A DNA stretch of 64,000 nucleotides, taken from positions 5,900 to 69,899 of the forward strand of contig JAGVLJ010000044.1 in assembly GCA_020049855.1 (NCBI GenBank), given 5' to 3'. This DNA comes from Bacteroidia bacterium (GTDB lineage: Bacteria; Bacteroidota; Bacteroidia; UKL13-3). Shown here one piece after another: positions 1 to 64,000 of this stretch (position 1 is the first letter of the stretch; the number at the start of each line of letters is the position of its first letter). The translations under genes and the position numbers were made by a program. The notes under the pieces are model-generated. The model searched no databases. It saw nothing but the letters and a program-made list of their open reading frames with translations, and had not been told where the DNA came from.

Positions 1-770
1 CGGTTAACTACACTCACGGGTTTGTTAAACTGTGTGCGTACAAATTGAGCCACGTTCTCGGCCAGTTCGCCCACGGTGGTATTGAACGAGGCAATGTTGT
101 ATATGCCCGAGGCTCTGTTGGCAATGGCGGCTTCGTAGCCTAGGCAGGCATCGGGCAGTGCCAGTATGGGTCGCCATATTTTTGGATTCGTTACAGTAAT
201 TTCGTTTTTGCTCATGGCGTTTTTAAACATGGTATTAATGGCCAGGTCTAATCGCATGCGGGGGCTATAGCCGCTCACAGTCCCTTGCCGCAGGCATACC
301 ACGCGAAACGATTCGTCTTGCAAAGCAAGCAGCGATTGTTCGCCCTGCAATTTTGAAACACCATAAGGATAATTACACACCGTTTCATCGGTTTCGGTAT
401 AGGTGCGGTTGTGTGTGTAGCCATACACCGAGCACGAGCTGGCGAACACAAAATGTTTTACTCCGGCTTCGCGGGCCTGAAATCCGAGGTAAGCCGGCAG
501 AGCTGTATTGTAAATAAAATTTTCTTTTGGTGAGTATTCGGCCATGGGGTCGTTAGAGAGTCCGGCCAGAAACACGATGCAGTCAAAAGGTTTCATATCG
601 GCTGCCGTAAGGTCAAAGAGGTCGCCTTTGATTACCGGAATTTCGGGTCGTCCGTAAAAGCCAAACCATCCGGCATCGGCTATGGTGAGTTCATACCCTT
701 TTTGATACAGGTATTCGCATAACACGGCACCGATATAGCCCGAGCCACCGGCCATTAAAATTTTTTTCAT
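1..770 (-). CDS. NAD-dependent epimerase/dehydratase family protein (extended SDR); partial, C-terminus runs off the window edge
   Basis: Reverse-strand translation from ATG at 768-770 gives MKKILMAGGSGYIGAVL... (Rossmann GxxGxxG) and YGVSK (YxxxK). Sits next to rmlC and a GT2. Confidence 0.7.
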   Translation of the reverse strand, partial: MKKILMAGGSGYIGAVLCEYLYQKGYELTIADAGWFGFYGRPEIPVIKGDLFDLTAADMKPFDCIVFLAGLSNDPMAEYSPKENFIYNTALPAYLGFQAREAGVKHFVFASSCSVYGYTHNRTYTETDETVCNYPYGVSKLQGEQSLLALQDESFRVVCLRQGTVSGYSPRMRLDLAINTMFKNAMSKNEITVTNPKIWRPILALPDACLGYEAAIANRASGIYNIASFNTTVGELAENVAQFVRTQFNKPVSVVN

Positions 771-776
771 AAACAA

Positions 777-1343
777 TCAATATTTGAAATGATCCGAATC
801 GGGTTTTTGCAGCCACTGTTCCAGTGTTTGTGCCACCTTGTCTTTGTCAGAAAGAACCGGATGGGTAACGGGCCAAGTAATACCAATAGCTGAGTCGTTC
901 CACAAAATGCCCGACTCACAATTTTTATTATAGAGTCCGGTGGTTTTGTATTGTATTTCGGCAAAATCGCTCAGCACACAAAATCCCCGGGCAAATCCTG
1001 CCGGTGCCCACACTTGCTTACAGTTTTCGGCCGATACCACTTCGCCATACCATTGGCCCAAAGTGGGCGATCCTTTGCGAATATCCACAGCTACCAGAAA
1101 CGCTTCGCCTACCGTAACGCGCATCAGTTTGCCCATGGGTGGTTCCCATTGAAAATGTAATCCGCGTACAACACCTTTTGCGGAGCGCGAGTGGTTGTCC
1201 TGCACAAATTGCGTGGGTAGTCCTAAACGTTCAAATTCGTCCATTCGGTAGGCTTCCATAAAAAAACCGCGCTGGTCTCGAAAAATTTCCGGTTGAATAA
1301 TTTTAAGGCCGTTCAACTTTTCGGCAATTAGTTCTATTTTCAT
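777..1343 (-). CDS. rfbC: dTDP-4-dehydrorhamnose 3,5-epimerase
   Basis: 188 aa; RmlC cupin hallmarks (QxRGxF, VRGLHFQ) and typical length. Confidence 0.85.
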   Translation of the reverse strand: MKIELIAEKLNGLKIIQPEIFRDQRGFFMEAYRMDEFERLGLPTQFVQDNHSRSAKGVVRGLHFQWEPPMGKLMRVTVGEAFLVAVDIRKGSPTLGQWYGEVVSAENCKQVWAPAGFARGFCVLSDFAEIQYKTTGLYNKNCESGILWNDSAIGITWPVTHPVLSDKDKVAQTLEQWLQKPDSDHFKY

Positions 1344-2386
1344 TTCTTCAAATGGGTTATTAACTCGGTGTAAGTGGTTTTTTTATGGAGAAAATAAGCC
1401 AGGGCAATGCTTTTTGGATACATCTCTTTCATTACCACTTCATCGTTTACCTTACGTCTTTGCTGCGCTTCTTTTCGATGCCGTAAAACGAGGCCCAAGT
1501 TAAGTAAAATCCACACATGTGCGGCTATCACCGCCCTAACGCGGGTAAATTGCAGTTTTACAAGCGATACACCGGCTGCCAGCCAGTCGAGCAAGATATG
1601 GATACTTGTTTTGGAGAGTACCTGCGATGCCCCATAATTTTTGATGACCATAAACAGGGAGTTACGATGATTCCAGTACATTTTTTTAAAACTCTGCGAC
1701 TGAATGGTGGCACCTCCATAGTGTGCCACCACGCTGGTCGGCACCACTTTGAGCTGATAGCCTGCCATGAGGATTCGCCAGCACAAATCAATTTCGTCCA
1801 TATGGTGCACAAAGCTGTTGTCGAGCGGGCCGGAATGCGGGAGCACATCGGCTCTCAAAAACATGGCCGCCCCACTTGTCCAGAACACATCGGTGATATC
1901 ATTGTACTGGCCGTTATCGGGCTCAATAGTATCAAACACGCGCCCCCGTAAAAAAGGGTATCCGTACACATCCATTTTACCGCCCGATGCTCCGGCATAT
2001 TCAAACTCCTTTTCATTAAAAAACGAAACCAGTTTGGGTTGCAGGGCACCGATAGAGGGGTCTTTTTCGGCCAGTTCCACAAGCGGTTCAAGCCAGCCCG
2101 AATGTACCCGCACATCGTTGTTGAGGCACAGGTAGTATGTACCGGTGCATACCGAAAAGGCTAGGTTGTAGGCAGCACAATACCCGTTGTTGAGGGGATT
2201 TTTGATGATTCCCACCTGTGGGTATTTTTCGCTTACATACTCTACATCGTTATCGGTAGAGGCGTTATCGAGCAGGTATACTTTAAAGTTGGGGTAGGTA
2301 GACCTGAAAACCGACTGAAAACAATCGTCCAGAAATTTTTTGCCGTTGTAATTTAATACAATGATATCAACCTGCGGATACTTCAT
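1340..2386 (-). CDS. family 2 glycosyltransferase (rhamnosyltransferase-like)
   Basis: 348 aa; GT-A N-terminal region (IIVLNYNG..., DNASTD) with a hydrophobic C-terminal segment. Overlaps rfbC by 4 nt, suggesting an operon. Confidence 0.75.
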   Translation of the reverse strand: MKYPQVDIIVLNYNGKKFLDDCFQSVFRSTYPNFKVYLLDNASTDNDVEYVSEKYPQVGIIKNPLNNGYCAAYNLAFSVCTGTYYLCLNNDVRVHSGWLEPLVELAEKDPSIGALQPKLVSFFNEKEFEYAGASGGKMDVYGYPFLRGRVFDTIEPDNGQYNDITDVFWTSGAAMFLRADVLPHSGPLDNSFVHHMDEIDLCWRILMAGYQLKVVPTSVVAHYGGATIQSQSFKKMYWNHRNSLFMVIKNYGASQVLSKTSIHILLDWLAAGVSLVKLQFTRVRAVIAAHVWILLNLGLVLRHRKEAQQRRKVNDEVVMKEMYPKSIALAYFLHKKTTYTELITHLKK

Positions 2387-3771
2387 TAACCAAGCTTATC
2401 AAAACGCGCCTGAAAAAAACGCAGGTATTTTGGTTCGTACGCCATTTTTAATCCTTTTATTTTATGCCTTTTTTTAAATACATTATATGTCGATTCGGCA
2501 ATTACGTCCATATGGGCTTGAGTATACACCCTGCGAGGGATAGTGAAACGCACAAGCTCCAGTTTGGGGTAATAATTTTCGCCATTTGCTTTTCTTCCGG
2601 CCGAAACAATACCTCGCTCCATGGTACGCACCCCTGAGTCAATATAAATTTCGGCTGCAAGGGTTTGTGCCGGATATTGATCCTGCGTAAGGTGCGGGAG
2701 AAATGCCTTGGCGTCTACAAATATACCATGTCCACCTATAGGTTTCACAATCGGGATGCCGTAATCTAACATTTTATTTCCAAGGTATTCAACCTGTCCC
2801 ACCCTAGCCTGTTGGTGAAAATCATCTAAACTCTCCACAATACCAATGGACATGGCTTCCATATCTCGGCCGGCAAGCCCGCCATATGTATGTAATCCTT
2901 CATAAACCACCACCAGGTTACGGGCATCTTCATATACATCCCATTCGTTGGTGGCTAAAAATCCTCCTATATTTACAAGAGCATCTTTTTTGGCACTCAT
3001 GGTTGCTCCATCGGTTTGCGAACAGATTTCTTTTACAATTTGAGCAATACTTTTATCCTTGTATCCTTTTTCGCGCTGTTGAATAAAGTAAGCATTTTCT
3101 GCTACGCGGGTCATGTCATGAATTATACGTATGCCATTCTTTTTGGCGTACGCTCTCAGTTCTTTCAAATTTTTCATGCTTATGGGTTGACCACCGGCCA
3201 TATTTACATTTGTGGCTATACTTACGTATGGAATTCGTTTGGCTCCATATTTTTTTACTACTTTATCAAGTTTGTCAAGGTCAACATTTCCTTTAAAGGG
3301 ATGGGAATTCAGCGGGTCGTGAGCCTCGTCAATAATAATATCCGTAAAAGTTCCACCTGCTAATTCCTGATGGAGGCGGGTGGTGGTAAAGTACATATTG
3401 CCTGGAATTACATTGCCTTTTTTAATTAATACTTTCGAGAGTATATTTTCGGCTCCACGCCCCTGGTGGGTGGGAATGATGTATTTGTAGCCATAGTATT
3501 TTCTGATGGTTTCTTCCAGATGAAAGAAGTTGCTGCTTCCGGCATAGGCTTCATCGCCCACCATCATCCCGGCCCATTGGCGGTCGCTCATGGCACTGGT
3601 TCCGCTATCTGTAAGCAGGTCAATATATACATCGGCAGATTTGAGCAAAAAGGTGTTGTATCCAGCATCTTTAATTGCTTTTAGGCGTTGAGTCCGGGTG
3701 GTCATTTTTAATAACTCCACCATTTTCATCTTATAGGGCTCGGCCCATGATTTTTTTATTTGTGTTTTCAT
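2386..3771 (-). CDS. beta-eliminating lyase (tryptophanase / tyrosine phenol-lyase family, PLP-dependent)
   Basis: 461 aa; SAKKDALVNIGGFL PLP-lysine motif and overall TnaA/TPL-like sequence. The VNIGGFL variant looks closer to TPL than TnaA, so substrate is not assigned. Confidence 0.8.
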   Translation of the reverse strand: MKTQIKKSWAEPYKMKMVELLKMTTRTQRLKAIKDAGYNTFLLKSADVYIDLLTDSGTSAMSDRQWAGMMVGDEAYAGSSNFFHLEETIRKYYGYKYIIPTHQGRGAENILSKVLIKKGNVIPGNMYFTTTRLHQELAGGTFTDIIIDEAHDPLNSHPFKGNVDLDKLDKVVKKYGAKRIPYVSIATNVNMAGGQPISMKNLKELRAYAKKNGIRIIHDMTRVAENAYFIQQREKGYKDKSIAQIVKEICSQTDGATMSAKKDALVNIGGFLATNEWDVYEDARNLVVVYEGLHTYGGLAGRDMEAMSIGIVESLDDFHQQARVGQVEYLGNKMLDYGIPIVKPIGGHGIFVDAKAFLPHLTQDQYPAQTLAAEIYIDSGVRTMERGIVSAGRKANGENYYPKLELVRFTIPRRVYTQAHMDVIAESTYNVFKKRHKIKGLKMAYEPKYLRFFQARFDKLG

Positions 3772-3844
3772 AGGTTCAAAACTATGGGTTAGGGGTAGAA
3801 GCGACTATGACAATAGTCAATTTGATACCTGATTTTTCTTAGAC

Positions 3845-3885
3845 AAAAAACTGCCGTAGCGATTACATCCGCCACGGCAGCAAAA
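3845..3885 (-). terminator. Rho-independent terminator downstream of the fasciclin gene (minus strand)
   Basis: Minus-strand read is CTGCCGTGGCGGATGTAATCGCTACGGCAG followed by TTTTTTGT. The 7-bp outer stem has an inner GCG/CGC pairing. Confidence 0.5.
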
Positions 3886-3918
3886 ATTGATAAGTAAATT
3901 AGAGAAAAAAGTAGAAAA

Positions 3919-4494
3919 TTATTTTGCAGGAGGTAGCAATACCTGATCAATGATGTGAATTATACCATTGGATGCAGGAACGCTGGCCACAATATGAGCT
4001 CCATTAATGGTAGGTTTGCCATCCACCATTTTTATTTCTGTATTTTTCAAATTCACCATATTCAGTACACGTCCATCGGTTAGATCCTCTGGTTTAAGTG
4101 TACCCACAAAAACATGGTATTCCAAAATATTGCGTAAATCATTTTTAGCTTCGGGTTTTAATAAACCTTCTACGGTGCCGGCTGGTAATTTATCAAAAGC
4201 GGCATTTACGGGCGCAAAAACGGTAAATGGGCCTGCATTGGCCAGCACATCTACATATTCGGCTGCTTTTACTGCTGCTACCAACGTACTGTGGTCTTTT
4301 GAACCAATCGCAACTTTTACAATATCTTTTGCTGATACATCATCCTGAACAGCTGACTGACCTACCTGATTTTCTGCCGTGGCAGTTTCAGCAGTTTTGG
4401 TAGCATCGGCTTCATTTGTTTCGCTTCCACATGAAGAAACGGCAATAGTTCCTGTTAAAAACAGGGCGGCTGTGAGTATTTTTAGTGTTTTCAT
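3919..4494 (-). CDS. fasciclin (FAS1) domain lipoprotein
   Basis: 191 aa; signal peptide with lipobox Cys (VSSCGS) and a C-terminal FAS1-like region (ILEYHV..., GIIHIIDQVLLP). Confidence 0.7.
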   Translation of the reverse strand: MKTLKILTAALFLTGTIAVSSCGSETNEADATKTAETATAENQVGQSAVQDDVSAKDIVKVAIGSKDHSTLVAAVKAAEYVDVLANAGPFTVFAPVNAAFDKLPAGTVEGLLKPEAKNDLRNILEYHVFVGTLKPEDLTDGRVLNMVNLKNTEIKMVDGKPTINGAHIVASVPASNGIIHIIDQVLLPPAK

Positions 4495-4516
4495 TTTACG
4501 GTGGCTTTATTAAGTT

Positions 4517-4524
4517 CAAAGTTA
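4517..4524 (-). promoter_or_regulatory. candidate Bacteroidetes -7 promoter element (TAnnTTTG) for the fasciclin gene
   Basis: Minus strand reads TAACTTTG about 28 nt upstream of the ATG at 4494. This matches the Bacteroidetes sigma-A -7 consensus TAnnTTTG. Confidence 0.3.
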
Positions 4525-5235
4525 CTTGCGGGTGGTTTAATAAAATTGATGCAAGTCAATAAAAAAGCAGATTTTTCTCAATATAATGTATTCAGGGGTA
4601 CTTCTAAAGAATGTAATTTTATTGAAATCAAGTTAGGTGCACACTGGTAATGCTCTCGAATTTAAATTTCCTTTTATGCTTTAATCTCATCCTTAATTGA
4701 GTTTGTATCCTGTAATATGGTTCTGTATAAAAAAAGGAGCCATATTTGTTCAGTATGGCGTCTTCACTCGGAAACAATCATTTCCTGATTTTATCACCAG
4801 TGGGGTATAAGAAGGTATTTGGTGTGTGGAATTTAGCACAATAAACTGGTAAAGGTAAAACGGACATCTAACTTTGCGCTATGGGGCTTATTAAAATAAA
4901 CTTTTGCGCTACTTGTGGCTGTTCTCAAATCAAATTGCTTCAGAATATATTGGTTGGTCACTGTACTAGCGGTTGAGAAGCGAATTGTGTTTTTGAATTT
5001 TATGCCAATTACTTGTCAGTATTTTAGTTTGCTCTTTGAGGTACGGAATATTGTTTTTGCTTCTTCTTGTTTTTCTATCCATTTTGTTAACTAATATCTA
5101 TTTTATATAACATTTTTTGGCAACGAATTTTTTTGTTCGCAAATAGTTTTTGGAAATATTATTCAAGATGGAGTGCCTATCAAGTGAAATGATAGCTAGT
5201 GACCCCACGACACAATGTGGAGCTGCTTCTCCTTG

Positions 5236-6003
5236 CTAAAGATTTTTACGGTTAAAAACTTTTATTGAATACAACAAAGGAGCGATAATCCAGATAAACA
5301 TGATGCAACAGGTATAAAATATACCCATTGAATTGCCAAAAAAAGATTTAAACAGGGCTCCGGTGTAACCCATTAAGGCGGAAATGTCTAATTTTAGCAT
5401 AATTATGATACGACCCAAATCAATAGGATTAAGGGCAACTATGGGAATCATAGCTTGTTCAAGCGGATAATCACTGAAGGTAAAAAGAAGGGCAAGCATT
5501 AAGGCATCGTAAATAATGGAAAAATAAAACCAAATCATAAGGGCGATGCCTATTCCTTTTGCCTTATCGCGTGTAATTACTGATGAGAGAAAAGCCAGTG
5601 AAATAAATACCAGAGTAAGGAGGATTCCTGATAGAATAAGCACAAATCCTGTGGCTGTGGCATCAAAAAGAATTATGGGAATACCGATTCCGATAAAAAA
5701 GGCGAAGGAAAGGGAAAGGGCAACGCCTATGTATTCTCCCAGCAAGATGGTGCTTCGTTTTAATGGTTGGGCAACCAGTAATTCTATAAATTCGTACGAA
5801 TTAAAAAAATACGTTGTAGCAAACACAATGCTGATAAGCGGAACCATAATCATCACAATGCTCATTAAACTTATAATGGCTTTTGAGGGGTCTTCTTCCA
5901 TATTGAATAAAGTAGAAGCAATAAGGAACAGGAAAAGAGTATAAGCAATAAGTACGCGGTTGCGTACAATATCATAAATTACGTATTTGGTTACTTTAAT
6001 CAT
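5236..6003 (-). CDS. nosY: ABC-2 type transporter permease NosY
   Basis: 255 aa polytopic membrane protein immediately downstream of nosF in the nos cluster. Overlaps nosF by 8 nt. Confidence 0.75.
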   Translation of the reverse strand: MIKVTKYVIYDIVRNRVLIAYTLFLFLIASTLFNMEEDPSKAIISLMSIVMIMVPLISIVFATTYFFNSYEFIELLVAQPLKRSTILLGEYIGVALSLSFAFFIGIGIPIILFDATATGFVLILSGILLTLVFISLAFLSSVITRDKAKGIGIALMIWFYFSIIYDALMLALLFTFSDYPLEQAMIPIVALNPIDLGRIIIMLKLDISALMGYTGALFKSFFGNSMGIFYTCCIMFIWIIAPLLYSIKVFNRKNL

Positions 6004-6709
6004 TGATTTCTGATTTCATAAGTTTGGCAATGGCCTTGCCTAAACGTTCTTCTCCAGTTTCCTCTTTTATTTCTTTGATTGTTTTATCAAAGGCTATCTC
6101 GCCATCCATCATGTACACAATTCGGTCAGCCAGTTCATCTACTTCACTCATAATATGCGAGGTGATAATGACACATTTGCCTTTTGATTTTGCTTCTAAA
6201 ATATGTTGTTTCAAAATTTCGGAGGCCAGAGGGTCTAAGCCTGCAGTTGGCTCATCTAACACTAATATATCTGGATTGAATAAAAAGGCAAGCGCAGCAC
6301 TTACCTTCTGTCTGGTTCCGCCTGAAAGGGTGCGCATGGTTTTATTAAATAAAGAAGGTATTTTGTACGAATTCAATACCGATTCATCAGGCTTTATGTC
6401 ACTTTTTCTTAGGTCGCGCATCATGGAGAATACCTGACCAATTTTCATATTATCGGGGTAGCGGCCAATTTGAGGCATATATCCAATTTGTGACCTGTAT
6501 TGCCAATCGCCAGAAATTGATTTACCATTCAGGATTATTTCTCCCGAATCCGGAATAATCATGCCCAGAATTGATTTAATTAATGTAGTTTTACCCGATC
6601 CGTTTGGCCCTATTACCGATACCACTTCGCCCTTATGAAAACAAATACTTACCCCTTTTAAAACGCGGAGTTTGCCGAATTTTTTTTGCAGAGCTTTTAC
6701 TTCAATCAT
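5996..6709 (-). CDS. nosF: ABC transporter ATP-binding protein NosF
   Basis: 237 aa; Walker A GPNGSGKTT, signature LSGGTRQK, Walker B ILVLDEPTAGLD. Overlaps nosD by 4 nt. Confidence 0.85.
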   Translation of the reverse strand: MIEVKALQKKFGKLRVLKGVSICFHKGEVVSVIGPNGSGKTTLIKSILGMIIPDSGEIILNGKSISGDWQYRSQIGYMPQIGRYPDNMKIGQVFSMMRDLRKSDIKPDESVLNSYKIPSLFNKTMRTLSGGTRQKVSAALAFLFNPDILVLDEPTAGLDPLASEILKQHILEAKSKGKCVIITSHIMSEVDELADRIVYMMDGEIAFDKTIKEIKEETGEERLGKAIAKLMKSEIND

Positions 6710-7944
6710 CGTGTTGGGGATTTCATTAAAGGGGAGTCGTCTTTTAGTTGGTCAGGTGTAAGGGAGGGTATATTTTTTTCAGCTTTATCCAGCAAGTCTA
6801 CCGCAAAACTGCGTAGCAGCATTACCGCATAAGGAATTTGTTCTATAATGGATGCATACAAACTTACAGGACGATAGGGAATATCGCCTACTCCGTCTCT
6901 GTCTAGGTCGTATCCGGTGTACTTATCCCAGTAATTGTGTTTAAAATAATTCAACGAAATTGTTCCGTTTGTTGAAACATCAAAAGTATTACCATTGAAT
7001 TTATTTCGAATAAAAGAATCCATTTCGCAATTGGCAAGTAGTTTTAAAGCCCATCCGTTGTTTTGAAAAGTGTTTCCCACTACCTGAATGCGCGAAGATC
7101 CTTCCAGATACAAAGCTGTTGTGTTATTTAAAAAAGTATTTCCGGTGATATAACTGTTCCCAATATCTTTCAGTAAAACTCCATAGGAGGAACTGCCCCA
7201 ATTATCGGCAAAAATATTTCCTTCCATTCGTATTCCCTTAGTGTACATAACGGCTACTCCTGTACCATTATTTCTGAAAATATTGTTTGTGTATGTATCG
7301 TTGTCTGAAAACATAAAGTGAAGACCATACCTGAAATTCTTTTCACTGATGTTTTGCGAAATATGGCAAAACCGGGCAAATTCAAAGTAAATTCCGTCAC
7401 GGTGACCACTGATTTTATTTTTTCTAATGGTGACAAAATTGCATTGCCATAAATGAATTCCGTTGCCTGAACGTGCGTCATCAGGGGCACTACCTATAAG
7501 GGTATTGTTTTCTATAAGGGAAGAATCAATAGCCGAAAGGTGAAAACCAAAGTAGGTATTGATGAGGATGTTGTTTTTTAAAGTAAGGTGTCGGGCTTTC
7601 ATAGCTTGTATGCCGGCATAATCTGTCATGCTGGCTCTTGCCGAGTTTTTAATAGTGATACCTTCAATGGTTACGTGAGATGCGGTTATGGTTATGCCGA
7701 AATCTTTCATTTGCACATCAAGCACTGGCTCGTTTTCTCCTTTAAATACAATTGATTTATTGATGTGAAGGTTTTTGACAATATAGATGCCTTTGTGCAA
7801 CATGACGGTATCTCCATTATGTGCAGATATAATTGCAGGTTGTGGATGTTTAAAGCGAAAGGCAGCACCTACATCAATGGTTTTTGCCCTTAAGAGATGG
7901 CTGCTTAAAAGTACAATTAAAAATAGAAAAGGCAATCGGGGCAT
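6706..7944 (-). CDS. nosD: periplasmic copper-binding protein NosD (right-handed beta-helix)
   Basis: 412 aa; signal peptide and repeated parallel beta-helix segments (GIxxxxS/NNxI). Lies between nosL and nosF. Confidence 0.8.
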   Translation of the reverse strand: MPRLPFLFLIVLLSSHLLRAKTIDVGAAFRFKHPQPAIISAHNGDTVMLHKGIYIVKNLHINKSIVFKGENEPVLDVQMKDFGITITASHVTIEGITIKNSARASMTDYAGIQAMKARHLTLKNNILINTYFGFHLSAIDSSLIENNTLIGSAPDDARSGNGIHLWQCNFVTIRKNKISGHRDGIYFEFARFCHISQNISEKNFRYGLHFMFSDNDTYTNNIFRNNGTGVAVMYTKGIRMEGNIFADNWGSSSYGVLLKDIGNSYITGNTFLNNTTALYLEGSSRIQVVGNTFQNNGWALKLLANCEMDSFIRNKFNGNTFDVSTNGTISLNYFKHNYWDKYTGYDLDRDGVGDIPYRPVSLYASIIEQIPYAVMLLRSFAVDLLDKAEKNIPSLTPDQLKDDSPLMKSPTR

Positions 7945-7956
7945 GCGAGAGAGGAG

Positions 7957-8400
7957 TTAATGAATAACGGCAAAAATAGAGTCCCAGTGAATGATGTCTC
8001 CTCCTGTATTTTTCTGTATTTTTCTAGCTTCTTCTTCTTTGGCAAATGAGGCTAAATTTCCACCCATTGGGCTTTGTATGTTTTTTCCATGAAGATAGAA
8101 TGCGCTTTTTGCATCAATCAAAGTGGAGGGGTTGGCATAATCTGTAACTACCATAAACCTGTAAATATTTTCGGGAGTTGTATTTTTTTTAAGGTAGTTT
8201 ATCAGGCATTCGTCCGAGTCAAAGAGAAAAGTTCTTCCTTTCGAGGTTACAAGTTGCGCCCCGAATTTTGTATCCATAATGGTCATTTTACAATGTGTAC
8301 ACTGATCTTTTCCGTAGTTAATCGGGACGGGTTTTACGGAGCAGGAAGAAAAGAATATGGAGAGAAGAAGTACAGCTATTACTGAAAGTATTTGTTTCAT
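7957..8400 (-). CDS. nosL: copper chaperone lipoprotein NosL
   Basis: 147 aa; lipoprotein signal (FFSSCSV); NosL-like size and position in the nos cluster. Confidence 0.65.
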   Translation of the reverse strand: MKQILSVIAVLLLSIFFSSCSVKPVPINYGKDQCTHCKMTIMDTKFGAQLVTSKGRTFLFDSDECLINYLKKNTTPENIYRFMVVTDYANPSTLIDAKSAFYLHGKNIQSPMGGNLASFAKEEEARKIQKNTGGDIIHWDSIFAVIH

Positions 8401-8404
8401 AAGG

Positions 8405-8983
8405 TCATGTTTTTTTACTGAATAAAAAGTGTTCTATCCATAGAACTCCTGAAGAAATAAGGGCTGGAATAATAATAAAATATCCTCCGGTATCGGGTAG
8501 GGAGCCTGCAAGAAAATTAAGTAGCTCTTTATAGCCGATAAGGGGCGGCTGATAAGTCATTCCTGGTATTTTTATGGCAGCAGTAGGGTCAAGGTTATGC
8601 CCGTATTTATATTCCCAAAGCCAAAAATCAACGGAAGCAACGGCAGCAACAAGTATAAGAAAAGCGACCCATGCGAATAATGCTTTTCGGGTATTGAGGG
8701 CCGCAGCTAAAACTCCCCATATTATCATTATGCCCAGAAGTATCGGGAGTATTTTAAATTCGGGGAAATCTTCCACGTGAATCGTTTGCATTCCAATATA
8801 ATGGTTTAGGTTGTTAATCGAATTGATATCACCTTTGATACTATTTACCCAAATTTCCATTCTTAGCCCTTCAGGATATTGCGGAGCTTCCAGTTCAATT
8901 TTCCAAACGGAGGTAAAATAGGCTACGCCCATACTTAAGGCACATAGCAAAATAATAAGCCGGGAAGATGTTTTTAATTTCAT
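8405..8983 (-). CDS. small polytopic membrane protein, NosB-like (clade II nos cluster component)
   Basis: 192 aa with about 4 transmembrane segments directly downstream of nosZ. This position corresponds to nosB in clade II clusters. Confidence 0.4.
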   Translation of the reverse strand: MKLKTSSRLIILLCALSMGVAYFTSVWKIELEAPQYPEGLRMEIWVNSIKGDINSINNLNHYIGMQTIHVEDFPEFKILPILLGIMIIWGVLAAALNTRKALFAWVAFLILVAAVASVDFWLWEYKYGHNLDPTAAIKIPGMTYQPPLIGYKELLNFLAGSLPDTGGYFIIIPALISSGVLWIEHFLFSKKT

Positions 8984-9074
8984 GATGTGAGCAAATAAGG
9001 TGAAGCCGAACAGGATACAAAAGTAAAGGAAAAAAGAAAGGGGAGGAAATTCCTCCCCTGACTTTCAGTATTAG

Positions 9075-11102
9075 CTATTTAGCCGCTGCCGTATTACCGG
9101 TTGAGAAGCTCAGAGGAGTAGAAGATCCCGCGGGAGATACCCTGATATATCCTTGCATTTCCTGATGAAGAGCCGAGCAGAAGTCGGTGCAATACATTGG
9201 AAATACTCCGGGGGCTTTAGGTGTCCATTTCAGAGTTTGTGTTTCGCCCGGCATAACCAGCAATTCCGAATTACCGGCACCTTTTACTGCAAATCCGTGT
9301 GGTACATCCCAGTCTTGTTCCAGATTGGTTACGTGAAAATAAACATCATCACCTACTTTAACACCTTCAATATTGTCGGGAGTAAAGTGTGAACGGATGG
9401 CAGTAATGTAAACATGCACTTCGTTTCCTTTACGTACTACCTTTGCATCTTTTTCATTGCCGGCAAAGTAAGGATGTTTGTTTTCTTCCAGCTTATACAC
9501 CTTGCGTTGGTTTTTGGTCACCAAATCAGCCTGAATCATTTGTGCGTAGTGTGGTTCGCCAATGGTAGGGAAGTCAAGCAACAATTTCATTTTTTCTCCG
9601 GAGATATCAATTAACTGGGCTGACTGGCAAAGTTCTGGTCCCGTAGGCAGGTAACGGTCTTTGGTGATTTTATTTAAAGCTACCAGGTATTTTCCGTAAG
9701 GTTGTTTCGAGTCGCCCTGTGCCACACAAAGGTGACCAATGGAATAATAGGTAGGAATGCGGTCAACCACTTCACGTGTTTCTACGTTCCATTTTACAAC
9801 TTCAGACGAAACGAAGAAGGAAGTATACGCAAAACCGTTCTGGTCAAATTCAGTATGTAAGGGGCCTAAACCCGGTTTTTGTACTTCACCGGCCAGTACT
9901 GCATCATATTTTAGAACATTGATACCATCAAACTCGCCTTCAAATTGCTTGGCTTCAATAGCAGCAATCATTTTTTTGTAGGAGAACACAGGAATCATAG
10001 CGGCCAGTTTTCCTGAAGCTACAATGTATTCACCTGTTGGGCTTACATCGCATCCGTGAGGCGATTTAGGGCAAGGCATGTAGTAGCAAATATCTTTCAG
10101 GGCGCGTGCATCCAAAGTCATCACTTCTTTCATAAGTTCGGAGGTAGCCATGTGTTTTGATTCATCATACACATTATGGTAGTAGTTGGCAGGTTTTTTT
10201 ACACCTTTACCCTGTGCCAGGTATTCTTCGGCTTTTTTCCAGTTCACAGCCATAATAAAGTCCTTGTCTTTTTGCGAAGCATTTACTTCAAGCAGGGTAT
10301 TGGCTTGTTCGGAATTATAACTTGAGAAAAACAACCAGCCATGGGAAACACCTTTTCCGGCACGTGCCAGGTCATAATCAATGGCCGGAACATCCAATTG
10401 AAATTCCAGATTCATGTGTCCGCTTTCTTTATTTACCTTGATAAAGTTCACCACACCTTTAAAATTTTGTTTATATGTATTGATGGCTACTTCAGTTTCA
10501 TCAGGAGGAACACTGAAGCGGGAAGCACCTACCACATACTCGGTATTTTCAGTACAATAAGGTGAAGCATGATTTCCCCCTGTATTAGGCAGTTCAATTA
10601 TTTCGGTCGTTTTAAAAGTGGTAAGATCAATGCGAGCAATACGGGGAGTGTTATTGGCATTAATAAACAGCCATCTTCCGTCATCATTGCCGGCAGTTTT
10701 AGAAAGTACCGGGTGGTGACTGTCATCCCATGGAATAAAACCTTTGGTAGTATTCAGCATTGGCTTTGTTTCTTCCGAATAGCCCCATGCATTTTCGGGA
10801 TTTACAGAAAATACTGGTATTTGCCGAAGAAGTCTTCCTGATGGTATACCATATACGGCTACCTGTCCACTAAATCCTCCCGAAGCAAACATATATACTT
10901 CATCCAACTTACCAGGTGCTACATATACTTTGCTTGCTGCATCACCTTGTACCACATTGGTTGCTTTTTTTGGCTTGCAACTATAAAAGCCTGCAATCAC
11001 TAAAACCATAAAGCCGGTTCGGACTGCTGTTTTAACTATTATTTTCATAATTGAATAATTAAGTAAGTTATTATAAAGATCTTGCTTATTTGGCTCCGTC
11101 AT
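9075..11102 (-). CDS. nosZ: nitrous-oxide reductase NosZ (Sec-type, clade II)
   Basis: 675 aa; 7-bladed propeller region plus C-terminal CuA cupredoxin motif (H...C..C...H..M: HVTNLEQ...CTDFCSALHQEM). The signal peptide has no twin-arginine motif. An alternative start at MKIIVKT (about 11048) gives a lipoprotein-like signal. Confidence 0.9.
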   Translation of the reverse strand: MTEPNKQDLYNNLLNYSIMKIIVKTAVRTGFMVLVIAGFYSCKPKKATNVVQGDAASKVYVAPGKLDEVYMFASGGFSGQVAVYGIPSGRLLRQIPVFSVNPENAWGYSEETKPMLNTTKGFIPWDDSHHPVLSKTAGNDDGRWLFINANNTPRIARIDLTTFKTTEIIELPNTGGNHASPYCTENTEYVVGASRFSVPPDETEVAINTYKQNFKGVVNFIKVNKESGHMNLEFQLDVPAIDYDLARAGKGVSHGWLFFSSYNSEQANTLLEVNASQKDKDFIMAVNWKKAEEYLAQGKGVKKPANYYHNVYDESKHMATSELMKEVMTLDARALKDICYYMPCPKSPHGCDVSPTGEYIVASGKLAAMIPVFSYKKMIAAIEAKQFEGEFDGINVLKYDAVLAGEVQKPGLGPLHTEFDQNGFAYTSFFVSSEVVKWNVETREVVDRIPTYYSIGHLCVAQGDSKQPYGKYLVALNKITKDRYLPTGPELCQSAQLIDISGEKMKLLLDFPTIGEPHYAQMIQADLVTKNQRKVYKLEENKHPYFAGNEKDAKVVRKGNEVHVYITAIRSHFTPDNIEGVKVGDDVYFHVTNLEQDWDVPHGFAVKGAGNSELLVMPGETQTLKWTPKAPGVFPMYCTDFCSALHQEMQGYIRVSPAGSSTPLSFSTGNTAAAK

Positions 11103-11559
11103 TTTGACGCAGGTAATTCAGAATGGATAATGCCTCATCTTCTGCCACATTCTGGTTGGTCATCTGGGTAAGGTGTTCGGCCAGCAACGCTTGAGCAGTA
11201 GGGTCTTTTTGTGTCATTTCTACCGGATTGGTAATCATGTTCAAAATCCACTGTGGTTTTCTGCGTTCTGTTACGCCTTTAAGACCCGGACCAACTATTT
11301 TGTCGCCAGTTAATTTGTGGCAAGCTGAACATTTGGCTTCAAATAAAGTCTTGCCTTTTTCGGCTAAGGCAGCATCAAAAGGGGCAACTTCTTTTCCGGC
11401 AAAGTTTCCAATCCCTTCTCCGTTGTCGGCAGGGGTGGCAGGTGTGGTGGGCGATTGCTCAGCAGGTTTGTCTGATGAGCCACAATTACTAAATACGAAA
11501 GCTAATGCTAATACTGCAGTTACTGATACTGCTTTTCTGTAAATTTTTGTCATTATCAA
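11086..11559 (-). CDS. mono-heme c-type cytochrome lipoprotein (putative electron donor to NosZ)
   Basis: 157 aa; lipobox (FSNCGS), single CSACH heme-binding motif and downstream Met (ITNPVEM). Overlaps the nosZ start. Confidence 0.75.
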   Translation of the reverse strand: MIMTKIYRKAVSVTAVLALAFVFSNCGSSDKPAEQSPTTPATPADNGEGIGNFAGKEVAPFDAALAEKGKTLFEAKCSACHKLTGDKIVGPGLKGVTERRKPQWILNMITNPVEMTQKDPTAQALLAEHLTQMTNQNVAEDEALSILNYLRQNDGAK

Positions 11560-11628
11560 CTTAATTTTATTGCGCTAAATTAACATATTATTTGTTAACA
11601 AAAGTACCTTGGGCTGTAGGGTGGCTTC

Positions 11629-11642
11629 TTGATATGAATCAG
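11629..11642. promoter_or_regulatory. FNR/CRP-family box (TTGAT-N4-ATCAg) in the divergent cytochrome c-nosZ / crp-fnr promoter region
   Basis: TTGATatgaATCAG matches 9 of 10 positions of the FNR consensus TTGAT-N4-ATCAA. It is centred about 76 bp upstream of the cytochrome c ATG and about 67 bp upstream of the regulator ATG. Confidence 0.45.
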
Positions 11643-11702
11643 AGTTGAGTGTGATTTTTATCAGTTTTTTTTGTTTTGGGATAAAACCCTTAGATTTACC
11701 GA

Positions 11703-12407
11703 ATGGCATTGAATAATAAACTGGATTGTACAAATTGCCAAACCCTCGGGCTTTCTGTGTTTTGCACCTTAACCCGTGAAGAAGTTGAGCAATTGAACAA
11801 TTATAAATCTTCATTTCACGTTAAAAAGGGGCAGTTAATCTTTTATGAAGAAAGTGAGCCCCCGGGCTTATATTGTGTACATCGCGGGAAGGTAAAGGTA
11901 TTTAAAACAACAAATGAAGGGAATATTCAAATATTGAGGCTGGCGAAAGACGGAGATATTATTGGTTATCGTTCTTTATTGGCCGGGGAGCAATACCGTG
12001 CTGCAGCCGAAGCGATTGAAGACTCGCAAATATGCCTAATTCCCAAACATTATATTTTTGAATTGCTGAATAAAAACATTCATTTATCGCTTAAAATAAT
12101 GGAAAATTTTGCCCGCGAATTGAAAACGGCAGAAAAGAAGAATGTTGATTTATTGCATAAAACAAGCAAGGAACGTCTTGCCGAGTCGTTGTTATTGCTT
12201 AGAGATACATTTGGGGTAAATGAACGAGGTTTTATCAATGTAGTTCTTAACAGGGAAGATATTGCCAATATTACCGGAATGGCCACCGAAACAGTGGTAA
12301 GATGTCTTCGAGAGTGGAATGAGGTTGGGGTAATTGATCTTGATAAAAAACTTATTAAAATTACAAATACTAAACAGTTGCTGGATATTGCCAACTTGAA
12401 GGACTGA
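11703..12407 (+). CDS. Crp/Fnr family transcriptional regulator (FNR-like; N-terminal Cys cluster)
   Basis: 234 aa; cNMP-binding-like beta-roll plus C-terminal HTH (NREDIANITGMATETVVRCLRE). Cys9/Cys12/Cys21 and Cys111 mimic the FNR [4Fe-4S] ligand pattern. Confidence 0.8.
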   Translation: MALNNKLDCTNCQTLGLSVFCTLTREEVEQLNNYKSSFHVKKGQLIFYEESEPPGLYCVHRGKVKVFKTTNEGNIQILRLAKDGDIIGYRSLLAGEQYRAAAEAIEDSQICLIPKHYIFELLNKNIHLSLKIMENFARELKTAEKKNVDLLHKTSKERLAESLLLLRDTFGVNERGFINVVLNREDIANITGMATETVVRCLREWNEVGVIDLDKKLIKITNTKQLLDIANLKD

Positions 12408-12417
12408 TTTCTATCAG
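12404..12417. promoter_or_regulatory. FNR-like box (cTGAT-N4-ATCAg) upstream of norC
   Basis: CTGATttctATCAG overlaps the regulator's stop codon and is centred about 67 bp upstream of the norC ATG. Confidence 0.4.
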
Positions 12418-12477
12418 ATATATTAATGACGATAGTCAATTTTTATCCGTTAAACCGATGATATTTTTGCCCATTGT

Positions 12478-12900
12478 ATGAGATTTGTAGTTAAAATTAG
12501 TATCCTGCTGGTTTTGGTGTGTTCTTTTGCGATGTACAGCGTTCACTTATACACCGATACTAAATTATTAAAAAAATCAACTCGGCTCACCGATGCAGCT
12601 TTTGAGGGGAAAATGATTTGGCAACAAAATAATTGTCAGTCGTGTCATCAGTTTTACGGACTGGGCGGATATCTTGGACCAGATCTCACCAACGTGTACT
12701 CAACAAAGGATAAAGGTACCGGGTATATTGGAATTATGGTGCAAAACGGAAGTATTACCATGCCGGCATACAAAATGAGTAAAACAGAAATTGAAAAGGT
12801 TACGGAGTTTTTGCGTTGTATGGATGAAACCGGCAAAGCTGATCCAAGAACTTTTAAAGCAACCGAGACCGGTAATATTACGCGTGAAGATGAACAATAA
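12478..12900 (+). CDS. norC: nitric-oxide reductase small subunit NorC-like (membrane-anchored mono-heme cytochrome c)
   Basis: 140 aa; N-terminal TM anchor. The segment MIWQQNNCQSCHQFYGLGGYLGPDLTNVYS closely resembles the conserved NorC heme-binding region, with a downstream Met (ITMPAY). Confidence 0.75.
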   Translation: MRFVVKISILLVLVCSFAMYSVHLYTDTKLLKKSTRLTDAAFEGKMIWQQNNCQSCHQFYGLGGYLGPDLTNVYSTKDKGTGYIGIMVQNGSITMPAYKMSKTEIEKVTEFLRCMDETGKADPRTFKATETGNITREDEQ

Positions 12901-14266
12901 ATCAACATTCTTTTTTGCCGATCGCTTATTTTTAGCTACTGCACTTTTAATGCTAATTGGAGTAGTTATTTATGGCTCATTGGCATCGGTTTACTACTTA
13001 GCTCCAGGCTTCTTGAAAAATTACCTTGGTTTCTCGCAGTTACGACCGTTGCATGTTACATCGGTTGTGTTCTGGATTCTGATGGCGGCAAGTGGAGGGG
13101 TCTATCACTCATTTCGAGAAGTAAAAATAAATCGCCTCATTCACACTCTTGCTCTTGCACATTACACCATATGGTTTGTAGCCCTGGTGGCTATTTTTAT
13201 GTCTTATTATAACGGTATTTTTGGCGGAAGGGAGTATTGGGAATTTCCGCCTAAGTATGCAGGGTTTATTGCTGCAGGCTGGTTCTTTTTTTTAGTTAGT
13301 TACCTGATTGTATATAGGTCATTGAAGCAATGGAGTGTTTATCATTGGATGTGGCTTACCGGAATTGTTTGCTTTCTGTTTACTTTTTTTGAAAATTACC
13401 TATGGATTTTTCCTTTCGTAAATAGGGATGCCGTTAAAGATCTTACTATTCAATGGAAGTCGAACGGATCTTTGGTAGGTTCATGGAATCAATTGGTGTA
13501 TGGGCTTGCATTTTACCTGATGGAAAAAATTTCGGGAGATAAACAAACTGCACGCTCCGGAATTTCATTTGCTATGTATTTTCTGGGGTTGTTTAATTTA
13601 ATGTTTAACTGGGGGCATCATATCTATACCTTACCCACGGCTTCCTACGTTAGGATCATTTCTTACGCGGTAAGCATGACTGAATGGATTATTTTCCTGC
13701 GGATTATTTTTTTATGGAAAAAAACCAATGCAGTCGCTGGAAAACCTGCTATGCGAATTTCTTTCGATTTTTTAAATTCATCAGATCACTGGATATTGTT
13801 GAACTTGTTTCTCGCATTACTCATGTCAATCCCGGCAATTAATATTTATACGCACGGCACACATGTTACGGTTGCTCATGCTATGGGAACCACTATAGGA
13901 ATTAATACCCTTATTCTTTTAGGTGTATCAGCTGAGATTATGAAGGGATCTTGCAATGAAACCAATTCGTATCCGGTTTTGAAAAGATGGCTAACCGTTA
14001 TGAATATTAGTTTAGGCGCAATGCTCCTCTCCCTATTAGTAGTTGGAGTGTTAAAAGGGGTTTGGCAAATGAATCCCAATCAGGGCTCATTTCAGCAAAT
14101 GATGCTGGGTTTTAGGCCTTATTTTATCCTCATGTTTTGTTCCGGAATTGGGTTGCTTGTTGCAGTAGCAGCAATAAGTGTAGTGATATTGCGAAGTTTT
14201 ATTTTGTGCTATACCAGAAAAAAGATGCCCGGCTATGGGTTTGGTTCTTTAATGAAAGAAGGATGA
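12890..14266 (+). CDS. norB: heme-copper-oxidase-family membrane protein, NorB-like NO reductase large subunit (NnrS-like not excluded)
   Basis: About 458 aa and 12 predicted TM helices; HH pair (GHHIY), H-x2-H-x4-H (HGTHVTVAH) and an N-terminal His. The preferred start ATG at 12890 overlaps the norC stop. The ORF track's 12791 start would overlap norC by 110 nt. Confidence 0.65.
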   Translation: MNNKSTFFFADRLFLATALLMLIGVVIYGSLASVYYLAPGFLKNYLGFSQLRPLHVTSVVFWILMAASGGVYHSFREVKINRLIHTLALAHYTIWFVALVAIFMSYYNGIFGGREYWEFPPKYAGFIAAGWFFFLVSYLIVYRSLKQWSVYHWMWLTGIVCFLFTFFENYLWIFPFVNRDAVKDLTIQWKSNGSLVGSWNQLVYGLAFYLMEKISGDKQTARSGISFAMYFLGLFNLMFNWGHHIYTLPTASYVRIISYAVSMTEWIIFLRIIFLWKKTNAVAGKPAMRISFDFLNSSDHWILLNLFLALLMSIPAINIYTHGTHVTVAHAMGTTIGINTLILLGVSAEIMKGSCNETNSYPVLKRWLTVMNISLGAMLLSLLVVGVLKGVWQMNPNQGSFQQMMLGFRPYFILMFCSGIGLLVAVAAISVVILRSFILCYTRKKMPGYGFGSLMKEG

Positions 14267-14321
14267 GGAAGCAATTAATTAATTTCATCCTTTGTCGTCA
14301 AGTTTTAAAAGTAAGTAAATT

Positions 14322-16118
14322 ATGAGTATTTCCCGCGTTCACCCCTTTCATATTCCGGTTATGGGTCTTTCATTTACTGTTGATACGCCTGTTAAGGTAG
14401 CTCGTTTCGGCATTTCTTCAGTAGTCTCTGTTATAGAAGATGAATTGGTAGAAAAAATGCGCAAGTATTATTGCGAGTCGCTTCAGCTGCCATACAAGCA
14501 TATTACCAAAACAGAACATGATTACCGGGCTAAGCGTATAACCGAATACCTAAATTTGCTCGATTTGATTGTAAAGAATCAATTGGCTATTCTAAAAAAT
14601 GAGCGGTTTGAAGAGGGGGCCGAAATTGTAAAATATTTCGAGTTGCTTCCTGAAAATGCTCCGTTAAAGCAAGTGTATCTTAAAATGAAACTTTCGTCAG
14701 GCTATGTAAAGCAAAAACTACAGGAGGAATTGCGTGCCGGTATTGTATCTGGGGATATTGATGTGAATATAATGACGAAGGTGGATAAAACAAACTACAC
14801 TCCTACCGGAGAACCTCTTTCGGTTGAGTTCAACGATGCCCTAGCAGCTTTACGTGGATTTGCTCAAAGTAACGTATCATCTTCTGTTGTATTTTCGGCT
14901 GGGTTAAATCCTAGGCTATACAGTTATTGCGAAACGTTCAATGATTTTTTCCCCGACAAAAACGGAGCCGTTAAGAAAAGAATTACCATCAAAGTTAGTG
15001 ATTATCGTTCAGCCCTTATACAGGGAAAATTCCTTGCAAAAAAAGGTCTTTGGGTTTCTGAATTTAGAATTGAATCAGGATTGAACTGCGGGGGGCATGC
15101 GTTCGCTACCGATGGGCTATTACTTGGGCCGGTTATGGAAGAGTTTAAAGCGAAGCGGGAGGAGTTGACAAATACGCTGTTTGAATTATGCAACCAAACA
15201 CTTAAAGAAAAGGGGCGTGATGCGTTTCCTTATGTTCCAAAACTTAGTATTACGGTTCAGGGCGGAGTAGGAACCTTTAACGAGCAACAATTTTTTCTCA
15301 GCTATTACAAAATGGATAGCATTGGCTGGGGCAGCCCGTTTTTACTGGTGCCTGAAGTTACTAATGTAGATTATGCTACCCTTAGTGAATTGGCCACTGC
15401 CAAACCCGATGATTATTATTTGAGCGATGCCTCTCCACTGGGTGTGCCATTTAATAATTTCAAAAAAAGTAGTTCAGAGGTGCAGCGTAAAGCACGTATC
15501 GAAAAACACCGAGCAGGTAGCCCGTGTTATTTAAAATTTCTTTCCTTTAATACAGAATTTACAGAAAAACCCATTTGTGTAGCTTCGCGGGAATATCAGA
15601 ATTTAAAAATTAAGCAACTTAAAACAAGCGGTGCTGATGAAAAGACCGTACAGCGTGAAATTGATTTGGTAACGGAGAAAGATTGTTTGTGTGAGGGGTT
15701 AAGCACATCAGTATTTATTGAAAAACATATTCCACACCCTCATAAACTTGCTGCTGTTACCATTTGCCCGGGTCCTAATCTTGCTTATTTTTCCGGGGTA
15801 TTCACGTTGGTGCAGATGGCCGGACATATTTATGGAAGAGGAAATTTACTCAACAGTGTGCCACGGTCCCATGTTTTTGTAAATGAATTGCGACTTTATG
15901 TAGATTACCTGAAAAGGGAAATTAGTAAAAACATTCTGGCACTTAGCAGCAAGAAAGAAGAATATTTTAATACATTTCGCAGCAACCTGCTTTCGGGTAT
16001 CAACTATTATATTAGCCTTCTTGATAAAATGCAGTTAGAAAAGGAATCATTAATCAACCAAATGAAAACCGAATTTGCCGAACTTGAACAACAGTTGGCT
16101 GGAATGATCACAGCTTAA
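14322..16118 (+). CDS. conserved hypothetical 598-aa soluble protein in the norCB operon (possible FMN/TIM-barrel-like motifs)
   Basis: Long uninterrupted ORF 55 bp after norB and 9 bp before the queD-like gene. Weak motif similarity only (VARFGIS, GLNCGGHAF, QGGVGT); no confident family assignment. Confidence 0.5.
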   Translation: MSISRVHPFHIPVMGLSFTVDTPVKVARFGISSVVSVIEDELVEKMRKYYCESLQLPYKHITKTEHDYRAKRITEYLNLLDLIVKNQLAILKNERFEEGAEIVKYFELLPENAPLKQVYLKMKLSSGYVKQKLQEELRAGIVSGDIDVNIMTKVDKTNYTPTGEPLSVEFNDALAALRGFAQSNVSSSVVFSAGLNPRLYSYCETFNDFFPDKNGAVKKRITIKVSDYRSALIQGKFLAKKGLWVSEFRIESGLNCGGHAFATDGLLLGPVMEEFKAKREELTNTLFELCNQTLKEKGRDAFPYVPKLSITVQGGVGTFNEQQFFLSYYKMDSIGWGSPFLLVPEVTNVDYATLSELATAKPDDYYLSDASPLGVPFNNFKKSSSEVQRKARIEKHRAGSPCYLKFLSFNTEFTEKPICVASREYQNLKIKQLKTSGADEKTVQREIDLVTEKDCLCEGLSTSVFIEKHIPHPHKLAAVTICPGPNLAYFSGVFTLVQMAGHIYGRGNLLNSVPRSHVFVNELRLYVDYLKREISKNILALSSKKEEYFNTFRSNLLSGINYYISLLDKMQLEKESLINQMKTEFAELEQQLAGMITA

Positions 16119-16127
16119 TACCTGCTT

Positions 16128-16550
16128 ATGCTCACTATTAATAAGATTTTCCATTTTGAAGCTGCCCACGCTATTGCAGGTTATCCGGGTTTATGCAGGC
16201 ATATTCACGGTCACCGTTACGAATTGCACGTTGGGGTTACTACCCATCAACTTGCCGATGGGATGATTATTGATTTGAAATTATTAAAAAAGTTGGTAAA
16301 TGAATTGGTGATTGATAAATTTGATCATGCTCTTATTGTGTCCGAAGCTGGGGCGGAGAAAAATAAAATGGTTAGCTCAGCCGCAGATCAGCGGTTGATT
16401 GTATTGAAATCAGAACCTACTGTGGAGTACCTTATTTTGGAAATAAAAAGCAGAATTGAACAAAATATACCCGCAAACATCCGGTTGATGAAGCTAAAGC
16501 TATACGAAACCCGCGATTCGTATGCCGAGTGGAATGCATCGGTTGGGTGA
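16128..16550 (+). CDS. 6-carboxytetrahydropterin synthase QueD / 6-pyruvoyl-tetrahydropterin synthase family
   Basis: 140 aa; FHFEAAH... and C-x3-HGH (CRHIHGH) zinc-binding signature of the QueD/PTPS fold. Confidence 0.7.
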   Translation: MLTINKIFHFEAAHAIAGYPGLCRHIHGHRYELHVGVTTHQLADGMIIDLKLLKKLVNELVIDKFDHALIVSEAGAEKNKMVSSAADQRLIVLKSEPTVEYLILEIKSRIEQNIPANIRLMKLKLYETRDSYAEWNASVG

Positions 16551-16732
16551 GATAGTCTAATCCGATTTGGGAATAAATTTTTTCTAACCGGGTAAGCTAA
16601 TGTAAACTCCTTAAATTTTTTTCAGTTTTACACACAAAATGCTAAGCAGTATGGTTGGCATTGGCAATGCAGTTTCACCACATCTGTCTAAAATTTGTCT
16701 CCTTTATGCCCCTTATCCATTTTCATTAGGGT

Positions 16733-17197
16733 TTAATTGTAGTCAAACTCAAATTGTGAATGCAACTGATGAATCCATTCATGTATTTGGCTAAAGGTTT
16801 CTTTGGCTTGTAAGTTCTTGCTGTTGTGTAATTCTTTTGATAGAGATTTTAACTTTTTTAGCTCTGACACAAGCGCATTGTTGCCTTCATTTTGGTCATG
16901 TAGCAGTGATTCCATTTTACTTACATGTTGATCTAATATATCGGCAAAAGCGTGGTATGGCTCATCATTAATTGCCTTTTTTTGTAAATCATAAAAATTA
17001 GTAATGCTGTTTTCTAACGAACGTAGTTCAAAGGTAATTTCTTGATTGAATCGCCACTTGTTTCCTTGTTTTACGGGTGTTGCTATGGCTGCTTCGTTGG
17101 AAACGGATAAATTAGTTTGGTCTGGCTGCCGGTTGCATGCAAGCATACTCAAACAAAGAGTGCTTAAACTTAAAAGGGTTAAACGCATTTGTGTCAT
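16733..17197 (-). CDS. hypothetical lipoprotein
   Basis: 154 aa; signal peptide with lipobox (MLACN). Directly follows nadB on the minus strand; start/stop overlaps it by 1 nt. Confidence 0.5.
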   Translation of the reverse strand: MTQMRLTLLSLSTLCLSMLACNRQPDQTNLSVSNEAAIATPVKQGNKWRFNQEITFELRSLENSITNFYDLQKKAINDEPYHAFADILDQHVSKMESLLHDQNEGNNALVSELKKLKSLSKELHNSKNLQAKETFSQIHEWIHQLHSQFEFDYN

Positions 17198-18801
17198 TAT
17201 ACAGAAATTGTGTTTTCAAATATATGAATCAATTGCTCATCAATACAAGGGATTGCAATAGATTTTACACCGTTACTTAGCTTCTTGGGGAAATCCCTTC
17301 TCAGGTGACAACCCCTGCTTTCTTTTCGTTTCCATGCGGCATCGGTTACCAAAAAAGCGGTTTGAGTACGGTTCATTTGTTCAATAAGAGCAGGAACTAG
17401 GCCGTACTTACGAATATTACTTTTTATTTCTATCATTTGTTGGGTGAGTACATTCTTAAATAATTTTAGCGTTGTCTCTGTTCTTATAATTCCGCAAAAA
17501 TTCCACATCATGTTTTGTAATTCTAATGGGCTGGCTGTTTGCTGAATTTGTTCATCATGTATTAAATTGGCGGGAGCAATATTTAGTAACGGTTTCCCGG
17601 AATATATTTGATCAACCAAATAGGTGGAAGTTAACCGACTGCAATTGTCAGCCATAACAAGTGCTTCGAGCAGTGAGTTACTTGCCAATCTGTTGGCACC
17701 GTGTAATCCGGTGCAGGCAGATTCTCCAATAGCTGCTAACCCTGGAATCGAAGTTTTGCCACTGGTATCTGTTAAAATTCCACCACAAAAATAATGAGCG
17801 GCTGGAACTACCGGAATCATTTGCCTGGCAGGGTTAACTCCAAATTGAATGCATTGAGAAAAGATATAGGGGAATTGATCGCTTAGCTCTTTTTCACTAA
17901 AAATTGTAGTATCCAAATAAACACATGGAATTTTCAGTAGCTGCATTTGATCGGCAATGGCTCTGGAAACAATATCTCTTGGGGCTAAGGATTCAAGTTT
18001 ATGGTATTGCTTCATAAAACTGCTTCCATTTGGTAGTTTTAATTCGGCTCCATATCCGCGCAATGTTTCACTAATTAAAAAGGAGTTGCCGCTTTTAGTG
18101 TAAAACATAGTAGGATGAAATTGTACAAACTCCATGTTTGACAATAAGGCACCAGCTCTCCATGCCATGGCATATCCGTCACCGGTGGCTCCGGCAGGGT
18201 TTGTATTTTGTTTAAAAATTCCTGCTGCGCCCCCGGTAGCAAGCACGGTTAAATTTGCCCTAATTAATACAAGTTCGTTGCTTGTCTTATTAATGGCCCA
18301 GGCTCCCACACATGTTTTATCTTTCATGTACAAATCTACAATCTGTGTATTTTCAATTACAGTAATGCTTTGGGTATGCTCAATTTTAGATGCAAGATTT
18401 TTTATCAGGTATTCTCCGGTTCTATCCTGTATATGCACCACTCTAGGGTTAGAGTGCCCTCCTTCACGCGACAGGTTCAAAGTGCCATCAGTATTTTGGG
18501 TAAAGTGAAGACCCTCTCTAAGCAATTTGGTGATTACTTCGGGTGCTTTGGAGAGTAGTTCCGTTACGGCATTTAATTCGCTTAAACCGTCTCCTGCTTC
18601 AATGGTGTCGGCTATATGTCTTTGTATGGAATCGCCCTGACTCATTACAGCAGCAATACCACCCTGCGCCCAAAAGGTATTGGAATCAAACAAATTATTT
18701 TTACAAACAAGGGTTACATTAGCCTTCGAAGAGACACTTAAAGCATAATACATTCCGGCTAAACCTGATCCGATAACCAGTATATGAGGACGTGAGTTCA
18801 T
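17197..18801 (-). CDS. nadB: L-aspartate oxidase
   Basis: 534 aa; FAD-binding N-terminus (ILVIGSGLAGMYYAL) and a succinate dehydrogenase/fumarate reductase flavoprotein-like core. Confidence 0.9.
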   Translation of the reverse strand: MNSRPHILVIGSGLAGMYYALSVSSKANVTLVCKNNLFDSNTFWAQGGIAAVMSQGDSIQRHIADTIEAGDGLSELNAVTELLSKAPEVITKLLREGLHFTQNTDGTLNLSREGGHSNPRVVHIQDRTGEYLIKNLASKIEHTQSITVIENTQIVDLYMKDKTCVGAWAINKTSNELVLIRANLTVLATGGAAGIFKQNTNPAGATGDGYAMAWRAGALLSNMEFVQFHPTMFYTKSGNSFLISETLRGYGAELKLPNGSSFMKQYHKLESLAPRDIVSRAIADQMQLLKIPCVYLDTTIFSEKELSDQFPYIFSQCIQFGVNPARQMIPVVPAAHYFCGGILTDTSGKTSIPGLAAIGESACTGLHGANRLASNSLLEALVMADNCSRLTSTYLVDQIYSGKPLLNIAPANLIHDEQIQQTASPLELQNMMWNFCGIIRTETTLKLFKNVLTQQMIEIKSNIRKYGLVPALIEQMNRTQTAFLVTDAAWKRKESRGCHLRRDFPKKLSNGVKSIAIPCIDEQLIHIFENTISV

Positions 18802-18802
18802 A

Positions 18803-19786
18803 TCAGGTAAATTCCATCATTTTTTTTATGGGCTGGTAGGCTTTATGAATTAATTCAGTGCTTAAATTCACCTCAAAATTATCCATTTTATCTACTCCTA
18901 TATGTTCCAGGATTTCCAGTGTTTTCAGCATGGATATTTTTTTCATGTGCGGGCATTTAATGCAGGGAGTTATGAATTCTTTTTCCTGATACATTGTTTT
19001 AAGAGTTGAACCCAAATCACACTCAGAGGCAAGTATAAAGCTGGTACACGAACTTTCTCCAACGTAACGAATAATATCATTAGTGCTGCCAAGTACACCG
19101 CCTGCGTTGGTTAGTGAATCCGATACCGTGGTATCCGGAACTTCCCAGTGTAATAGAAACTCCGAATTGGGGTATTGCATACGCAGCCCCTTGGCCATAT
19201 CGGAAGTAAATTGCTCGTGAACTTCGCATTTTCCATTCCATAGTATAAGGTCTTTTCCGGTTTCTTCTTTTACCTGCTTTGCTAAATTTTGTCCCATGTA
19301 TAAATCAGGAACAAAAATTATTTCTGGTGAATCTATCGAGCGGATGATGGCTAATGCATTTCTTGAGGTGCAACATACATCACAGGCGGCTTTAGTCTCT
19401 GCATAGGTATTGATATAAGCTACCACCGGAGTGTCGGGATATTTTGCCTTTAAGGCATTCACATCTGCTGCTGTAATGCTTGATGCCAGTGAACATCCAG
19501 CTTCCTTGTCAGGTATATAAACATGTTTATCCGGGCTTAAAATTTTGGCTGTTTCTGCCATAAAATAAACTCCGCAAAATATTATATGATCTGCTGTTGT
19601 TTTTGCTGCTTCCACACTTAGGCCTAATGAATCTCCCACAAAGTCTGCAATGCCCCCGGCCGTTTCCTTCAATTGTAAATCGGGGCTCATGTAGTAATGA
19701 GAAAGTATAACAGCATTCTTTTCTTTCTTTAGTTTGTTGATTCGGAGAATTAGTTCTTTTCCCGATATTATTGGTTCTTGTATCAT
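18803..19786 (-). CDS. nadA: quinolinate synthase
   Basis: 327 aa; NadA family (ILSHYYM..., conserved Cys ligands). 1 bp gap to nadB. Confidence 0.9.
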   Translation of the reverse strand: MIQEPIISGKELILRINKLKKEKNAVILSHYYMSPDLQLKETAGGIADFVGDSLGLSVEAAKTTADHIIFCGVYFMAETAKILSPDKHVYIPDKEAGCSLASSITAADVNALKAKYPDTPVVAYINTYAETKAACDVCCTSRNALAIIRSIDSPEIIFVPDLYMGQNLAKQVKEETGKDLILWNGKCEVHEQFTSDMAKGLRMQYPNSEFLLHWEVPDTTVSDSLTNAGGVLGSTNDIIRYVGESSCTSFILASECDLGSTLKTMYQEKEFITPCIKCPHMKKISMLKTLEILEHIGVDKMDNFEVNLSTELIHKAYQPIKKMMEFT

Positions 19787-19843
19787 GCGTGCAAAGATCT
19801 CCGCAATGGCAAATCAATACCATGATCTTAATCATTAATGAAG

Positions 19844-19857
19844 TTGATGATTATCAA
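19844..19857. promoter_or_regulatory. perfect FNR consensus box TTGAT-N4-ATCAA in the divergent nadA / peroxidase-pair promoter region
   Basis: TTGATgattATCAA matches 10 of 10. It is centred about 56 bp upstream of the 19907 ATG and about 64 bp upstream of the nadA ATG. Confidence 0.5.
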
Positions 19858-19906
19858 CTATCGAACACTCTTTAACGCCTAACTTCGTTTTACTGGTTTT
19901 TGTACT

Positions 19907-20644
19907 ATGAGGGGTTTAATAATTTATTGGGGTATCGGGTTGATACTATTTTCTTTTTTCTCGTGTCAAAGAAATAATCGAGATACGCCAAAACCTAAAG
20001 TGATTTCACCTATAAAGGTGGATATGAGTTTTAATGTGAACGGAGTTCCTTTACGGGTTGATACTATTCAATTTCGCAACCTTTCGGGAAATAGTTTTAG
20101 TATCACTCGTCTTGACTTCTATATTTCAAATATCGAAATTACTTCTGTTACCGGGGCTATTTATAAATCAACAAAATTTTTTTATGTAAGTGCTCGTGAC
20201 ACATCAACGTATCATTTTACGGTAAATGGTCTGCCACTCACAGGAATTACTTCATTTCGCTGCTGTATTGGCTTATCAGCTTCGCAAAATATCAGTAATT
20301 CATTAACACCCACACAGGCTAATTTGAATATGGCGTGGCCGGATAATATGGGGGGAGGATACCATTTTCTAAAACTCGAGGGGCATTACATTGCATCAAA
20401 TCTTCAGGTTTATGGTTATGCCATGCATTTAGGCAAAAATCAAAATCTGGTAGAGATTACTCTCTCAACTCCACTATACGAATCGCAAGTTTCAAATGGA
20501 ATAAAATTAGCAATGGATGTTGCCAAATGGTATAATGCGCCTGCTAAAATTGATTTGAACAATACCAATTACACTATGGGTATTGATAGCCTTATGGCTA
20601 AACTTTCGCAAAATGGAAAAAATGTTTTAAGCATAACAAATTAA
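19907..20644 (+). CDS. periplasmic lipoprotein partnered with a di-heme peroxidase (MbnP-like?)
   Basis: 245 aa; lipoprotein signal (FFSCQ). 3-bp gap to the di-heme CCP gene, the arrangement seen in MbnP-MbnH pairs. Family assignment is by context only. Confidence 0.5.
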   Translation: MRGLIIYWGIGLILFSFFSCQRNNRDTPKPKVISPIKVDMSFNVNGVPLRVDTIQFRNLSGNSFSITRLDFYISNIEITSVTGAIYKSTKFFYVSARDTSTYHFTVNGLPLTGITSFRCCIGLSASQNISNSLTPTQANLNMAWPDNMGGGYHFLKLEGHYIASNLQVYGYAMHLGKNQNLVEITLSTPLYESQVSNGIKLAMDVAKWYNAPAKIDLNNTNYTMGIDSLMAKLSQNGKNVLSITN

Positions 20645-20647
20645 GAT

Positions 20648-21691
20648 ATGAGATACATTGCTATACTTCTGTTTGTTGTTTTGATGATTAAATGCAGGCA
20701 AAAGGACAATATTGCAAATACGGACTACGGTGTTGATTATCCTACCCCGTATAATTTTCAGGTTCCTCAGGGTTTTCCTCAGCCCTACTTTTCATCTGAC
20801 AACCCGCTGACAAATGAAGGAGTGGATTTGGGTAAGCGACTTTATTCCGATGCAATTCTTTCATCAAACGGACTCAGTTGTTCGTCATGCCACAGGCGCA
20901 GTAAATCATTCTCCTCTCCTTATTATATTACACCTACTGGCGATAAAATCAGCATTCCTCCGCATATAAATCTTGTTTTTAATCCCGACTATAACTGGAA
21001 CGGCTCGATAACTAAACTTGAATTGCTGCCGATGGGTGATTTTGAACCGCAATTTTTTAATACCAATGCCGATACCCTTTTTTACAGGCTATCGCATCAC
21101 CCTCTTTATCCGCAGCTTTTTTTCAAAGCATTTGGAATAACAAATTTTTATACACTAAGCTACGAAGAGTTAAAAATGACTATTTGCAAAGCACTTGTTC
21201 AGTATATACGTACCATGGTTTCTGCCAATTCAAAACTCGATCGGTATCAACTTAAAGGAGGGGCACTCACTCAAGAAGAACATGATGGGATGTATGTGTT
21301 TTTCTCAGAGCGGGGAGATTGTTTTCATTGCCATGGCTATCCGCTTTTTAGTGATAACCTATACCACAATAACGGACTCAATAATCAGTTTATAGGACAG
21401 GATGCTGGTAGAAATCTAATCACTCATGCTGCTAGCGATTTGGGCATGTTCAGTACACCCACACTTCGCAATATTGAATTAACAGCTCCTTACATGCATG
21501 ATGGGCGCTATACTACTTTGGAAGAGGTTGTGGAGTTTTATAATTCGGGCGTAAAGTTTTCCCGCACCATCGACCCTATTATGACCAAACCGGGTAAGGA
21601 AAGCGGACTTCAACTTACTGCTTATGAAAAGTTGAGTCTGGTGGCTTTTCTTAAGACGTTAACCGATACTTCTTTTATTTCAGCTAAATAA
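20648..21691 (+). CDS. di-heme cytochrome c peroxidase (CCP/MauG/MbnH family)
   Basis: 347 aa; two heme c motifs (CSSCH, CFHCH) at the spacing typical of bacterial di-heme CCP/MauG. Confidence 0.85.
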   Translation: MRYIAILLFVVLMIKCRQKDNIANTDYGVDYPTPYNFQVPQGFPQPYFSSDNPLTNEGVDLGKRLYSDAILSSNGLSCSSCHRRSKSFSSPYYITPTGDKISIPPHINLVFNPDYNWNGSITKLELLPMGDFEPQFFNTNADTLFYRLSHHPLYPQLFFKAFGITNFYTLSYEELKMTICKALVQYIRTMVSANSKLDRYQLKGGALTQEEHDGMYVFFSERGDCFHCHGYPLFSDNLYHNNGLNNQFIGQDAGRNLITHAASDLGMFSTPTLRNIELTAPYMHDGRYTTLEEVVEFYNSGVKFSRTIDPIMTKPGKESGLQLTAYEKLSLVAFLKTLTDTSFISAK

Positions 21692-21693
21692 AA

Positions 21694-21720
21694 AAGCCCG
21701 CAGTTGCGGAGCTTTTTTAT
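21694..21720 (+). terminator. Rho-independent terminator after the peroxidase gene
   Basis: AAAAAGCCCGCAGTTGCGGAGCTTTTTTAT: stem CCGCA/TGCGG followed by a T-run. Confidence 0.55.
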
Positions 21721-22036
21721 GATTGTAAACTTTATACCTAAAAATGAATAAAAGAGAATGCGATAGGTTGTATTAAGCGTTAACTTATCTGCTTGTAGAA
21801 ATATTTAGTGACGTTTTTGAAACTGATTTTAAACAGTGGGATGAATTTTTGGATAAATGTGAAATGGCGGCTACGGTTAATAACAATAGAAAGATCATTG
21901 CTTTGCTTTTGTTCATTTCCAATCGTGTTTTCATGTTAAAATCTCCTTTCGTTCACTCTTAGAACGCAGAAACTTTACCAAAAAATTTATTATTGCTCAG
22001 AAAAAATATAATTAACTGTAAATTAGGATTAAATAT

Positions 22037-22822
22037 TTACAAACAGGCTGTCCGTCCCCCGTCAACAGGTACATTTATTCCATTTATGTAGGCAGCCTGA
22101 GGGGAGGCTAAAAAAACGGCAACAAAAGCAATTTCGCTTGGATTGGCAAACCGGCCTGCAGGGATTTCGTGCAGCATTTCTGCCTCTACTTCAGTTACGT
22201 CTACCCCTGTTTTAACAGCTTTATTTTTCGCAATGGTTTCTAAACGCACAGTTTTGGTAGCACCTGGTAAAATATTGTTCACAGTAATTCCACAAGGAGC
22301 TACTTCAATGGATAACGTCTTTGACCAATTTGCGACTGCGGCTCGGGTGGTATTTGAAACACCTAATCCACGAATGGGTTGTTTTACAGAGGTAGAAATG
22401 ATGTTGATGATGCGTCCGTATTGGTGTTGTTTCATACCGGGCAGACACGCCTGAGCAAGAATGTGGTTGCAAATAAGATGCTGATTATAGGCATTTAAAA
22501 ATTCTTCAATTTTGGCATCACTTATCAGACCTCCTGCAGGCCCTCCGGTATTATTTACCAAAATATCAATATGTTTTCCGGTGGTATATGCCATAACAAC
22601 ATTTTTAACCTGTTCGGGGTTACTGAAGTCGGCAATGATATATTCATGCGCATTGGTGTTGATGCTATTCAGTACCGACAGAACCTCTTTAAGTGAGTTT
22701 TCGTTACGCCCAATCAGTGTAACGGCTGCATTACTCTTAGCCATTTCGATGGCAATGGCTTTACCTATCCCCTGGGTGCTTCCGCAAACCAGTGCCCTTT
22801 TTCCTGATAAATCTATAATCAT
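22037..22822 (-). CDS. SDR family oxidoreductase (3-oxoacyl-ACP reductase-like)
   Basis: GxxxGxG (CGSTQGIGKAIA), NNTG motif and YxxxK-like catalytic region. Start set at MIIDLSGK (22822) to avoid head-to-head overlap with the neighbouring gene. Confidence 0.8.
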   Translation of the reverse strand: MIIDLSGKRALVCGSTQGIGKAIAIEMAKSNAAVTLIGRNENSLKEVLSVLNSINTNAHEYIIADFSNPEQVKNVVMAYTTGKHIDILVNNTGGPAGGLISDAKIEEFLNAYNQHLICNHILAQACLPGMKQHQYGRIINIISTSVKQPIRGLGVSNTTRAAVANWSKTLSIEVAPCGITVNNILPGATKTVRLETIAKNKAVKTGVDVTEVEAEMLHEIPAGRFANPSEIAFVAVFLASPQAAYINGINVPVDGGRTACL

Positions 22823-22860
22823 TTTATAGTATGTTTGATGGAAACAAAATTTCTTCAAAT

Positions 22861-24948
22861 ATGCGAAAACTGTTGAGTATAGTGTTCATCTTTTTTTTCG
22901 GGCTTGTATCGGCCCAGCAGGTAATAACCCCCGAATTTTTATGGAAACTCGGTCGCATTAATGAATTTGATATATCTCCTGATGGCAAAACGGTAATTTA
23001 TGTAGTTAAGCGGTATGATTTGGCTGCCAATAAAGGGAAGAGTTTTTTGTACAGCATACCTGTTGCCGGTGGCGAACCCAAACTACTGGCCGATGATTCG
23101 TGGAATGTGAATTCGGTGAAGTTTGAAAAGGTAGGAAGAGGCATCACTTTTTTAAGTGCTAAAAGCGGGGAAATGCAATTATGGCAAATGAACCGGGATG
23201 GTAGTAACTTAAAACAGGTTATCATAGTGCCCGGAGGCATCAATGGATACCTGTATTCGCCCGATGAGAAAAAACTGGTATTTGCTGCAGATGTGAAAAC
23301 GGGGAAAACAATGAAAGAGATATATCCGGATTTACCAATGGCTACCGGTCGTGTGGCAGACGGCCTTTTATACCGCCACTGGGATAGTTGGGAGGATGAG
23401 TATAGTTCGCATCTTTTCTGGGTTGAATTATCGGAAATTACTATAGGGAAAATTAGTTTAGGAAAGGATTTGCTGGAAGGAGAACCTTATGATGCCCCTA
23501 CACAACCCTTCGGAGGTATGGAAGAAGTGAGCTGGAGTCCGGATGGGAAGTATATTACGTATACGAGTAAAAAACTGAAAGGAACGGATGAGGCTACCAG
23601 CACTAACACGGATATTTTTCTTTATGAACTGTCTACGGGTAAAACGATGAATCTTTCCTACGGTATGAACGGATATGATAAAAATCCGCAGTTTTCGCCC
23701 GATGGTTCGCGCCTTGCCTGGTTAAGCATGAAAACTCCGGGCTACGAGAGCGACAAGAACCGAATCATCATTTTTGATCTTCGCAAAAACTGGTATACTT
23801 ATTCACCGATGAGAGAAGATGACATGATGAAAACCTTTGGTGGAGATTTAACAAAAAATTTCTCCTACTCGGTAGAGAATTTTATTTGGGAGGCTCCGGC
23901 ACGAATTTATTTCACAGCTACCATCAATGCCACTCAGCAACTATTTACAAATGATTTATTGAGTAAAGACCCTACTATTGTTCAGCTTACCAAAGGAGAT
24001 CATGATATTACTGATCTGAAGAGTTATACCCAAGGTAAGAAGCCAATGCTGGTGGTTTCCCTAATGAGTATGTGCAGTCCTACGGAGTTGTATACAGTAA
24101 ATTTTCAAAGTGGAGTATTGACACAACTAACTTTTGAAACTACTAAACTGATGTCGGGGGTAAAGCTGGGTAAAGTAGAAAAGCGGATGATTAAAACAAC
24201 GGATGGAAAGGAAATGTTGACATGGGTAATTTTACCTCCGGATTTTGATCCAGCGAAAAAATATCCCGCTTTGTTGTATTGTCAGGGTGGTCCGCAAAGT
24301 CCGGTATCACAATTTTTTAGTTATCGGTGGAATTTTCAGTTAATGGCTGCCCGTGGATACATTGTGGTAGCACCAAACCGTAGGGGTTTGCCCGGATTTG
24401 GTTCTGAGTGGAATGATGCCATTACAGGAGATTATGGCGGGCAGTGCATGAAAGATTACCTGAGTGCAATTGATTCGGTAGCAAAAGAGCCTTATGTAAA
24501 CAAAGATAAACTTGGAGCCGTAGGAGCCAGCTTTGGAGGATTTTCGGTGTATTGGTTGGCTGGAAATCACAACAAGCGGTTCAAGTGTTTTATTGCACAC
24601 TGCGGAATGTTTAATATGGAAAGCTGGTATGGCAGTACCGAAGAAATGTTCTTTGCCAATCATGATAATAACGGACCTTATTGGCAGGAGCCAAAGCCGG
24701 CCAACTTCTCCGCTTCTCCTCACCTGTTTGTGAAAAAATGGGATACCCCAATTCTGGTTATTCATAATGAAAAAGATTTTCGGGTGCCTGTTACCCAGGG
24801 AATGGAAGCTTTTACGGCAGCCCAGATGCAGGGAATACCCAGTCGGTTTTTGTGTTTTCCCGATGAAAATCATTGGATGCTTAAACCTCAGAATTCTGTT
24901 TTGTGGCAACGGGAATTTTTTAAATGGATAGATCAGTGGCTAAAGTAA
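22861..24948 (+). CDS. S9 family peptidase (prolyl oligopeptidase/dipeptidyl aminopeptidase type) with N-terminal beta-propeller
   Basis: Signal peptide starting at MRKLLSIVFIFFF. C-terminal alpha/beta hydrolase domain with GxSxGG (GASFGG) nucleophile elbow plus Asp/His. Confidence 0.85.
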   Translation: MRKLLSIVFIFFFGLVSAQQVITPEFLWKLGRINEFDISPDGKTVIYVVKRYDLAANKGKSFLYSIPVAGGEPKLLADDSWNVNSVKFEKVGRGITFLSAKSGEMQLWQMNRDGSNLKQVIIVPGGINGYLYSPDEKKLVFAADVKTGKTMKEIYPDLPMATGRVADGLLYRHWDSWEDEYSSHLFWVELSEITIGKISLGKDLLEGEPYDAPTQPFGGMEEVSWSPDGKYITYTSKKLKGTDEATSTNTDIFLYELSTGKTMNLSYGMNGYDKNPQFSPDGSRLAWLSMKTPGYESDKNRIIIFDLRKNWYTYSPMREDDMMKTFGGDLTKNFSYSVENFIWEAPARIYFTATINATQQLFTNDLLSKDPTIVQLTKGDHDITDLKSYTQGKKPMLVVSLMSMCSPTELYTVNFQSGVLTQLTFETTKLMSGVKLGKVEKRMIKTTDGKEMLTWVILPPDFDPAKKYPALLYCQGGPQSPVSQFFSYRWNFQLMAARGYIVVAPNRRGLPGFGSEWNDAITGDYGGQCMKDYLSAIDSVAKEPYVNKDKLGAVGASFGGFSVYWLAGNHNKRFKCFIAHCGMFNMESWYGSTEEMFFANHDNNGPYWQEPKPANFSASPHLFVKKWDTPILVIHNEKDFRVPVTQGMEAFTAAQMQGIPSRFLCFPDENHWMLKPQNSVLWQREFFKWIDQWLK

Positions 24949-24994
24949 AAGAAGCGCAACCATTTAATCAAAGTTGAGTCTATAAAAATACCGG

Positions 24995-27900
24995 ATGAAT
25001 CCCCCCATTTCAAGAATTAGAGTCTTTCTTTTCTTTTGTTTGCCACTGTTGTATTGCCATACAGCAATAGCACAAACATGTTCGTTCTCTGCTTCTACCT
25101 TGCGGGTTTGTTTAGGCACACCCCTTACATTTACTCCGGTCTTTTCCGGGGGCACTCCTGCCAAGTTTGAATGGGATTATGGGGACAGCAAAAAGGATTC
25201 GGTTCAAAAACCATCTTATAAATACAATAGCATCGGAACTTTTAGTGTAACGCTGAAAATAACATTCGTAGGAGGAGCCATTTGTAATGCAGGGCCGTTA
25301 AGCATCACGGTGCTTCCGCTTCCGGTAGCTGATATGACGGTAGAGTCGTTTCCGGTTCAATGTTTTCTGGGAAATTATTTTTGCCTCAAAGACCGATCAT
25401 ATGCTACGGCCGCTCCTTTAAGCAAACGGACTATTTTGTGGGGCGATGGCGGTGCCATTCAAAATACTCCATTATCTCAAAAAGATTTTTGTCAGAGCTA
25501 TGCTTCTATTGGTACGTTTACTCCGGTAATTGAAGTAGCCGACACCAATGGATGTATTGCACGAAAGGAATTGAAGGATGCAATAAAGATAGCAGTTGAT
25601 GTGGATGCTGCTTTTACCTATAGTACTATATTTGGCTGTGGAATCAGATCGGGGTTTTTATATAACAAATATCTCACCGACCGGAATGATGTGAAAAACT
25701 TCTGGTGGGATTTTGGAGACGGAAGTCCACCGGTGAAAAATCCTAACCTGGGGTGGGACTCAATAGGGTATTTTTATGATAAGCCCGGTACGTTTATTGC
25801 CAAACTTATTTTTGAATCTACGGGTGGTTGTTTCGATACGTTCGCATTGCCAATTATCAACTATCCTAAGCCCAATTTTAATATTACCAGAAGTATCTCA
25901 CCCAACCCTGTATGCTACCGGGACAGAGCCTCGGTTTTTCTTTCTGCCTCGCCTTCTCCCCAGGTGGTTTATACATGGGTCATCTTTGATGAGTTTGGGC
26001 AAAACCCACAGCCATTGATGGGGAGAACAACGTATGTGCCATCTAATTTTATTACCAGTTGTGGCGATTTCCCGATTCGATTACAAGCTGGGATTATGGG
26101 TTGTGACACGATTTTTCCTTTTGATACCATTCACGTAAAGGGGCCAATGGCAGATTTAGAACGCACACCATTTACAATCGGAAATAAATACCAATGCGAT
26201 GGTGATACAGCTTATCTGCCTCCTAACAATATACACTTCTCGGATTTTTGCAGCACAAGTATTAAGTTTCTATGGAATTTTGGCGACCCCTATGCAGCAC
26301 AATGCACTACTGACACGAGAAAAGGAATTAATACAGGTATGAACTGTAACTTTTCACAAGACTCAATCCAAGTAAAGCATAAGTATAAATCCGGGGTAGA
26401 TAGTTGCTACAATGTTCGGATGTATTTAATCGATACCGTTACCGGATGTTGGGATTATGATTCGGCTAATGTAGTGGTAGGATCGCCCAAATCTACACGT
26501 ATAACCGCTTCCAAGCCGTGGTGTTTATACATTCCAATTGAATTTGACCTTGATAATGCCGAACCCCAATGTGAAAAGCAGAATGTTTGGATAATGCCAG
26601 ATTCGGCATGTGGTAACAGAACCTGGATCAAACTGTATGATCCGAATTTCCGTTGGATTTATGACTACACTTGCAACTCAAGCGGATGGGTAACAGTAGG
26701 GTTTATTGTACAAAACGGAAACTGCTATGATACCACTTGGTATCACAACATGATGTATTTTAAAGATTTTGACGGGAGTATTGTTACCAAAGTTGACAGA
26801 ACTTGTGACAGCTTGCGTATTACTATTTCCTTCAGGGATTCCCTCCAAAAGGGGGTTTCACTTGTAAGATGGGACTTTGAAAACGGAGCATTTATTATCG
26901 TTGATACGCTTGATTCAAATTACGTCAAACTTCCATCCCGTAGCTATACCTATTACCAGCCTGGAATAAAAACACCACTGGTAACATTGCGAAATGACAG
27001 CGGGTGCGAACGTTATGCCTATACAGTTATTAACTGGGGACATTATGCTACTTTTCGCTACGATTCTGTAATTTGCTCTAATTCGCAGGTGACGTTTGTT
27101 GATTCGGTGCGATATTTTCACCAGGTAATGACCATTGATACAGTTCCCTGGTGGCGAAGGGATACAACCCGTCACAAGTTGTTCTGGGACTTTGGTGATG
27201 GATCCGCAATTGTACGCGGAGCTATACCCTCTCATATTTACACAATGCCCGGCATTTATACCGTAAAAATGACTTCGGTGGATAGTTTTAATTGTGCCTA
27301 TGTAACCGAGCGAAAGATACGGGTTGGCGGAGTAAAGGCAGGATTCGGTCTATCGGATACCTTATTTGTTTGCGGGCAAATTGTGCGATCATATGATTCG
27401 TCAGTTGTTTTACCACAGCAACTATCCGGTTACCCCCAATTGGATTCGGTAGTAGCATGGACCTGGAATTTCGGAGATGGGAAAACATTCAGTCGTTTGA
27501 AAAATCCGTACCATGACTATACAAGTTATGGTCAATTCAAGATTACGCTTACCGCATTTAACTCCAATGGTTGTATGGATTCAGTTACAAAGGTTCTTCG
27601 CATCAAGGGGCCGCAACCTTTTTTTGAGGTAGATGGAGATACTATTGGCTGTGTACCCTTTACGGTTAAATTCAAAAATACATCGGTTGATACCAAATAC
27701 TGGGTGTGGGGCTATGGGGATTCAACAGTTTACTCAAGCAGTATTTTCGAAAATGTGCAACACACTTATACAAAGCCGGGCATTTACGATGTGCGGGTCT
27801 CGGGAGTAGATAGTTTTCAAAATCCCATTACACAAAATTTATACTATTGTACAGGCATATTTCCTGATATTTTAAATCCTTTCCAAAAACGCATTCGCAT

Positions 27901-28744
27901 ATATGTGCTGCCGGTTCCGCAGGCCAATTTTAGTTTTACACAACCTGTATGTGCCGGGCAACCCATTTTTTTCAAAGACTCCTCAGATATTATTTACACT
28001 CATTACCGGTGGAATTTACCGGGTGAAGATTCGCTGGTGGCCGATCCTCCCGTAAATACAATAGCATACATTTTTTCTCAGGCTGGAACATATAATGTGG
28101 TGTACACTCCTACGTATACACCACGCCCGGGTTTGCCCTATTGCCCAGATACCATACGTAAAACCGTTCAGGTGGTAGATGTAAAAGCCGATTTTAAAAC
28201 GGACACTGTTCAATCAAAAGATGCAGCATTCTATTTTACTAATACATCGGTAAACGGGGTGCTGTTTCACTGGGACTTCGGACACCCGTCCTCACTGGCA
28301 AAAAATTTCTCCTCGGCATTCAACGGTTTTCATGACTACACCGGAGATACCGGTTATTTTACAGTATGCCTCACTGTTACCAGCCCCGAAGGATGCGTTG
28401 ACAGTGTTTGTAAAGTGGTACACAACGAATTTTATCCGTATATTTTTATTCCAAATGTATATACTCCCGATAATAGTGACGGGTTTAATGACGCATTTGA
28501 TATATCTATTAAAGGAGAAGATTTTTATAACCTGATTATTTATAATCGCTGGGGCGAAGTAGTTTTCAAAGGGGACAGAGATGGGGATAAAAATGATGGT
28601 GTTAACTGGAACGGACGTAAATTTAATACCGGAGAACAATGCCCCTCCGGAACCTATTATTTTATTTTTGAGTATCATTTTTCAAATGATAGATGGAATA
28701 CAGTTAAAAAAGGTCCGGTAATGTTACTAAGGCCCGATAACTAA
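24995..28744 (+). CDS. large secreted PKD-repeat protein with T9SS type-B (gliding-motility-associated) C-terminal sorting domain
   Basis: 1249 aa; signal peptide; at least 6 PKD-like repeats (WDFGDGS, WNFGDGK, WNFGDP, HWDFGHP). The C-terminus (IPNVYTPDNSDGFNDAF...YNRWGEVVF...WNG...GTYYF) matches the type-B CTD. Confidence 0.8.
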   Translation: MNPPISRIRVFLFFCLPLLYCHTAIAQTCSFSASTLRVCLGTPLTFTPVFSGGTPAKFEWDYGDSKKDSVQKPSYKYNSIGTFSVTLKITFVGGAICNAGPLSITVLPLPVADMTVESFPVQCFLGNYFCLKDRSYATAAPLSKRTILWGDGGAIQNTPLSQKDFCQSYASIGTFTPVIEVADTNGCIARKELKDAIKIAVDVDAAFTYSTIFGCGIRSGFLYNKYLTDRNDVKNFWWDFGDGSPPVKNPNLGWDSIGYFYDKPGTFIAKLIFESTGGCFDTFALPIINYPKPNFNITRSISPNPVCYRDRASVFLSASPSPQVVYTWVIFDEFGQNPQPLMGRTTYVPSNFITSCGDFPIRLQAGIMGCDTIFPFDTIHVKGPMADLERTPFTIGNKYQCDGDTAYLPPNNIHFSDFCSTSIKFLWNFGDPYAAQCTTDTRKGINTGMNCNFSQDSIQVKHKYKSGVDSCYNVRMYLIDTVTGCWDYDSANVVVGSPKSTRITASKPWCLYIPIEFDLDNAEPQCEKQNVWIMPDSACGNRTWIKLYDPNFRWIYDYTCNSSGWVTVGFIVQNGNCYDTTWYHNMMYFKDFDGSIVTKVDRTCDSLRITISFRDSLQKGVSLVRWDFENGAFIIVDTLDSNYVKLPSRSYTYYQPGIKTPLVTLRNDSGCERYAYTVINWGHYATFRYDSVICSNSQVTFVDSVRYFHQVMTIDTVPWWRRDTTRHKLFWDFGDGSAIVRGAIPSHIYTMPGIYTVKMTSVDSFNCAYVTERKIRVGGVKAGFGLSDTLFVCGQIVRSYDSSVVLPQQLSGYPQLDSVVAWTWNFGDGKTFSRLKNPYHDYTSYGQFKITLTAFNSNGCMDSVTKVLRIKGPQPFFEVDGDTIGCVPFTVKFKNTSVDTKYWVWGYGDSTVYSSSIFENVQHTYTKPGIYDVRVSGVDSFQNPITQNLYYCTGIFPDILNPFQKRIRIYVLPVPQANFSFTQPVCAGQPIFFKDSSDIIYTHYRWNLPGEDSLVADPPVNTIAYIFSQAGTYNVVYTPTYTPRPGLPYCPDTIRKTVQVVDVKADFKTDTVQSKDAAFYFTNTSVNGVLFHWDFGHPSSLAKNFSSAFNGFHDYTGDTGYFTVCLTVTSPEGCVDSVCKVVHNEFYPYIFIPNVYTPDNSDGFNDAFDISIKGEDFYNLIIYNRWGEVVFKGDRDGDKNDGVNWNGRKFNTGEQCPSGTYYFIFEYHFSNDRWNTVKKGPVMLLRPDN

Positions 28745-28745
28745 A

Positions 28746-29636
28746 TTATTTTAGCGCATCATGCTTGGTCTTCCTTAAACGATACTGGCAAATCCACTCA
28801 TAGCTAACGCTCAGGTTAAGCATGCATATCCATAAAATAAGCCCTATGCTTAGCGGCCAAAATAGCTTTAACGGAACCAATAGATAAGTGTGCATCAACA
28901 GGAAGTAATTGAAAATATCAATGAGGATAACCGGAATGCTGCGAATGGTTAAATAAGCCATTTCTCCTTTTTTATTTCCACAATAAGCCGAGGGTTTAAA
29001 ACCAATGAATATGGCAAACAGGCCATATAGAATTTTTGTAGTCACCAGATAAAACAAAAAAGCAGGGACAAAGCATACAAACGAACAAAGGACAACTACA
29101 CCCAGTAAAAACACTGTCACGAAAGAGGCGGCAAATAAACAAGTAACTACCCCGAGTTGAATTAGGTTAATCGCAGTTACAAGCCTGATGAGGAAGCCCG
29201 TGCCCGAAGTGATTTGAACAGGTTTGAAAACGGCCAAAAAACGAATAGGTGTGCGTGATGCGATTTTAGTTTTTATCCAATAAATAAACGAAAGTGCTTT
29301 TTCAAGTTCCAGCAATATTTCCCAATTGGGCAAGCGAAATACGCCCCTTTTCGGATTGGGCTTAAGGGGTTGTTCAGATGTTATACCACCTTTTAGCAGG
29401 CTATGATCAACTAATACATCATACGCTTCTTTGATGCGAATAAATTCTTCGGCAGCCAGTGATTGTTCGGTAAATGATTGAAACCGGTCGGGGTGTGTTT
29501 TTTTTGCCAATTCCCTGAAACGATCTTTCAGTACTGTTTCATCAAAAACAGGTTCTGGGAGTCCTAATATGAAAAGCGCTTCGGTAACCGACATGCTGAA
29601 ATTTTTGGTAAAGATACAACGCCAAACATCAGGCAA
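28746..29636 (-). CDS. J-domain (DnaJ-like) polytopic membrane protein
   Basis: N-terminal J-domain-like segment (ALFILGLPEP...KDRFRELAKKTHPDR) followed by 5-6 TM helices. An alternative start at MSVTEAL (29594) is possible. Convergent with the PKD protein, separated by 1 nt. Confidence 0.55.
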   Translation of the reverse strand: MPDVWRCIFTKNFSMSVTEALFILGLPEPVFDETVLKDRFRELAKKTHPDRFQSFTEQSLAAEEFIRIKEAYDVLVDHSLLKGGITSEQPLKPNPKRGVFRLPNWEILLELEKALSFIYWIKTKIASRTPIRFLAVFKPVQITSGTGFLIRLVTAINLIQLGVVTCLFAASFVTVFLLGVVVLCSFVCFVPAFLFYLVTTKILYGLFAIFIGFKPSAYCGNKKGEMAYLTIRSIPVILIDIFNYFLLMHTYLLVPLKLFWPLSIGLILWICMLNLSVSYEWICQYRLRKTKHDALK

Positions 29637-29965
29637 CGGTTTAAACCTGATAGGGATTTTTACTCATTTTTTTAGTTTAAATTAACCGATACCTATGCCA
29701 TATCATGTTTAAAAGCCTAAAGTTTATGTATCACTTGTTTTAATTCACAGGGTACAGGAGCTATTGGCCAACAGCGTTTGGCCCAATTTATCTAAACACT
29801 TGTTAGGGAATACAGGCTGCCATTTTTTCAAGACATTGAATAGCAGTGATATAATTAGGATATCAAGCGCAAATTTTTTTGTCAAAGGTCATTCGTCTAA
29901 AAAATTTAAGGCTAAACAGTTAAAACAATTTTCTTTGGCGGGTATTATTCAATGTATAAAGCGAT

Positions 29966-32677
29966 ATGCCCCGATTCAACATCTTACCCCTTAGTTTAAA
30001 AGTAATTTTGGTATTTTTGGCGGGGTATCTTTCATCAAGTGCCCAAACAACTTTTACCGCTTCAAATGGCAATTGGGCTTTGGCATCCAATTGGAGTAAT
30101 GGTGTTCCCTCCGCTTTAGTTGCAGCTACCATTAAGGTAGGGAGTATTTGCACCGTTAATGTTGCTAATGCTCAGTGTGCCTCGTTAACTTTATCCGGTG
30201 GAAACGGGGAAACCACGTTAATCATTTCCAGCGGAAATTCCCTCACCGTAAGCGGAGCAACAACCATTAATGCCCCTACCAATGGCAACAAGACTAATGC
30301 GATAAATGTTTGGGGCAATTTTATCTCTAGTTCGCTTGTTTTAAATACTTCAAATAACAATAACCGTGATTGTGAATTTGCAATGAATGGAGGCACTGCT
30401 ACCATTAATGGCAATATCACTATGAATGGTACTGCTTCCCGAAATGCGATTAATTTTTTAGGAGGCGGCACCTTAAAAGTTACCGGGACAATTTCAGGAG
30501 GAACTATAGTGCCCGGCACCGGAACCGTGGAATTTGGCAATGCAGGTGTTCAAAGTATTCCAGCATACGCTTACAATGATGTTACCATTAGCGGAAGCGG
30601 AACAAAAAGTATTGGAGGAAATTTAACATTTGCTGACCTGATACTTGCCTCCGGTGATTTATCAATTGGTGGAAACTCTTTGATAATTGACGGAACCATT
30701 AGCGGTTCGGGTACAATTACCGGGTCGCTAAGTTCAAATCTTACCATTAATGCTGCCAATAGTTTGCTCATGACACAAACCAACTCTGGTACACGCAGCC
30801 TGAATAACCTTACTTATAACGGGTCAGGTATCCTTTCCATTTCCAATGGTTTGGAGATAGGTGGAACTCTAACAGTGTCTGCGGGTACATTAGCCTCAGG
30901 AGGCAATCTTACCATGACCTCAACTGCCAGCGGAGATGCCCGAATAGCGCAATCAGCCGGTAGTATTACCGGAAACGTCATTGTACAAAAGTTTATTCCG
31001 GCAGGCAGTGGCAGGCGATGGCTGCATATGGGTTCACCTATTCAAAATTTTACATGGAGTCAGGTTATAGATGATATACTTATTTCAGGACCTGTTGCAG
31101 GTGGATTTGATGTGAATGGATCGAATTATCCTTCGGCCTATACTTACACAGAAAGCGTTGCAGGCAATGCGGGACCTAACGGGTGGAATTATCCTTCCAA
31201 TGTAACCAATTCAACCCCCAATGGTCTGGGGTTAAAATTATTTTTTAGAGGAGATCGTAACCCCGGCAGATTAAATTACAACGGGCCTGCACCTAATGCG
31301 GTAACTCTTGATTTTGTGGGAATCGTAAACTCGGGCACTCAGAACATGGGGGTAACATATACTAACAATGGAAATAGTACTTGGGACGGATGGAATTTTG
31401 TTTCTAATCCCTACCCCAGTCCCATAGACTGGAATGCGGCAAGCGGATGGACAAAAACAAATATTAGCGGCACTGTTTACGTTTGGAATGCACAGTCAGG
31501 AACCTATGCTACATGGAATGGTGCAAGTGGTACCAATGGAATGAGCAACGGTCGCATAGCTATGGGTCAGGGATTTTGGGTGAAGGCTACCTCTGCAAGC
31601 CCGAGCTTAGTGATGACCGAGTCTGTTAAAACCGGTATCGCTACAACCGGGTTTTTCAAAACAAACCTGGGAGAAACCCAAACTCTTCGTATTTCCATGG
31701 TACAAGACAGTCTCGTTTGGGATGATGCTGTATTTAACTTCAATGATACCTATACTCCTGAATATGTTAAAGAGAGTGGGGATGCATTAAAATTGTTTAA
31801 CACCAGTTTAAACCTTTGGTCAATTACAAAAGACAATCAGGATTTGGTAATAAATAACCTGTCTTTGCCCGTTGCTATTGATACCATTCTGTTGGGAATG
31901 AAATCGAATCTTGGCGGGATTTTTACGCTTTCCTTTTCAACCGACTCCCTTCCCTCTCATCTTAGTTTATTTTTGATTGATAGTTACCGCAATAAAACTA
32001 TTGATATAAGAAAAGAGAAAACTTGGAAAGTATTAATTAATGTGGAGCCTGAGTCGTATGCCATCGGGCGGTTGAAACTGGTGTTAATTAATCAGAAGGC
32101 AACTGTTATTAATGCTTGGACAGAAACCAATCAAACAAACAAATCAGTTATTGTAAATTGGAGTTCAGCGAATGAAATAAATACTGTTCGTTATGAGTTG
32201 GAGCGTTCAACAAATGGGGTGGATTTTGTTGGAATTGCAACTGTGGATTTGAATGATACACTAATTCTCGCTGCCGGTAATTACTTTGTTACGGATAAGC
32301 ACCCTCAGGTAGGGACGAATTATTATCGAATTAAACGAATAAGCACCACAGGGGTAGTGATTTATTCTGATACAGTTTCAGGCAAAATAATTGAAACCAA
32401 CAGCACAGGTATAAATCAGCTATCGAAATCGGCCATTCAGGTATATCCAATGCCTGTTTCAAACAAAGCTACTTTTGTATTACCTGAACAATTATCGGGA
32501 GATATAAAAATAGAATTGGTTTCTGCAGATGGGAGTGTAGTAGCATCATCAAGTTATACTAAAACTATTTCCGGATCAGAAATTTCTCTTAATACTGCTT
32601 CTTTTACTGCCGGGTATTATATCCTACGAATTAGTTCGGCTACGGCTGTTGTTGTTGCTAAATTAATTAAGCAGTAA
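29966..32677 (+). CDS. secreted beta-helix/adhesin-like protein with T9SS type-A C-terminal sorting domain
   Basis: 903 aa; signal peptide; long Gly/Thr/Asn-rich repeats typical of parallel beta-helix. The C-terminal about 80 aa (VYPMPVSNKATF...YYILRISS...) matches the Por-secretion CTD. Confidence 0.75.
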   Translation: MPRFNILPLSLKVILVFLAGYLSSSAQTTFTASNGNWALASNWSNGVPSALVAATIKVGSICTVNVANAQCASLTLSGGNGETTLIISSGNSLTVSGATTINAPTNGNKTNAINVWGNFISSSLVLNTSNNNNRDCEFAMNGGTATINGNITMNGTASRNAINFLGGGTLKVTGTISGGTIVPGTGTVEFGNAGVQSIPAYAYNDVTISGSGTKSIGGNLTFADLILASGDLSIGGNSLIIDGTISGSGTITGSLSSNLTINAANSLLMTQTNSGTRSLNNLTYNGSGILSISNGLEIGGTLTVSAGTLASGGNLTMTSTASGDARIAQSAGSITGNVIVQKFIPAGSGRRWLHMGSPIQNFTWSQVIDDILISGPVAGGFDVNGSNYPSAYTYTESVAGNAGPNGWNYPSNVTNSTPNGLGLKLFFRGDRNPGRLNYNGPAPNAVTLDFVGIVNSGTQNMGVTYTNNGNSTWDGWNFVSNPYPSPIDWNAASGWTKTNISGTVYVWNAQSGTYATWNGASGTNGMSNGRIAMGQGFWVKATSASPSLVMTESVKTGIATTGFFKTNLGETQTLRISMVQDSLVWDDAVFNFNDTYTPEYVKESGDALKLFNTSLNLWSITKDNQDLVINNLSLPVAIDTILLGMKSNLGGIFTLSFSTDSLPSHLSLFLIDSYRNKTIDIRKEKTWKVLINVEPESYAIGRLKLVLINQKATVINAWTETNQTNKSVIVNWSSANEINTVRYELERSTNGVDFVGIATVDLNDTLILAAGNYFVTDKHPQVGTNYYRIKRISTTGVVIYSDTVSGKIIETNSTGINQLSKSAIQVYPMPVSNKATFVLPEQLSGDIKIELVSADGSVVASSSYTKTISGSEISLNTASFTAGYYILRISSATAVVVAKLIKQ

Positions 32678-32724
32678 TCAAAACAGGGAACGTGATTTCA
32701 CTTCTTTTTCAAGGATATTTACAA

Positions 32725-32937
32725 ATGGCCAATTCTAATAGGGGTAGACATGTTTTATTCGTATTTGGGTTTTTATTAGCTTCTCAATTGTTATTTGCCC
32801 AGGGTGATGGTGGTGGGGGTGATCCTGATGTGCCTATTGACGGTGGACTGGGAATACTGCTTGCTGCCGGTGTAACCTATGGAGTAAAGCGGATAGTAAC
32901 ATCATCAAAGGAAGCTTCTTTTGATGAGCAGGAGTAA
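32725..32937 (+). CDS. mini-protein (about 70 aa precursor) consisting essentially of a signal peptide plus a PEP-CTERM/GlyGly-CTERM-like sorting signal
   Basis: MANSNRGRHVLFVFGFLLASQLLFA | QGDGGGGDPDVPIDGG-LGILLAAGVTYGV-KR-IVTSSKEASFDEQE. Its stop TAA overlaps the ATG of the XrtF-like gene (TAATG). The ORF track begins at a GTG at 32692. Confidence 0.45.
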   Translation: MANSNRGRHVLFVFGFLLASQLLFAQGDGGGGDPDVPIDGGLGILLAAGVTYGVKRIVTSSKEASFDEQE

Positions 32938-33461
32938 TGAAACGTTTTTTGATTCGGGCAGTATTGCTCATCGGTATCTGGTTATTTCTTTTTTATATAG
33001 TCATAATTCCGCACACCCATATTAATCGCGATTTGTGTTATTTGGTTGCAAAAAATACTACCCTGTTACTTTCTTTTTTTGATTCCGGTTATCATGTGTC
33101 ATTTGTGTTTAGGGATAAGTACTTTTTAAATACCGTTTGTTATTACAATACTTGTGTGGTGGGGGTTGGCCGTCCATGCAATGGGCTTGAATTGTTTGCG
33201 CTGTTTACAGGCTTTGTAATCGCCTTTCCTGGAAATTGGAAACATAAACTCTGGTTTATTCCATCAGGTGTTTTATTCATACATGTATTAAATGTTCTTC
33301 GGGTTGCCAGCCTTACCTTAATTCAACTCAATTATCCGAAGTACCTTCAGTTTAATCACAAGTACACTTTTACGGTCATTGTGTATGCCGTTACCTTTTC
33401 GTTATGGATGATTTGGGTAAACCGGTTTGGTGCGGTCAATAAATCATTCCATGAGGCATAA
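32937..33461 (+). CDS. xrtF: exosortase family protein, XrtF-like
   Basis: 174 aa polytopic membrane protein with a candidate catalytic Cys in GRPCNGLELFAL and a conserved-looking Arg (NVLRVASL). Size and lineage fit the Bacteroidetes XrtF subfamily. Overlaps the next ORF. Confidence 0.5.
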   Translation: MKRFLIRAVLLIGIWLFLFYIVIIPHTHINRDLCYLVAKNTTLLLSFFDSGYHVSFVFRDKYFLNTVCYYNTCVVGVGRPCNGLELFALFTGFVIAFPGNWKHKLWFIPSGVLFIHVLNVLRVASLTLIQLNYPKYLQFNHKYTFTVIVYAVTFSLWMIWVNRFGAVNKSFHEA

Positions 33462-33819
33462 AATTCTTTTCGGGTTTCTTGTAGCTACTTTTTTGTTTCT
33501 TTCTGTTACCACAAACCCCGCGGCTATTGCAAGTCTCGGGTTGGTATTCTTATCGTGGGGGCTTACCCTTATTTTATTACAAACCCTTATACTTCACTAT
33601 TGGGCATTGAATAGGCAGATAACCATTTTGTGGCTGGGTTGTTATTTACTTTTGTTTAGCTGTTTATGTTTGTTAAAAAGCAGAATAACCACTCCTTTGT
33701 TAGGTATACATCGGGTTGATTCCCTTCTGAGTTATTCTATATATTTTATTAAATCACCTGTTCCTTTAATGGTAACTTTAGTAAGTATCAGGGTATATCA
33801 TCTAAGCAGGCAACGCTGA
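33451..33819 (+). CDS. exosortase F system-associated small membrane protein (candidate)
   Basis: About 122 aa with 3-4 TM segments. It overlaps the XrtF-like gene by 11 nt (the alternative TTG start at 33427 gives 35 nt), consistent with the obligate XrtF partner gene. Confidence 0.4.
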   Translation: MRHKILFGFLVATFLFLSVTTNPAAIASLGLVFLSWGLTLILLQTLILHYWALNRQITILWLGCYLLLFSCLCLLKSRITTPLLGIHRVDSLLSYSIYFIKSPVPLMVTLVSIRVYHLSRQR

Positions 33820-33867
33820 TACAACTCAATCTTTTTCTGTATTTTTACCGAATTAAATTAAAAAAAG

Positions 33868-34392
33868 ATGAAAGCTCCGTTCAACTTACAACAATGGATT
33901 GCAGAAAATAAACATTTACTCAAACCTCCCGTAGCCAATAAAAACTTGTATCCCGAGGGAAGCGATTATATAGTGATGATTGTGGGCGGCCCGAATGCTC
34001 GCAAGGATTATCATTACAACGAAACAGAGGAGTTGTTTTATCAGTTAGAAGGCGAAATTACGGTAAGAACCCAACAGGATGGCAAAGCCGTTGATATAAA
34101 CCTAAAAGCAGGAGATATGTTTTTACTGCCTGCAAAAATTCCGCATTCTCCCGGTAGAACGGCAGAATCGGTAGGTTTGGTTATAGAGCGAGTTCGGGAA
34201 GGTAAAGGGTATACTGATGGACTATTATGGTTTTGCGAAAAATGCAACACTAAACTTCATGAAACTTATTTTGAGTTACAAAACATTGAAACCGATTTTA
34301 TCCCTCATTTTAAGCATTATTATGGGTCGGAAGAATTACGAACCTGTAAAAACTGTGGGCACGTGATGGAAACTGATCCGCGATTTATATGA
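33868..34392 (+). CDS. nbaC: 3-hydroxyanthranilate 3,4-dioxygenase
   Basis: 174 aa cupin; HAAO signature region (IVMIVGGPNARKDYHYNETEELFYQLEG, FLLPAKIPHSP) and a C-terminal Cys4 rubredoxin-like site (CEKC...CKNC). Confidence 0.85.
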   Translation: MKAPFNLQQWIAENKHLLKPPVANKNLYPEGSDYIVMIVGGPNARKDYHYNETEELFYQLEGEITVRTQQDGKAVDINLKAGDMFLLPAKIPHSPGRTAESVGLVIERVREGKGYTDGLLWFCEKCNTKLHETYFELQNIETDFIPHFKHYYGSEELRTCKNCGHVMETDPRFI

Positions 34393-35411
34393 AAATAGAT
34401 ATTCACGCACATATATTACCCAAAACTTGGCCCGACCTGAAACAAAAATACGGTTACGGGGGATTTGTATACATGGATCATTATAAAGAGGGTAGTGCAC
34501 GCATGATGAAAGATACCGGTCAGTTTTTTCGTGAGGTGCAGCAAAACTGTTGGGATCCTGAGGCTATATTGGTTGATATGGACGCTCATCGGGTTGATAA
34601 AATGGTATTGTGTAACGTTCCTGTACTATTTAATTATTGGGCAAAACCGGAGCATACCCTTGACTGGAGTCAGTTTTTAAATGACCACTTAGCCGGAGTG
34701 CAACAAAATTACGATAATCGGTTTATTGGTCTTGGAACATTACCAATGCAACATATTGATTTTGCAATTCAGGAAATGGAGCGATGCAAAACGCAACTTA
34801 AGTTGCCTGGGATCGAAATTGGTTCTCATATTCAGGAAAAAAATCTGGACGATCCATCTTTCTTTCCGTTTTATGAAGCGGCACAGGATTTAGGAATGGC
34901 CATTTTTGTTCATCCATGGGATATGATGGGACAGGAGAAAATGCCCAAATACTTTTTACCCTGGCTGGTAGGTATGCCTGCCGAAACATCATTGGCCATT
35001 TGTTCTATGATTTTTGGGGGAGTATTTGATAAATTCCCTAAATTAAAAGTCATGTTTGCACACGGTGGCGGATCGTTTCCTTTTACCGTTGGGCGAGTGT
35101 CGCATGGGTGGAACTGCCGTCCCGATTTGTGCAATATAAATGATATTAAAGACCCCCGGGTATATATCGGGAAATTTTGGATTGACGGAATAACCCATGA
35201 TGATGACGCACTGAAGTACCTAGTGAGTATGTTTGGGGCTGAAAAAATTGCTTACGGAACAGATTACCCTTTTCCGCTGGGAGATTTGGAACATGGCAAG
35301 TTCATTGAGCAAATGAAAGACATGAGCGCAGATGTAAAGGAGCAATTACTCAGTAAAACAGCAGCCAACTTTCTGGGACTGGAATTGCCCGAACCGAATT
35401 CCATAAGGTAA
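34389..35411 (+). CDS. 2-amino-3-carboxymuconate-6-semialdehyde decarboxylase (amidohydrolase_2 family)
   Basis: 340 aa; MKIDIHAHILP metal-binding start, and HPWD and HGGG motifs typical of ACMSD. Its start overlaps the HAAO stop (ATGA). Confidence 0.8.
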   Translation: MKIDIHAHILPKTWPDLKQKYGYGGFVYMDHYKEGSARMMKDTGQFFREVQQNCWDPEAILVDMDAHRVDKMVLCNVPVLFNYWAKPEHTLDWSQFLNDHLAGVQQNYDNRFIGLGTLPMQHIDFAIQEMERCKTQLKLPGIEIGSHIQEKNLDDPSFFPFYEAAQDLGMAIFVHPWDMMGQEKMPKYFLPWLVGMPAETSLAICSMIFGGVFDKFPKLKVMFAHGGGSFPFTVGRVSHGWNCRPDLCNINDIKDPRVYIGKFWIDGITHDDDALKYLVSMFGAEKIAYGTDYPFPLGDLEHGKFIEQMKDMSADVKEQLLSKTAANFLGLELPEPNSIR

Positions 35412-35867
35412 CAATTTTATGAATAGAATTAAATAGCACGGTACTTTATACAGCCTTGTGGTTGTGTAGGTTTTAATTCCTGCTTCTTGTCTTTTTTGAT
35501 TGATCTGCGTTGTATTTTCCTTTTTGATTTTGTAAAAAAAACATGCTTATCTATCACTTCTTTTATTTTCGGCTTCCGATGCGTTTATTCTTATGACCCC
35601 ATTACCTATGATCTTACTAAAATAGAATGCAATAATATTTAGTTGAAGCGGGGTTGACCCGCCTATATCAGCATCATGAAAAGATTAATAGACTGAGGCT
35701 ATTTTTAAAATGGGTTTAAATCTTAATAGGATTATTGCTTATTGAGTATTGATATTAAAATTCCATCTCTAATAAAACGCTGGATGAGATTGAACTTGGG
35801 AGACGTATTTTCTTTTTGAATGCCCACAGTAAGCGTTATCTCTAGCACAAACAAAACGAAATATGGA

Positions 35868-36347
35868 TTAGTCCTCAAGTTTTTTTACCAAACGGGCTGG
35901 GTTTCCTACCCACAATTCGTTGTCGGGAACATTTTTAGTTACCACACTCCCTGCGCCTATCATCACATTTTTCCCAATAGTAATGCCCCCTAAGATGGTA
36001 GCATTGGCACCAATAGAAGCACCTGCTTTTAGTATTGTTGTTTGAAACGCATTGGGATATTGTTTGGAACGGGGGTATTTATCGTTGGTGAAAGTTACGT
36101 TGGGGCCAATGAATACATTGTTTTCTATTCGTATACCGTTCCATAAGTAAACTCCGCACTTTACGGTTACATTATTACCTATTACCACATCATCTTCAAT
36201 AAACGTGTGGCTGTTTATATTACAATTTTTACCAATTATTGCACCCCGAAGTACAACGGCAAACTGCCATATCCGGGTTTGAGCGCCTATATTTTTCGTT
36301 TGAACATCGGCTGTAGGATGAATAAAAATTTCCTGGTTGCTATTCAT
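35868..36347 (-). CDS. hexapeptide-repeat (LbH) acetyltransferase
   Basis: 159 aa; tandem [LIV]GxxxxI hexapeptide repeats ([31 protein letters not shown]...). Confidence 0.75.
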
Positions 36348-36986
36348 AACTTCCTTTTTTTTGCAAACGGTAAAAATACTAAAGTAAATCTGAAATTCTC
36401 TGTGATGATTTGGAGAATTGCTTAAACAATAAAGAGGGAATCAATATTTCATCCTTTATTGTTTAAAATTAAATTAAACTATTGGTTATTGTAAATTATT
36501 CAAAATGTTTCCTTCAGGGTGCTTGATTACTCGGCTGCTTTTACGGCAGTTTTCAATTCAGGAAGTGGTGATAAAGCCTTCATACTGCTTCGCTGCTTGT
36601 GGCTGTAACCTGCGGCTGTAAATGTCTGTTATGAGTACTCTAGCCGATACACGCATCGGTTGAACTAATGCACTGTCTCAAGATTTGCTTCCCATTGGGC
36701 GAGCTCTTTTTCTCCATAACTTAAAACCACTATAGCTAATAATTTTCATGTACAAATGCGGTTGATGTAATTTCGTTGAACATAAATTCACCATTAGCTG
36801 AGCATACCTATAATTTCTTTTTGGTGTCCTGAAGCACCTGAAAGGTTTTTGAACTTGAAATCTTTTCCGCCTTGTATAAACACGGGGGAAAGGTTTTATT
36901 TACATACAAAAAGAGTAGAAGCCGTAAGGCAACCCATGCAAATAGAACTCTTCAAATTCTGTATCAGAAAAGGTGAACTTAAGGGT

Positions 36987-38260
36987 TTAGTTTATTATTT
37001 CAAAACCGGTGTAACTGTGCAATGCTGTTGGGATGCGTATTCCCTCTTCCGTTTGATTGTTTTCAAGCAGGGCTGCCACAATTCTGGGTAAAGCCAATGC
37101 GCTTCCGTTTAGGGTGTGTACCAGTTGATTTTTTCCATTTTTGTCTTTAAAACGGCATTTCATTCGGTTGGCCTGAAAGGTTTCAAAATTAGAGGTTGAG
37201 CTTACTTCTAACCAACGTTGCTGGGCAGCTGAAAAGACTTCAAAATCATAAGTAAGAGCCGATGCAAAACTCATGTCACCTCCACATAAACGCAGGATAC
37301 GGTAGGGCAATTCCAGTTTTCTGAGCAGGCTTTTTACATGTTCAACCATCTCCTCCAATACCTTGTACGAATTATCGGGATGAACCAACTGAACAATTTC
37401 AACTTTATCAAATTGATGCAGGCGATTTAATCCGCGAACATGGGCTCCATAGCTACCGGCTTCACGTCTGAAACAAGGTGTGTACCCTACATTTTTTACA
37501 GGTAGGTCTTCTTCTTTCAAAATCATATTCCGGTACAAGTTGGTAATAGGAACTTCGGCCGTTGGGATTAAGTATAAATCATCAATTGTTACATGATACA
37601 TTTGCCCTTCTTTGTCCGGAAGTTGCCCGGTGCCAAATCCCGAATCAGCATTCACCATATTCGGGGGCATAATTTCATAATAACCAGCCTTGACTGCTTC
37701 GTCAAGAAAGAAGTTAATAAGTGCGCGCTGCAAACGTGCTCCTTTTCCTTTGTACACCGGAAATCCGGCTCCTGTTATTTTATTACCTAATTCAAAATCT
37801 ATAATATCATATTTTGAAGTCAGTTCCCAATGAGGGATGGCTGATAGGTCTAATTTTGGCATGACGCCTTCAGCAAAAATCTCTTCGTTTTCTTCTGGGG
37901 TTATTCCTAATGGAACTGAAGGGTGGGGGGTATTTGGAATGACGAGGAGCAACTGCTGCACCTCTTTCTCAATCTGATTGAAGCGCTCTTCAACCCGGGT
38001 TGCTTTTTCCTTAATCTCTGTGCTGCGAATTTTTAGAGTATCGGCTTTTTCTTTTTTTTCACTTCTAAAAAGTTCCCCGATTTGTTTTGCCAAAAGATTT
38101 CCTTCGGCAAGTAATCCTTCGAGTTCAGTTTTTTTACTTCTTCTTTCTTCGTCAAGATCAACAATGCTGTTAATGATTACCTCAGCATTTTTAAAATTTT
38201 TTTTTTGAGTTTGGCAATTACTTCGTCTTTATTGCTTCTAATGGTATGTAGCTGTAGCAT
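36987..38260 (-). CDS. serS: seryl-tRNA synthetase; reading frame broken by a 1-nt frameshift in an A10 homopolymer (38197-38206)
   Basis: The ORF-track 368-aa fragment carries class II aaRS motifs. The N-terminal coiled-coil (MLQLHTIRSNKDEVIAKLKKK...) is encoded upstream in another frame. An 11th A restores KLKKKNFKNAEVIINSIVDLDEERR...AKQIGELF. Confidence 0.8.
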
Positions 38261-38278
38261 CTTTTTCTTTTTCTAAAA

Positions 38279-41200
38279 TCACTTCAATACAAATACTTTT
38301 TTATACACTACTCCTGTTTCTCCGGTTATTTTTACCATATAAATACCATTTACAACAGTGGTTAATGGAATTGAAACCGATTGGTTTCCGTTAAGTTTAA
38401 TCGCATAAACCGGTTGCCCTATGTCATTGATTAGTTCAATTTGTTGTATGTCTAAAGGAGAAGTTATGTTTAGTTGTGCGTTAGCCGGATTAGGGTAAAT
38501 TTTAACCAAATCGCTGAGCTGAGAAGTCGATCCGATTCCTGTTGCAAGAACCGAAATTTGCTGGCATTTACTTGTAAGGCAGTTCCCTTTTGTGAGAGTT
38601 AAACAAACGGTATAGTTCCCATTAGCGGTGTAAAAGTGGCTTACTGTTTTGGTTGTTGCCGAAGCACCATCTCCAAAATCCCATGAATAGGTGGTTGCAA
38701 CTGCGTCAGACGCATTAAAGGTTACAAGAGTTTGTCCGTTGCTGTTATGTGTAAATGAAGAGTCAATTACCATTACGGCAATCAACACACTATCGGTTAA
38801 GGGAGCACCGCAACTGTCAGAAATGATTATTGTATAATAAGCAGTTGCGGTGGGTAAAATTTGATACGAAGCATTGCTTCCAAGATTAACCCAGTTGTAG
38901 GTTATTGGCGGAGCACCACTGGTAGCACTTGCACTAAGTGTAACCTTATCTCGGAAACAGATAAAGGTATCTTTGCTAAGTGTTGCCTGCAATCGTTGTT
39001 TCACAAAAAGGGCAGCTAAGGCGGTTGTGTCACCGGCATCGCAACCGTTGGAGGCAATAGCCCTTATCACCGAATTATTCATAGTATCGGATACCTGAAA
39101 AGTAATAATGGAGTCGAACATGGCAGAAGCTAATGCATTCCAACTTTGGCCTCCATTAGTGCTGAATTGCCATTTGGTATTCGGAAGCGATTTGCTGGTA
39201 CTTCCATAGTTAAACGAAACCCATGCGTTGTGGCAAGCGGTAACATCGGAAGGAGTTCTTTTTATGGTTAATCCTGTATCAACCCAAAGGGTGGTTGTGT
39301 TACTGGTAATAGTGTTGCCACAGGTAGAACTTGTAAGGTTCATCCGGTATATATATTTATCGGATGCGGTAGTGACACCTGTAAGTAAGAGAGAGTCTGA
39401 ATTGCTGCCCACGAATGACCAACTTATCCCATTATTGGTGCTGCGTTGCCACTGGCGGGTAAGCGTGGCAGTACCTGCTGTTTGCGTTCGCAAAACAATG
39501 TTCCCGTTTACGCAAGCAGAAGAAGTAAGAGGCAGGTTGGAAACAAATGTCGGAGGTATATTGGTAGATGATGGAGTTGCATTGGCAGCTATTGCATATT
39601 TCCCACGTGCGCTGTCAGTGGCCATAATGGCTCTTACGGTTACCCAGTATTCAGTGTTGTTTGTTAAGCCTGTAAAAGTAAAAAACCGATTGGCAGATGA
39701 GGTAATTCCTTGTCCAACGTAATTGCCATTTACCAGAAGCATGGGCTCATACGCAATTGCACCATTTACAGCACTCCAACTAAGGTAAATCTGGTTGCTG
39801 CATATTTTGGTAGTTAATCCTCCGGGTGTTCCAAAAATGGTAAAGGTGGAATCACTAACCGAGCTGATGCTACTGTCAAGTGTGCGTACACGAATAAGTG
39901 CTTTAGAGGTCTGAATGAATGGAACTGTCCAGGTATACGATCGCGTACTGGCAGTAGTTGTGGCTATATTAATCCATGAATTTCCGGCATCGGTTGAATA
40001 TTGTACCTGCACATTTCCTGTCACAAATTTCGAATCCCATCTGATGTACTCGGTAGCACCGGGTGTGAATACTTCCCCTCCATTAGGATAAGTCACATCG
40101 AGTGTTGATGAATCAAATTCATAGGTAACAAAAAATTTCTGACTGATACCACTGTTCACATCACCGGTCACTTTAATAAACCATGGTCCGGCTGTAGGGT
40201 TATCAATGGTAACCTGTTCAATATTGTTCAAACTGTCGCGTCCTCGGGTTGCTACTGCACTATATGGAGCAACAGCGAGCACCCATGGCAGAGTTGAGTT
40301 TCCTAACCCATCAGTAATAGCAAGGTCTAAATCATTCACTAGTGCAATAGACGAGGAGGTGCTTCCGGCTGGGTCATTCCAAGTAAGCATCACCTTTAAC
40401 TTTTTACAATTTGCGGGTATTAAAATCATACGTGTACGCCCCAGCGAGCCAGGTTTAATGGTATCATTGAAATACCGGTTGCTTTCTAACGTTTTTACCA
40501 CACTTAAGGCATTTACCCTGCCGAAACCGAATTTGAAGTCAGGACCTGCATTTCCGAGGTCTTCGGCTGTATTTGCCAGCACACCCCTAATTAAAGCGGC
40601 ATCTGGATTTTGCCCACTGTTTAACTGGCGATAACGCTGGTAAATTTGGGCAACAATTCCTGTTACATTCGGAGTAGCCATGGAGGTACCATTAAGAGTT
40701 GCATAAATATTGGGGTAGTTTGTTGAGTTTACCGCAACTCCTACGGCAACCACTTCAGGTTTCAATCGGTTGTCTCGAATGGGTCCCCAAGCACTAAAAT
40801 TACTCATTACATCAAGCAGGTCAACAGCACCTACTACAACAGAGTTTTTACTTGCTTGAGAGCCGCTGTGTACAGTACGGTATCCTGCATTGGCTCCTGT
40901 GCCAGCACAATTATCTGTTTGAAAATTTCCGGCTGCAAACATGTGCGACAGGTAGGGGTTACTGTTTACTAAATTATCCAAATCCTGACTGCGCTGGTCG
41001 TAATCTCCACGGGTTGTACATGGGTCGCTACTATAGGCGTAAGAGTTGTTGGTCATCACAATATTTCGGGCACTCAATGCCGCAAACATTTCGCCAGGAA
41101 TATCACCAATAAAATCCCAGTTAAGTAACGTAGCTTTTGGCGCCATCCCGGTATTATTCTGATCTTTTAATCCTGCTCCGCCAATGGTACCAGTTACGTG

Positions 41201-42016
41201 TGTAGCATGCTGACTAAGACCAGAAGATTCAATATTTGTTTCGCGACCCAAAAAGTCAACGTGAACCCCACAAGCTCCGCCATCCCATACACCTACAATT
41301 ACTCCCTGTCCGTTAAGGTTGCGGGCTCCGGGAACTGATGATCCGATAGTACTGCTGCGGGTTAACGTTTTTCCGGGTAAGTTGGTTTCCATCATCAATG
41401 GTGCTTCCCTATCTGCCCATATTACCCAGGGTTGTTCAATCAACTCATTTAAATTAGCTATTTCTACTTCAACCAATAATCGGTTAAAATAGGTCGATTT
41501 TTCAAGAATAGAAATATGATTACTGTTTAGGTACTGCAAAACAATATCTATATTAACGGTTTTAAAGTAAGTTAGTGAAACTTTTAGGCGAAGGTCGGTA
41601 GTGGGAGTGGTTTGTTTGGTGTAAAGTGTAAGGTGAGGTGACGTTTTCCATTCAGGCTGTATAACGGAAATACTTCTTACCCCTAAGGCAAATAAGTTAA
41701 CAAGTTGTAATTGTTTCGGAACTGAAACCAAGTAAGTCTTACTCGGAATATAGTCAAAAAAAATGATCCCAAGAGCCGTTAATTTTTCCCTTGTTTCTAA
41801 GGTAATGGCCTCTTTCAATTGAATCATCAGGTAGTAATTACCGTTAAAAGCCGAGGATTCCAGTTGAGTTGATTGGGGAAGTTGATTTTCGGGTAATACA
41901 ACCGGACCGCTTTTTAAGTAAATTATTTCAGACGATTGTTTTTGTGCAAAGCCATTGAATACTATACAAAGTATCAAGGCAAACGAGGGAAATGTTGTTT
42001 TAATGTAATGAACCAT
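38279..42016 (-). CDS. S8 family subtilisin-like serine peptidase with T9SS type-A C-terminal sorting domain
   Basis: 1245 aa; signal peptide; catalytic Ser motif GTSMATPNVTG with Asp/His regions (VWDGG, HATHVTG). The C-terminal about 80 aa match the Por CTD (IYPNPANAQLNI...GIYMVKI). Confidence 0.85.
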   Translation of the reverse strand: MVHYIKTTFPSFALILCIVFNGFAQKQSSEIIYLKSGPVVLPENQLPQSTQLESSAFNGNYYLMIQLKEAITLETREKLTALGIIFFDYIPSKTYLVSVPKQLQLVNLFALGVRSISVIQPEWKTSPHLTLYTKQTTPTTDLRLKVSLTYFKTVNIDIVLQYLNSNHISILEKSTYFNRLLVEVEIANLNELIEQPWVIWADREAPLMMETNLPGKTLTRSSTIGSSVPGARNLNGQGVIVGVWDGGACGVHVDFLGRETNIESSGLSQHATHVTGTIGGAGLKDQNNTGMAPKATLLNWDFIGDIPGEMFAALSARNIVMTNNSYAYSSDPCTTRGDYDQRSQDLDNLVNSNPYLSHMFAAGNFQTDNCAGTGANAGYRTVHSGSQASKNSVVVGAVDLLDVMSNFSAWGPIRDNRLKPEVVAVGVAVNSTNYPNIYATLNGTSMATPNVTGIVAQIYQRYRQLNSGQNPDAALIRGVLANTAEDLGNAGPDFKFGFGRVNALSVVKTLESNRYFNDTIKPGSLGRTRMILIPANCKKLKVMLTWNDPAGSTSSSIALVNDLDLAITDGLGNSTLPWVLAVAPYSAVATRGRDSLNNIEQVTIDNPTAGPWFIKVTGDVNSGISQKFFVTYEFDSSTLDVTYPNGGEVFTPGATEYIRWDSKFVTGNVQVQYSTDAGNSWINIATTTASTRSYTWTVPFIQTSKALIRVRTLDSSISSVSDSTFTIFGTPGGLTTKICSNQIYLSWSAVNGAIAYEPMLLVNGNYVGQGITSSANRFFTFTGLTNNTEYWVTVRAIMATDSARGKYAIAANATPSSTNIPPTFVSNLPLTSSACVNGNIVLRTQTAGTATLTRQWQRSTNNGISWSFVGSNSDSLLLTGVTTASDKYIYRMNLTSSTCGNTITSNTTTLWVDTGLTIKRTPSDVTACHNAWVSFNYGSTSKSLPNTKWQFSTNGGQSWNALASAMFDSIITFQVSDTMNNSVIRAIASNGCDAGDTTALAALFVKQRLQATLSKDTFICFRDKVTLSASATSGAPPITYNWVNLGSNASYQILPTATAYYTIIISDSCGAPLTDSVLIAVMVIDSSFTHNSNGQTLVTFNASDAVATTYSWDFGDGASATTKTVSHFYTANGNYTVCLTLTKGNCLTSKCQQISVLATGIGSTSQLSDLVKIYPNPANAQLNITSPLDIQQIELINDIGQPVYAIKLNGNQSVSIPLTTVVNGIYMVKITGETGVVYKKVFVLK

Positions 42017-42158
42017 TTTAGGGGCTAATTATAAAGGGGCAATATAAATCAATTTCGTTTAAATTTATATGAGCATTGACTATTTTAAAGCTAAATGAAT
42101 GTGTGTGGTTTTTGGCTTGTGCTTTTGTATGTTTGCAGCCAACTAATTTTATCATTCT

Positions 42159-43547
42159 ATGAATTTTGATTTAATCGTAATTGGTAGTGGCCCTGGTGGC
42201 TATGTTGCTGCTATCCGTGCCTCGCAATTAGGCCTAAAAACAGCTGTGGTAGAGCGTTCTGAGTTAGGGGGCATTTGTCTTAACTGGGGCTGTATTCCCA
42301 CCAAAGCGTTGCTTAAATCGGCACAGGTGTTTGACTATATCAAACATGCCGGTGATTATGGAATAACCGTTTCCGGTTCAGCACATGACTTTACTGCTGT
42401 AGTAAAACGTAGCCGTTTGGTGGCTGAAGGAATGAGTAAGGGAATTGCATTTTTAATGAAGAAAAATAAAATTGAAGTAATTACAGGAAGCGGAAAGGTG
42501 CTTGCTGCCGGAAAAGTAGAAGTGACCGATGCTGCAGGAACCAAAAAACACATTACTGCTAAAAATATTATTCTCGCCACCGGAGCCCGCAGCCGCGAGT
42601 TGCCCAATATAAAAATTGACGGTAAAAAAATAATCGGTTACCGAGATGCCATGGTACTGCCGCAGCAACCTAAAAGCATGGTGGTAATGGGTTCGGGTGC
42701 CATAGGTTGCGAATTTGCATATTTCTACAACTCAATGGGCACAAAAGTAACCATTGTTGAATACCTGCCCAATATTCTTCCGGTTGAAGACGAGGACGTT
42801 TCGCGCGAAATGAATCGTCATTTTCGGAAGAGCGGGATAGAGATTCTTACTTCTGCATCCGTTGAATCGGTTGACACCACAGGCGAGGGATGTAAGGTAC
42901 AAGTAAAAGCTGCCGATGGATTGAAAGAGTTGGCATGTGACGTAGTGCTTTCAGCCGTTGGAATTAAAACGAATATTGAAAATCTGGGATTGGAACAGGT
43001 CGGTGTGAAAACGGATAAAGACAAAGTGCTGGTGGATGATTTTTACCAAACTAATATTAACGGTATTTACGCCATTGGCGACATTGTAAAAGGCCCTGCA
43101 TTGGCGCATGTAGCCAGTGCCGAAGGGATTATTTGTGTAGAGAAAATTGCAGGACATCATCCTGAGCCATTGAATTATCAAAACATCCCGGGGTGCACTT
43201 ACTGTTCTCCAGAAGTTGCCTCGGTAGGATATACAGAAAAAGCCGCTAAAGAAGCCGGTTATGACATTAGAATAGGTAAATTCCCTTTTACCGCCAGTGG
43301 CAAAGCCAGTGCTGCCGGGGCGAAGGAGGGATTTGTGAAAGTAATATTCGATGCTAAATATGGCGAGTGGCTGGGTTGCCATATGGTAGGCGCTAATGTT
43401 ACCGAAATGATTGCCGAAGTTGTAGTGGCGCGTAACTTAGAAACTACAGGGTACGAAATTCTCAAATCGGTGCACCCGCATCCAACCATGAGTGAAGCTG
43501 TTATGGAAGCAACTGCTCAGGCATACAATGAGTGCATTCATCTGTAA
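42159..43547 (+). CDS. lpdA: dihydrolipoyl dehydrogenase
   Basis: 462 aa; FAD motif GSGPGGYVAAIRA and the redox-active disulfide GGICLNWGCIPTK. Confidence 0.9.
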   Translation: MNFDLIVIGSGPGGYVAAIRASQLGLKTAVVERSELGGICLNWGCIPTKALLKSAQVFDYIKHAGDYGITVSGSAHDFTAVVKRSRLVAEGMSKGIAFLMKKNKIEVITGSGKVLAAGKVEVTDAAGTKKHITAKNIILATGARSRELPNIKIDGKKIIGYRDAMVLPQQPKSMVVMGSGAIGCEFAYFYNSMGTKVTIVEYLPNILPVEDEDVSREMNRHFRKSGIEILTSASVESVDTTGEGCKVQVKAADGLKELACDVVLSAVGIKTNIENLGLEQVGVKTDKDKVLVDDFYQTNINGIYAIGDIVKGPALAHVASAEGIICVEKIAGHHPEPLNYQNIPGCTYCSPEVASVGYTEKAAKEAGYDIRIGKFPFTASGKASAAGAKEGFVKVIFDAKYGEWLGCHMVGANVTEMIAEVVVARNLETTGYEILKSVHPHPTMSEAVMEATAQAYNECIHL

Positions 43548-43569
43548 GTATAGAATTAACACACAAAAA

Positions 43570-43606
43570 AGTCCCTTTTGTAACAACAAAGGGACTTTTT
43601 TGTTTT
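43570..43606 (+). terminator. Rho-independent terminator after lpdA
   Basis: AGTCCCTTT-tgtaacaac-AAAGGGACT followed by TTTTTTGTTTTG. Confidence 0.6.
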
Positions 43607-43622
43607 GTAGCTTTGAGTACAA

Positions 43623-44774
43623 ATGATTTGGCCTGGCACTTATATGTACGGAAACAAAATAGAGTTGCTGCAAAGCGGAGAAGACTATTTTGTGCAATTA
43701 CTTAAGCTTATTCATACCAGCACCAAGTGGATTCATATTCAAACATATATTCTGGAAGAAGATGCAACAGGCAACGAGGTGCTTCATGCTTTAATAGATG
43801 CAGCCCAGCGAGGGACTAAAGTGTATTTGATAACTGACGGGTACGGAACCAAACTCTCATCAGCAACCGTAAAACAACTTAGGGCAAGCGGAGTTTTTTA
43901 CCGCAATTTTTCGCCTTTACGCTGGATGAGGGTTGGTAAACGGCTTCATCATAAAGTGACAGTTACAGATGATGGAAAAGCCTTGGTGGGCGGGATAAAT
44001 ATAGCTGATAAATACAGAGGGAAATTAGATGACAAACCTTGGCTTGATTTTGCAGTTCTTATTGAGGGAAATGCATGTAACAGAATTAAATATGTATGTG
44101 AACATTTATGGCAACGAAGATTTAGAAGAGTTCATTTTAAACATGCCGCATTAAAGCCGGCAATGAAGGCATACGATATTCCTGTTGCCCTAAGCGTGAA
44201 CAACTGGTACTTACGAAAGTTTGAAGTGTCGGCCGCTTATGAAGATGCAATTCATTCGGCAACCAAAGAATTAATTATTGTCGCGAGTTATTTTTTACCT
44301 GGGAAATCTATTCGTAAAGCATTGGCACAAGCTGCTGCCAGAGGGGTTAAAATTACGGTTCTGTTATCGGGAATATCCGATGTGCCGCTGGTAAATCGAG
44401 CTACCCGTTATTTATACGATTGGTTACTCCGGAATAAAATAGTTATTTATGAATGGCTTCCTTCGGTATTGCATGCCAAATTAATGGTGGTTGATAAGGA
44501 ATGGTTCACTGTGGGGTCATACAATATAAACCGACTCAGCGATTATGGAAGCATAGAGTTAAATGTTCATGTGCATCATGCGGCAACGGCTATAGAGGTT
44601 CAACATACTGTTGAATCATTAGTGGAGCAGGGAGCCAAAGAAGTAAAAGCAGGGGCGTACACACAGGAAAAATCACTACTGCAGCAATTAATTAATTTCG
44701 CTTCTTATTACTTTATTCGTTTTTTGTTAAAGTTGTTTTTGCGAATGAGTGAAGATAGACGAAAAGTAACTTAA
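43623..44774 (+). CDS. phospholipase D-family protein (cardiolipin synthase-like), two HKD motifs
   Basis: 383 aa; HxK(x4)D motifs at RLHHKVTVTDDGKALVGG and LHAKLMVVDKEWFTVGSYN. Confidence 0.75.
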   Translation: MIWPGTYMYGNKIELLQSGEDYFVQLLKLIHTSTKWIHIQTYILEEDATGNEVLHALIDAAQRGTKVYLITDGYGTKLSSATVKQLRASGVFYRNFSPLRWMRVGKRLHHKVTVTDDGKALVGGINIADKYRGKLDDKPWLDFAVLIEGNACNRIKYVCEHLWQRRFRRVHFKHAALKPAMKAYDIPVALSVNNWYLRKFEVSAAYEDAIHSATKELIIVASYFLPGKSIRKALAQAAARGVKITVLLSGISDVPLVNRATRYLYDWLLRNKIVIYEWLPSVLHAKLMVVDKEWFTVGSYNINRLSDYGSIELNVHVHHAATAIEVQHTVESLVEQGAKEVKAGAYTQEKSLLQQLINFASYYFIRFLLKLFLRMSEDRRKVT

Positions 44775-45039
44775 TACTTTAGCAACACCGCTCTTTTTAG
44801 TTTCGTGTAAGAACAGGTATAAGCACTCTATAACCTTATGTGTTGGATGTAGCTATCTGTTTATGCATCCGGTCTTATATGCCTATGTGATAAAGGAAGA
44901 AAAAACAAATAGAAACATAGTTAAACATAGACATATAGCAATTCAACAGCAAAAAATCTATGTGCCTATGTGTTTATATAGGGGACATGACAAATACTCG
45001 TCCCACGCTTATTTTTTGAGCTGATAGCGCACGTTGAAA

Positions 45040-46218
45040 TTAATACCTAAAGCTGTGTCCTTTTCTTATCAATGGTTTTTCGAGCCACTTAAACGAGTAA
45101 TGGGAAATAACAAAAGAAACGAGCAGCGAGGTAAGGGTTACCGCAATATCTTTCCAGTTGTACCATCCGTTTTGATAATGAATTATGGGTCTCTGATGCA
45201 GGATGTACTGATGTAAAACCCCGTTAATGGCCTGATGGGTTAAATAAACAGTATACGAAATTGACCCCAGCCACATTAAAAATTTAATGCTGAAAAAGCG
45301 ACCCAAGAGTCCGTTACGATCAGCCAGAATTAACAACAGACAATTGCTCCACATCAATCCGCCAAAGGTGAAAAGAAACCCATACCAGGGGCTGTTGCCC
45401 ACCCATTGAATAAGTGCTATTAACAGAATTAATTGCACAAACAGCAGTATGTACAGAGGTTGTCGCATACTGAAAATTTTTTGAATGAATTCCTGATTTT
45501 GAACCAAATTTGCAATAATAACTCCCATCAGTAATGAGTCCATGCGTGCGGGCATGGTAACATAGGTGTGCATGATATTATCTCCGAACAGCGCAAATTT
45601 TACCCCCCAGCACGCTACAATAAACACGCAACACATGCGAATGAGGTATTTTTTTGGTGTGAGCCAGATAAAAAGCGGGGCAAGAACATAAAATTGTTCT
45701 TCAATGGTTACCGACCAGGTAATGCCAAGAAAGTGTGGTCCGAAATTGTAAATTTGTCGCTGCACATCCATGTCCATAAAAAAATTCTGAGCAAAAATGG
45801 CATATGACCAAAGAGGGATGGGTTGGTCGGGCAGGGAGTTTTGAAAAATGAACGGAATTTTTTGTTCACCCCCCCATAAAATTCCAATCAGAAATAACGC
45901 GTAAACAATATAGTAAACAGGGAAAATGCGCAGTATCCTCCGGACATAAAATGTTTTGAAAAAGTTGGGGGAACCTTTGCTTTCAATCAGAATGCTGGCA
46001 ATAAGAAAACCGGATAGTACAAAGAATAAATCTACCGCCATAATGCACATATCGGTAGCAGGTTTAAAAAACCTTAAAACCGGGCTGTAGGCTGTAATTT
46101 CGCAGGCATAATAATGCCATAGCAACGCGGCACATAACGCAAAGCCCCTGAAGCCATCAAGTTGAGGGATTCTGCTATTGGCAATATTAATCTGGAATTT
46201 ATTCTCGGTCGGGTTCAT
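45040..46218 (-). CDS. acyltransferase family 3 membrane protein
   Basis: 392 aa with about 10 TM helices and an acyltransferase_3-like N-terminal region (FRGFALCAALLWH). Confidence 0.75.
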   Translation of the reverse strand: MNPTENKFQINIANSRIPQLDGFRGFALCAALLWHYYACEITAYSPVLRFFKPATDMCIMAVDLFFVLSGFLIASILIESKGSPNFFKTFYVRRILRIFPVYYIVYALFLIGILWGGEQKIPFIFQNSLPDQPIPLWSYAIFAQNFFMDMDVQRQIYNFGPHFLGITWSVTIEEQFYVLAPLFIWLTPKKYLIRMCCVFIVACWGVKFALFGDNIMHTYVTMPARMDSLLMGVIIANLVQNQEFIQKIFSMRQPLYILLFVQLILLIALIQWVGNSPWYGFLFTFGGLMWSNCLLLILADRNGLLGRFFSIKFLMWLGSISYTVYLTHQAINGVLHQYILHQRPIIHYQNGWYNWKDIAVTLTSLLVSFVISHYSFKWLEKPLIRKGHSFRY

Positions 46219-46264
46219 TGATTAAACGTTCAAAGGTATTTGATTTGTACTCAAAAAAGGGAAT

Positions 46265-46609
46265 ATGAATAAAGTAAACGAATTTAATGATTACCGAAGC
46301 CGGATGAATGAAAAGATTCTGGCCTCGGATAACCTGGTGCTTAAACGCTTGTTTAATCTTGATACAAATACGTATCAGGATGGGGCTCTCAGCAGAGAGG
46401 TAAAAGAAATGCTTGGATTGGTAGCTTCCATGGTGCTTCGTTGTGATGATTGTGTAAAATATCACCTCGAAAAATGTCATATGTTAGGTGTAACTTCTGC
46501 ACAAATGTTTGAAATTTTTTCAGTAGCTAATATAGTAGGCGGCACCATTGTGATTCCGCATACACGCAGGGCGGTCGAATTTTGGGAAGAATTACAACAA
46601 CTTCAATGA
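46265..46609 (+). CDS. carboxymuconolactone decarboxylase / AhpD-like family protein
   Basis: 114 aa; CxxC-containing AhpD core motif (RCDDCVKYHLEKC). Confidence 0.65.
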   Translation: MNKVNEFNDYRSRMNEKILASDNLVLKRLFNLDTNTYQDGALSREVKEMLGLVASMVLRCDDCVKYHLEKCHMLGVTSAQMFEIFSVANIVGGTIVIPHTRRAVEFWEELQQLQ

Positions 46610-47706
46610 TCATTCGCATTTTTGGTAAACTCTATCAACCTGATGAACTGATTCATTTAAAGCAGCACGCAATCGGTTTATTGCAAGATGAAGATGAGCG
46701 TGCAGCTGTGTTATTTTTGCATGAGTGGCTAAGCGGAAAAAGTGTTTTTGAACAACAAACTTCAGGAAGCACCGGAGTACCCAAAATAATTTCTCTTAGC
46801 AGAGAACAAATGTTACTTAGCGCCAAACTCACGGGAGATTTTCTGAATTTTACGAAGTTGCACACTATTCTGTTACCCATTTCTGCCCGATATATAGGCG
46901 GGAAAATGTTATTGGTTCGAGCCATCCTTTATCAAATGGATATTGAGGTAGTAAAACCGTCAACCCATTTTTTAGCTATGATTAATACACCTCATCCGTT
47001 TCAATTGGTATCGGTAGTACCATCTCAACTTTCGGTTGTTAAAGAAAACAAATTGGCCTATCAGGCACTTTCCTGTTTTCATACGGTATTGGTTGGCGGA
47101 GCCGGGTTGTCTTCCAGTCTCAATTCGGTGCTTCAGCAAATGAAAGGAGCCGCTATTTGGCAAACCTATGGCATGACTGAAACCGTTTCGCATATAGCCC
47201 TGCGAAAAATTAATGGCGAAAACCGCTCGGAGTTTTACCATCCGTTACCGGGTGTTGAACTGAAAACCGATGACCGAAATTGTTTATGCATTAGGGCAAC
47301 TGTAACGGGGAATAAATGGGTAACTACCAACGATGTGGTTGAATGGAATGATGAAAAGTTTACGCTTACCGGACGATTTGATGAAGTAATAAATAGCGGG
47401 GGCGTAAAAATTTCTCCCTCAAAAGTAGAGGAGGTTGTGGAGCAGGTATTGGACGAAATGGGGTTGTCGTTTCCAGCTTTTGCTGCGGCATTACCCGATG
47501 AAAAATTAGGAAGTAAACTGGTGCTTGTGCTGGAGGGCAAAGAGGTAGAAGAAGGAAAATGGAAGGCATTTAAACAACGGATAAAGGAGGCTTTACCGCC
47601 TTTCCATGCACCGACACAGTATTTTTTCGTGGAAAAATTTCTATGGCTCGCTTCTGGCAAGATTAACAAAATCAGTATGTTGCAAAGTTTTTTGAAAGAT
47701 TCCTAA
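46582..47706 (+). CDS. AMP-dependent synthetase/ligase (short acyl/aryl-CoA ligase, MenE-like)
   Basis: 374 aa; AMP-binding motif TSGSTGVPK and downstream YGMTE. Overlaps the AhpD-like gene by 28 nt. Confidence 0.75.
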   Translation: MGRITTTSMIIRIFGKLYQPDELIHLKQHAIGLLQDEDERAAVLFLHEWLSGKSVFEQQTSGSTGVPKIISLSREQMLLSAKLTGDFLNFTKLHTILLPISARYIGGKMLLVRAILYQMDIEVVKPSTHFLAMINTPHPFQLVSVVPSQLSVVKENKLAYQALSCFHTVLVGGAGLSSSLNSVLQQMKGAAIWQTYGMTETVSHIALRKINGENRSEFYHPLPGVELKTDDRNCLCIRATVTGNKWVTTNDVVEWNDEKFTLTGRFDEVINSGGVKISPSKVEEVVEQVLDEMGLSFPAFAAALPDEKLGSKLVLVLEGKEVEEGKWKAFKQRIKEALPPFHAPTQYFFVEKFLWLASGKINKISMLQSFLKDS

Positions 47707-47780
47707 AACCATAGCAATAGATTAAGAAATCCTTTTATATTCGCGGGAAAAACAGGGATAATTATTTAAACAGATTTACT

Positions 47781-48002
47781 ATGTACTGGACGTTAGAACT
47801 CGCATCTTATTTGGACGATGCTCCATGGCCGGCAACCAAAGACGAATTGATAGACTATGCCATTCGTTCAGGTGCACCTTTGGAGGTGATAGAAAACCTT
47901 CAGGAATTGGAAGACGATGGAGAACCATATGAGAGCATAGAGGAGGTGTGGCCGGATTACCCCACTAACGATGATTATTTTTACAATGCCGATGAGCTTT
48001 AA
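47781..48002 (+). CDS. small acidic DUF2795-like protein
   Basis: 73 aa, highly acidic; WPATKDELIDYA... resembles the DUF2795 family. Confidence 0.5.
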   Translation: MYWTLELASYLDDAPWPATKDELIDYAIRSGAPLEVIENLQELEDDGEPYESIEEVWPDYPTNDDYFYNADEL

Positions 48003-48021
48003 TTAATGAGACTGATTTCTT

Positions 48022-48060
48022 AACGGGGCTTGTGTGCAACACAAGCCCCGTTTGGTTTTA
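48022..48060 (+). terminator. Rho-independent terminator
   Basis: AACGGGGCTTGTG-tgcaa-CACAAGCCCCGTT followed by TGGTTTT: a 12-bp perfect stem. Confidence 0.65.
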
Positions 48061-48157
48061 TCGAATTGGTTATGCAGGTTGTTTAGCAGCTAAACTGTTC
48101 CAGTTATATTTATCTTAGCGGTATATTTCAACGAGTAAAAGTAACTTAAAGGTAGCC

Positions 48158-48889
48158 ATGCAGTATTCTTTTTTTTTATTTTGTTTGTCAGTCTTTTTAT
48201 TCTCGTGCAATAGAGAAAGAGCTCTTGTTACCGAAAATAAAATACCCTACCTGTATGATAGCGTGAATGTGTGCGATGTGTATCCATTTCCGGGCGACAC
48301 CTGTTTTGTGTTGATTCACGGAGGAGCATGGGAGGGAGGCGACAAAAGTAATTTTTACCGTTCGGCTGACGTATTTGCCACCTATCACCGGGCAGCCTGC
48401 AATATGAACTATACCGTAAAGAAAAAATACTGTGGCGACCTCAATCAGACGGAAGTTAAAAGTTGTCTTGATTTTTTAAGCGGTCAGTTCCGGTATAAAA
48501 AATTTGTGTTGGTTGGTATATCGGCCGGAAGTACCATTGCAATGGATTATGCCTACCACACCGGAGATTTGCGAGTGATAGGAGTTGTTTGTTTGGGAAC
48601 TATTGGAGATTTGACTAAAAATGCCAATTCAAAAGTTTTATTCAATGCAGGCTATGCGTATAAAGATGTGGTAGCCTCCAGCCCCATCAATGCCACTACA
48701 TTTTGCAAAACATTATTTGTACACGGCAATACCGATGATATTTCTTTTCCGGTTCAGTCGGTAGATATGAATACTAAACTCACCGCTTCCGGCTATGAGT
48801 CAATGATTATTTTTAAGAATAGAGGGCATTGGTTTGACGAAGAAAGTTTGAAGGAAGTGTTTACGTTCTCGGTGTTTTATTTTCAATAA
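48158..48889 (+). CDS. alpha/beta hydrolase (esterase/lipase-like) lipoprotein
   Basis: 243 aa; lipoprotein signal (LFSCN), oxyanion HGGAW and nucleophile elbow GISAGS. Confidence 0.65.
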   Translation: MQYSFFLFCLSVFLFSCNRERALVTENKIPYLYDSVNVCDVYPFPGDTCFVLIHGGAWEGGDKSNFYRSADVFATYHRAACNMNYTVKKKYCGDLNQTEVKSCLDFLSGQFRYKKFVLVGISAGSTIAMDYAYHTGDLRVIGVVCLGTIGDLTKNANSKVLFNAGYAYKDVVASSPINATTFCKTLFVHGNTDDISFPVQSVDMNTKLTASGYESMIIFKNRGHWFDEESLKEVFTFSVFYFQ

Positions 48890-48907
48890 TGCACCGATGG
48901 CTTTTTA

Positions 48908-49618
48908 TTAAAATAACCGCGAAATTAAGAACGTAGCATCATAGTTAAAGCATACCGAGGCAAAGAACATGGTATCGGCAAAACCGTGGGAAAGAATAAG
49001 TAACAACAAATTTTTATCGCTGCGAAGGTAAAGTAATCCAAACAACACACCGGCAACAAAAGTAGTTACTACCCCATTAGTTCCCTGATAAAAATGAATA
49101 AGCGAAAACAGCAGGGAGGAGATTAGGATAGGCAGGTATTTATTACCGCTTAGCTGAATAAATCGGTCTAACAAGAATCCCCTGAAAATAATTTCTTCCC
49201 CAATAGCAGCTGTAAGCCACATGCCCGCTGTTGCCTTTAAGGTTAGCGGAATATTATGCCTGAGTACATTAAATTTTACGTAGTTAGTCATAACTCCGGT
49301 TAAGTGATTCAGCACCGGATTTAAAATTAAACTCAGAATGACCCACAGCACCAATCCGGCTAACAGCCCGTTAAAAAAAGTATGACTAAGATAATCGAAT
49401 TTGAGAATCTGTTTTCTTTTAACGAGTTGATTTTTGAAAACAAAATACGAGCAGAAAACAATATGGGTAATAAACAGCCATAAAGACAGGGATGCTGCTG
49501 AATGGGTAATAACCGGAAGCAATACCAGCGAGAGCGAAACGGCAACAGGCCAGCTACCTAGCAAATTTTTTAATGAAATGGGGAAAGACGTACTTACCGT
49601 GTTATTAGTTCCAAACAT
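48908..49618 (-). CDS. CPBP family intramembrane glutamic endopeptidase (CAAX protease-like)
   Basis: 236 aa; EEIIFRG and FSLIHF motifs in a polytopic membrane protein. Confidence 0.75.
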   Translation of the reverse strand: MFGTNNTVSTSFPISLKNLLGSWPVAVSLSLVLLPVITHSAASLSLWLFITHIVFCSYFVFKNQLVKRKQILKFDYLSHTFFNGLLAGLVLWVILSLILNPVLNHLTGVMTNYVKFNVLRHNIPLTLKATAGMWLTAAIGEEIIFRGFLLDRFIQLSGNKYLPILISSLLFSLIHFYQGTNGVVTTFVAGVLFGLLYLRSDKNLLLLILSHGFADTMFFASVCFNYDATFLISRLF

Positions 49619-49684
49619 GGAGTTACAAAGGGCAATTAAAATATGGCAGGCAGCAGGAAGAAATAGTTTTATTAAATGGAATAC

Positions 49685-50929
49685 TTAACTGGCAAAACCC
49701 CTCATACCATTGGCCGGGGCAATTGAAGCTTGGATGGCTACAAAACTTTCGGCCGACTGAATTTCCTCATCACCCTGCCCTTTTGAGGCCTGATGAATGT
49801 CTTTAAGGAAAGGAGGCATAAATCCATTCAGTTCTTCATTGCCGCCTGCCGCTTTAATGCTTACCGAATAACGCAACGAGCTTCCATTGCCTATGGTACG
49901 TACCATATTCATCTTAAGCAGGTCGTTAAAATCACGTTGAATGGTTTTACGGTTACATCCGAATTCTTCAGTAAGTTCCTTGGTACTCACAAATCCTTTA
50001 TGATGGATTATATACATGATGAGTTCCTGTCGCTTATTCAATAGCCCATGACTATACAGTTTGAGCTTATAGCCATGCTCAAATACATAGTTCATTATAT
50101 TACGTTGCCGCGGATTGGCATCATCGTATTCTACCTGCTTGCGAAAGTATTGGCGTAATACTTGTTTTACCCGTAGCAGGTTATTATAAAAAACTTCATT
50201 GCCAAAGTCTATTTTGTTTTTGAGGTTTTCCTTGGTAAATTCTTCCTGCTCCCGCAATTCAAAATAGCGTGAACGGTTTAAAAACAACTCATGCTCCAGC
50301 GTAAGTAATCCATCCATATTGAGGTTGTGTTTGGCAAGCCAAAAATTTTGCATCAAACGCGCTAGTATGGGAGCATCGCTGCCAAATGGTTTTATTCTAA
50401 GAATTTCAAAATGAAGAATCCAGGAAGCGGCAATGGGATCAAGCTCATTCTCATTTTGCACCATATCAAAAACCTCGGCAAGTTGAGCTTCTTCCATTTG
50501 AGTAAGTGATTCCGGAAGTTTGTGGTATTGTATGGTAAATAAATCAAAATCTTCAGTAGAGCGATTTACCGTACTGCTTATGAGTTTTTGCAACTCAACA
50601 AGTAATTCTACCTTAAGGGGGGCTTCACGTTTGTGAAATAGGTATTCTTCCGCTTCCCGGTAAATGTACAATGTTTTTTCATTAAACCCTTTGGCTTGCG
50701 CTTTTTTGCTTAGGATGTTTTTAAGTGTTTCTAAATCGGTAATGGAGCGTTCAAGCGCGTTGGCGTAATAAGAGCGGGAAGCTGATGCATTAAATTGCTC
50801 AATGCGTACTACCTTATCGGGCAATTCCAGAAAGCGAAAGATATTGCCCAACTCGAAATAAAATTCGTGCAGTTTGGTTTCTGAATTAAGTAAAGCTACG
50901 GGAATGCCCAGCTTTTCTTCTAAAAGCAT
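49685..50929 (-). CDS. Fic/DOC-like protein with degenerate active-site motif and C-terminal HTH
   Basis: 414 aa; LRIKPFGSDAPILARL aligns with the Fic motif HPFxDGNGRxxR, but His and DGNGR are replaced. The C-terminus is a DeoR/wHTH-like segment (STKELTEEFGCNRKTIQRDFNDL). Confidence 0.4.
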   Translation of the reverse strand: MLLEEKLGIPVALLNSETKLHEFYFELGNIFRFLELPDKVVRIEQFNASASRSYYANALERSITDLETLKNILSKKAQAKGFNEKTLYIYREAEEYLFHKREAPLKVELLVELQKLISSTVNRSTEDFDLFTIQYHKLPESLTQMEEAQLAEVFDMVQNENELDPIAASWILHFEILRIKPFGSDAPILARLMQNFWLAKHNLNMDGLLTLEHELFLNRSRYFELREQEEFTKENLKNKIDFGNEVFYNNLLRVKQVLRQYFRKQVEYDDANPRQRNIMNYVFEHGYKLKLYSHGLLNKRQELIMYIIHHKGFVSTKELTEEFGCNRKTIQRDFNDLLKMNMVRTIGNGSSLRYSVSIKAAGGNEELNGFMPPFLKDIHQASKGQGDEEIQSAESFVAIQASIAPANGMRGFAS

Positions 50930-51125
50930 AGTTCAAATCTACTTTGTTTTACATCCCTATGAAAATGGGCATCAGTGTGCCCCCTTTGGTTTATTCACAA
51001 TATGAGGCATAAAGCCGATAGGAACAATTCCTGAATAACAGTTTTGGCTTAGGAGAGAGCCAGTCAAAAAAAATGGACAAAGGCGCGATTATGTGGAATT
51101 TTGAAAAAGAGAGTGAATGATTGTT

Positions 51126-52124
51126 TTAACCCAAATCTGCCAACCAAGCCTCAAGCAAAGGTATTTCCTGTTCGCCCACCAATTTTAAATCAATAAGTGT
51201 CCGGTAGCAATGCAGCAGGTTTTCGCCTAGGTAGTGAATACCCGACTTCAGGGTTAGTTTTCCCAGTGTTTCGGCAATTTTGGCATTGTTAAGGTAACCC
51301 GGAATCTCGTCTTCAAAATCACGTAGCAGGTTATGCTGGTTGCGCTCCTGCCACACCGTAGCTTCTTCAAATAAAATATGCCAGTTGTTCTCCCAAGCTA
51401 TGCGCTGAGCCACAAAACTGCGCCAGATATCCGTCATTCTGAAACTGCAATAAGCCGGCAGGTAAAGCAGCGGAAAGGCTTCCTTAAAATGGGTAGTATT
51501 TTGACTGTTGTACGGACACCAGGTATTTTTACCCAGACCTATTTTGTGTTTTTCTGTAAATGAAAACGGAAGGCTTTGTGTTAACCTGAATACGGCATCA
51601 ATGTCCGGATTTTCGTCAGCAAGCCCCTGTTGTATGGGAGCTTTAATTTCGCGTTGTTCAAATAAACTCAGTGGCTTTAGTTCTTTGTGCAAATACTCAA
51701 GTGGGTATCCACGTGGCCATATATATCCATTGGTAAAATACGAATACACATTGAGCCAGCCTTGTTGCTGAATATCAAAAGCAGGTTGAGTGAGGGAGCG
51801 GTTGTCCCAAAAATTTTCTCTCGGAAAATTGTCATCATCACTCTCAATAATCATTTGAGCCCCATTTTTTACAGCTAACAGGTATCCTATATTTTTTCGG
51901 GCATAATGCCGTTCGGGGCAAATTTTTGCAAAGGCAAACGGAAGCGTTTTTTGCTCTTCCAGCGAATAAAACCGACAGCCGTTTAATGAAAAATCTTTTG
52001 GAGATTTAGAGTCACCAATAAGAATAAATTCAGTTTTATTTTTGGCGCATCCTTCGGCAAAAGAACGCAGCACTTCATTGGGCGCGGATATGGAAGTTAT
52101 GACTAAAGCAGTATGGGTATTCAT
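51126..52124 (-). CDS. DUF288/STELLO-like putative glycosyltransferase-like protein
   Basis: 332 aa; ...LIGDSKSP..., RKNIGYLLAVKNGAQMIIESDDDNFP resemble DUF288 (GT75-related). 8-bp gap to the DPM1-like GT2. Confidence 0.35.
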   Translation of the reverse strand: MNTHTALVITSISAPNEVLRSFAEGCAKNKTEFILIGDSKSPKDFSLNGCRFYSLEEQKTLPFAFAKICPERHYARKNIGYLLAVKNGAQMIIESDDDNFPRENFWDNRSLTQPAFDIQQQGWLNVYSYFTNGYIWPRGYPLEYLHKELKPLSLFEQREIKAPIQQGLADENPDIDAVFRLTQSLPFSFTEKHKIGLGKNTWCPYNSQNTTHFKEAFPLLYLPAYCSFRMTDIWRSFVAQRIAWENNWHILFEEATVWQERNQHNLLRDFEDEIPGYLNNAKIAETLGKLTLKSGIHYLGENLLHCYRTLIDLKLVGEQEIPLLEAWLADLG

Positions 52125-52132
52125 GAAAAGAG

Positions 52133-52867
52133 TTAGAGTGATTTGGAGTTAAAGGTAAAACGCAATAATACATAATGAAGCAATACCTCAATGGAATTGC
52201 GTATGGCCCGTTGCGACACACTTGGGGAAGGTGCTTTATAGTGAATGGGAATTTCGGCAAAGCGTTTTTTACGCAGCAGGTAACGTACTTCGGTTTGGTA
52301 GAAATGCGCTTTTGACAGCAGCTGGTAGTCGAGTAGTTCCTTAACCACCGAAGCATGAAATCCCTGAAATCCAGAGGTCATATCATACATCCGTGTTCCC
52401 AGTAATACATTGGATAGGATAGTTCCGGTTTTTGATAACATTCTTCGAAAAAAAGGTGAGTCTGACATAGAGCCTCCATTTATAAAACGGCTGCCAAAAG
52501 CGCACTCATTTCCTTCATTCAGTACCCGTAAAAACATGGGCAATGCCCGCGGGTCGTGCGATAGTCCGGCATCCATTTCAATAATAAAGTCGTGGCCATT
52601 GGCATACGCTTCTTTGTACCCGCGCACATAGGCATCAACAACATTTTTGTTCTCAGGTGCCCAAATGGTACAGAAGCGGTTGTCGGAGGTGCTTTGCTGT
52701 TGGCACAACTCAAGAGTTTGGTCAATAGATGCATTATCTACGACTAAATAAATTTTACCGCTTCCCAGACTATTTAATACCTTAGTAACCTCGCCAATAA
52801 AATCAGCGAAATCTTTTTCTTCATTTGCCATGGGTATAATAGCGGCCCAGTTCGAGTCGAAATACAT
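52133..52867 (-). CDS. GT2 polyprenyl-phosphate glycosyltransferase (dolichyl-phosphate mannose synthase / ArnC-like)
   Basis: 244 aa; IIPMANEE, VVDNASID, EMDAGLSHDP (DxD-like): the DPM1/Ppm1 catalytic domain pattern. Confidence 0.75.
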   Translation of the reverse strand: MYFDSNWAAIIPMANEEKDFADFIGEVTKVLNSLGSGKIYLVVDNASIDQTLELCQQQSTSDNRFCTIWAPENKNVVDAYVRGYKEAYANGHDFIIEMDAGLSHDPRALPMFLRVLNEGNECAFGSRFINGGSMSDSPFFRRMLSKTGTILSNVLLGTRMYDMTSGFQGFHASVVKELLDYQLLSKAHFYQTEVRYLLRKKRFAEIPIHYKAPSPSVSQRAIRNSIEVLLHYVLLRFTFNSKSL

Positions 52868-52916
52868 CTTAGTGGTTTAAGGTAATAGGTTCAAAGATAA
52901 AATAAGCATTCGTATT

Positions 52917-55898
52917 TCAATGAACTCCCGCGCTTCTAAGTTTCTCGATCATTTGCGTGCAGGCGTGTGCCATCTCCTGATTGCCCATTCTGGTATAGGC
53001 ATCCCGCATTATCTCGTAAGCCTGAGGCATTTCCTGTCGTAAGTTAACGGCATTTGTTTCAGACTCTACACATTTGGCATAATTTCCGGTTAAAAAATAG
53101 GCCTGCCCCAGAGCCATATAAATTTCAGGAAGTTTTCCATTTTGCTTAATGCAATTTTCATATTCTGGAATAGCTTCTGCGTATTTCTGCATATTCATAT
53201 ACGAAGTAGCAGCGTGGTAGTAGGCCATAGCATAGTTAATTTTTAAACCATATGATTTATGAAACAATTTAATGGCGGCAGCATAATTTTTTTTGTTAAA
53301 TTCTATTAATCCTAATAGGTCATAAACTTCATAATTTTCCGGAATAAGTTCAAGTGCTTTTTTCAGATGTGCGCGGGCATTTGTTTCATCCAGCATATTT
53401 ACATAAACACCTCCCAGCACCCTGTGCGCTTCTTCGTTGTTGGGGTTCCATGCTATGGCTTTTTTAAGGTTTACAATGGCTGAGTCAAAACTGCGTGCAT
53501 AAAGTTGCGGATACGCATCGGCTATGTAATGATCGTGGCTCTTTAAGATGGCTGCCAGCGGCACACCGTCTGCTTCAATTACATGTATGGCTTCTTTAGG
53601 TGGAAATTGCCCTGATGCCAATTGATGTGGAGTAAGAGTGCGGGTAGTATAAATAGCATAATCCCATTTGCCTTTATACCATTCCATATCACGAGTCCAC
53701 TGCCATTGAATGCTGTCGGTTACTTTTTGTGAATAATATGAGGCATTGAGTGGTTCGTTATTAATGGCTACCACTATGGCTTTATTGTAGTTCAACGGTT
53801 CATTTTTCAGTAACCATTCGGTAGCTTGTTTCACCACATTACCATAATAGTCGGTTTCATATTTTCCGTAGGCTCCTCTTAGTCCGCCCACAAATTGATT
53901 GAAATACACATATTCATTGGGGTGATTGCGTATCATCCATCCCAAGGGTTCGGCTAAACCGACAAGCGGCACTACTACCAGCAATAGTTGAACGGGTTTT
54001 ATTTTTACTGCCGAGGCAATGATGTCCCATCCGCAGGCTGCAATAGCTACCAGCGGTGGATAGATAAATAAAAAGTGGCGCCAGCCATTGTACAACATGG
54101 AATTTTTGTACGAGGCATAAAACACCGGAAACACAATAACAAATACCAGTAAACCTACTATCGGCCATCTGAATTTTTTGCGTGCAAACACAATCAGGAG
54201 TAATCCGAGTGCCGCACCGACAAGAGCCACTACAGGTACTGTAATGCCTATGTATTTTACGGTATAATACCATGGAACCTGAGCCATATTGATATGTACT
54301 CCTTCAAAATTTTCATAGGAGGTAATGAGCGAGAAATTGGTAAATTCTTTTAGTGCTTTAATTGGGTTGGTAAAAGGTTTGGTGATACCAAATGGCCAGA
54401 AAAGTATTCCAAGAAAGTAGCTGAATCCGGCAACAGTAAAAAAGTATTTCAGGTATTTTGGAATTAATGATAAAGCGGTTTTGTTATTTTGCCGGAGATG
54501 ACCAAGCCATTCAAAACCCATAAACAGAGCTGTAAAAGCAAGAAGTATAATGCCGCCTATGCGCATGCTGTTGGTAAGAGCAATGCCTAGAATTAAAAAT
54601 AATAGGGTTGAGGTGCGGGGGTTAGGCAATTGTTTTAAAAAACGAATCAGGTGATAAAGGCTGAAAATGTATCCGGCTGCAAACGGTATATCTTTGGGGT
54701 TATTCATGGATTGTCCGAAGAACTGCGGAGTAATCAGAATAAGTAGCAATGCAAAAAATGCTGTGCGCCAGTTGCCCAGTTCACGTGCGGTGAGTGCGGC
54801 ATAGGTCATGGCCATTAAACCAAAAAGAGAATTAAGTAAATGCCTTGTCTCAAATTCTCCAAAAGGAGATAATACGTCATTTACAAAGGCTGCCAGTAAA
54901 TCAAAAAAACTTCCGTAATAAAGCAGGTGACTGTACAATGCTTTGTTGGTATCAAATACCGCTTTGTCTTCGCCAAACGAGAAGAAAAATTTAAGCATAT
55001 CCTTGCCATATTCATTTTGTGCTTTTTCGTCCCAGGTTACTCCAAAATCAAAACTCAGGTATGGCATGGCAATCAATGCCACGGCAAAAATCAGAAAAAA
55101 ACCAAGCCGATATACCGGGTGTTTGGCATCGCCAAGTGAGAAAGGAGTGGTTTTAAATTCGCTTACAGGTTTAGTTACATGCCAGTACCAGCGCAACGAG
55201 AAAACAAGGGACAGCGAACTCCACACTTCACCCATCCATTGGTAGGCGCGGTACGGATTGGTTTTTAAGGCCACTACGGCAGGCTCAATGGTAACTTCAT
55301 TTAACTTAATTTTTCCAAGCAATTCGGTAAACAGGTTTAATCCGTTACCCGATAAATCGCCAAACAGGTTTTTGGCCTTTTCTGTTTTTAGTACAAGTGC
55401 TTTTGCCGATAAATCTTTTATTCCTGATCCAATACTTGTTTCATTTATAAAATTACTTTTCCATTTAAGCAATTTCTGTAAAAAGCTAAGGTTATGGTTG
55501 TCATTGGCCGGAACAAACCACACGGCATTGCTTTCTATTTTTGTGTGATTGCTGTTAAACCAGTTAAGCGCATTCGTTACAGCGCAGGCCTGATGCGGGT
55601 GATAAATATACACCCATTCTCCATCAATGCTTTCCTTACATTGCCCCAGTGCTTTACCCCCATGTGCGGAAGTACTTACTACCTTGATTTTCCCTTTGGC
55701 AAGTGCCTCGGCCACCGATTTTGTTTTGGAAGATTGGGCCCATACCTCTTTTTTTATTTCTGGTAAACACACTAGCAATTCCACTGAGGTTTTTGATTTG
55801 AGCACCAGTCCTGCAAGTAAATCAATTGATGAATGGAATTCTTTATCACCACTTATGGGGGGTAAAACAAAACTTAACAAGCAACTATATGATGTCAT
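52917..55898 (-). CDS. GT-C fold membrane glycosyltransferase (PMT/ArnT-like, PMT_2/DUF2723-type) with N-terminal soluble domain and C-terminal TPR repeats
   Basis: Multi-TM core with a loop-1 WDE...YG motif, followed by about 330 aa of TPR-like repeats. The ORF track extends to 56075, which would overlap the divergent CotH gene, so the start is placed at Met-50 (55898); it is uncertain. Confidence 0.5.
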   Translation of the reverse strand: MTSYSCLLSFVLPPISGDKEFHSSIDLLAGLVLKSKTSVELLVCLPEIKKEVWAQSSKTKSVAEALAKGKIKVVSTSAHGGKALGQCKESIDGEWVYIYHPHQACAVTNALNWFNSNHTKIESNAVWFVPANDNHNLSFLQKLLKWKSNFINETSIGSGIKDLSAKALVLKTEKAKNLFGDLSGNGLNLFTELLGKIKLNEVTIEPAVVALKTNPYRAYQWMGEVWSSLSLVFSLRWYWHVTKPVSEFKTTPFSLGDAKHPVYRLGFFLIFAVALIAMPYLSFDFGVTWDEKAQNEYGKDMLKFFFSFGEDKAVFDTNKALYSHLLYYGSFFDLLAAFVNDVLSPFGEFETRHLLNSLFGLMAMTYAALTARELGNWRTAFFALLLILITPQFFGQSMNNPKDIPFAAGYIFSLYHLIRFLKQLPNPRTSTLLFLILGIALTNSMRIGGIILLAFTALFMGFEWLGHLRQNNKTALSLIPKYLKYFFTVAGFSYFLGILFWPFGITKPFTNPIKALKEFTNFSLITSYENFEGVHINMAQVPWYYTVKYIGITVPVVALVGAALGLLLIVFARKKFRWPIVGLLVFVIVFPVFYASYKNSMLYNGWRHFLFIYPPLVAIAACGWDIIASAVKIKPVQLLLVVVPLVGLAEPLGWMIRNHPNEYVYFNQFVGGLRGAYGKYETDYYGNVVKQATEWLLKNEPLNYNKAIVVAINNEPLNASYYSQKVTDSIQWQWTRDMEWYKGKWDYAIYTTRTLTPHQLASGQFPPKEAIHVIEADGVPLAAILKSHDHYIADAYPQLYARSFDSAIVNLKKAIAWNPNNEEAHRVLGGVYVNMLDETNARAHLKKALELIPENYEVYDLLGLIEFNKKNYAAAIKLFHKSYGLKINYAMAYYHAATSYMNMQKYAEAIPEYENCIKQNGKLPEIYMALGQAYFLTGNYAKCVESETNAVNLRQEMPQAYEIMRDAYTRMGNQEMAHACTQMIEKLRSAGVH

Positions 55899-56012
55899 AT
55901 ATATTTTTAATAATTCAAAAGCACCCAAAAATAGCCAATAAATTGAACTGAAATAGCTCTCTGCATTTTTTTTTCTAATAGGTTTGGTATAACTTGCCTG
56001 CACGAACCCAAA

Positions 56013-58634
56013 ATGAAAAAAGTTTTTATTGTTCAGGTGCTGCTTCTCAGCTTTGTTGCTACGGTGCCGGCACAAAATTTAACCCTCCCTATTTTTAAAA
56101 TTGAAATTGATACCGGGTATTTAAAGGCCATGTACGCCAACCCAGGTGCTGATTTTTATTACCCTGCCGTTTTCAGATTTGACACCATTACCTACCCCTG
56201 CGAAGTGAAATTTAAAGGGGCTTCATCCCTTAATTATCCCAAAAAAAGCTGGGCCATAAAATTTGGAGATAATGTAAACATTTTTGGCGCAAAGCGAATT
56301 AACCTGAATGGCGATTATAAAGACCATTCATATATGCGCAATTTGCTGGTCTTACGTCTGTTTAAAAATGTGCTTTCGGTCGATGGCCCTAATATAACAC
56401 ATGTTAGTTTTAAAGTGAATGGATTGTATGCAGGCGTACATACCCTTATCGAACAGATGGATCAGGATTTTTTGGTAAATCATGGATTGCCGGCTGTTGA
56501 TTTTTACAAAGCCGAAAATCATGGGGCAGGAATGTTTGCCCTAACCAAAGATTCGTATTGGCCATTAGTATGGACCGAGCGAGTAGGGAATGACACCCAC
56601 AATGATCTGAAAATTTTAACCAACAAAATTTTTTACCTGGGCGAAGAGGAGTTCGATTCAAGTATTCATACCATGGTAAATGTAGATAATGTATTAGCCT
56701 TTTTTGCCGTACATTTTGCCAATACTGCCTTTGATAATTTTAACAAAAATCAATATGTAAATTTTAACGGGATTACTGGCAAATATGAGTGGATACCCTG
56801 GGATAATGAGGGAAGTTTTGGATTTGGTGCTTTTGGTAACTTTGATACCAGCAATATTGATTATTTGCTGGAGGACTCATACACGGGCGAGTATAATGTG
56901 CTTTTTCAGCGCTTAATTGCTAACGATTCAATACGGGGGCTTTTTAATGACAAGGTGCGTAGAATAATTAATGAGGGATATAGTTATTTGGATACGCTAG
57001 TGTACAACACAGCCAACAGGATTCGAAATGACGTGTATCAGGATTCTACCAAAGAAACATCGAATGCCGAATTTGAAAGCGACCTGACCAGGTTGCGGCT
57101 TTTTATGACAGAGCGAAAAGCTTTTCTTACGGCCAACCAAGTGCCAAAACATTACCGGCTCACTGATTTTTATAATTCAAATCCTTTTCCCAATCCAACT
57201 TATCCGCTGGCTGATATACGGGTAAAATCTGAAGCTAAACAGAGAGTATTTATGTATCTGGCCGATTCGTTAACCTTTGACATTTTTGGCCGACCGTTCA
57301 ATTTAAAACGAATTGAATTGTATGATGACGGTGTGCATAACGACCTTTTGGCAAATGATCTGGTGTATGGAAATACGATAAATGCTCAGGCATTTTACAG
57401 TAAATATATTCCGTATTCCTTTACCGGGGGATATCAAAATTATCCATCAAACGGGCTTTTTTATATTGATTATTACCGATCCAAATCTTTTGCATTTAAC
57501 AAAGCGAATGCTGACAATAATTTGGGTGCACGATTACGCATTGGGCGAACCTTTAAGCAAAGTAGTTCTTATTTTGTAGAAATAGTAAATACTTCATCAA
57601 CTCAATCCGCAGATATTTCCTATTGCCATTTCAGGGTTAATGCAGCCTATAAGGACCTGATGTTTTTGCATAACACCCTGTTGCAGCCGGGTGATACCCT
57701 CATCATTACCAACGATACTATGATGGCACGCAAAGCATTTCAGGGCAAGAGAATATGCAATGTTTCGTTGTATTTCAATTTCAAGGAAAAAGATTTGTTT
57801 GAAATTCTCTCCCCTGCACTTACTCCGATTACTTCCAAAACACTGCTTTTCTTTGATGAGATACCTTTTCCGGCTACCTATTCGGTAGTGATCAATGAAA
57901 TTAATTATAATTCACCAGGTAACCACAACACAGGCGACTGGATTGAATTATATAACCCCAACAACCAGTCGGTTGATTTGAGCAGTTGGATTTTTCGTGA
58001 CGCTTCAGATGCACATAATTATATCTTCCCAAATGGAACAATTATACAACCAGATTCATTCTTGGTAGTGTGTGAGGATACGTTGGGCTATACTTTATTT
58101 AACAATACCAATATCCAGTACTTAGGGAATCTTGGGTATGGGTTTTCAGGTGCCGGAGAGTTGATTCGCTTATTTAATGCTAATGGGCAGCTAATAGATT
58201 CCGTTATGTATGATGATGTATTGCCTTGGCCAACCGCAGCCGATGCTAAAGGTCCTTCGCTTGAACTTAAAAATTTTAACTGGGACAATGCGCTTGCTTC
58301 TTCCTGGTATGCTTTTGAAGGAGATTATGGCACACCCGGCAGACGAAATCATATTGTGACTGTGGGAATAGCCGGAACAAAGTTGGCCGACAACGATTTT
58401 TTTCAATTGTATCCAAACCCAAATAACGGAACATTCACGGTGGCCTTACCTGCAGAAGTGGATGCCATTAACCTTAGGGTGATAAATATGCTGGGCGAAG
58501 AAATTTATACAATGCACGAAAAAAATGCTACAACTTTATATGCCCAACTACCCTCTGTGAATCCGGGAGTTTATATTGTTTCTATACAGGCTGGCAGTCG
58601 TAGCGTGAGCAAAAAGATGGTTATAAGCTACTGA
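56013..58634 (+). CDS. CotH kinase-family protein with lamin-tail domain and T9SS type-A C-terminal sorting domain
   Basis: 873 aa; signal peptide; N-terminal CotH-like region (KKSWAIKF...RNLLVLRLF). LTD motif (GDWIELYNPNNQSVDLSSWIFRD). Por-type CTD at the C-terminus. Confidence 0.75.
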   Translation: MKKVFIVQVLLLSFVATVPAQNLTLPIFKIEIDTGYLKAMYANPGADFYYPAVFRFDTITYPCEVKFKGASSLNYPKKSWAIKFGDNVNIFGAKRINLNGDYKDHSYMRNLLVLRLFKNVLSVDGPNITHVSFKVNGLYAGVHTLIEQMDQDFLVNHGLPAVDFYKAENHGAGMFALTKDSYWPLVWTERVGNDTHNDLKILTNKIFYLGEEEFDSSIHTMVNVDNVLAFFAVHFANTAFDNFNKNQYVNFNGITGKYEWIPWDNEGSFGFGAFGNFDTSNIDYLLEDSYTGEYNVLFQRLIANDSIRGLFNDKVRRIINEGYSYLDTLVYNTANRIRNDVYQDSTKETSNAEFESDLTRLRLFMTERKAFLTANQVPKHYRLTDFYNSNPFPNPTYPLADIRVKSEAKQRVFMYLADSLTFDIFGRPFNLKRIELYDDGVHNDLLANDLVYGNTINAQAFYSKYIPYSFTGGYQNYPSNGLFYIDYYRSKSFAFNKANADNNLGARLRIGRTFKQSSSYFVEIVNTSSTQSADISYCHFRVNAAYKDLMFLHNTLLQPGDTLIITNDTMMARKAFQGKRICNVSLYFNFKEKDLFEILSPALTPITSKTLLFFDEIPFPATYSVVINEINYNSPGNHNTGDWIELYNPNNQSVDLSSWIFRDASDAHNYIFPNGTIIQPDSFLVVCEDTLGYTLFNNTNIQYLGNLGYGFSGAGELIRLFNANGQLIDSVMYDDVLPWPTAADAKGPSLELKNFNWDNALASSWYAFEGDYGTPGRRNHIVTVGIAGTKLADNDFFQLYPNPNNGTFTVALPAEVDAINLRVINMLGEEIYTMHEKNATTLYAQLPSVNPGVYIVSIQAGSRSVSKKMVISY

Positions 58635-58764
58635 TTAAATGGGTATCAGGTGGTGAATAGCGTAGCAGGTTAGTTTGTTTTCGCAGGGTTTATCTCCCTT
58701 AAAATATGCAAACAACTTTCGGTAATTCTTCTTACTTTTGGCGTTCAAAAAAAGAATAAAGTTC

Positions 58765-59865
58765 ATGACAACAGTTGCTTTAAAAACTACCTCGTTAACC
58801 GAGTTGCACAAATCGATAGGTGCTAAAATGGTTCCATTTGCCGGATACAATATGCCTGTTTTGTACAGCAATTTAATTCAGGAACATCATGCCGTTCGTA
58901 ATTCGGTAGGCGTGTTTGATGTAAGCCATATGGGCGAATTTATGCTGAAAGGTCCCAAAGCACTTGATTTAATTCAGGACGTAACTTCAAACGATGCTTC
59001 CAAACTTACTGACGGGAAAGTGCAGTACAGTTGTTTGCCCAATGATAAAGGTGGCATTGTTGATGATTTACTTGTTTACCGCTGGAAAGAGGATGAATAC
59101 TATTTGGTAGTGAATGCTTCCAACATAGAAAAAGACTGGGAGTGGATAAGTAACCACAATACCTACGGAGTAGAAATGGTGAATATGAGTGATGACATGT
59201 CGTTACTCGCAGTTCAGGGCCCAAATGCTGTGAAAACCCTTCAAAAACTTACTTCGGTTGATTTAGGGTCAATGGAATATTACACCTTTACAGCAGGCAC
59301 ACTGGCAGGAATTGAAGGGGTGATTATTTCAAATACCGGCTATACCGGTGCGGGTGGTTTTGAATTGTATGTAATGAACAATGACGCACACAAATTATGG
59401 GATGCCGTGATGGAAGCCGGAGCCGAGTTTGGAATTAAACCATGTGGATTAGGCGCCAGGGATACCCTTCGTTTGGAAATGGGATTTTGCCTATACGGAC
59501 ATGATATAAATGATGAGACTTCACCTATGGAAGCCGGTCTTGGCTGGATAACTAAATTCACTAAAAATTTTACCATGAGTGATTACCATAAAAAACTCAA
59601 GGAAGAGGGAGTGAAGAAAAAATTGGTTGGTTTTGAAATGATAGAACGTGGCATTCCACGCCAACATTATGAAATTGTAGATGGACAAGGGAATATTATA
59701 GGGGAGGTAACTTCCGGTACTCAGTCACCATCGCTTAGCAAAGCCATTGGGATGGGATATGTGAAAACTGAATACAGTAAATTGAATACAGAGATTTTTA
59801 TCAATATCCGCGAAACCCGCATCAAAGCCCGAGTTACTAAACTGCCTTTTTTGCAAAAGCAGTAG
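58765..59865 (+). CDS. gcvT: glycine cleavage system aminomethyltransferase T
   Basis: GcvT family throughout ([16 protein letters not shown]...). The ORF-track start at 58738 is an alternative. Confidence 0.9.
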
Positions 59866-59897
59866 CTCTTACGGCATCATTCCTAACCCATAAGGCC

Positions 59898-60620
59898 ATG
59901 AAGCAAATAGATGTAGTTCTTACCCCAGCCATGCTCCCCCTTTATCAAATTGAAGGGAAAGTGGTAGTGGTTATTGATATACTCCGGGCTACTTCTTCTA
60001 TTTGTGTGGCCTTTAACACCGGAGTTCAAAAAATTCTTCCGGTAAGTACCCCCGAAGAATGTGCCACCTATCAATACAAAGGATTTGTGTGTGCAGCCGA
60101 GCGTGACGGAATGGTGGTAGATGGGTTTGATATTGGTAATTCTCCTTTTAGCTATATGGATGAAAACCTGAAAGGAAGAAACATTGCCCTTACCACTACC
60201 AATGGAACTTATGCCATTGAACATGCCCGCCATGCCGCCATAGTGGTTATTGGTTCATTTTTAAACCTACAGGCAATTTGTACCTGGCTGATGAAGCAAA
60301 ACAACGATGTGATTTTATTATGTGCCGGATGGAAAAATAAATTCAATCTCGAAGACACCCTGTTTGCCGGAGCAGTTTGCTGCCACCTCAAAAAAGAATT
60401 TTCACTGTGCAGCGATGCATCTATTGCCGCTTCCGATTTATTTATGCTGGCCAAGGATAACCTGTATGGCTATATTCTTAAGTCGTCACATGCCCATCGA
60501 TTTAAAAAACTGAATATTGAACGCGATATTGAATTTTGCCTGCAGCAAAGTATTTTTACGGAGATTCCGGTATTGAGTGGCGATTACCTGATAAAAATGG
60601 AATTACCCCAAAGAGGCTAA
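59898..60620 (+). CDS. comB: 2-phosphosulfolactate phosphatase family protein
   Basis: 240 aa; ComB family N-terminus (VVVIDILRATSSI) and length. Confidence 0.75.
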   Translation: MKQIDVVLTPAMLPLYQIEGKVVVVIDILRATSSICVAFNTGVQKILPVSTPEECATYQYKGFVCAAERDGMVVDGFDIGNSPFSYMDENLKGRNIALTTTNGTYAIEHARHAAIVVIGSFLNLQAICTWLMKQNNDVILLCAGWKNKFNLEDTLFAGAVCCHLKKEFSLCSDASIAASDLFMLAKDNLYGYILKSSHAHRFKKLNIERDIEFCLQQSIFTEIPVLSGDYLIKMELPQRG

Positions 60621-60679
60621 ATAACTCAACTTGCTATTCTGCAATTTTACTTTTACATTGCCTCTGATTTAGGGTATAC

Positions 60680-62122
60680 ATGGAAACCAACACGCTTACT
60701 TCAACAGGTATTTTTGATTTAGCTTTTATTTTAAATGTGGACACGCAAATTTTAAATTTTGCTTCGTCTGACGATACCCTGCTTTTTGTAAGCCCTGAAC
60801 AATTTCTGGGCAAAAGAGTAATAGAGGTATTGCCTACCGAGGTCGCTGCTATTTGTCTGGAAAGTATTAAAAAAGCATTTAATACCAAGGCGTCAGCCAC
60901 GTGCGAATATTGTCTGGAGATTGATGGTACGGCTGTTTTCTTTAAAGCAGTGGTAAGTCCGTTACATGATGCCAGTTTGCTAAGTCCCCGTCAAGCTATT
61001 GTTACCATTCAGGATATTACCCGGAATAAACTTCAGGCAAGCGAGTGTGTGGAACTTAACAATCGTTTTCGAACCATTTTCGAAACGGCAAATGCAGGGA
61101 TGGTTTTTGCCAATAAGCATGGAATAATAGTGGAGCTAAACAACGCCTTTGCGGAAATGGTGGGCTACACGGCTGACGAATTAAAGAATAATCATTTTAG
61201 TCTGTTTATCCATCCCGGTGAAATGCAGGATGAAAGTATGCTGTTAAAAAAGGTGGCTGATTCTGAAATTCACGATGTGCGCTTAGAAAGACAAATTAAA
61301 CGGAAAGGGGGGGCTGCTATTTGGTTAGATACTACCATTTCGGCCATTCGGGATGAGGCGGGCGAATTAAAATATTTTGTTGGAATTTGCACTGATATTA
61401 CGAAGCTTAAAGAACAGAAATTAGAACTGGAAGCACTCAATGCAACCAAGGATAAATTATTTTCTATTATCGCCCACGATTTACGCAATCCGCTCAATGT
61501 AATTTCTGGACTCGTGAATATTTTGGTTACTGATTTCGACAAGGAAGAACAGCGTGGCGAATCAAAACAAATTTTGGATATGCTCTCCCAATCAACCCTT
61601 GGAGCAAATATTTTGCTCGAAAATTTATTGCAATGGGCAAGAGCGCAAACCAATTCTATTTCATTCTATCCAACCAAAACAGAATTAAAATTTATAGCTG
61701 ACGATGTGATTCACCAACTGGCGGGGATGGCTCATGCTAAAAATATTTCACTTATATCTTCAGTAAAAAGTGAACAGCCCTACCTGCTCGACTGGCAAAT
61801 GATAAGCACCATTTTGCGCAACCTGATGACGAATGCCATTAAATTCACTGCTGAAGGTGGAAGAGTTGAATTGACTGTCTGTGCCCATGAACGTGATATT
61901 TCATTTGAGGTAAAAGACAACGGCATTGGCATGGATAAAAACCGTGTGAATCATCTTTTTGATGCCAACCATATTCAAATCACTACCGGCACCGCCAATG
62001 AAAAAGGTACCGGACTGGGTTTATTAGTGTGTAAAGAGTTTGCCAAAGCCCATGGCGGAACCCTCACCGTTACCAGCGAAACCGGAAAGGGAAGTACGTT
62101 TACCTTACGTATCCCTCAATAA
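60680..62122 (+). CDS. PAS-domain sensor histidine kinase
   Basis: 480 aa; two PAS-like regions, HisKA H-box (FSIIAHDLRNPLN) and HATPase_c (N, G1 DNGIGM, G2 GTGLGL). Confidence 0.85.
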   Translation: METNTLTSTGIFDLAFILNVDTQILNFASSDDTLLFVSPEQFLGKRVIEVLPTEVAAICLESIKKAFNTKASATCEYCLEIDGTAVFFKAVVSPLHDASLLSPRQAIVTIQDITRNKLQASECVELNNRFRTIFETANAGMVFANKHGIIVELNNAFAEMVGYTADELKNNHFSLFIHPGEMQDESMLLKKVADSEIHDVRLERQIKRKGGAAIWLDTTISAIRDEAGELKYFVGICTDITKLKEQKLELEALNATKDKLFSIIAHDLRNPLNVISGLVNILVTDFDKEEQRGESKQILDMLSQSTLGANILLENLLQWARAQTNSISFYPTKTELKFIADDVIHQLAGMAHAKNISLISSVKSEQPYLLDWQMISTILRNLMTNAIKFTAEGGRVELTVCAHERDISFEVKDNGIGMDKNRVNHLFDANHIQITTGTANEKGTGLGLLVCKEFAKAHGGTLTVTSETGKGSTFTLRIPQ

Positions 62123-62190
62123 AATATAAATCGTTATATACTTTTTTCACTGGATTTATAATTATTTTTATACCTGAAGTAAACCATGTA

Positions 62191-63216
62191 TTGAAAGTAC
62201 TGCCTACATATCTTCGGTGGATTTTTATTACGTGCAGCCTGTTCATGTCGTTTTCGTATTGCATAGCTCAGTCTGACAGCAGCAACGTTTTGAATTCCTT
62301 TTCCGAAAAGCCGCCTTCCTATAAAGGCATTTCAGCAGCAAATATATGGGTTACTTATTTTAATGATTTTGAGTTTAACCCCGCCACTACCGCCTATTAT
62401 ACTAAGTTGAACTTAAATGTAAACCGGCAATTTTCGTTTATGGGGAAGTACTACCTTACTGATGCCTTAAATGGAAGAATTAACTGGAAACTCAAACAGG
62501 CTTTTGGATTTTCTCTCAGGTATGAGCATGAAAGCAAGGGATTGACTGTTTGGCAAACAGCAGCACTGGCTCTTAATTGGAGAGTTGGCATTGGAAAACG
62601 CTGACTTCTTTCGTCAGCTCTGGAAACTTCGTTTATTAAATCACAGTACGACTGGCAAAAAATAACGCTGGCCGACATGATTCAGACAGGGACATTTCCT
62701 GTGTATAAGTCACCTATGCAATTATTTCCTAATTCTGTACTGGTACCTGATTTTAATGCAGGCATCATCTTTACCAACAAAAGGGTATTGACGGAAGTTA
62801 CCTGTTTACATTTAACGAGCCCCAATCTGGCCTTCTTTAAGACTCCGGGGGCGGAAGGTGTTTTACGAAGCATTATCAGAAGTAGGGTTAATTATATTAT
62901 TCAAGGTTGGAAGGGGGACAATGCAAGATTTTCCCTTCTTGCGGGTGCGTCTGGTCGTTTGGAAATAACAGATGGCTTATTTGTTTATTCCGGATTGCTT
63001 ACCTTAAAGTTCGATAACTGGGCCGGAACATTTGAGCAATATTCAGACAAGTCGTGGGGAGTAAATTTTTCGGTAATGTCGAAACCCAAAAATAAGTACA
63101 GCCCCAACCAGTTCAGACTGAATGTAGGGTATAGAAATTACCAGGCTGTAACGCGTCATTTCGGAGTGCCGGTGGGGCAGTTTCGATTTGCATTAAATTA
63201 TCATTTTGGTATTTAG
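62191..63216 (+). pseudogene. PorP/SprF-like outer-membrane beta-barrel protein gene interrupted by a single in-frame TGA (62602-62604)
   Basis: The two ORF-track fragments (62191-62604 and 62677-63216) share a frame, and no other stop lies between them. The joined 341-aa product has a signal peptide, an FNPA motif and an aromatic-rich C-terminal strand. Confidence 0.45.
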
Positions 63217-63234
63217 TACAAAGGAAAAAGGTCA

Positions 63235-63696
63235 ATGAAAAATATTATTTTATTACTTTCGGTTTTTATAATGATGGCAGGCTGCAAAGATGAATTCAGC
63301 AACAATGCTGATCAGTTAAAATATCAGTACACATGGTTTTTTAATAATCATTGCGGAGGGTATTTGGTAGCGGCAGTGCCTAATTCGTTTTATAGTTCGG
63401 AGCGGAAAGTTCCATACCTGTGGGGAGTTCGATTCTCCACCCATTATTACGTTGACTCATGTGGCGGTGTGCCAAACTACTCCGACTCCGGGGTTAAATC
63501 TTTTTTTCTGGAGGTGCGTGATTTGGAGGATCGCTTATATTTTCGAACCAACCATATTTTAGATTACTGGAACGGGACAAGCGCCATGAATGCAGGAGGG
63601 AACGTTCCCGGAGGGTTATACCTGTGGAAATTTCGCTTAGAAGATTTAGATGGAGTAATACACGAAGAGCGGGGCACGGTAAACGTACTGTACTAG
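63235..63696 (+). CDS. hypothetical lipoprotein
   Basis: 153 aa; lipoprotein signal (MMAGCKD). No recognisable family. Confidence 0.45.
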   Translation: MKNIILLLSVFIMMAGCKDEFSNNADQLKYQYTWFFNNHCGGYLVAAVPNSFYSSERKVPYLWGVRFSTHYYVDSCGGVPNYSDSGVKSFFLEVRDLEDRLYFRTNHILDYWNGTSAMNAGGNVPGGLYLWKFRLEDLDGVIHEERGTVNVLY

Positions 63697-64000
63697 CCTT
63701 TTCTCGCCAGTACTTTCAACACCGCCTCTACAATATCCGGGGTATCTAGTTTATATTTTTTCAATAAATCTTCAGGAACTCCGCTTTCACCAAAACTATC
63801 GTTTACGGCTACCATTTCAACAGGAGCAGGTGTGTTGCGGGCCAATAACTGACAAATACTATCACCCAGGCCGCCATGTCGCTGGTGCTCTTCGGCTGTT
63901 ACCACACATTTGGTTTTAGCTACGGATTTTAACACAGCCGCTTCGTCCAGCGGTTTTATAGTATGTATATTTATGATTTCGGCATCAATGCCTTTTTCGG
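63693..64000 (-). CDS. transketolase C-terminal subunit (partial; N-terminus beyond window end)
   Basis: The C-terminal about 100 aa (VVTAEEHQRHGGLGDSICQLL...DSFGESG...LLKKYKLD) match the transketolase C-terminal domain. The reading frame continues to the window edge. Confidence 0.65.
   Translation of the reverse strand, partial: EKGIDAEIINIHTIKPLDEAAVLKSVAKTKCVVTAEEHQRHGGLGDSICQLLARNTPAPVEMVAVNDSFGESGVPEDLLKKYKLDTPDIVEAVLKVLARKG

Follow-up and report, generated by a model that had tools for sequence, protein, structure and literature searches.

A divergent MbnP/MbnH-like gene pair of Bacteroidota behind FNR-type boxes, often near denitrification genes

A divergent MbnP/MbnH-like pair in Bacteroidota

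The stretch of Bacteroidota DNA analyzed here (64 kb, hereafter the window) was found to carry an unannotated member of the known MbnP/MbnH family, a lipoprotein and a di-heme enzyme that are, as judged from sequence and predicted fold, distant relatives of MbnP and MbnH. Homology, fold, conserved residues, gene pairing, shared operator motifs, and conserved context formed the basis for a reading that we regard, with some reserve, as probable: the pair would be a divergent, Bacteroidota-type MbnP/MbnH operon, switched on by an FNR-type regulator and making a kynurenine-copper lipoprotein for the copper of denitrification enzymes. The features of the pair are as follows.

19907-20644, plus strand: MbnP-like lipoprotein gene (ORF, 245 aa)
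20648-21691, plus strand: MbnH-like di-heme enzyme gene of the MauG type (ORF, 347 aa)
21697-21720: G+C-rich hairpin immediately 3' of the mbnH-like stop codon, bordered by runs of A and T

The layout given in an earlier note on this DNA, a 245-aa lipoprotein followed after 3 bp by a di-heme enzyme of the CCP/MauG family, was borne out by the two ORFs and their motifs. The N terminus of the first protein (MRGLIIYWGIGLILFSFFSC) is a lipoprotein signal whose lipobox cysteine, Cys20, was invariant in 40 of 40 homologues and is the only invariant cysteine of the protein; the second protein carries a pair of CxxCH motifs (CSSCH at residues 78 to 82 and CFHCH at 225 to 229) and matched Pfam CCP_MauG. 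Adjacency of the two genes is expected of an MbnPH pair (GenProp0940), and here the gap was 3 bases; across 80 related species, an MbnH homologue adjoined MbnP in 79. The hairpin was reported on the minus strand by a scan, and a plus-strand T run could also be read in the sequence; the arrangement resembles a bidirectional terminator at the end of an operon of two genes. The Bacteroidota subfamily is large, comprising 239 species genomes, with 496 cluster representatives at an E value of ≤1e-30. Public records name the 245-aa gene “hypothetical protein” and the 347-aa gene “cytochrome c peroxidase,” and the NCBI start codon for the mbnP-like gene removes the signal peptide.

Three results had been named beforehand as speaking against a resemblance to MbnP-MbnH (no MbnP homology, no conserved tryptophan, and an enzyme grouping with classical CcpA); each was looked for, and none of them was obtained. 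Homology of the lipoprotein to MbnP was recovered by several routes. The HMM search proposed in the earlier note gave a divided answer: Pfam PF20243 (MbnP) matched with a score of 90.9 bits (cut-off, 27; E value, 1.2e-25), residues 36 to 223 spanning profile positions 4 to 187 of 189, whereas an NCBIfam search of the same protein returned no match at an E value of ≤1 to TIGR04052, the “four-Cys motif protein” model of classical MbnP. PF20243 was present in 120 of 120 homologues among the matches listed. An AlphaFold (AF2) model of the protein (pLDDT 92, pTM 0.83) was compared with the PDB by Foldseek, and at an E value of ≤0.001 the matches were the six chains of the MbnP crystal structure 7L6G only, with E 8e-7, probability 1.00, and TM 0.54/0.47; identity over this structural match was about 10%. 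Profile-profile alignment by hhalign against classical MbnPs gave a probability of 96.5% (E value, 7.7e-10; 208 columns). PDB searches with the 245-aa sequence and with a 40-sequence profile both missed 7L6G and returned only GlcNAc 2-epimerases at chance level; the link to 7L6G required fold comparison and profile-profile alignment.

A predicted copper site

In the known systems, an MbnH-type enzyme converts a tryptophan of its MbnP partner into part of a copper-binding site, which in MbnP of Methylosinus trichosporium OB3b consists of Kyn174, one His, one Met, and water (PMC11951088). The identity of Trp174 as the kynurenine precursor was taken from that paper and from the residue numbering of the 7L6G sequence, itself recovered via the MbnP of the Methylocystis parvus mbn operon. 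Four residues of the lipoprotein corresponded to residues of 7L6G: M142 to Met172, W144 to Trp174, H174 to His207, and M230 to Met269. The first three were matched by hhalign and all four, including M230, by a separate MAFFT alignment, so that the equivalence of W144 (invariant in 40 of 40 homologues) and Trp174 was obtained twice independently. All four were invariant in both the classical and the Bacteroidota subfamilies, and the conserved Trp to be sought according to the earlier note is thus present, with the His and both Met residues as candidates for the copper ligands. These residues are predicted to form a copper site, with W144 as the putative kynurenine precursor; conservation in the lipoprotein peaks at them, which points to a metal site in the MbnP-like protein itself.

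Several hallmarks of the OB3b protein were not shared. OB3b MbnP is about 325 aa long and has a W-x-W and a four-Cys motif, whereas the 245-aa protein has a lipoprotein anchor, W-P-D in place of W-x-W, and an additional, invariant GGGYHF motif. In alignments of the two subfamilies, the Bacteroidota one lacked the second Trp of WxW, its motif reading M-A-W-P-D/E, with Pro145 invariant and Asp or Glu at position 146; the cysteines invariant in classical MbnPs had no counterpart in the 245-aa protein. His153, within GGGYHF, was invariant in the Bacteroidota subfamily, where classical MbnPs have Arg or Lys. CorA/CorB and MopE of methanotrophs follow a shared logic, in that a di-heme peroxidase gene lies beside that of a kynurenine-copper protein (PMC3621798, PMC11951088), but their copper sites use two His; here His153 might supply a second His ligand. 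A relationship to CorA or MopE was rejected for fold mismatch, as neither 2VOV nor 4BZ4 was among the significant Foldseek matches.

A MauG-type di-heme enzyme

The proposed separation of the enzyme from classical CcpA was upheld by profiles, structures, and ligands alike. Its best NCBIfam model was MbnH (TIGR04039) at 197.6 bits, a score that missed the curated cut-off of 362.85, with the MauG model at 107 bits. Its best PDB match was MbnH 6E1C (131 bits), compared with 87 bits for the best canonical peroxidase and about 40 bits for the MauG entries. 6E1C is about 80% identical to MbnH of the M. parvus mbn operon. An assignment of 6E1C as BthA was considered and rejected: its numbering is unlike that of the BthA paper, and it is a methanotroph MbnH; BthA is 6NX0, which scored only 48 bits.

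Canonical CcpA enzymes are recognized by His-Met ligation of the electron-transfer heme (PMC11892367), and His-Tyr ligation defines the MauG type (PMC11892367, PMC6405878). In alignment with 1EB7 and 1IQC, no His-Met ligation was found in the 347-aa enzyme: Tyr298 occupies the position of the ligands Met275 of 1EB7 (Pa CCP) and Met258 of 1IQC (Ne CCP) and is matched by a Tyr in 6E1C. The replacement of the canonical ligand Met by Tyr298 places the enzyme in the MauG type, and both this Tyr and the inter-heme Trp117 were kept in 78 of 78 Bacteroidota homologues. MauG, which acts on pre-methylamine dehydrogenase, likewise combines a His-Tyr second heme and an inter-heme Trp with oxidation of a partner Trp (PMC6405878, PMC11951088). 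However, mau genes are absent here, the partner is an MbnP-fold lipoprotein, and MauG scored below MbnH. The pair can be compared with MbnP/MbnH of OB3b (7L6G and 6E1C; TIGR04052/TIGR04039, the “metallo-mystery pair”), with which it has in common gene adjacency, fold, the conserved Met/Trp/His/Met set, and a di-heme partner that has both a Tyr ligand and a Trp between its hemes.

FNR-type boxes upstream of the pair

The following features of the window bear on regulation and context.

5236-11559, minus strand: nos cluster (cytochrome c, NosZ, 192-aa ORF, NosL, NosD, NosF, NosY)
9075-11102, minus strand: NosZ gene, within the nos cluster
11630-11663: pair of TGAT-N4-ATCA cores at a 22-base spacing, flanked by the minus-strand nos operon and a plus-strand fnr-like gene
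11703-12407, plus strand: Crp/Fnr-family regulator gene (Pfam cNMP_binding and HTH_Crp_2)
12405-12416: TGAT-N4-ATCA core upstream of a NorC-like gene
18803-19786, minus strand: nadA, quinolinate synthase (Pfam NadA, E value 2e-94)
19822-19835: Crp/Fnr-type palindrome ATGATCTTAATCAT in the nadA/mbnP intergenic region, with its TGAT-N4-ATCA core at 19823-19834
19844-19857: perfect FNR-type box TTGATGATTATCAA in the nadA/mbnP intergenic region

The perfect FNR box that the earlier note placed upstream of the pair proved to be there. Its first base lies 63 bases upstream of the mbnP-like ATG (19907), and its center lies about 56 bases upstream of that ATG and about 64 bases from the start of nadA; nadA and then nadB are transcribed away from the pair, and the box-bearing intergenic region is common to nadA and mbnP. 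No other perfect TTGAT-N4-ATCAA occurs in the window, yet at least one such box arose in 21 of 100 shuffles of the window; a single perfect box is not significant alone, and what supports a regulon is the set of five cores together with their conservation among related loci. The TGAT-N4-ATCA core occurred 5 times in the window against 1.45 expected, a number reached in 0 of 100 shuffles, and all five cores were confined to three intergenic regions (nos/fnr, nor-like, and nadA/mbnP). The palindrome ATGATCTTAATCAT, absent from the earlier note, lies 22 bases upstream of TTGATGATTATCAA, a spacing equal to that of the core pair at 11630/11652. Among relatives, the closest two kept a version of TTGATGATTATCAA with 1 mismatch, and 19 of 77 related loci had a core in the 200 nt preceding mbnP, compared with 1.6% of all 200-nt windows. 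A sigma-70 promoter scan was uninformative because Bacteroidota promoters fall outside its coverage.

The regulator encoded at 11703-12407, which has an FNR-like cysteine set (C9, C12, C21, and C111), is a candidate to act on these boxes. Its best NCBIfam model was Fnr (101 bits, below the cut-off), and in 19 of 80 related loci a homologue was present in the flanks retrieved, which extended at most 10 kb on each side. The pair probably belongs to an FNR-type microoxic/denitrification regulon and appears to be coregulated with NO- and N2O-reduction genes, both here and in many related Bacteroidota; it is from motifs only that we infer FNR control of the pair.

Genomic context in relatives

A nos cluster including NosL and NosD is indeed encoded in the window, as the earlier note had stated, but its distance from the pair is about 8.3 kb and exceeds the “few kb” given there. 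In flanks of up to 10 kb per side fetched for 80 related species, nos genes were nearby in only 8 to 14 of the loci. A core gene of this kind (NorCB-like, Nos, or RIC) was found in 39 of 80 loci, and at least one N-oxide or NO-related gene in 51. The most frequent denitrification neighbor was a NorC/NorB-like pair (25 of 80 loci, in several orientations); the link to the NorB-like oxidase is thus more frequent than that to NosZ. Other NO-related neighbors also recurred, namely, RIC/YtfE (16 loci), Rrf2 regulator (15, adjoining the pair in 4), hemerythrin-like (9), and globin-like (8) genes. Among 142 immediate neighbors, the commonest families were NadA, COX1 (NorB-like), Phosphodiest, Pirin, Radical_SAM, and Rrf2, with nadA the most frequent (9 of 142, in three different arrangements). 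This context favors a general link to denitrification or NO.

MbnPH-like pairs of Proteobacteria also occur outside methanobactin operons, but those lie in copper-regulated operons with TonB-dependent transporters, ScoC, PCuAC, YcnI, and CopC (PMC9426467), a copper uptake and chaperone context not shared by the immediate neighbors of the Bacteroidota pair. In a Pfam census of the 142, TonB receptors numbered just 3, without enrichment, and CopC/CopD, Sco, and PCuAC were absent from the 25 commonest families; no copper-chaperone family was found among de novo clusters present in at least 5 loci. The OB3b system differs similarly: no methanobactin genes were found here and TonB receptors were rare, with denitrification and NO-response genes instead.

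Possible roles of the pair

Under the reading that we favor, the di-heme enzyme, as a MauG-type member of the peroxidase family with a His/Tyr-ligated second heme, would use H2O2 to oxidize Trp144 of the lipoprotein to kynurenine; the kynurenine, His174, and one of two conserved Met residues (M142 or M230) would then make up a periplasmic Cu(I) site. An FNR-type regulator would switch on the operon together with nos and nor-like genes, so that the copper protein would be produced at low oxygen, while denitrification enzymes are built; most likely, it would store copper in the periplasm for those enzymes or hand it on to them. The client enzyme and regulation by FNR are inferred, as are the binding of copper and the formation of kynurenine. 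Against this reading stand the shortfalls with TIGR04052 and TIGR04039, the low identity to 7L6G (about 10%), the absence of the four-Cys motif and of the second Trp, the lack of copper-related neighbors, and the rarity of nearby nos genes. In addition, kynurenine formation requires H2O2 or O2, a need that sits uneasily with an operon induced when oxygen is low. N2O reductase is itself copper dependent. A stricter proposal, which we consider less likely than not, is that the pair is a dedicated denitrification/NO-response accessory, either for FNR-controlled copper delivery to NosZ or for delivery to, or maturation of, the atypical two-His NorB-like oxidase, the pair's most frequent neighbor. 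A literature search for MbnH or MbnP in combination with denitrification returned nothing relevant, which is not proof that such reports are absent.

The prominence of NorB-like neighbors raises an alternative that we consider unlikely, in which the pair would help the cell to deal with NO or nitrosative stress, or would mature the atypical NorB-like oxidase, instead of supplying NosZ with copper. The MauG-type enzyme could, for instance, act on the oxidase or on a different client in the periplasm by modifying or servicing it, and the MbnP-like protein could be an adaptor or metal donor. In its favor, the NorC/NorB-like pair leads the denitrification neighbors and its NorB-like gene directly adjoins the MbnP/MbnH-like pair in 11 loci, RIC/YtfE, Rrf2, hemerythrin-like, and globin-like genes recur, and the active site of the NorB-like protein is unusual in that one metal-ligand His and both Glu residues of cNOR are missing. 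However, a NorB-like gene was missing nearby in 55 of 80 loci, conservation in the lipoprotein is greatest at the copper-site residues and so points to its own metal site, and we know of no precedent for MbnPH acting on a heme-copper oxidase.

Detoxification of H2O2 had been offered in the earlier note as another fitting role, and the enzyme might then be a plain, FNR-controlled periplasmic cytochrome c peroxidase, with the lipoprotein an unrelated or merely structural neighbor. The public-record name and membership of CCP_MauG agree with this, and canonical CCP-family enzymes are commonly under FNR/Anr control; canonical CcpA (1IQC, 1EB7) indeed resembles the enzyme in belonging to the CCP_MauG fold family, in having two c-type hemes with a Trp between them, and in the presence of an upstream FNR-type box. 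Variants of BthA, moreover, keep dye-linked peroxidase activity (PMC6405878). We nevertheless think this role highly unlikely, because the Tyr found in place of the CcpA ligand Met in 78 of 78 homologues is a MauG-type feature that goes with poor activity as a peroxidase (PMC11892367), the enzyme scored higher against MbnH than against any canonical peroxidase, and an MbnP-like partner gene, a feature of the pair and not of canonical CcpA, was present in 79 of 80 species. There is likewise little to recommend protection against copper, whereby Cu(I) of the periplasm, whose toxicity is greater when oxygen is low and NO is present, would be bound up by the kynurenine-Cu(I) protein: the residue conservation is identical to that behind the favored reading, low-oxygen induction is suggested by the boxes, and the iron-sulfur-related neighbors NadA, RIC, and Rrf2 recur, but no copper-export or copper-sensing genes were found among the neighbors examined, and a protein that binds a single copper has little buffering capacity.

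Implications

Should the link to denitrification fail, recognition of the pair as MbnP/MbnH-like would still be a useful correction to annotation. If the pair is a denitrification/NO-response accessory, kynurenine-copper proteins would play a part in how microbes turn over NO and N2O; to our knowledge, N2O reductase is the only known biological sink for N2O, a greenhouse gas. A subfamily that lies beside NO- and N2O-reduction genes and behind FNR-type boxes offers a concrete and testable link between kynurenine-copper proteins and denitrification.

Locus layout

Two open reading frames 3 bases apart, a lipoprotein signal, di-heme motifs and a perfect FNR box, all described in the earlier note, were confirmed. 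The same note had placed the pair within a few kilobases of a nos cluster; the cluster is present, at a distance of ~8.3 kb from the nos operon to the start of the pair. The genes following it are, in order, those for a Crp/Fnr regulator, a NorC-like protein, a NorB-like protein, a 598-aa ORF, PTPS, a small lipoprotein, nadB and nadA.

Features of the locus (TGAT-N4-ATCA cores by first base)
5236-11559, minus strand: clade-II-style nos cluster (cytochrome c, NosZ, 192-aa ORF, NosL, NosD, NosF, NosY)
11630 and 11652: TGAT-N4-ATCA cores between the nos operon and the fnr-like gene
11703-12407: Crp/Fnr-family regulator, best NCBIfam model Fnr
12405: TGAT-N4-ATCA core upstream of the NorC-like gene
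12896-14266 (ORF listed from 12791): NorB-like gene, heme-copper-oxidase relative
14322-16118: 598-aa ORF after the NorCB-like genes
17197-19786: nadB and nadA, sharing a box-bearing intergenic region with the pair
19823 and 19845: TGAT-N4-ATCA cores between nadA and the MbnP-like gene
19907-20644, plus strand: MbnP-like ORF, 245 aa
20648-21691, plus strand: MbnH-like ORF, 347 aa

The stop codon of the MbnH-like gene immediately precedes a hairpin with an A run and a T run at its sides, which suggests that the pair forms a two-gene operon. Elsewhere in the locus, the 192-aa ORF (8405-8983, between nosZ and nosL) had no match in Pfam or NCBIfam and is conserved, and identically placed, in 8 related nos clusters. 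A fasciclin-domain gene (3919-4631), downstream of the nos cluster, has one-mismatch FNR-type boxes upstream of its start (4546 and 4618); in 6 loci a fasciclin gene lies close to the pair or to nos genes.

Relationship of the pair to MbnP and MbnH

The existing annotations of the two products are only "hypothetical protein" and "cytochrome c peroxidase." The NCBI call for the first (P0001, 206 aa) is truncated, starting at Met40 and losing the signal peptide and lipobox, and the JGI call is the 245-aa form. A lipoprotein-type signal (MRGLIIYWGIGLILFSFFSC) opens the longer form, which is supported by its Cys20, unchanged in 40/40 homologues.

The proposed MbnP homology held up: the Pfam MbnP model (PF20243) matched over its whole domain, scoring 90.9 bits (cut-off 27, E 1.2e-25). 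The curated NCBIfam MbnP model (TIGR04052) gave no match, and PDB sequence searches with the single protein or a 40-sequence profile did not retrieve an MbnP structure. An AlphaFold2 model built on the 40-sequence alignment (pLDDT 92, pTM 0.83), used as query, had as its only PDB fold matches at E <= 0.001 the six chains of 7L6G, the MbnP of Methylosinus trichosporium (E 8e-7, probability 1.00, TM 0.54/0.47, identity ~10%). The 7L6G sequence was obtained via the MbnP of the Methylocystis parvus mbn operon, and classical MbnPs were then gathered; profile-profile comparison of the Bacteroidota-type and classical forms gave a probability of 96.5% (E 7.7e-10, 208 columns). Judged by these sequence and fold comparisons, the lipoprotein encoded at 19907-20644 is a relative of MbnP. 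Two double-length relatives, P0249 (499 aa) and P0364 (520 aa), contain two MbnP-like stretches, suggestive of tandem fusions.

The 347-aa protein carries CxxCH motifs at 78 and 225. Its best NCBIfam model was MbnH (TIGR04039; 197.6 bits, under the cut-off of 362.85), with MauG at 107 bits, and its top solved structure was 6E1C (131 bits, E 5.9e-37), a methanotroph MbnH matched at E 1.5e-201 by its counterpart in the M. parvus mbn operon. Lower scores were obtained for the best canonical peroxidase (87 bits), BthA 6NX0 (48 bits) and MauG (~40 bits). His-Tyr ligation tells MauG-type enzymes apart from H2O2-scavenging peroxidases (PMC11892367, PMC6405878). Tyr298 faces the ligand Met of canonical peroxidases (Met275 in 1EB7, Met258 in 1IQC), with the alignments stopping exactly there; in a joint alignment this position was Tyr in 78/78 Bacteroidota homologues and both methanotroph MbnHs, and the inter-heme Trp117 was likewise kept in all 78 Bacteroidota homologues. 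Both the model and structure rankings and Tyr298 in place of Met set the protein apart from classical CcpA, and we classify it from these features as MbnH-like, of the MauG type.

Predicted copper-site residues

In the MbnP of M. trichosporium OB3b, the copper ligands are Kyn174, a His, a Met and water; MbnH generates the kynurenine from the Trp that opens a WxW motif (PMC11951088). Counting residues in the 7L6G sequence ourselves, we place this Trp within G-M-A-W-N-W. Alignment by hhalign placed Met172-Ala173-Trp174 opposite M142-A143-W144 of the window protein and His207 (WMVHVG) opposite H174 (YAMHLG); a separate MAFFT alignment, covering all 61 sequences, repeated these pairings and added that of M230 with Met269. 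The conserved Trp expected of an MbnP is thus found as W144, aligned to Trp174 by both methods. M142, W144, H174 and M230 are invariant in the Bacteroidota-type and classical subfamilies alike and are the predicted counterparts of the OB3b site, with either Met a candidate for the ligand. In contrast, the second Trp of the classical WxW motif is replaced in the window subfamily, where the motif reads W-P-D/E, and the conserved cysteines of classical MbnP have no counterpart in the window protein. The Bacteroidota subfamily has in addition an invariant GGGYHF motif, whose His153 lies opposite Arg or Lys of classical MbnPs.

Distribution and gene neighborhood

A profile search returned 5267 cluster representatives at E <= 1e-3, of which 496 remained at the stricter E <= 1e-30. 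Scanning one genome per species located the subfamily in 239 species, all Bacteroidota by record title except three Bifidobacterium/Bifidobacteriaceae (L002, L014 and L042) and one "uncultured bacterium." One of these loci, L002, shares synteny with the window, with 76% identity in the MbnP gene; the Bifidobacterium-type labels of the three metagenome bins look wrong.

Neighbors were counted in the fetched flanks (up to 10 kb each side) of the 80 best loci, in 79 of which an MbnH homologue adjoins MbnP. NorB-like and NorC-like genes occurred in 25 loci each, in several orientations and directly adjacent in 11, followed by Crp/Fnr regulators (19), the iron-sulfur repair protein RIC (16), Rrf2 regulators (15), nadB (15), nadA (14), nos genes (8-14), hemerythrin-like (9) and globin-like (8) genes. 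At least one N-oxide/NO-related gene was present in 51/80 loci and a core such gene in 39/80. In a Pfam census of 142 immediate neighbors, NadA was counted 9 times, COX1 and Phosphodiest 6 times each, Pirin, Radical_SAM and Rrf2 5 times each, and TonB receptors merely 3 times; the 25 commonest families included no copper-chaperone family. This neighborhood is unlike the known contexts of MbnPH, namely methanobactin operons, TonB-dependent transporters, ScoC, PCuAC, YcnI and CopC (PMC3621798, PMC9426467).

The quinolinate synthesis genes nadA/nadB lie directly beside the pair in ~9 species (L009, L017, L022, L032, L043, L058, L063, L065, L075), in one of three ways: divergent from it, upstream of it in the same orientation, or downstream. 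NadA has an Fe-S cluster sensitive to O2 and NO, and NadB produces H2O2; either property, or mere co-regulation, might account for this. A tryptophanase/tyrosine-phenol-lyase family gene was seen in the flanks of 22/80 loci, directly adjacent in two (example L058:732-2117, 675 bits to an NCBIfam tryptophanase subfamily model).

Regulation

The perfect FNR box TTGATGATTATCAA (19844-19857), its first base 63 bases upstream of the ATG, is the sole perfect TTGAT-N4-ATCAA within the 64-kb window. Taken alone it is weak evidence, because 21/100 shuffles yielded at least one. The TGAT-N4-ATCA core occurred 5 times against 1.45 expected, a count reached in 0/100 shuffles, and all five are confined to three intergenic regions. 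In both divergent intergenic regions the paired cores (11630-11663; 19823-19856) have a spacing of exactly 22 bases, which suggests two regulator dimers on one helix face. Across related loci, a core lay <=200 nt upstream of mbnP in 19/77; the background rates were 1.6% for 200-nt windows overall and 0.7% for shuffles. The cysteines of the regulator encoded at 11703-12407 (N-terminal C-x2-C-x8-C plus a central Cys) follow the pattern of oxygen-sensing FNR. From the shared cores and this FNR-like regulator it is a well-founded inference that the pair is co-regulated at low oxygen with the nos and nor-like genes. Where no FNR-type box is present, the gene directly upstream of the pair often encodes an Rrf2-family regulator with weak similarity to NsrR, and RIC/YtfE is nearby in 16 loci (examples L071:9370-9807 and L010:16904-17632), suggesting an alternative, NO-responsive control of the operon.

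Possible roles of the pair

A real rival to a role in copper supply is that the pair acts in maturation of the NorB-like oxidase, or in NO stress in general. This oxidase is a commoner neighbor of the pair than nos genes, and by its sequence it is atypical. Distantly similar to cNOR NorB (30.9 bits to 4XYD), it has Asn, Val and Asn in place of the metal-ligand His207, Glu211 and Glu215 of Pseudomonas cNOR NorB; the 24 sequences compared, 23 of them homologues of the window protein, carry N/L/Y at the first of these sites, V at the second and N at the third, with the HH pair and heme histidines retained. Possibly the oxidase is a member of the "N2O red" family, a cNOR-related group named in PMC11214002. 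The adjacent 598-aa ORF, unmatched in Pfam and NCBIfam, might encode an oxidase accessory; it is found again in 10/80 related loci, and in three of these it directly adjoins the pair. Copper sequestration by the lipoprotein is possible. Plain H2O2 scavenging by the di-heme enzyme is unlikely, given its Tyr ligand and obligate pairing with MbnP.

The best-supported reading is an MbnPH-type mechanism, in which the MauG-type enzyme would convert W144 to kynurenine, and kynurenine, H174 and a conserved Met would complete a Cu(I) site. A tension remains between the oxidant required for kynurenine formation and the low-oxygen expression predicted from the boxes; microoxic conditions would reconcile the two. 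The MbnP family is already catalogued, with the window subfamily within Pfam and some members named "MbnP family protein" by NCBI; our literature search, which did not reach the neighborhood analysis of the primary MbnP paper, found no paper tying MbnPH to denitrification. The Bacteroidota subfamily departs from characterized MbnPH in anchoring, cysteines, motif and gene context. The lipoprotein at 19907-20644 would be produced alongside denitrification enzymes, and from context alone a supply of copper to NosZ by the pair is plausible.

Follow-up and report, generated by a model that had tools for sequence, protein, structure and literature searches.

The window (the whole stretch of DNA analysed, 64 kb long) contains three coupled genes on the + strand, which encode a mini-protein, an exosortase and a small membrane protein and whose presence is confirmed. 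In the order of transcription, a RemA/RemZ-like T9SS type-A cargo gene is followed by the genes for a PID-CTERM mini-protein, XrtX and a small XrtX-associated membrane protein, and the last three of these four genes overlap. The features of the locus are:

29966..32677, + strand: T9SS type-A cargo gene, 903 aa, with CTD matches to TIGR04183 and PF18962
32725..32937, + strand: PID-CTERM mini-protein gene, 70 aa (NF046080 match; PF28310 recorded on an identical public protein)
32725..32799, + strand: predicted Sec signal peptide MANSNRGRHVLFVFGFLLASQLLFA, read from the sequence
32800..32832, + strand: the whole predicted 'cargo' of the mini-protein, 11 residues (QGDGGGGDPDV), with GGDPD conserved in the mini-protein subfamily
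32833..32847, + strand: PIDGG signature motif, invariant in the alignment, the presumed exosortase recognition and cleavage site
32848..32934, + strand: transmembrane helix LGILLAAGVTYGV, then basic KR, then a 14-residue Ser/acidic tail
32937..33461, + strand: exosortase X (XrtX), 174 aa (NF046081 and TIGR04178)
33451..33819, + strand: small polytopic membrane protein, 122 aa (hhalign to xrtX-downstream proteins)

The mini-protein and exosortase genes meet at a TAATG junction, where the TAA of the former (32935-32937) and the ATG of the latter (32937-32939) have 1 nt in common, and the third ORF overlaps the end of the exosortase gene by 11 nt. The mini-protein ORF is open from a GTG at 32692 (81 aa), with an alternative ATG start at 32725 (70 aa). 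The ATG is the likelier start: gene calls in relatives give proteins of 64-66 aa whose alignment begins at that Met, and one public call has 70 aa. The third ORF is open from a TTG at 33427 (130 aa), and its conserved start is the ATG at 33451 (122 aa), as called in loci L081 and L082. The order and orientation of all three genes are kept in relatives with 52-82% exosortase identity, and crude dN/dS values against L081 are 0.14 for xrtX, 0.39 for the third gene and 0.53 for the mini-protein gene. Rfam detected no RNA family in positions 28000-38500, and a scan of positions 32300-34000 for sigma-70 promoters and terminators, which is ill-suited to Bacteroidota promoters, gave none above shuffled expectation. 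The idea that the mini-protein ORF extends the T9SS gene by read-through or frameshift was rejected, because the ORF lies in a different frame and encodes a predicted signal peptide of its own.

The mini-protein and third ORFs are both short and hydrophobic, and one public annotation of the same contig omits the third gene, as might be expected if both were chance ORFs and the exosortase were the sole real gene. The conservation of both ORFs at the protein level in relatives already refutes this explanation; furthermore, the mini-protein matches a curated HMM (NF046080) and thousands of homologous mini-proteins exist, which leaves chance a vanishingly small probability.

Profile comparisons identify the 174-aa enzyme as, by sequence, an exosortase X and not an XrtF. 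It matches the exosortase signature TIGR04178 with 58.5 bits (cutoff 23), which, together with the three coupled genes, bears out the original prediction of an exosortase cassette. Of the subfamily models, XrtX (NF046081) scores best, at 168.5 bits (E 1.2e-49, 161 of 168 profile positions), followed by XrtF (86.4 bits), XrtY (54.5 bits) and XrtH (52.6 bits). The XrtX score is 1.5 bits under the curated cutoff of 170, which sets the enzyme slightly apart from the curated family; its nearest relatives P0002, P0005 and P0006 all pass (170.4, 189.1 and 194.5 bits, respectively), and 10/10 more distant homologs tested score 171.7-257.5 bits. The PF09721 profile (254 positions) is about 100 residues longer than the enzyme, whose match to it is sub-threshold.

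The prediction had placed the enzyme in the XrtF subfamily, with a TIGR04127 protein as the third gene product and the mini-protein as the previously unassigned XrtF substrate. Older pipelines indeed name the enzyme 'exosortase family protein XrtF', XrtX proteins often score above the XrtF cutoff as well (for example, 92.4-101.9 bits), so that the two families are close, and there are weak cross-matches between TIGR04127 and NF046082. However, the TIGR04128 (XrtF) score of 86.4 bits is below the cutoff of 90 and far under the XrtX score, the third protein has no TIGR04127 match even at E<=10, and the mini-protein matches PID-CTERM, which is curated alongside exosortase X. Judged by these HMM scores, membership in XrtF is already refuted, and we regard the XrtF assignment as very improbable. 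XrtF (TIGR04128/TIGR04127), exemplified by Fjoh_1448/Fjoh_1449 of Flavobacterium johnsoniae, is a sister family with its own HMM; its members, like those of XrtX, are short Bacteroidota exosortases (about 175 aa) whose genes overlap that for a small membrane partner. Surface colonisation and biofilm formation require both Fjoh_1448 and Fjoh_1449, and in F. johnsoniae the most severe colonisation defects were those of the xrtF and partner mutants, with phenotypes that match those of porU and porZ mutants (PMC10936215; the supplement does not list the neighbours of Fjoh_1448/1449). No substrate has been assigned to XrtF in the literature (PMC10936215; bioRxiv 10.1101/2024.12.02.626408). At a true XrtF locus, that of Fulvivirga maritima, the one such locus inspected, the same adhesin family is accompanied by an analogous mini-protein whose motif reads PIGG in place of PIDGG and which goes undetected by NF046080. 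Thus, the proposal that the mini-protein is the missing XrtF substrate fails in its literal sense, the enzyme being XrtX, but stays tenable in a modified form, through the PIGG mini-protein at this XrtF locus.

Two segments of the enzyme contain candidate catalytic residues: GRPCNGLEL, with Cys81 (codon 33177-33179), and NVLRVASL, with Arg122 (codon 33300-33302); a third candidate is His141 (codon 33357-33359). In a 31-sequence alignment, C81, N119, R122, N140 and H141 are invariant, so that the Cys and Arg named in the prediction, as well as the Asn of a Cys/Arg/Asn triad, are conserved across the family. In an AF2 model of XrtX (pLDDT 89.3), Cys81 starts a helix after a three-stranded sheet, and the model combined with the positive-inside rule would put Cys81, Arg122 and His141 at the periplasmic side. 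No solved relative was found by a PDB sequence search or by Foldseek with the model, in which cGAS matches were spurious, and tblastn of XrtX against plasmids gave no match.

The third protein has no match to NF046082 or TIGR04127 at E<=10, whereas a membrane protein of about 150-190 aa follows xrtX in 77 of the 80 XrtX loci that we surveyed in species-representative genomes, and 9/9 of these downstream proteins tested match NF046082 (E 4e-48 to 1e-6, 28.6-162.9 bits), 2/9 reaching its curated cutoff of 75 bits. Alignment of the third proteins of the window clade to 79 xrtX-downstream proteins with hhalign gave a probability of 94.5% and an E-value of 8e-8 over residues 25-118, and a C-terminal SP(V/L)P motif is common to both sets. 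In an hmmsearch for the same homology, the E-values were 4e-4 for the window protein, 4e-7 for L081 and 2e-9 for L084, against a target set of three sequences, so that these are not database-scale values. The protein, which is conserved in L081, L082 and L084, is, by these profile comparisons, an N-terminally shortened, divergent and remote relative of the XrtX-associated membrane protein. The expectation of a small XrtF-type membrane partner is accordingly met by a membrane partner that follows the enzyme but that is related remotely to NF046082 and not to TIGR04127.

The mini-protein matches NF046080 (PID-CTERM) with 41.2 bits (cutoff 26, E 1e-10, profile positions 1-22 of 25), the sole NCBIfam match at E<=1, and is thus assigned by sequence to carriers of this curated sorting domain, also present in Pfam as PF28310. 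A basic/hydrophobic N-terminus is followed by GDGGGGDPD, VPIDGG, the helix LGILLAAGVTYGV, KR at 14 residues from the end, and an acidic tail. This amounts to a tripartite signal (PIDGG, one helix, basic residues) placed after a predicted N-terminal signal peptide with about 11 residues between the two, and confirms the prediction of a PEP-CTERM-like sorting signal essentially without cargo. The N-terminus has typical n, h and c regions, and A25 and Q26 are nearly invariant among 51 aligned mini-proteins, from which we infer signal peptide cleavage before Gln26 (..LFA|QG..). A heuristic cleavage predictor cut the window mini-protein too early, and its linker-length statistics were set aside. 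P37, I38, D39, G40 and G41 are invariant in the same 51 sequences; across 131 mini-proteins detected with a purpose-built HMM, the P, D and second G of the motif are 100% conserved. In alignment A3, conservation reaches 90% or more at G31, G32, D33, P34, D35 and V36, making GGDPD a conserved segment of the window subfamily, and the tails of the window clade exceed the usual KK..K/R-rich tail in length and acidity.

Three other identities were rejected. A classical PEP-CTERM is not supported, the motif being P-I-D instead of P-E-P and no PEP-CTERM model matching at E<=1; there was no match to GlyGly-CTERM/rhombosortase signals; and the lipobox reading of 'FAQNC' mini-proteins was dismissed, the Cys being replaced by Ser in close relatives.

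The small size is a property of the family. All 57 of 57 word-index matches are 47-122 aa long and carry PF28310, and a profile search yielded 4,194 cluster representatives at E<=1e-3, the best 150 of which are all 50-117 aa; no large protein with a PID-CTERM tail was present among the 57 matches or the best 150 of the 4,194. Every family member that could be inspected is a mini-protein, with a cargo of about 7-30 residues. In the 64-kb window, a motif scan found a single PID-CTERM ORF, the other P[ILVM]D matches being the C-terminus of an SDR enzyme and junk. The prediction of a distinct signal class is thus correct in that the signal differs from PEP-CTERM, but the class is not an unrecognised one, because it is already curated (NF046080/PF28310) as a named database family of about 4,200 cluster representatives. 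A literature search for PID-CTERM, XrtX and 'exosortase X' found no relevant paper, so that the system is known as database models only.

The window shares with the curated PID-CTERM/XrtX/partner system (NF046080, NF046081, NF046082, PF28310) its components, gene order, motif, invariant residues and phylum, Bacteroidota. It differs in its partner, which lacks about 40 N-terminal residues and escapes detection by NF046082, and in its mini-protein, whose mature segment is rich in Gly and Asp (GGDPD) and whose acidic tail is unusually long. PEP-CTERM/exosortase A (EpsH) of Proteobacteria and others resembles it in the tripartite signal (motif, helix, basic cluster) and in the polytopic enzyme with Cys and Arg. 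A genome usually encodes tens of PEP-CTERM proteins, which as a rule carry cargo of considerable size that is often rich in Ser and Thr, whereas the motif in the window is P-I-D-G-G and PID-CTERM cargo is a short peptide.

In the survey, a PID-CTERM mini-protein ORF was present at 52/80 XrtX loci, nearly always directly upstream and on the same strand, in line with the predicted conservation of the mini-protein beside the enzyme. At the other 28/80 loci, there was no mini-protein within 4 kb, and a search of these 28 for variant mini-proteins (signal peptide, C-terminal helix and basic tail) gave spurious matches only, with a filter that is insensitive, as it missed the GTG-initiated mini-protein of locus L161. 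A Wzc-like kinase gene lies divergently upstream at 28/80 XrtX loci, and other loci have Bac_transf or GT2 genes. This linkage to polysaccharide genes is shared with other exosortases and is frequent, for exopolysaccharide genes, in exosortase A systems; in the window, no polysaccharide genes were found beside the cassette. PID-CTERM, exosortase X and the XrtX-associated membrane protein have consecutive NCBIfam accessions (NF046080-NF046082), and PID-CTERM is, presumably in the curators' own description, the cognate signal of XrtX. The putative enzyme-substrate pairing rests on this naming and on adjacency, which is partial given the 28 loci without a mini-protein and the fact that most mini-proteins do not adjoin xrtX.

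The 903-aa protein encoded upstream has a predicted signal peptide, a beta-helix, a conserved 'NPYPSxIDW' module, beta-sandwich domains and a Por_Secre_tail CTD (residues 826-903; TIGR04183, 34 bits, cutoff 23; PF18962, 33.5 bits, cutoff 27, residues 826-901). Its AF2 model is all-beta (pLDDT 84.9), and Foldseek against the PDB yielded no more than generic matches to Ig/FN3-like adhesins and S-layer proteins, all of low TM-score. The 903-aa sequence alone gave no match to RemA or RemZ at E<=1e-3. A profile of 36 members of the cargo family matches F. johnsoniae RemA (residues 1094-1349, E 1.4e-23) and RemZ (residues 745-1022, E 6.6e-22), in both cases outside the CTD, which identifies the protein, at the level of sequence profiles, as a RemA/RemZ-like adhesin. 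Its gene is likely the fourth member of the cassette unit. This membership is absent from the original prediction.

Mini-proteins are frequently found next to such genes. A CTD protein is encoded immediately upstream of 22/57 mini-proteins compared to 3/198 control ORFs, and 40/69 mini-protein clusters (58%, median gap 36 nt) lie directly downstream of T9SS type-A cargo genes vs. 1.5% of controls; these counts are not phylogeny-corrected and come from a home-made CTD HMM cross-checked with Pfam on 30 sequences. The cargo pairing holds in 6/6 informative mini-protein-sampled loci, and 37 of the 46 CTD proteins directly upstream of mini-proteins are homologous to the non-CTD part of the 903-aa protein. 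We found no literature on the genes flanking remA or remZ. Because mini-proteins habitually lie right after RemA-like adhesin genes, these data suggest that the product acts on, or with, the adhesin at the cell surface.

Such adjacency could also be devoid of mechanistic meaning, if these are co-regulated surface genes or a mobile pair of shared ancestry and the XrtX product is independent of the adhesin, for example, an EPS-linked peptide. Many xrtX-adjoining mini-proteins have no T9SS gene upstream and lie beside Wzc-like or EPS genes, phylogeny is ignored in the counts, and T9SS cargo genes are abundant in these genomes, with at least three in the window. Against this, the excess of mini-protein clusters over control ORFs is large, one specific cargo family accounts for 37/46 cases, the gaps are short and some of the genes overlap, and the pairing extends across many families (Hymenobacter, Pedobacter, Salibacteraceae, Cesiribacteraceae, Fulvivirga and others) and recurs at an XrtF locus. 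We consider an adjacency without function doubtful. Our preferred reading of the locus is, on balance, a PID-CTERM/exosortase X system for protein sorting whose genes lie together with that of the surface adhesin it probably serves.

For the mechanism, we reason by analogy with the proposed PEP-CTERM/exosortase model, rhombosortase and archaeosortase A, and infer cleavage, its site and the acceptor alike. Archaeosortase A (ArtA) cleaves PGF-CTERM proteins at the motif and transfers the new C-terminus onto a lipid-containing moiety; it is distantly related to the window enzyme (TIGR04125, 33 bits), and its substrates are full-size proteins. Rhombosortase, an unrelated enzyme that offers a functional analogy for the inferred chemistry, likewise acts on full-size GlyGly-CTERM proteins, cleaving at the motif, after which the new C-terminus is attached to a lipid-containing moiety (PMC7468200, which summarises the general exosortase and rhombosortase mechanism). 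By this analogy, the mini-protein would be exported by Sec and lose its signal peptide, probably before Gln26; its C-terminal helix would retain it in the inner membrane and leave the basic tail on the cytoplasmic side. XrtX, with Cys, Arg and His at periplasmic helix ends, would cut at or next to PIDGG via a thioester on Cys81 and move the N-terminal peptide (about 11-14 residues) onto the amine of a lipid or sugar acceptor, leaving the helix behind; the partner membrane protein may be an obligatory co-factor. Given that the 'cargo' is no more than a short peptide, the most likely product would be a modified (lipo- or glyco-) peptide of small size, and not an anchored protein such as an enzyme or adhesin. 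That a peptide of about 11 residues should need 'sorting' is odd, and this counts against the best explanation.

A cargo of that size would also fit a mini-protein that is a stable small membrane subunit, a pseudo-substrate or regulator that occupies the XrtX active site or escorts the adhesin, any true substrates being other, unrecognised proteins. The motif and helix are the most conserved part of the mini-protein, many xrtX loci are without one, and each adhesin gene has its own, as expected of a cognate partner. There is, moreover, a likeness to type-B CTD cargo of T9SS, in which a small dedicated PorP/SprF-like gene directly downstream determines what becomes of the cargo on the cell surface (PMC12618676). 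In the present pairing, by contrast, the cargo has a type-A CTD, and the downstream gene encodes a predicted inner-membrane sorting-signal peptide of 60-90 aa, not an outer-membrane beta-barrel. Against a stable subunit, the absence of large PID-CTERM-tailed proteins among the matches inspected leaves no other substrate class in view, cleaved sorting signals have this same tripartite architecture, and the conserved GGDPD mature segment of the window subfamily suggests a functional product. A stable subunit is therefore unlikely.

Returning to the mini-protein as a processed substrate, a tentative and rather speculative extension is that PID-CTERM mini-proteins and their PIGG variants are substrates of XrtX and XrtF, each produced in concert with the RemA/RemZ-like adhesin whose gene immediately precedes its own, and that the lipid- or amino-sugar-linked peptide serves as an anchor, acceptor or adaptor for that adhesin, coupling the exosortase pathway to T9SS. 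If true, such coupling would explain why xrtF and partner mutants have phenotypes equal to those of porU and porZ mutants in F. johnsoniae.

Bacteroidota exosortases are important in colonising surfaces and forming biofilms, as is the case for XrtF in F. johnsoniae, and the window presents a complete candidate system at one locus: adhesin, cargo-less sorting peptide, enzyme and partner. If the adhesin link is not functional, the locus is an ordinary, slightly divergent member of a catalogued family. If it is functional, it would join two routes of surface sorting that have hitherto been considered apart, and would add a piece to the surface retention of type-A T9SS adhesins such as RemA.

The cassette consists of three plus-strand open reading frames, as the original prediction had described them:

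32725-32937, plus strand: mini-protein, 70 aa (ATG at 32725, TAA at 32935-32937; frame open from GTG 32692)
32937-33461, plus strand: exosortase, 174 aa (its ATG shares 1 base with the mini-protein TAA)
33451-33819, plus strand: third protein, 122 aa (from ATG 33451; 11-nt overlap with the exosortase stop)

Read from ATG 32725, the mini-protein can be aligned over its full length with relatives whose gene calls give 64-66 aa, and 70 aa is also its length in one public gene call. For the third ORF, ATG 33451 is the likeliest start, as in relatives, the originally proposed TTG 33427 being possible; one public annotation of this contig (L085) omits this gene (33451-33819), which is called in relatives. 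Minus-strand ORFs across the cassette region are all ≤45 aa and unsupported, and an Rfam scan of the region returned no RNA family. Located 3′ of the cassette (33868-35411, plus strand) are genes for a 3-hydroxyanthranilate 3,4-dioxygenase and an Amidohydro_2 (ACMSD-like) protein, a pair that keeps its position after the cassette in two loci of window relatives (L081 and L084), probably as a mere conserved neighbourhood. Elsewhere in the window, the seryl-tRNA synthetase gene (36987-38280, minus strand) appears frameshifted, with the first ~55 codons (MLQLHTIRSNKDEVIAKLKKK...) out of frame with a 368-aa ORF and the frame switch, which may be genuine or due to a sequencing error, located within an A-rich run near 38190. 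At 19907-21691 (plus strand), an MbnP-family gene precedes one for a di-haem cytochrome c peroxidase/MauG-like protein, a pair that we take to be of the MbnP/MbnH type.

Comparison of the 174-aa protein to curated models yielded 168.5 bits (E = 1.2 × 10−49) for Exosortase X (NF046081, cutoff 170), 86.4 bits for XrtF (TIGR04128, cutoff 90), and 58.5 bits for the exosortase signature (TIGR04178, cutoff 23). Because the NCBIfam scores favour NF046081 over TIGR04128, the enzyme is classified from its sequence as XrtX-like, with a score just below the curated threshold, and its initial identification as XrtF does not hold. Its nearest relatives (82, 58 and 53% identity) score 170.4, 189.1 and 194.5, respectively, with NF046081, and 10 of 10 remoter homologs are above the cutoff. 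Numerous XrtX proteins (the homologs P0002, P0006 and P0007, and others) also pass the 90-bit XrtF threshold, which accounts for the name 'XrtF' given to the window enzyme in older annotation; as pipelines without the newer NF046081 model label XrtX as XrtF, public 'XrtF' annotations are a mixture. Cys81, Asn119, Arg122, Asn140 and His141 are invariant in an alignment of 31 sequences, and the Cys and Arg are the very residues that had been put forward as catalytic candidates. The AlphaFold model of the window XrtX is confident (pLDDT 89.3), and no solved structure was found to be alike in searches with the sequence and the model. The order of the helices, read with the positive-inside rule, would place Cys81, Arg122 and His141 at periplasmic helix ends, which would be the expected position of PIDGG in a C-terminally anchored substrate.

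The mini-protein matches the PID-CTERM model (NF046080) with 41.2 bits (cutoff 26). This cargo-less family is already named in NCBIfam and Pfam and is not new as a class; a literature search on it found no publication. Enzyme relatives were scanned with one genome per species, and at least 459 were detected; the best 80 loci, all from Bacteroidota by title or obvious MAG mislabels, were studied. The search for a small ORF upstream of the enzyme in other genomes, suggested originally, was successful: with a C-terminal-domain HMM, a PID-CTERM mini ORF was detected in 52 of the 80 loci, nearly always directly upstream on the same strand, and no mini ORF was detected within 4 kb in the other 28. 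All minis share a putative signal peptide (often ..A|Q), a linker of 7 to ~30 Pro/Gly-rich residues (often with C-W-P-P-P-C; GGDPD in the window's subfamily), the motif [VI]-P-[IL]-D-G-G, a single helix, and K-K before a short tail. One homolog search returned 57 matches, all of them mini-proteins (47-122 aa, all with Pfam PF28310), and a second returned 4,194 cluster representatives at E ≤ 1 × 10−3, of which the best 150 were all 50-117 aa. Thus, the description of the protein as a sorting signal that carries hardly any cargo is correct and holds generally. Several minis can occur in one genome (loci L086/L090 on one JGI contig, L091, L108, L125 and L131), including two tandem minis upstream of xrtX on the 1.5-Mb contig of L125.

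Directly 3′ of xrtX, a membrane protein of ~150-190 aa is encoded in 77 of the 80 loci. The NF046082 model ('XrtX-associated membrane protein') matches proteins in this position from other genomes, mostly under its cutoff. The third protein of the window matched none of the curated NCBIfam models, NF046082 and TIGR04127 included, so that the proposed TIGR04127 membership is not supported. A window-clade profile aligned to proteins 3′ of xrtX elsewhere over residues 25-118 (probability 94.5%, E = 8 × 10−8), and a C-terminal SP(V/L)P motif is common to both groups. Given this alignment, the third protein is placed in the XrtX-associated membrane protein family as a short, divergent member, in line with the prediction of a small membrane partner after the exosortase.

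The three-gene unit is accurate as far as it goes, but it overlooked the gene upstream, with which all four genes are consecutive in the window, and likewise in L081 and L084:

29966-32677, plus strand: 903-aa protein with a type-A T9SS sorting domain (CTD) at the C-terminus

Outside the CTD, the family profile of this protein matches Flavobacterium johnsoniae RemA (E = 1.4 × 10−23), a gliding adhesin, and its homologue RemZ (E = 6.6 × 10−22); the predicted model is all-beta and multidomain (pLDDT 84.9). Among the xrtX-sampled loci, a CTD protein is the immediate same-strand upstream ORF for 22 of 57 non-redundant minis, compared to 3 of 198 control ORFs of ≥300 aa from the same loci (Fisher p = 1.6 × 10−13, uncorrected for phylogeny), and a Pfam check of ORFs upstream of minis confirmed the CTD in 21 of 30. 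In mini-sampled public contigs, a Por_Secre_tail protein was located 18-30 nt upstream of the mini or overlapping it in 6 of 6 informative cases, with xrtX near the mini in 0 of these 6; one metagenome genome contains at least 3 adhesin and mini pairs. In a second sample (66 metagenome loci and 6 mini-sampled look-up loci), a CTD gene precedes the mini in 39 of 65 informative cases, and xrtX follows it in only 11 of 59. Pooling gave 131 minis, which at 70% identity form 74 clusters; 69 of these have informative upstream sequence, and 40 of the 69 have a CTD gene upstream (median gap 36 nt; phylogeny uncorrected). Sequence was sufficient for 46 mini-paired cargo proteins, and 37 of them share homology with the 903-aa protein outside its CTD, the main exception being one clade with a Reprolysin/PKD protein. 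The window encodes two further T9SS cargo proteins, a PKD-repeat protein with a type-B CHU_C tail (24995-28744, plus strand) and an S8 peptidase with Por_Secre_tail (38279-42016, minus strand). Neither gene precedes a mini, which points to a pairing peculiar to RemA-like proteins. The genome pattern that emerges is a single XrtX with its partner and several minis, mostly behind RemA-like T9SS adhesin genes.

Some minis adjoin Wzc-like or EPS genes instead of T9SS adhesin genes. A divergent Wzc-like (Wzz plus P-loop) tyrosine-kinase gene lies ~1.4 kb upstream of xrtX in 28 of the 80 loci, and further loci have Bac_transf, GT2 and methyltransferase genes nearby. The Wzc-like, Bac_transf and GT2 neighbours represent the usual exosortase-EPS linkage, which is absent beside the cassette in the window.

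A homolog of the 903-aa protein led to a locus in the complete genome of Fulvivirga maritima (L161, CP089980.1), with the following operon:

Genes 1-3: GT4 glycosyltransferase; polyprenyl-phosphate sugar transferase; two NeuD/PglD-like acetyltransferases
Gene 4: exosortase that the curated models assign to XrtF (124.2 bits, cutoff 90; XrtX 115)
Gene 5: TIGR04127 partner (46.8 bits, cutoff 35); pair with XrtF at 1826-2765
Genes 6-7: LegC/PglE-like aminotransferase; RemA-like T9SS protein
Genes 8-9: 64-aa ORF (with the RemA-like gene, 4001-8328); PseB/PglF-like dehydratase

In the 64-aa ORF (VNQFFKIGVLFLLIAIYPCVVFAQGGGVPPPNPPAPVPIGGIELLLMAGGALGLKKIISSRKKK), a putative signal peptide is followed by a linker rich in Pro, then by PIGG, a helix and, last, a basic tail; NF046080 does not match it. 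The proposal of the mini as an XrtF substrate fails in the window, where the enzyme is XrtX, but a PIGG mini does sit at a true XrtF locus and is, at this one locus, a candidate XrtF substrate. This single locus, an amino-sugar biosynthesis operon, suggests that XrtF may use equivalent, so far unrecognised mini substrates and that an amino sugar could serve as the acceptor. On provisional, phylogenetically uncorrected counts, the association of minis with RemA-like T9SS adhesins is strong; as far as we found, it is undescribed before, and it extends to an XrtF locus.

The gene set, motifs, invariant residues and synteny were observed directly, and the steps of the mechanism are proposed by analogy, with archaeosortase A as a further analogue for cleavage and transfer of the mini. 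The model follows the proposed PEP-CTERM/exosortase scheme and rhombosortase (general mechanism in PMC7468200). The mini would be exported by Sec and its signal peptide removed, probably before Gln26. Such cleavage would fit the 'Q-rule' that applies to substrates of signal peptidase I in Bacteroidota. The C-terminal helix would retain the mini in the inner membrane, Cys81 of XrtX would attack at PIDGG, and the helix would stay behind while a peptide of ~11-14 residues is passed on to the amine of a lipid or sugar. The partner membrane protein would be required; in F. johnsoniae, mutants of xrtF and of its partner are identical in phenotype and phenocopy porU and porZ mutants (PMC10936215). 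The mode of RemA surface retention is still open (PMC12618676), and our preferred guess, which is speculation, is that the mini product acts at the cell surface together with the adhesin encoded beside it. Compared to the database-defined PID-CTERM/XrtX system, the window locus is a slightly divergent member, and it is neither an XrtF nor a classical PEP-CTERM system. As a family assignment, the locus is ordinary; its interest rests on the odd cargo-less substrate and the association with a RemA-like T9SS adhesin.

Follow-up and report, generated by a model that had tools for sequence, protein, structure and literature searches.

In GtrA/GtrB/GtrV systems and in the pentofuranose systems, a monosaccharide linked to a lipid phosphate is made on the cytoplasmic side and serves as donor for a GT-C enzyme beyond the cytoplasm. 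The pentofuranose systems combine PPPRS with a MATE flippase and a GT136 GT-C; they start from PRPP, employ a UbiA-like synthase and epimerise the sugar on the lipid, while auxiliary enzymes set the identity of the sugar (Kelly et al., PNAS 2024, PMC11127046). The mycobacterial decaprenyl-P-arabinofuranose (DPA) pathway (Emb/Aft) also provides GT-C enzymes with a lipid-linked furanose; its synthesis starts from PRPP, and DprE1/E2 carry out the epimerisation on the lipid. Dol-P-Man synthase/Ppm1 with PMT and ArnC with ArnT pair a GT2 lipid-phosphate sugar synthase with a GT-C transferase. In TMTC1-4 and TMEM260, which are eukaryotic protein O-mannosyltransferases, the GT-C part is followed by lumenal TPRs that are thought to select the protein substrates. 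Nucleotide sugars are converted between pyranose and furanose by GT75 mutases, among them plant UAM/RGP and the bacterial GDP-L-Gal/GDP-L-Fuc pyranose mutases MtdL and Hyg20. GDP-L-fucose is a substrate of both bacterial enzymes, which feed soluble antibiotic glycosyltransferases and not a lipid carrier.

The three-gene operon described here, located in a 64,000-nucleotide stretch of DNA from a Bacteroidia bacterium (the window), is best read as a new variant of three-component glycosylation systems. As in the GtrA/GtrB/GtrV and pentofuranose systems, the lipid-linked monosaccharide is predicted to be made inside and used outside, and as in the latter it would be a furanose. In contrast to the pentofuranose systems, this furanose would arise as a nucleotide sugar through a GT75-like mutase (gene C) and would be loaded onto the lipid by a GtrB/DPMS-type GT2 (gene B), and the GT-C (gene A) is PMT_2-like with TPRs, whereas theirs is a GT136 enzyme with a CBM. 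Unlike in three-component systems, no flippase gene is linked to the operon. Homologues of the DprE1/E2-pathway enzymes for DPA synthesis were not found here.

Operon layout and gene A

The three genes follow one another as A-B-C on the minus strand, on which all operon features and flanking signals given below are placed. Gene A (52917..55898, 993 amino acids counted from the ATG) is separated by 49 bp from gene B (52133..52867, 244 amino acids) and gene B by 8 bp from gene C (51126..52124, 332 amino acids), in agreement with the preliminary description. The reading frame of gene A extends past the ATG as far as a TTG (56075). Orthologues of 993-995 amino acids support a start at the ATG (55898); a start at the TTG would create an overlap with the gene of a CotH protein. 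This gene, already described as divergent from the operon, starts at 56013, and its product matches CotH, LTD and Por_Secre_tail. The Pfam matches of the operon genes (PMT_2 for A, Glycos_transf_2 for B and, over part of the profile, STELLO for C) and of the CotH gene are all far beyond chance. A putative -7 promoter match, TATTTTTG (55926..55933), was read 27 nt 5' of the ATG of gene A; the Bacteroidota -7 consensus is TAnnTTTG. Downstream of gene C, a pattern scan found the hairpin GGGCACACTGATGCCC followed by ATTTTC (50967..50982), a weak terminator-like site that is weak evidence because such sites are not commoner in the region than in shuffles.

The domains of gene A were delimited with Pfam, 574 homologues and an AlphaFold model (pLDDT 89.1, pTM 0.86). 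Residues 1-250 (55149..55898) had been described as a soluble N-terminal domain. Such a domain exists, but the label was too general: it is a degenerate cytoplasmic GT2 domain of the DPMS/ArnC fold, with VCLPE for VDDGS, HPH for DAD and DLSAKAL for DTQCGFK. As judged from the loss of every catalytic motif, this domain is catalytically dead. Residues 251-660 (53919..55148) form the GT-C membrane domain with approximately 11 TM helices, which matches PMT_2 with 30.7 bits (cut-off 26.1); the corresponding domains of 13 homologues match PMT_2 in 12 cases and PMT in 8. Model helices and the positive-inside rule (cytoplasmic loop ARKKFR) predict an N-in topology, by which the WDE motif noted earlier, W289-D290-E291 (55026..55034, checked by translation), lies in the first periplasmic loop, EL1 (residues 283-347). 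Across 49 homologues D290 never varies, and the conservation of E291 is 90% or more. From its position the motif is probably equivalent to the loop-1 DE motif of PMT. A further invariant motif, N399-P-K402-D403 (54690..54701, checked by translation), is found at the periplasmic end of TM3/TM4 and may bind the lipid phosphate; the invariant residues are N400, K402, D403, I404, P405, F406 and A407.

According to the secondary structure of the model, residues 661-790 (53529..53918) form a periplasmic alpha/beta domain. Residues 791-993 (52920..53528) form a TPR superhelix of about six repeats, placed in the periplasm by topology count and supported by many Pfam TPR families at residues 800-980 and by PDB TPR matches. 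In its architecture, a GT-C membrane domain with TPRs after it, A resembles TMTC1-4 and TMEM260; no Pfam match specific for TMTC or TMEM260 was found in A. Unlike these proteins A has an N-terminal pseudo-GT2, and its donor is probably not Dol-P-Man. In comparison with PMT, A carries the dead GT2 domain and has TPRs in place of MIR domains. The TPRs suggest that the acceptor of the sugar could be a protein.

Genes B and C

Gene B encodes a soluble GT2 (Glycos_transf_2, 54 bits) whose best solved relative is PfDPMS (5mlz, E 4.7e-21), while ArnC is matched with E ~1e-8. The DPM1-type assignment made previously is strengthened by the Dol-P site of PfDPMS, of which R117, R131 and S135 are kept as R126, R140 and S144. 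We therefore predict B to be a polyprenyl-phosphate glycosyltransferase. In contrast to DPMS and Ppm1, B has an obligate mutase-like partner and contains D99-A100-G101 (52565..52573) where PfDPMS has the metal-binding D-A-D of 89DADLQH94. The motif DAG[LM]SH was present in 105 of 120 B family members and in every cassette partner read. Because B lacks both the second Asp of the DXD motif and an equivalent of the guanine-binding Asp39, its donor chemistry may be atypical. The equivalent of K178, which contacts mannose in PfDPMS, is Tyr in B.

For gene C, the preliminary description had proposed a DUF288/STELLO-like glycosyltransferase. The Pfam label applies, with a STELLO match of 41 bits that covers only residues 229-331 and positions 1-102 of the 387 profile positions. 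The role as a glycosyltransferase is less well supported, as C has close solved relatives only in MtdL and rice UAM, which belong to the GT75 mutases for NDP-pyranose-to-furanose conversion. C matched MtdL in phmmer (E 3e-20) and, across residues 4-295, in a family profile (E 1e-35). Foldseek with the model of C (pLDDT 93.6) retrieved MtdL (E 1e-21, TM 0.83) and rice UAM2 (E 3e-12), whereas the next match and ordinary GT-A transferases had values above 1e-5.

C is approximately 24% identical to MtdL and keeps 14 of its 17 functional residues. The MtdL residues conserved in C are T13, at the guanine-selective position, I15, D40, D109-D111, N112, R159, D195, S228, Q229, R257, D260, R289 and H292, and thus include sugar- and phosphate-binding residues. 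D96-D97-D98-N99 of C (51828..51839, checked by translation) correspond to D109-D110-D111-N112 of the Mn/ribose/sugar site. R138 in WPRGYP (51711..51713) aligns with R159, the covalently glycosylated catalytic arginine; it is invariant, and the PRG motif is present in 102 of 120 homologues. C differs from MtdL in Q259 (51348..51350), which stands at the position of the Mn ligand H287, and in Tyr and His for the essential D87 and S86, respectively. The motif V[WY]Q[EDQ]RN.H, which holds Q259, occurs in 111 of 120 homologues and also in the eukaryote-like DUF288 protein P0397. The inactive AtRGP5 is marked by the loss of both the Mn-binding His and Arg257. From these relatives and the structural match, C is more probably an NDP-sugar pyranose/furanose mutase of the GT75 type than a glycosyltransferase, and with a mutase the sugar is unlikely to be mannose. 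The identity of C across phyla is ~55-60%, as expected for a nucleotide-sugar enzyme.

Conservation of the gene neighbourhood

The A-B-C trio was found in all seven informative loci whose A orthologue is 57% or more identical; where readable, the gaps measure ~40-52 bp between A and B and 6-11 bp between B and C. The three genes are therefore co-conserved, and this holds only with close orthologues of A. Distant A homologues (~30-42% identity) are not accompanied by B-C and adjoin a Methyltransf_23 gene instead, so that the link of A to B and C comes from one clade. Of 80 species-level loci with B-C, about 75 contain no A-type gene. Among the 78 informative species-level loci, from at least five phyla, 68 have B immediately upstream of C, frequently with a 4-bp overlap, and in five further loci one SDR epimerase-like gene is located between them. 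One natural B-C fusion protein, P0366, was found. The deeply conserved unit is B-C and not A-B-C, and translational coupling together with the fusion suggests that B and C act together in a complex. Fusions of C-like domains with other GT-A/GT2 domains occur as well (P0367, P0373). The B-C pair, predicted to make the sugar, is widespread in bacteria, and we found no paper on it.

A protein of at least 400 amino acids with at least six TM helices is encoded among the nearest 2-3 genes in 33 of 77 loci. The GT-C types flanking the cassette are GT87, PMT_2, PMT, TMEM260-like, YfhO, TPR-bearing proteins and a relative of the arabinofuranosyltransferase AftB (neighbour family c65; NF041481, E 1e-19), the last a likeness to the mycobacterial pathway. 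No conserved flippase gene was found near the cassette.

Predicted route and competing readings

We assign a probability of about 0.5 to a route in which C makes an NDP-furanose, B makes a polyprenyl-P-furanose and A transfers the sugar in the periplasm, each catalytic activity being a prediction. C would be a cytoplasmic arginine-dependent MtdL-like mutase that converts an NDP-pyranose to the thermodynamically disfavoured NDP-furanose. At the inner membrane face, B would move the furanosyl unit at once to undecaprenyl phosphate and thereby pull the equilibrium forward. The lipid-linked furanose would then be flipped across the membrane; we infer this step, as well as the sugar, the lipid, the acceptor and the functional link of A to B and C. 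The GT-C domain of A would use the donor in an active site formed by D290/E291 and K402/D403. Selection of the acceptor would fall to the periplasmic alpha/beta and TPR domains; the analogy to TMTC and TMEM260 makes a protein the probable acceptor. A probably descends from self-sufficient GT2-GT-C-TPR fusion enzymes. As its own GT2 is dead in this clade, the donor would have to come in trans, and B-C is encoded directly downstream. Against the route speak the departures of C from MtdL at H287, D87 and S86 and its Pfam label, the Asp residues missing from B, the lack of a conserved flippase gene nearby and of fucose or galactose nucleotide-sugar genes in the window, and the distant A homologues that have no B-C. 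The logic of a lipid-linked sugar donor and a GT-C transferase, on which the preliminary description was built, is thus retained with a DPMS-type B and an A predicted to act outside the cytoplasm, while mannose is probably not the sugar.

Protein O-mannosylation of the Ppm1/Pmt type appears quite improbable to us. Here B would make polyprenyl-P-mannose or another pyranose, A would transfer it to proteins and C would be an additional STELLO-like glycosyltransferase, in line with a Dol-P-Man synthase as best solved relative of B, the JGI annotation of B family members as dolichol-phosphate mannosyltransferase, the PMT_2 and PMT matches of A, and the STELLO match and GT-A fold of C. However, the catalytic constellation and fold of C are those of GT75 mutases, equivalents of D91 and D39 and the mannose-contacting Lys are missing from B, and neither the near-obligate pairing with C nor the fusion would be expected if B needed just GDP-mannose. 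C might also truly transfer sugar, either by glycosylating itself at R138 as a primer or by extending the lipid-linked sugar of B; the GT-C would then receive a lipid-linked disaccharide as its donor, or a glycoprotein primer would be formed. The autoglycosylation of an Arg in GT75 proteins, a metal site that differs from active mutases at Q259 and the C-like fusions, which could indicate serial transferases, speak for this. We nevertheless consider it unlikely, because the NDP- and sugar-holding residues of MtdL are all kept, no acceptor-binding elaboration is evident in C, and C stays highly identical across phyla although the neighbouring GT-Cs vary, which points to a role at the metabolite level.

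It is similarly doubtful that A and B-C are independent neighbours, with the lipid-linked sugar of A made elsewhere and B-C feeding a GT-C encoded elsewhere. The distant A homologues next to Methyltransf_23 genes and the many B-C loci without an A-type gene would agree with independence, whereas the gene order and similar short gaps kept in all orthologue loci, the need of A for a donor in trans and the GT-C that typically flanks B-C elsewhere argue against it.

For the preferred route through an NDP-furanose, the likeliest substrate of C would be a GDP-L-sugar, for example GDP-L-fucose or GDP-L-galactose. The window contains no fucose or galactose nucleotide-sugar genes. In nine loci of Pyrinomonadaceae a GDP-L-fucose synthase (Fcl) gene lies directly downstream of C, and in two more it is nearby, an association seen in this single lineage.

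The predicted mutase encoded by gene C

The three minus-strand genes encode a GT-C/TPR membrane protein (gene A, 52917..55898, 993 aa), a GT2 enzyme resembling dolichol-phosphate mannose synthases (gene B, 52133..52867, 244 aa) and an MtdL-like protein labelled STELLO/DUF288 (gene C, 51126..52124, 332 aa). ORF calling recovered them as stated in the preliminary description, co-directional and with gaps of 49 bp (A-B) and 8 bp (B-C). That description had proposed a Ppm1/Pmt-like protein glycosylation operon; the sequence features it described are confirmed, and its interpretation finds partial support.

The sole Pfam match of C is STELLO/DUF288 (PF03385, 41.3 bits, cut-off 27.8), confined to residues 229-331 of C and to profile positions 1-102 of 387. 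We know of no biochemical activity for this family, so that membership is uninformative on the function of C. Among solved structures, the sole real matches are entries of the bacterial mutase MtdL (E 3e-20; profile E 1e-35, residues 4-295). The model of C (pLDDT 93.6) was aligned by Foldseek to MtdL with a TM-score of 0.83 (E 1e-21) and to rice UAM2, a UDP-arabinopyranose mutase, with E 3e-12; ordinary GT-A transferases gave E above 1e-5. With MtdL and UAM2 as its sole strong structural relatives, the earlier view of C as a STELLO-like glycosyltransferase is probably wrong.

MtdL is a Mn-dependent GT75 mutase that interconverts GDP-L-galacto- and GDP-L-fucopyranose with the corresponding furanoses via a covalent arginine intermediate (PMC9937993; title of PDB entry 7yua). 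C keeps T10 (T13 in MtdL), I12 (I15), D38 (D40), D96-N99 (D109-N112), R138 (R159), D174 (D195), S207/Q208 (S228/Q229), R229 (R257), D232 (D260), R261 (R289) and H264 (H292), all of them invariant in 26 homologues. These include R138, within WPRGYP, at the position of the catalytic, autoglycosylated arginine of MtdL. At the position of MtdL T13, Thr marks the GDP-type state and the UDP-using plant enzymes have Pro (PMC9937993); C carries Thr. C departs from MtdL at the Mn ligand H287 (Q259), at D87 (Y74) and at S86 (H73). Y74 is found family-wide. Gln occupies the Q259 position in 111 of 120 homologues and in the eukaryote-like DUF288 protein P0397, and thus marks the whole DUF288 clade. The D87 position is Ser in active plant RGPs (PMC9937993), so that of the H287 and D87 changes only the His difference weighs against C. 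Because the H287 equivalent is missing, we class C, on its sequence, as GT75-like rather than as a member of GT75.

Several further features of the C domain were observed. Positions 1-102 of the STELLO model align to the region of C that holds the equivalents of MtdL R257, D260, H287, R289 and H292 (window 51126-51440). P0397, which has two domains, keeps DDDN, WPRGFP, R..D and VQDRNAHN. In P0373 (667 aa) a C-like domain is fused to a GT2 of another type at its C-terminal side, and in P0367, P0382 and P0394 (~610 aa) it is combined with an unannotated N-terminal domain of ~260 aa with an FLDDDL motif.

Gene B and the B-C cassette

Gene B matches PF00535 with 54 bits. Its closest solved structures are the Pyrococcus Dol-P-Man synthase (PfDPMS, E 4.7e-21) and then ArnC (E ~1e-8), and its top NCBIfam matches, PgfS, Dol-P hexose transferase and ArnC, all fall under their equivalog cut-offs. 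Residues of B were mapped onto the structure paper of PfDPMS (PMC5526996). The site for the Dol-P phosphate, R117/R131/S135, is kept as R126/R140/S144, and E12 is retained as E16. The sequence 89-DADLQH-94 reads D99-A-G101-L-S-H in B with loss of the metal-binding Asp91, the guanine-binding Asp39 is replaced by N45 at a position that varies between N, K and R across the family, and Tyr stands where Lys178 contacts mannose. The DAG[LM]SH motif was present in 105 of 120 B-family members and in all cassette partners read. Because the Dol-P site is kept but the DXD Asp, Asp39 and Lys178 are changed, B is predicted to be a DPMS-like glycosyltransferase that acts on lipid phosphate and whose donor site is atypical, and the name "mannose synthase" is unwarranted. 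Mannose, the sugar of the protein O-mannosylation systems with which the preliminary description compared the operon, is probably wrong. The general logic of that description, a lipid-linked donor synthase working with a GT-C transferase, is upheld.

B and C also occur as a neighbouring pair without A. C retains 55-60% identity across the phyla Bacteroidota, Acidobacteriota, Planctomycetota, Verrucomicrobiota and Proteobacteria, its family comprises 3,577 clusters at 50% identity in an exhaustive search, and contigs representing one genome per species hold at least 585 places encoding C. We fetched 80 C loci, of which the 78 with room upstream form the base for the counts of B. In 68 of these, B is the gene directly upstream of C and co-directional with it, frequently with a 4-bp overlap. 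A 677-aa double-SDR gene alone stands between B and C in 5/78 loci, B is missing in 4/78, and a single locus (L011, 1/78) holds a fragment of B only, probably due to a frameshift or an assembly problem. When all neighbours were clustered, B and C were the sole families common across loci. P0366 (593 aa) is a natural B-C fusion, in which residues 25-246 match B at 42% identity (E 2e-61) and residues 261-587 match C at 46%; it has D-G-G at the DXD position. At L036, L060 and L030, apparently long ORFs of "C" were rejected as B-C fusions since they are wrong-frame ORF extensions, and P0366, which emerged from the exhaustive search of representative sequences, is the genuine one. No description of the cassette was found in the literature on bacterial DUF288, bacterial GT75, GT75 with polyprenyl and fucofuranose. 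The B-C cassette is thus abundant and, in the literature searched, undescribed.

In 33 of 77 loci, a protein of at least 400 aa with at least six TM helices is encoded among the two to three genes that are closest to C on each side. Where these large membrane proteins can be named they belong to GT-C families, namely GT87, PMT_2, PMT, TMEM260-like, YfhO and a TPR-bearing 10-TM protein, and for one such family the best NCBIfam match is AftB, a terminal beta-(1->2)-arabinofuranosyltransferase (E 1e-19). A homologue of GDP-L-fucose synthase, identified by PDB 8du0 (E 2e-71) and NF047922 (308 bits), directly follows C in nine Pyrinomonadaceae loci and lies nearby in two more; as all these loci come from one lineage, they represent one or two independent observations. 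GDP-L-fucose is a substrate of both characterised bacterial GT75 mutases, MtdL and Hyg20 (PMC9937993). No GDP-fucose-pathway genes were found by tblastn in the 64-kb window.

A common compact cluster surrounds B-C in the Pyrinomonadaceae loci L021, L028, L030, L031, L033, L035, L043 and L052. Its order is GT87-like GT-C, B, C and GDP-L-fucose synthase, followed by two 3-TM proteins of 143 and 92 aa, and it looks like the most complete form of the system. The surroundings of the cassette in Acidobacteriota also contain Wzm/Wzt, Wzy_C, GT4 and methyltransferase genes. In the Bacteroidota loci L025, L063, L071, L073 and L078, the 677-aa protein encoded between B and C has two extended-SDR (epimerase/reductase-like) domains. 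Four of these five loci have a PMT_2-type GT-C gene after C, on the other strand, and L025 has a TMEM260-like GT-C gene four genes downstream instead. The sugar in the double-SDR loci may be a different one; the double-SDR protein (c28) has generic epimerase/reductase similarity only (HpnA-like, MoeE5-like), which gives no pointer to a specific sugar. The operon contains no linked flippase gene of the GtrA/SMR or MATE type. Beside the cassette likewise no conserved flippase was found, the small membrane proteins looking DUF2752- or DoxX-like and not GtrA-like when their sequences were judged by eye, and MatE was seen solely next to an unrelated gene-A homologue.

Gene A and a proposed route to lipid-linked furanoses

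The product of gene A passes the curated Pfam threshold of PMT_2 at residues 353-458 (30.7 bits, cut-off 26.1) and carries a block of TPR families at residues 800-980. Membrane domains cut from 13 gene-A homologues matched PMT_2 in 12/13 and PMT in 8/13 cases. In an alignment of 49 homologues D290, H353, N400, K402, D403, R607 and H659 are invariant, D290 being part of a W-D-E motif of which E291 is conserved in at least 90%. The AlphaFold model is confident (pLDDT 89.1, pTM 0.86), and from its helices and the positive-inside rule we derive 11 TM segments, with the N-terminus inside. According to this topology, W-D-E would be located in an acidic, 65-residue first periplasmic loop, EL4 comprises 45 residues, the ARKKFR loop is cytoplasmic, and the C-terminal alpha/beta domain and the TPRs are predicted to be periplasmic. 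The earlier reading of A as a GT-C membrane protein with a loop-1 WDE and TPRs is supported by the PMT_2 score, by the TPR matches, by the invariance of D290 and by the predicted periplasmic placement of the loop. With the TMTC/TMEM260 O-mannosyltransferases, A has only the general GT-C and TPR architecture in common, and neither a TMEM260-like (PF11028) nor a TMTC domain was found in it by Pfam at E<=0.01. The N-terminal domain of A has no Pfam match and still has a GT2 fold. In it VCLPE, HPH and DLSAKAL replace the DDGS-type, DXD and D/TQCGFK motifs, which are intact in more distant gene-A homologues; judged from its motifs, the domain is predicted to be catalytically dead.

The order A-B-C is kept at every locus with sufficient flanking sequence whose A orthologue reaches 57% identity or more (L001, L009, L011, L092, L093, L094 and L095). 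Where readable, A and B are ~40-52 bp apart and B and C 6-11 bp; L011 is disrupted. Gene-A homologues at ~30-42% identity lack B-C, whether their GT2 is intact or degenerate. Since the trio is limited to close orthologues of A and the distant homologues lack B-C, we regard it as two widespread modules that have merged within one clade. The predicted loss of A's own GT2 activity gives a rationale for this merger, by which a fused, self-sufficient enzyme appears to be turning dependent on a donor module in trans. A Methyltransf_23 gene (~245 aa) adjoins three distant gene-A homologues, two GT2-intact and one degenerate (L089 9128-9865; L091 8855-9577; L090 4037-4795). The GT2-GT-C-TPR family may have a conserved partner in this gene, perhaps one that methylates the sugar; no Methyltransf_23 gene is adjacent to gene A of the window.

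We propose that C would produce an NDP-furanose, that B would capture the sugar of this NDP-furanose on undecaprenyl phosphate, that a flippase would expose the lipid-linked furanose to the periplasm, and that A would pass the sugar to an acceptor picked by its periplasmic domains. All activities of A, B and C, as well as the sugar and the acceptor, are what we infer here. The closest described concept are three-component periplasmic glycosylation systems, especially the PRPP-based pentofuranose systems (Kelly et al. 2024, PMC11127046), from which the proposed route differs in that the furanose would be made at the nucleotide-sugar level and loaded by a GT2. Four points weaken the model: C has Gln in place of His, B has lost the DXD Asp, no flippase is linked, and A is tied to B-C in a single clade. 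The routes to lipid-linked furanoses known to us all begin at PRPP. If our reading is right, B-C would represent a second route, which is based on nucleotide sugars and might lead to hexofuranoses (L-fucofuranose or L-galactofuranose, for example). Furanose sugars are not known to occur in mammals; in the envelopes of microbes they are frequently antigenic or essential. The reading would assign a function to a large class of genes annotated as "STELLO/DUF288" and "dolichol-phosphate mannosyltransferase", and by it, abundant bacteria of soil and water would be expected to carry new glycans that contain furanoses. The reading might also hint at the biochemistry of plant STELLO proteins, which may share the arginine-based chemistry of GT75.

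A bolder idea, which we consider very improbable, is a glycosyl relay between the two proteins. C would open an NDP-pyranose, bind the sugar covalently at Arg138 and allow it to re-close as furanose, and B would transfer it straight from the arginine to polyprenyl phosphate, without free NDP-furanose. Such a relay would explain why B lacks the metal-binding DXD Asp and the base-binding Asp, why the His that binds Mn is missing from C, and why translational coupling or fusion of the two genes is seen. If it were true, all of the DUF288/STELLO clade, plant STELLO proteins among them, would consist of arginine-dependent sugar-ring mutases or relays.

Surroundings and closest relatives of the operon

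The motif TATTTTTG, which matches the Bacteroidota -7 promoter consensus, lies 27 nt upstream of the ATG of gene A. A sigma-70 promoter scan returned fewer sites than in shuffled sequence and is uninformative for Bacteroidota. The ORF of gene A is open upstream of the ATG as far as a TTG at 56075; we dismissed this start because it would overlap the divergent gene, which begins at 56013, and because the orthologues (993-995 aa) start at the ATG. A pattern scan of the 196-bp spacer 3' of gene C found a weak hairpin followed by ATTTTC. Downstream of C, a gene at window 49685-50929 (minus strand) encodes a protein of 414 aa that has a DeoR-type HTH and faintly matches Fic-like proteins. The same arrangement is found in L001, L009, L010 and L011, and the protein may be a linked regulator or just conserved synteny. 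A BD-FAE-family gene is located at window 48158-48889 (plus strand), ~2 kb past the end of gene C, and in Rapidithrix thailandica a BD-FAE/alpha-beta hydrolase gene (L002 7106-7951) lies directly upstream of a gene-A homologue.

The product of the divergent gene carries CotH, LTD and a T9SS C-terminal sorting domain (Pfam). At most loci inspected, T9SS cargo genes (Por_Secre_tail or CHU_C) are found a few kb from gene-A-family genes (window 56013-58634; L001 1142-3193 and 5281-7896; L003 4416-10081; L089 1-794 and 9838-12489; L091 10416-12200; L002 17411-18985). The cargo proteins could be acceptors of the gene-A-family enzymes, or the proximity could be due to chance, since T9SS cargo genes are very common in Bacteroidota. 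The operon comes from an uncultured lineage of Bacteroidia. Close relatives of it, with 92% identity of C in L009 and of A in L092, are located in the MAG "Bacteroidia bacterium SSF48" (JAIBAK010000023) and on the JGI contig Ga0268298_10003859. P0242, encoded on a 73-kb JGI metagenome contig, is 100% identical to gene B over 232 aa.
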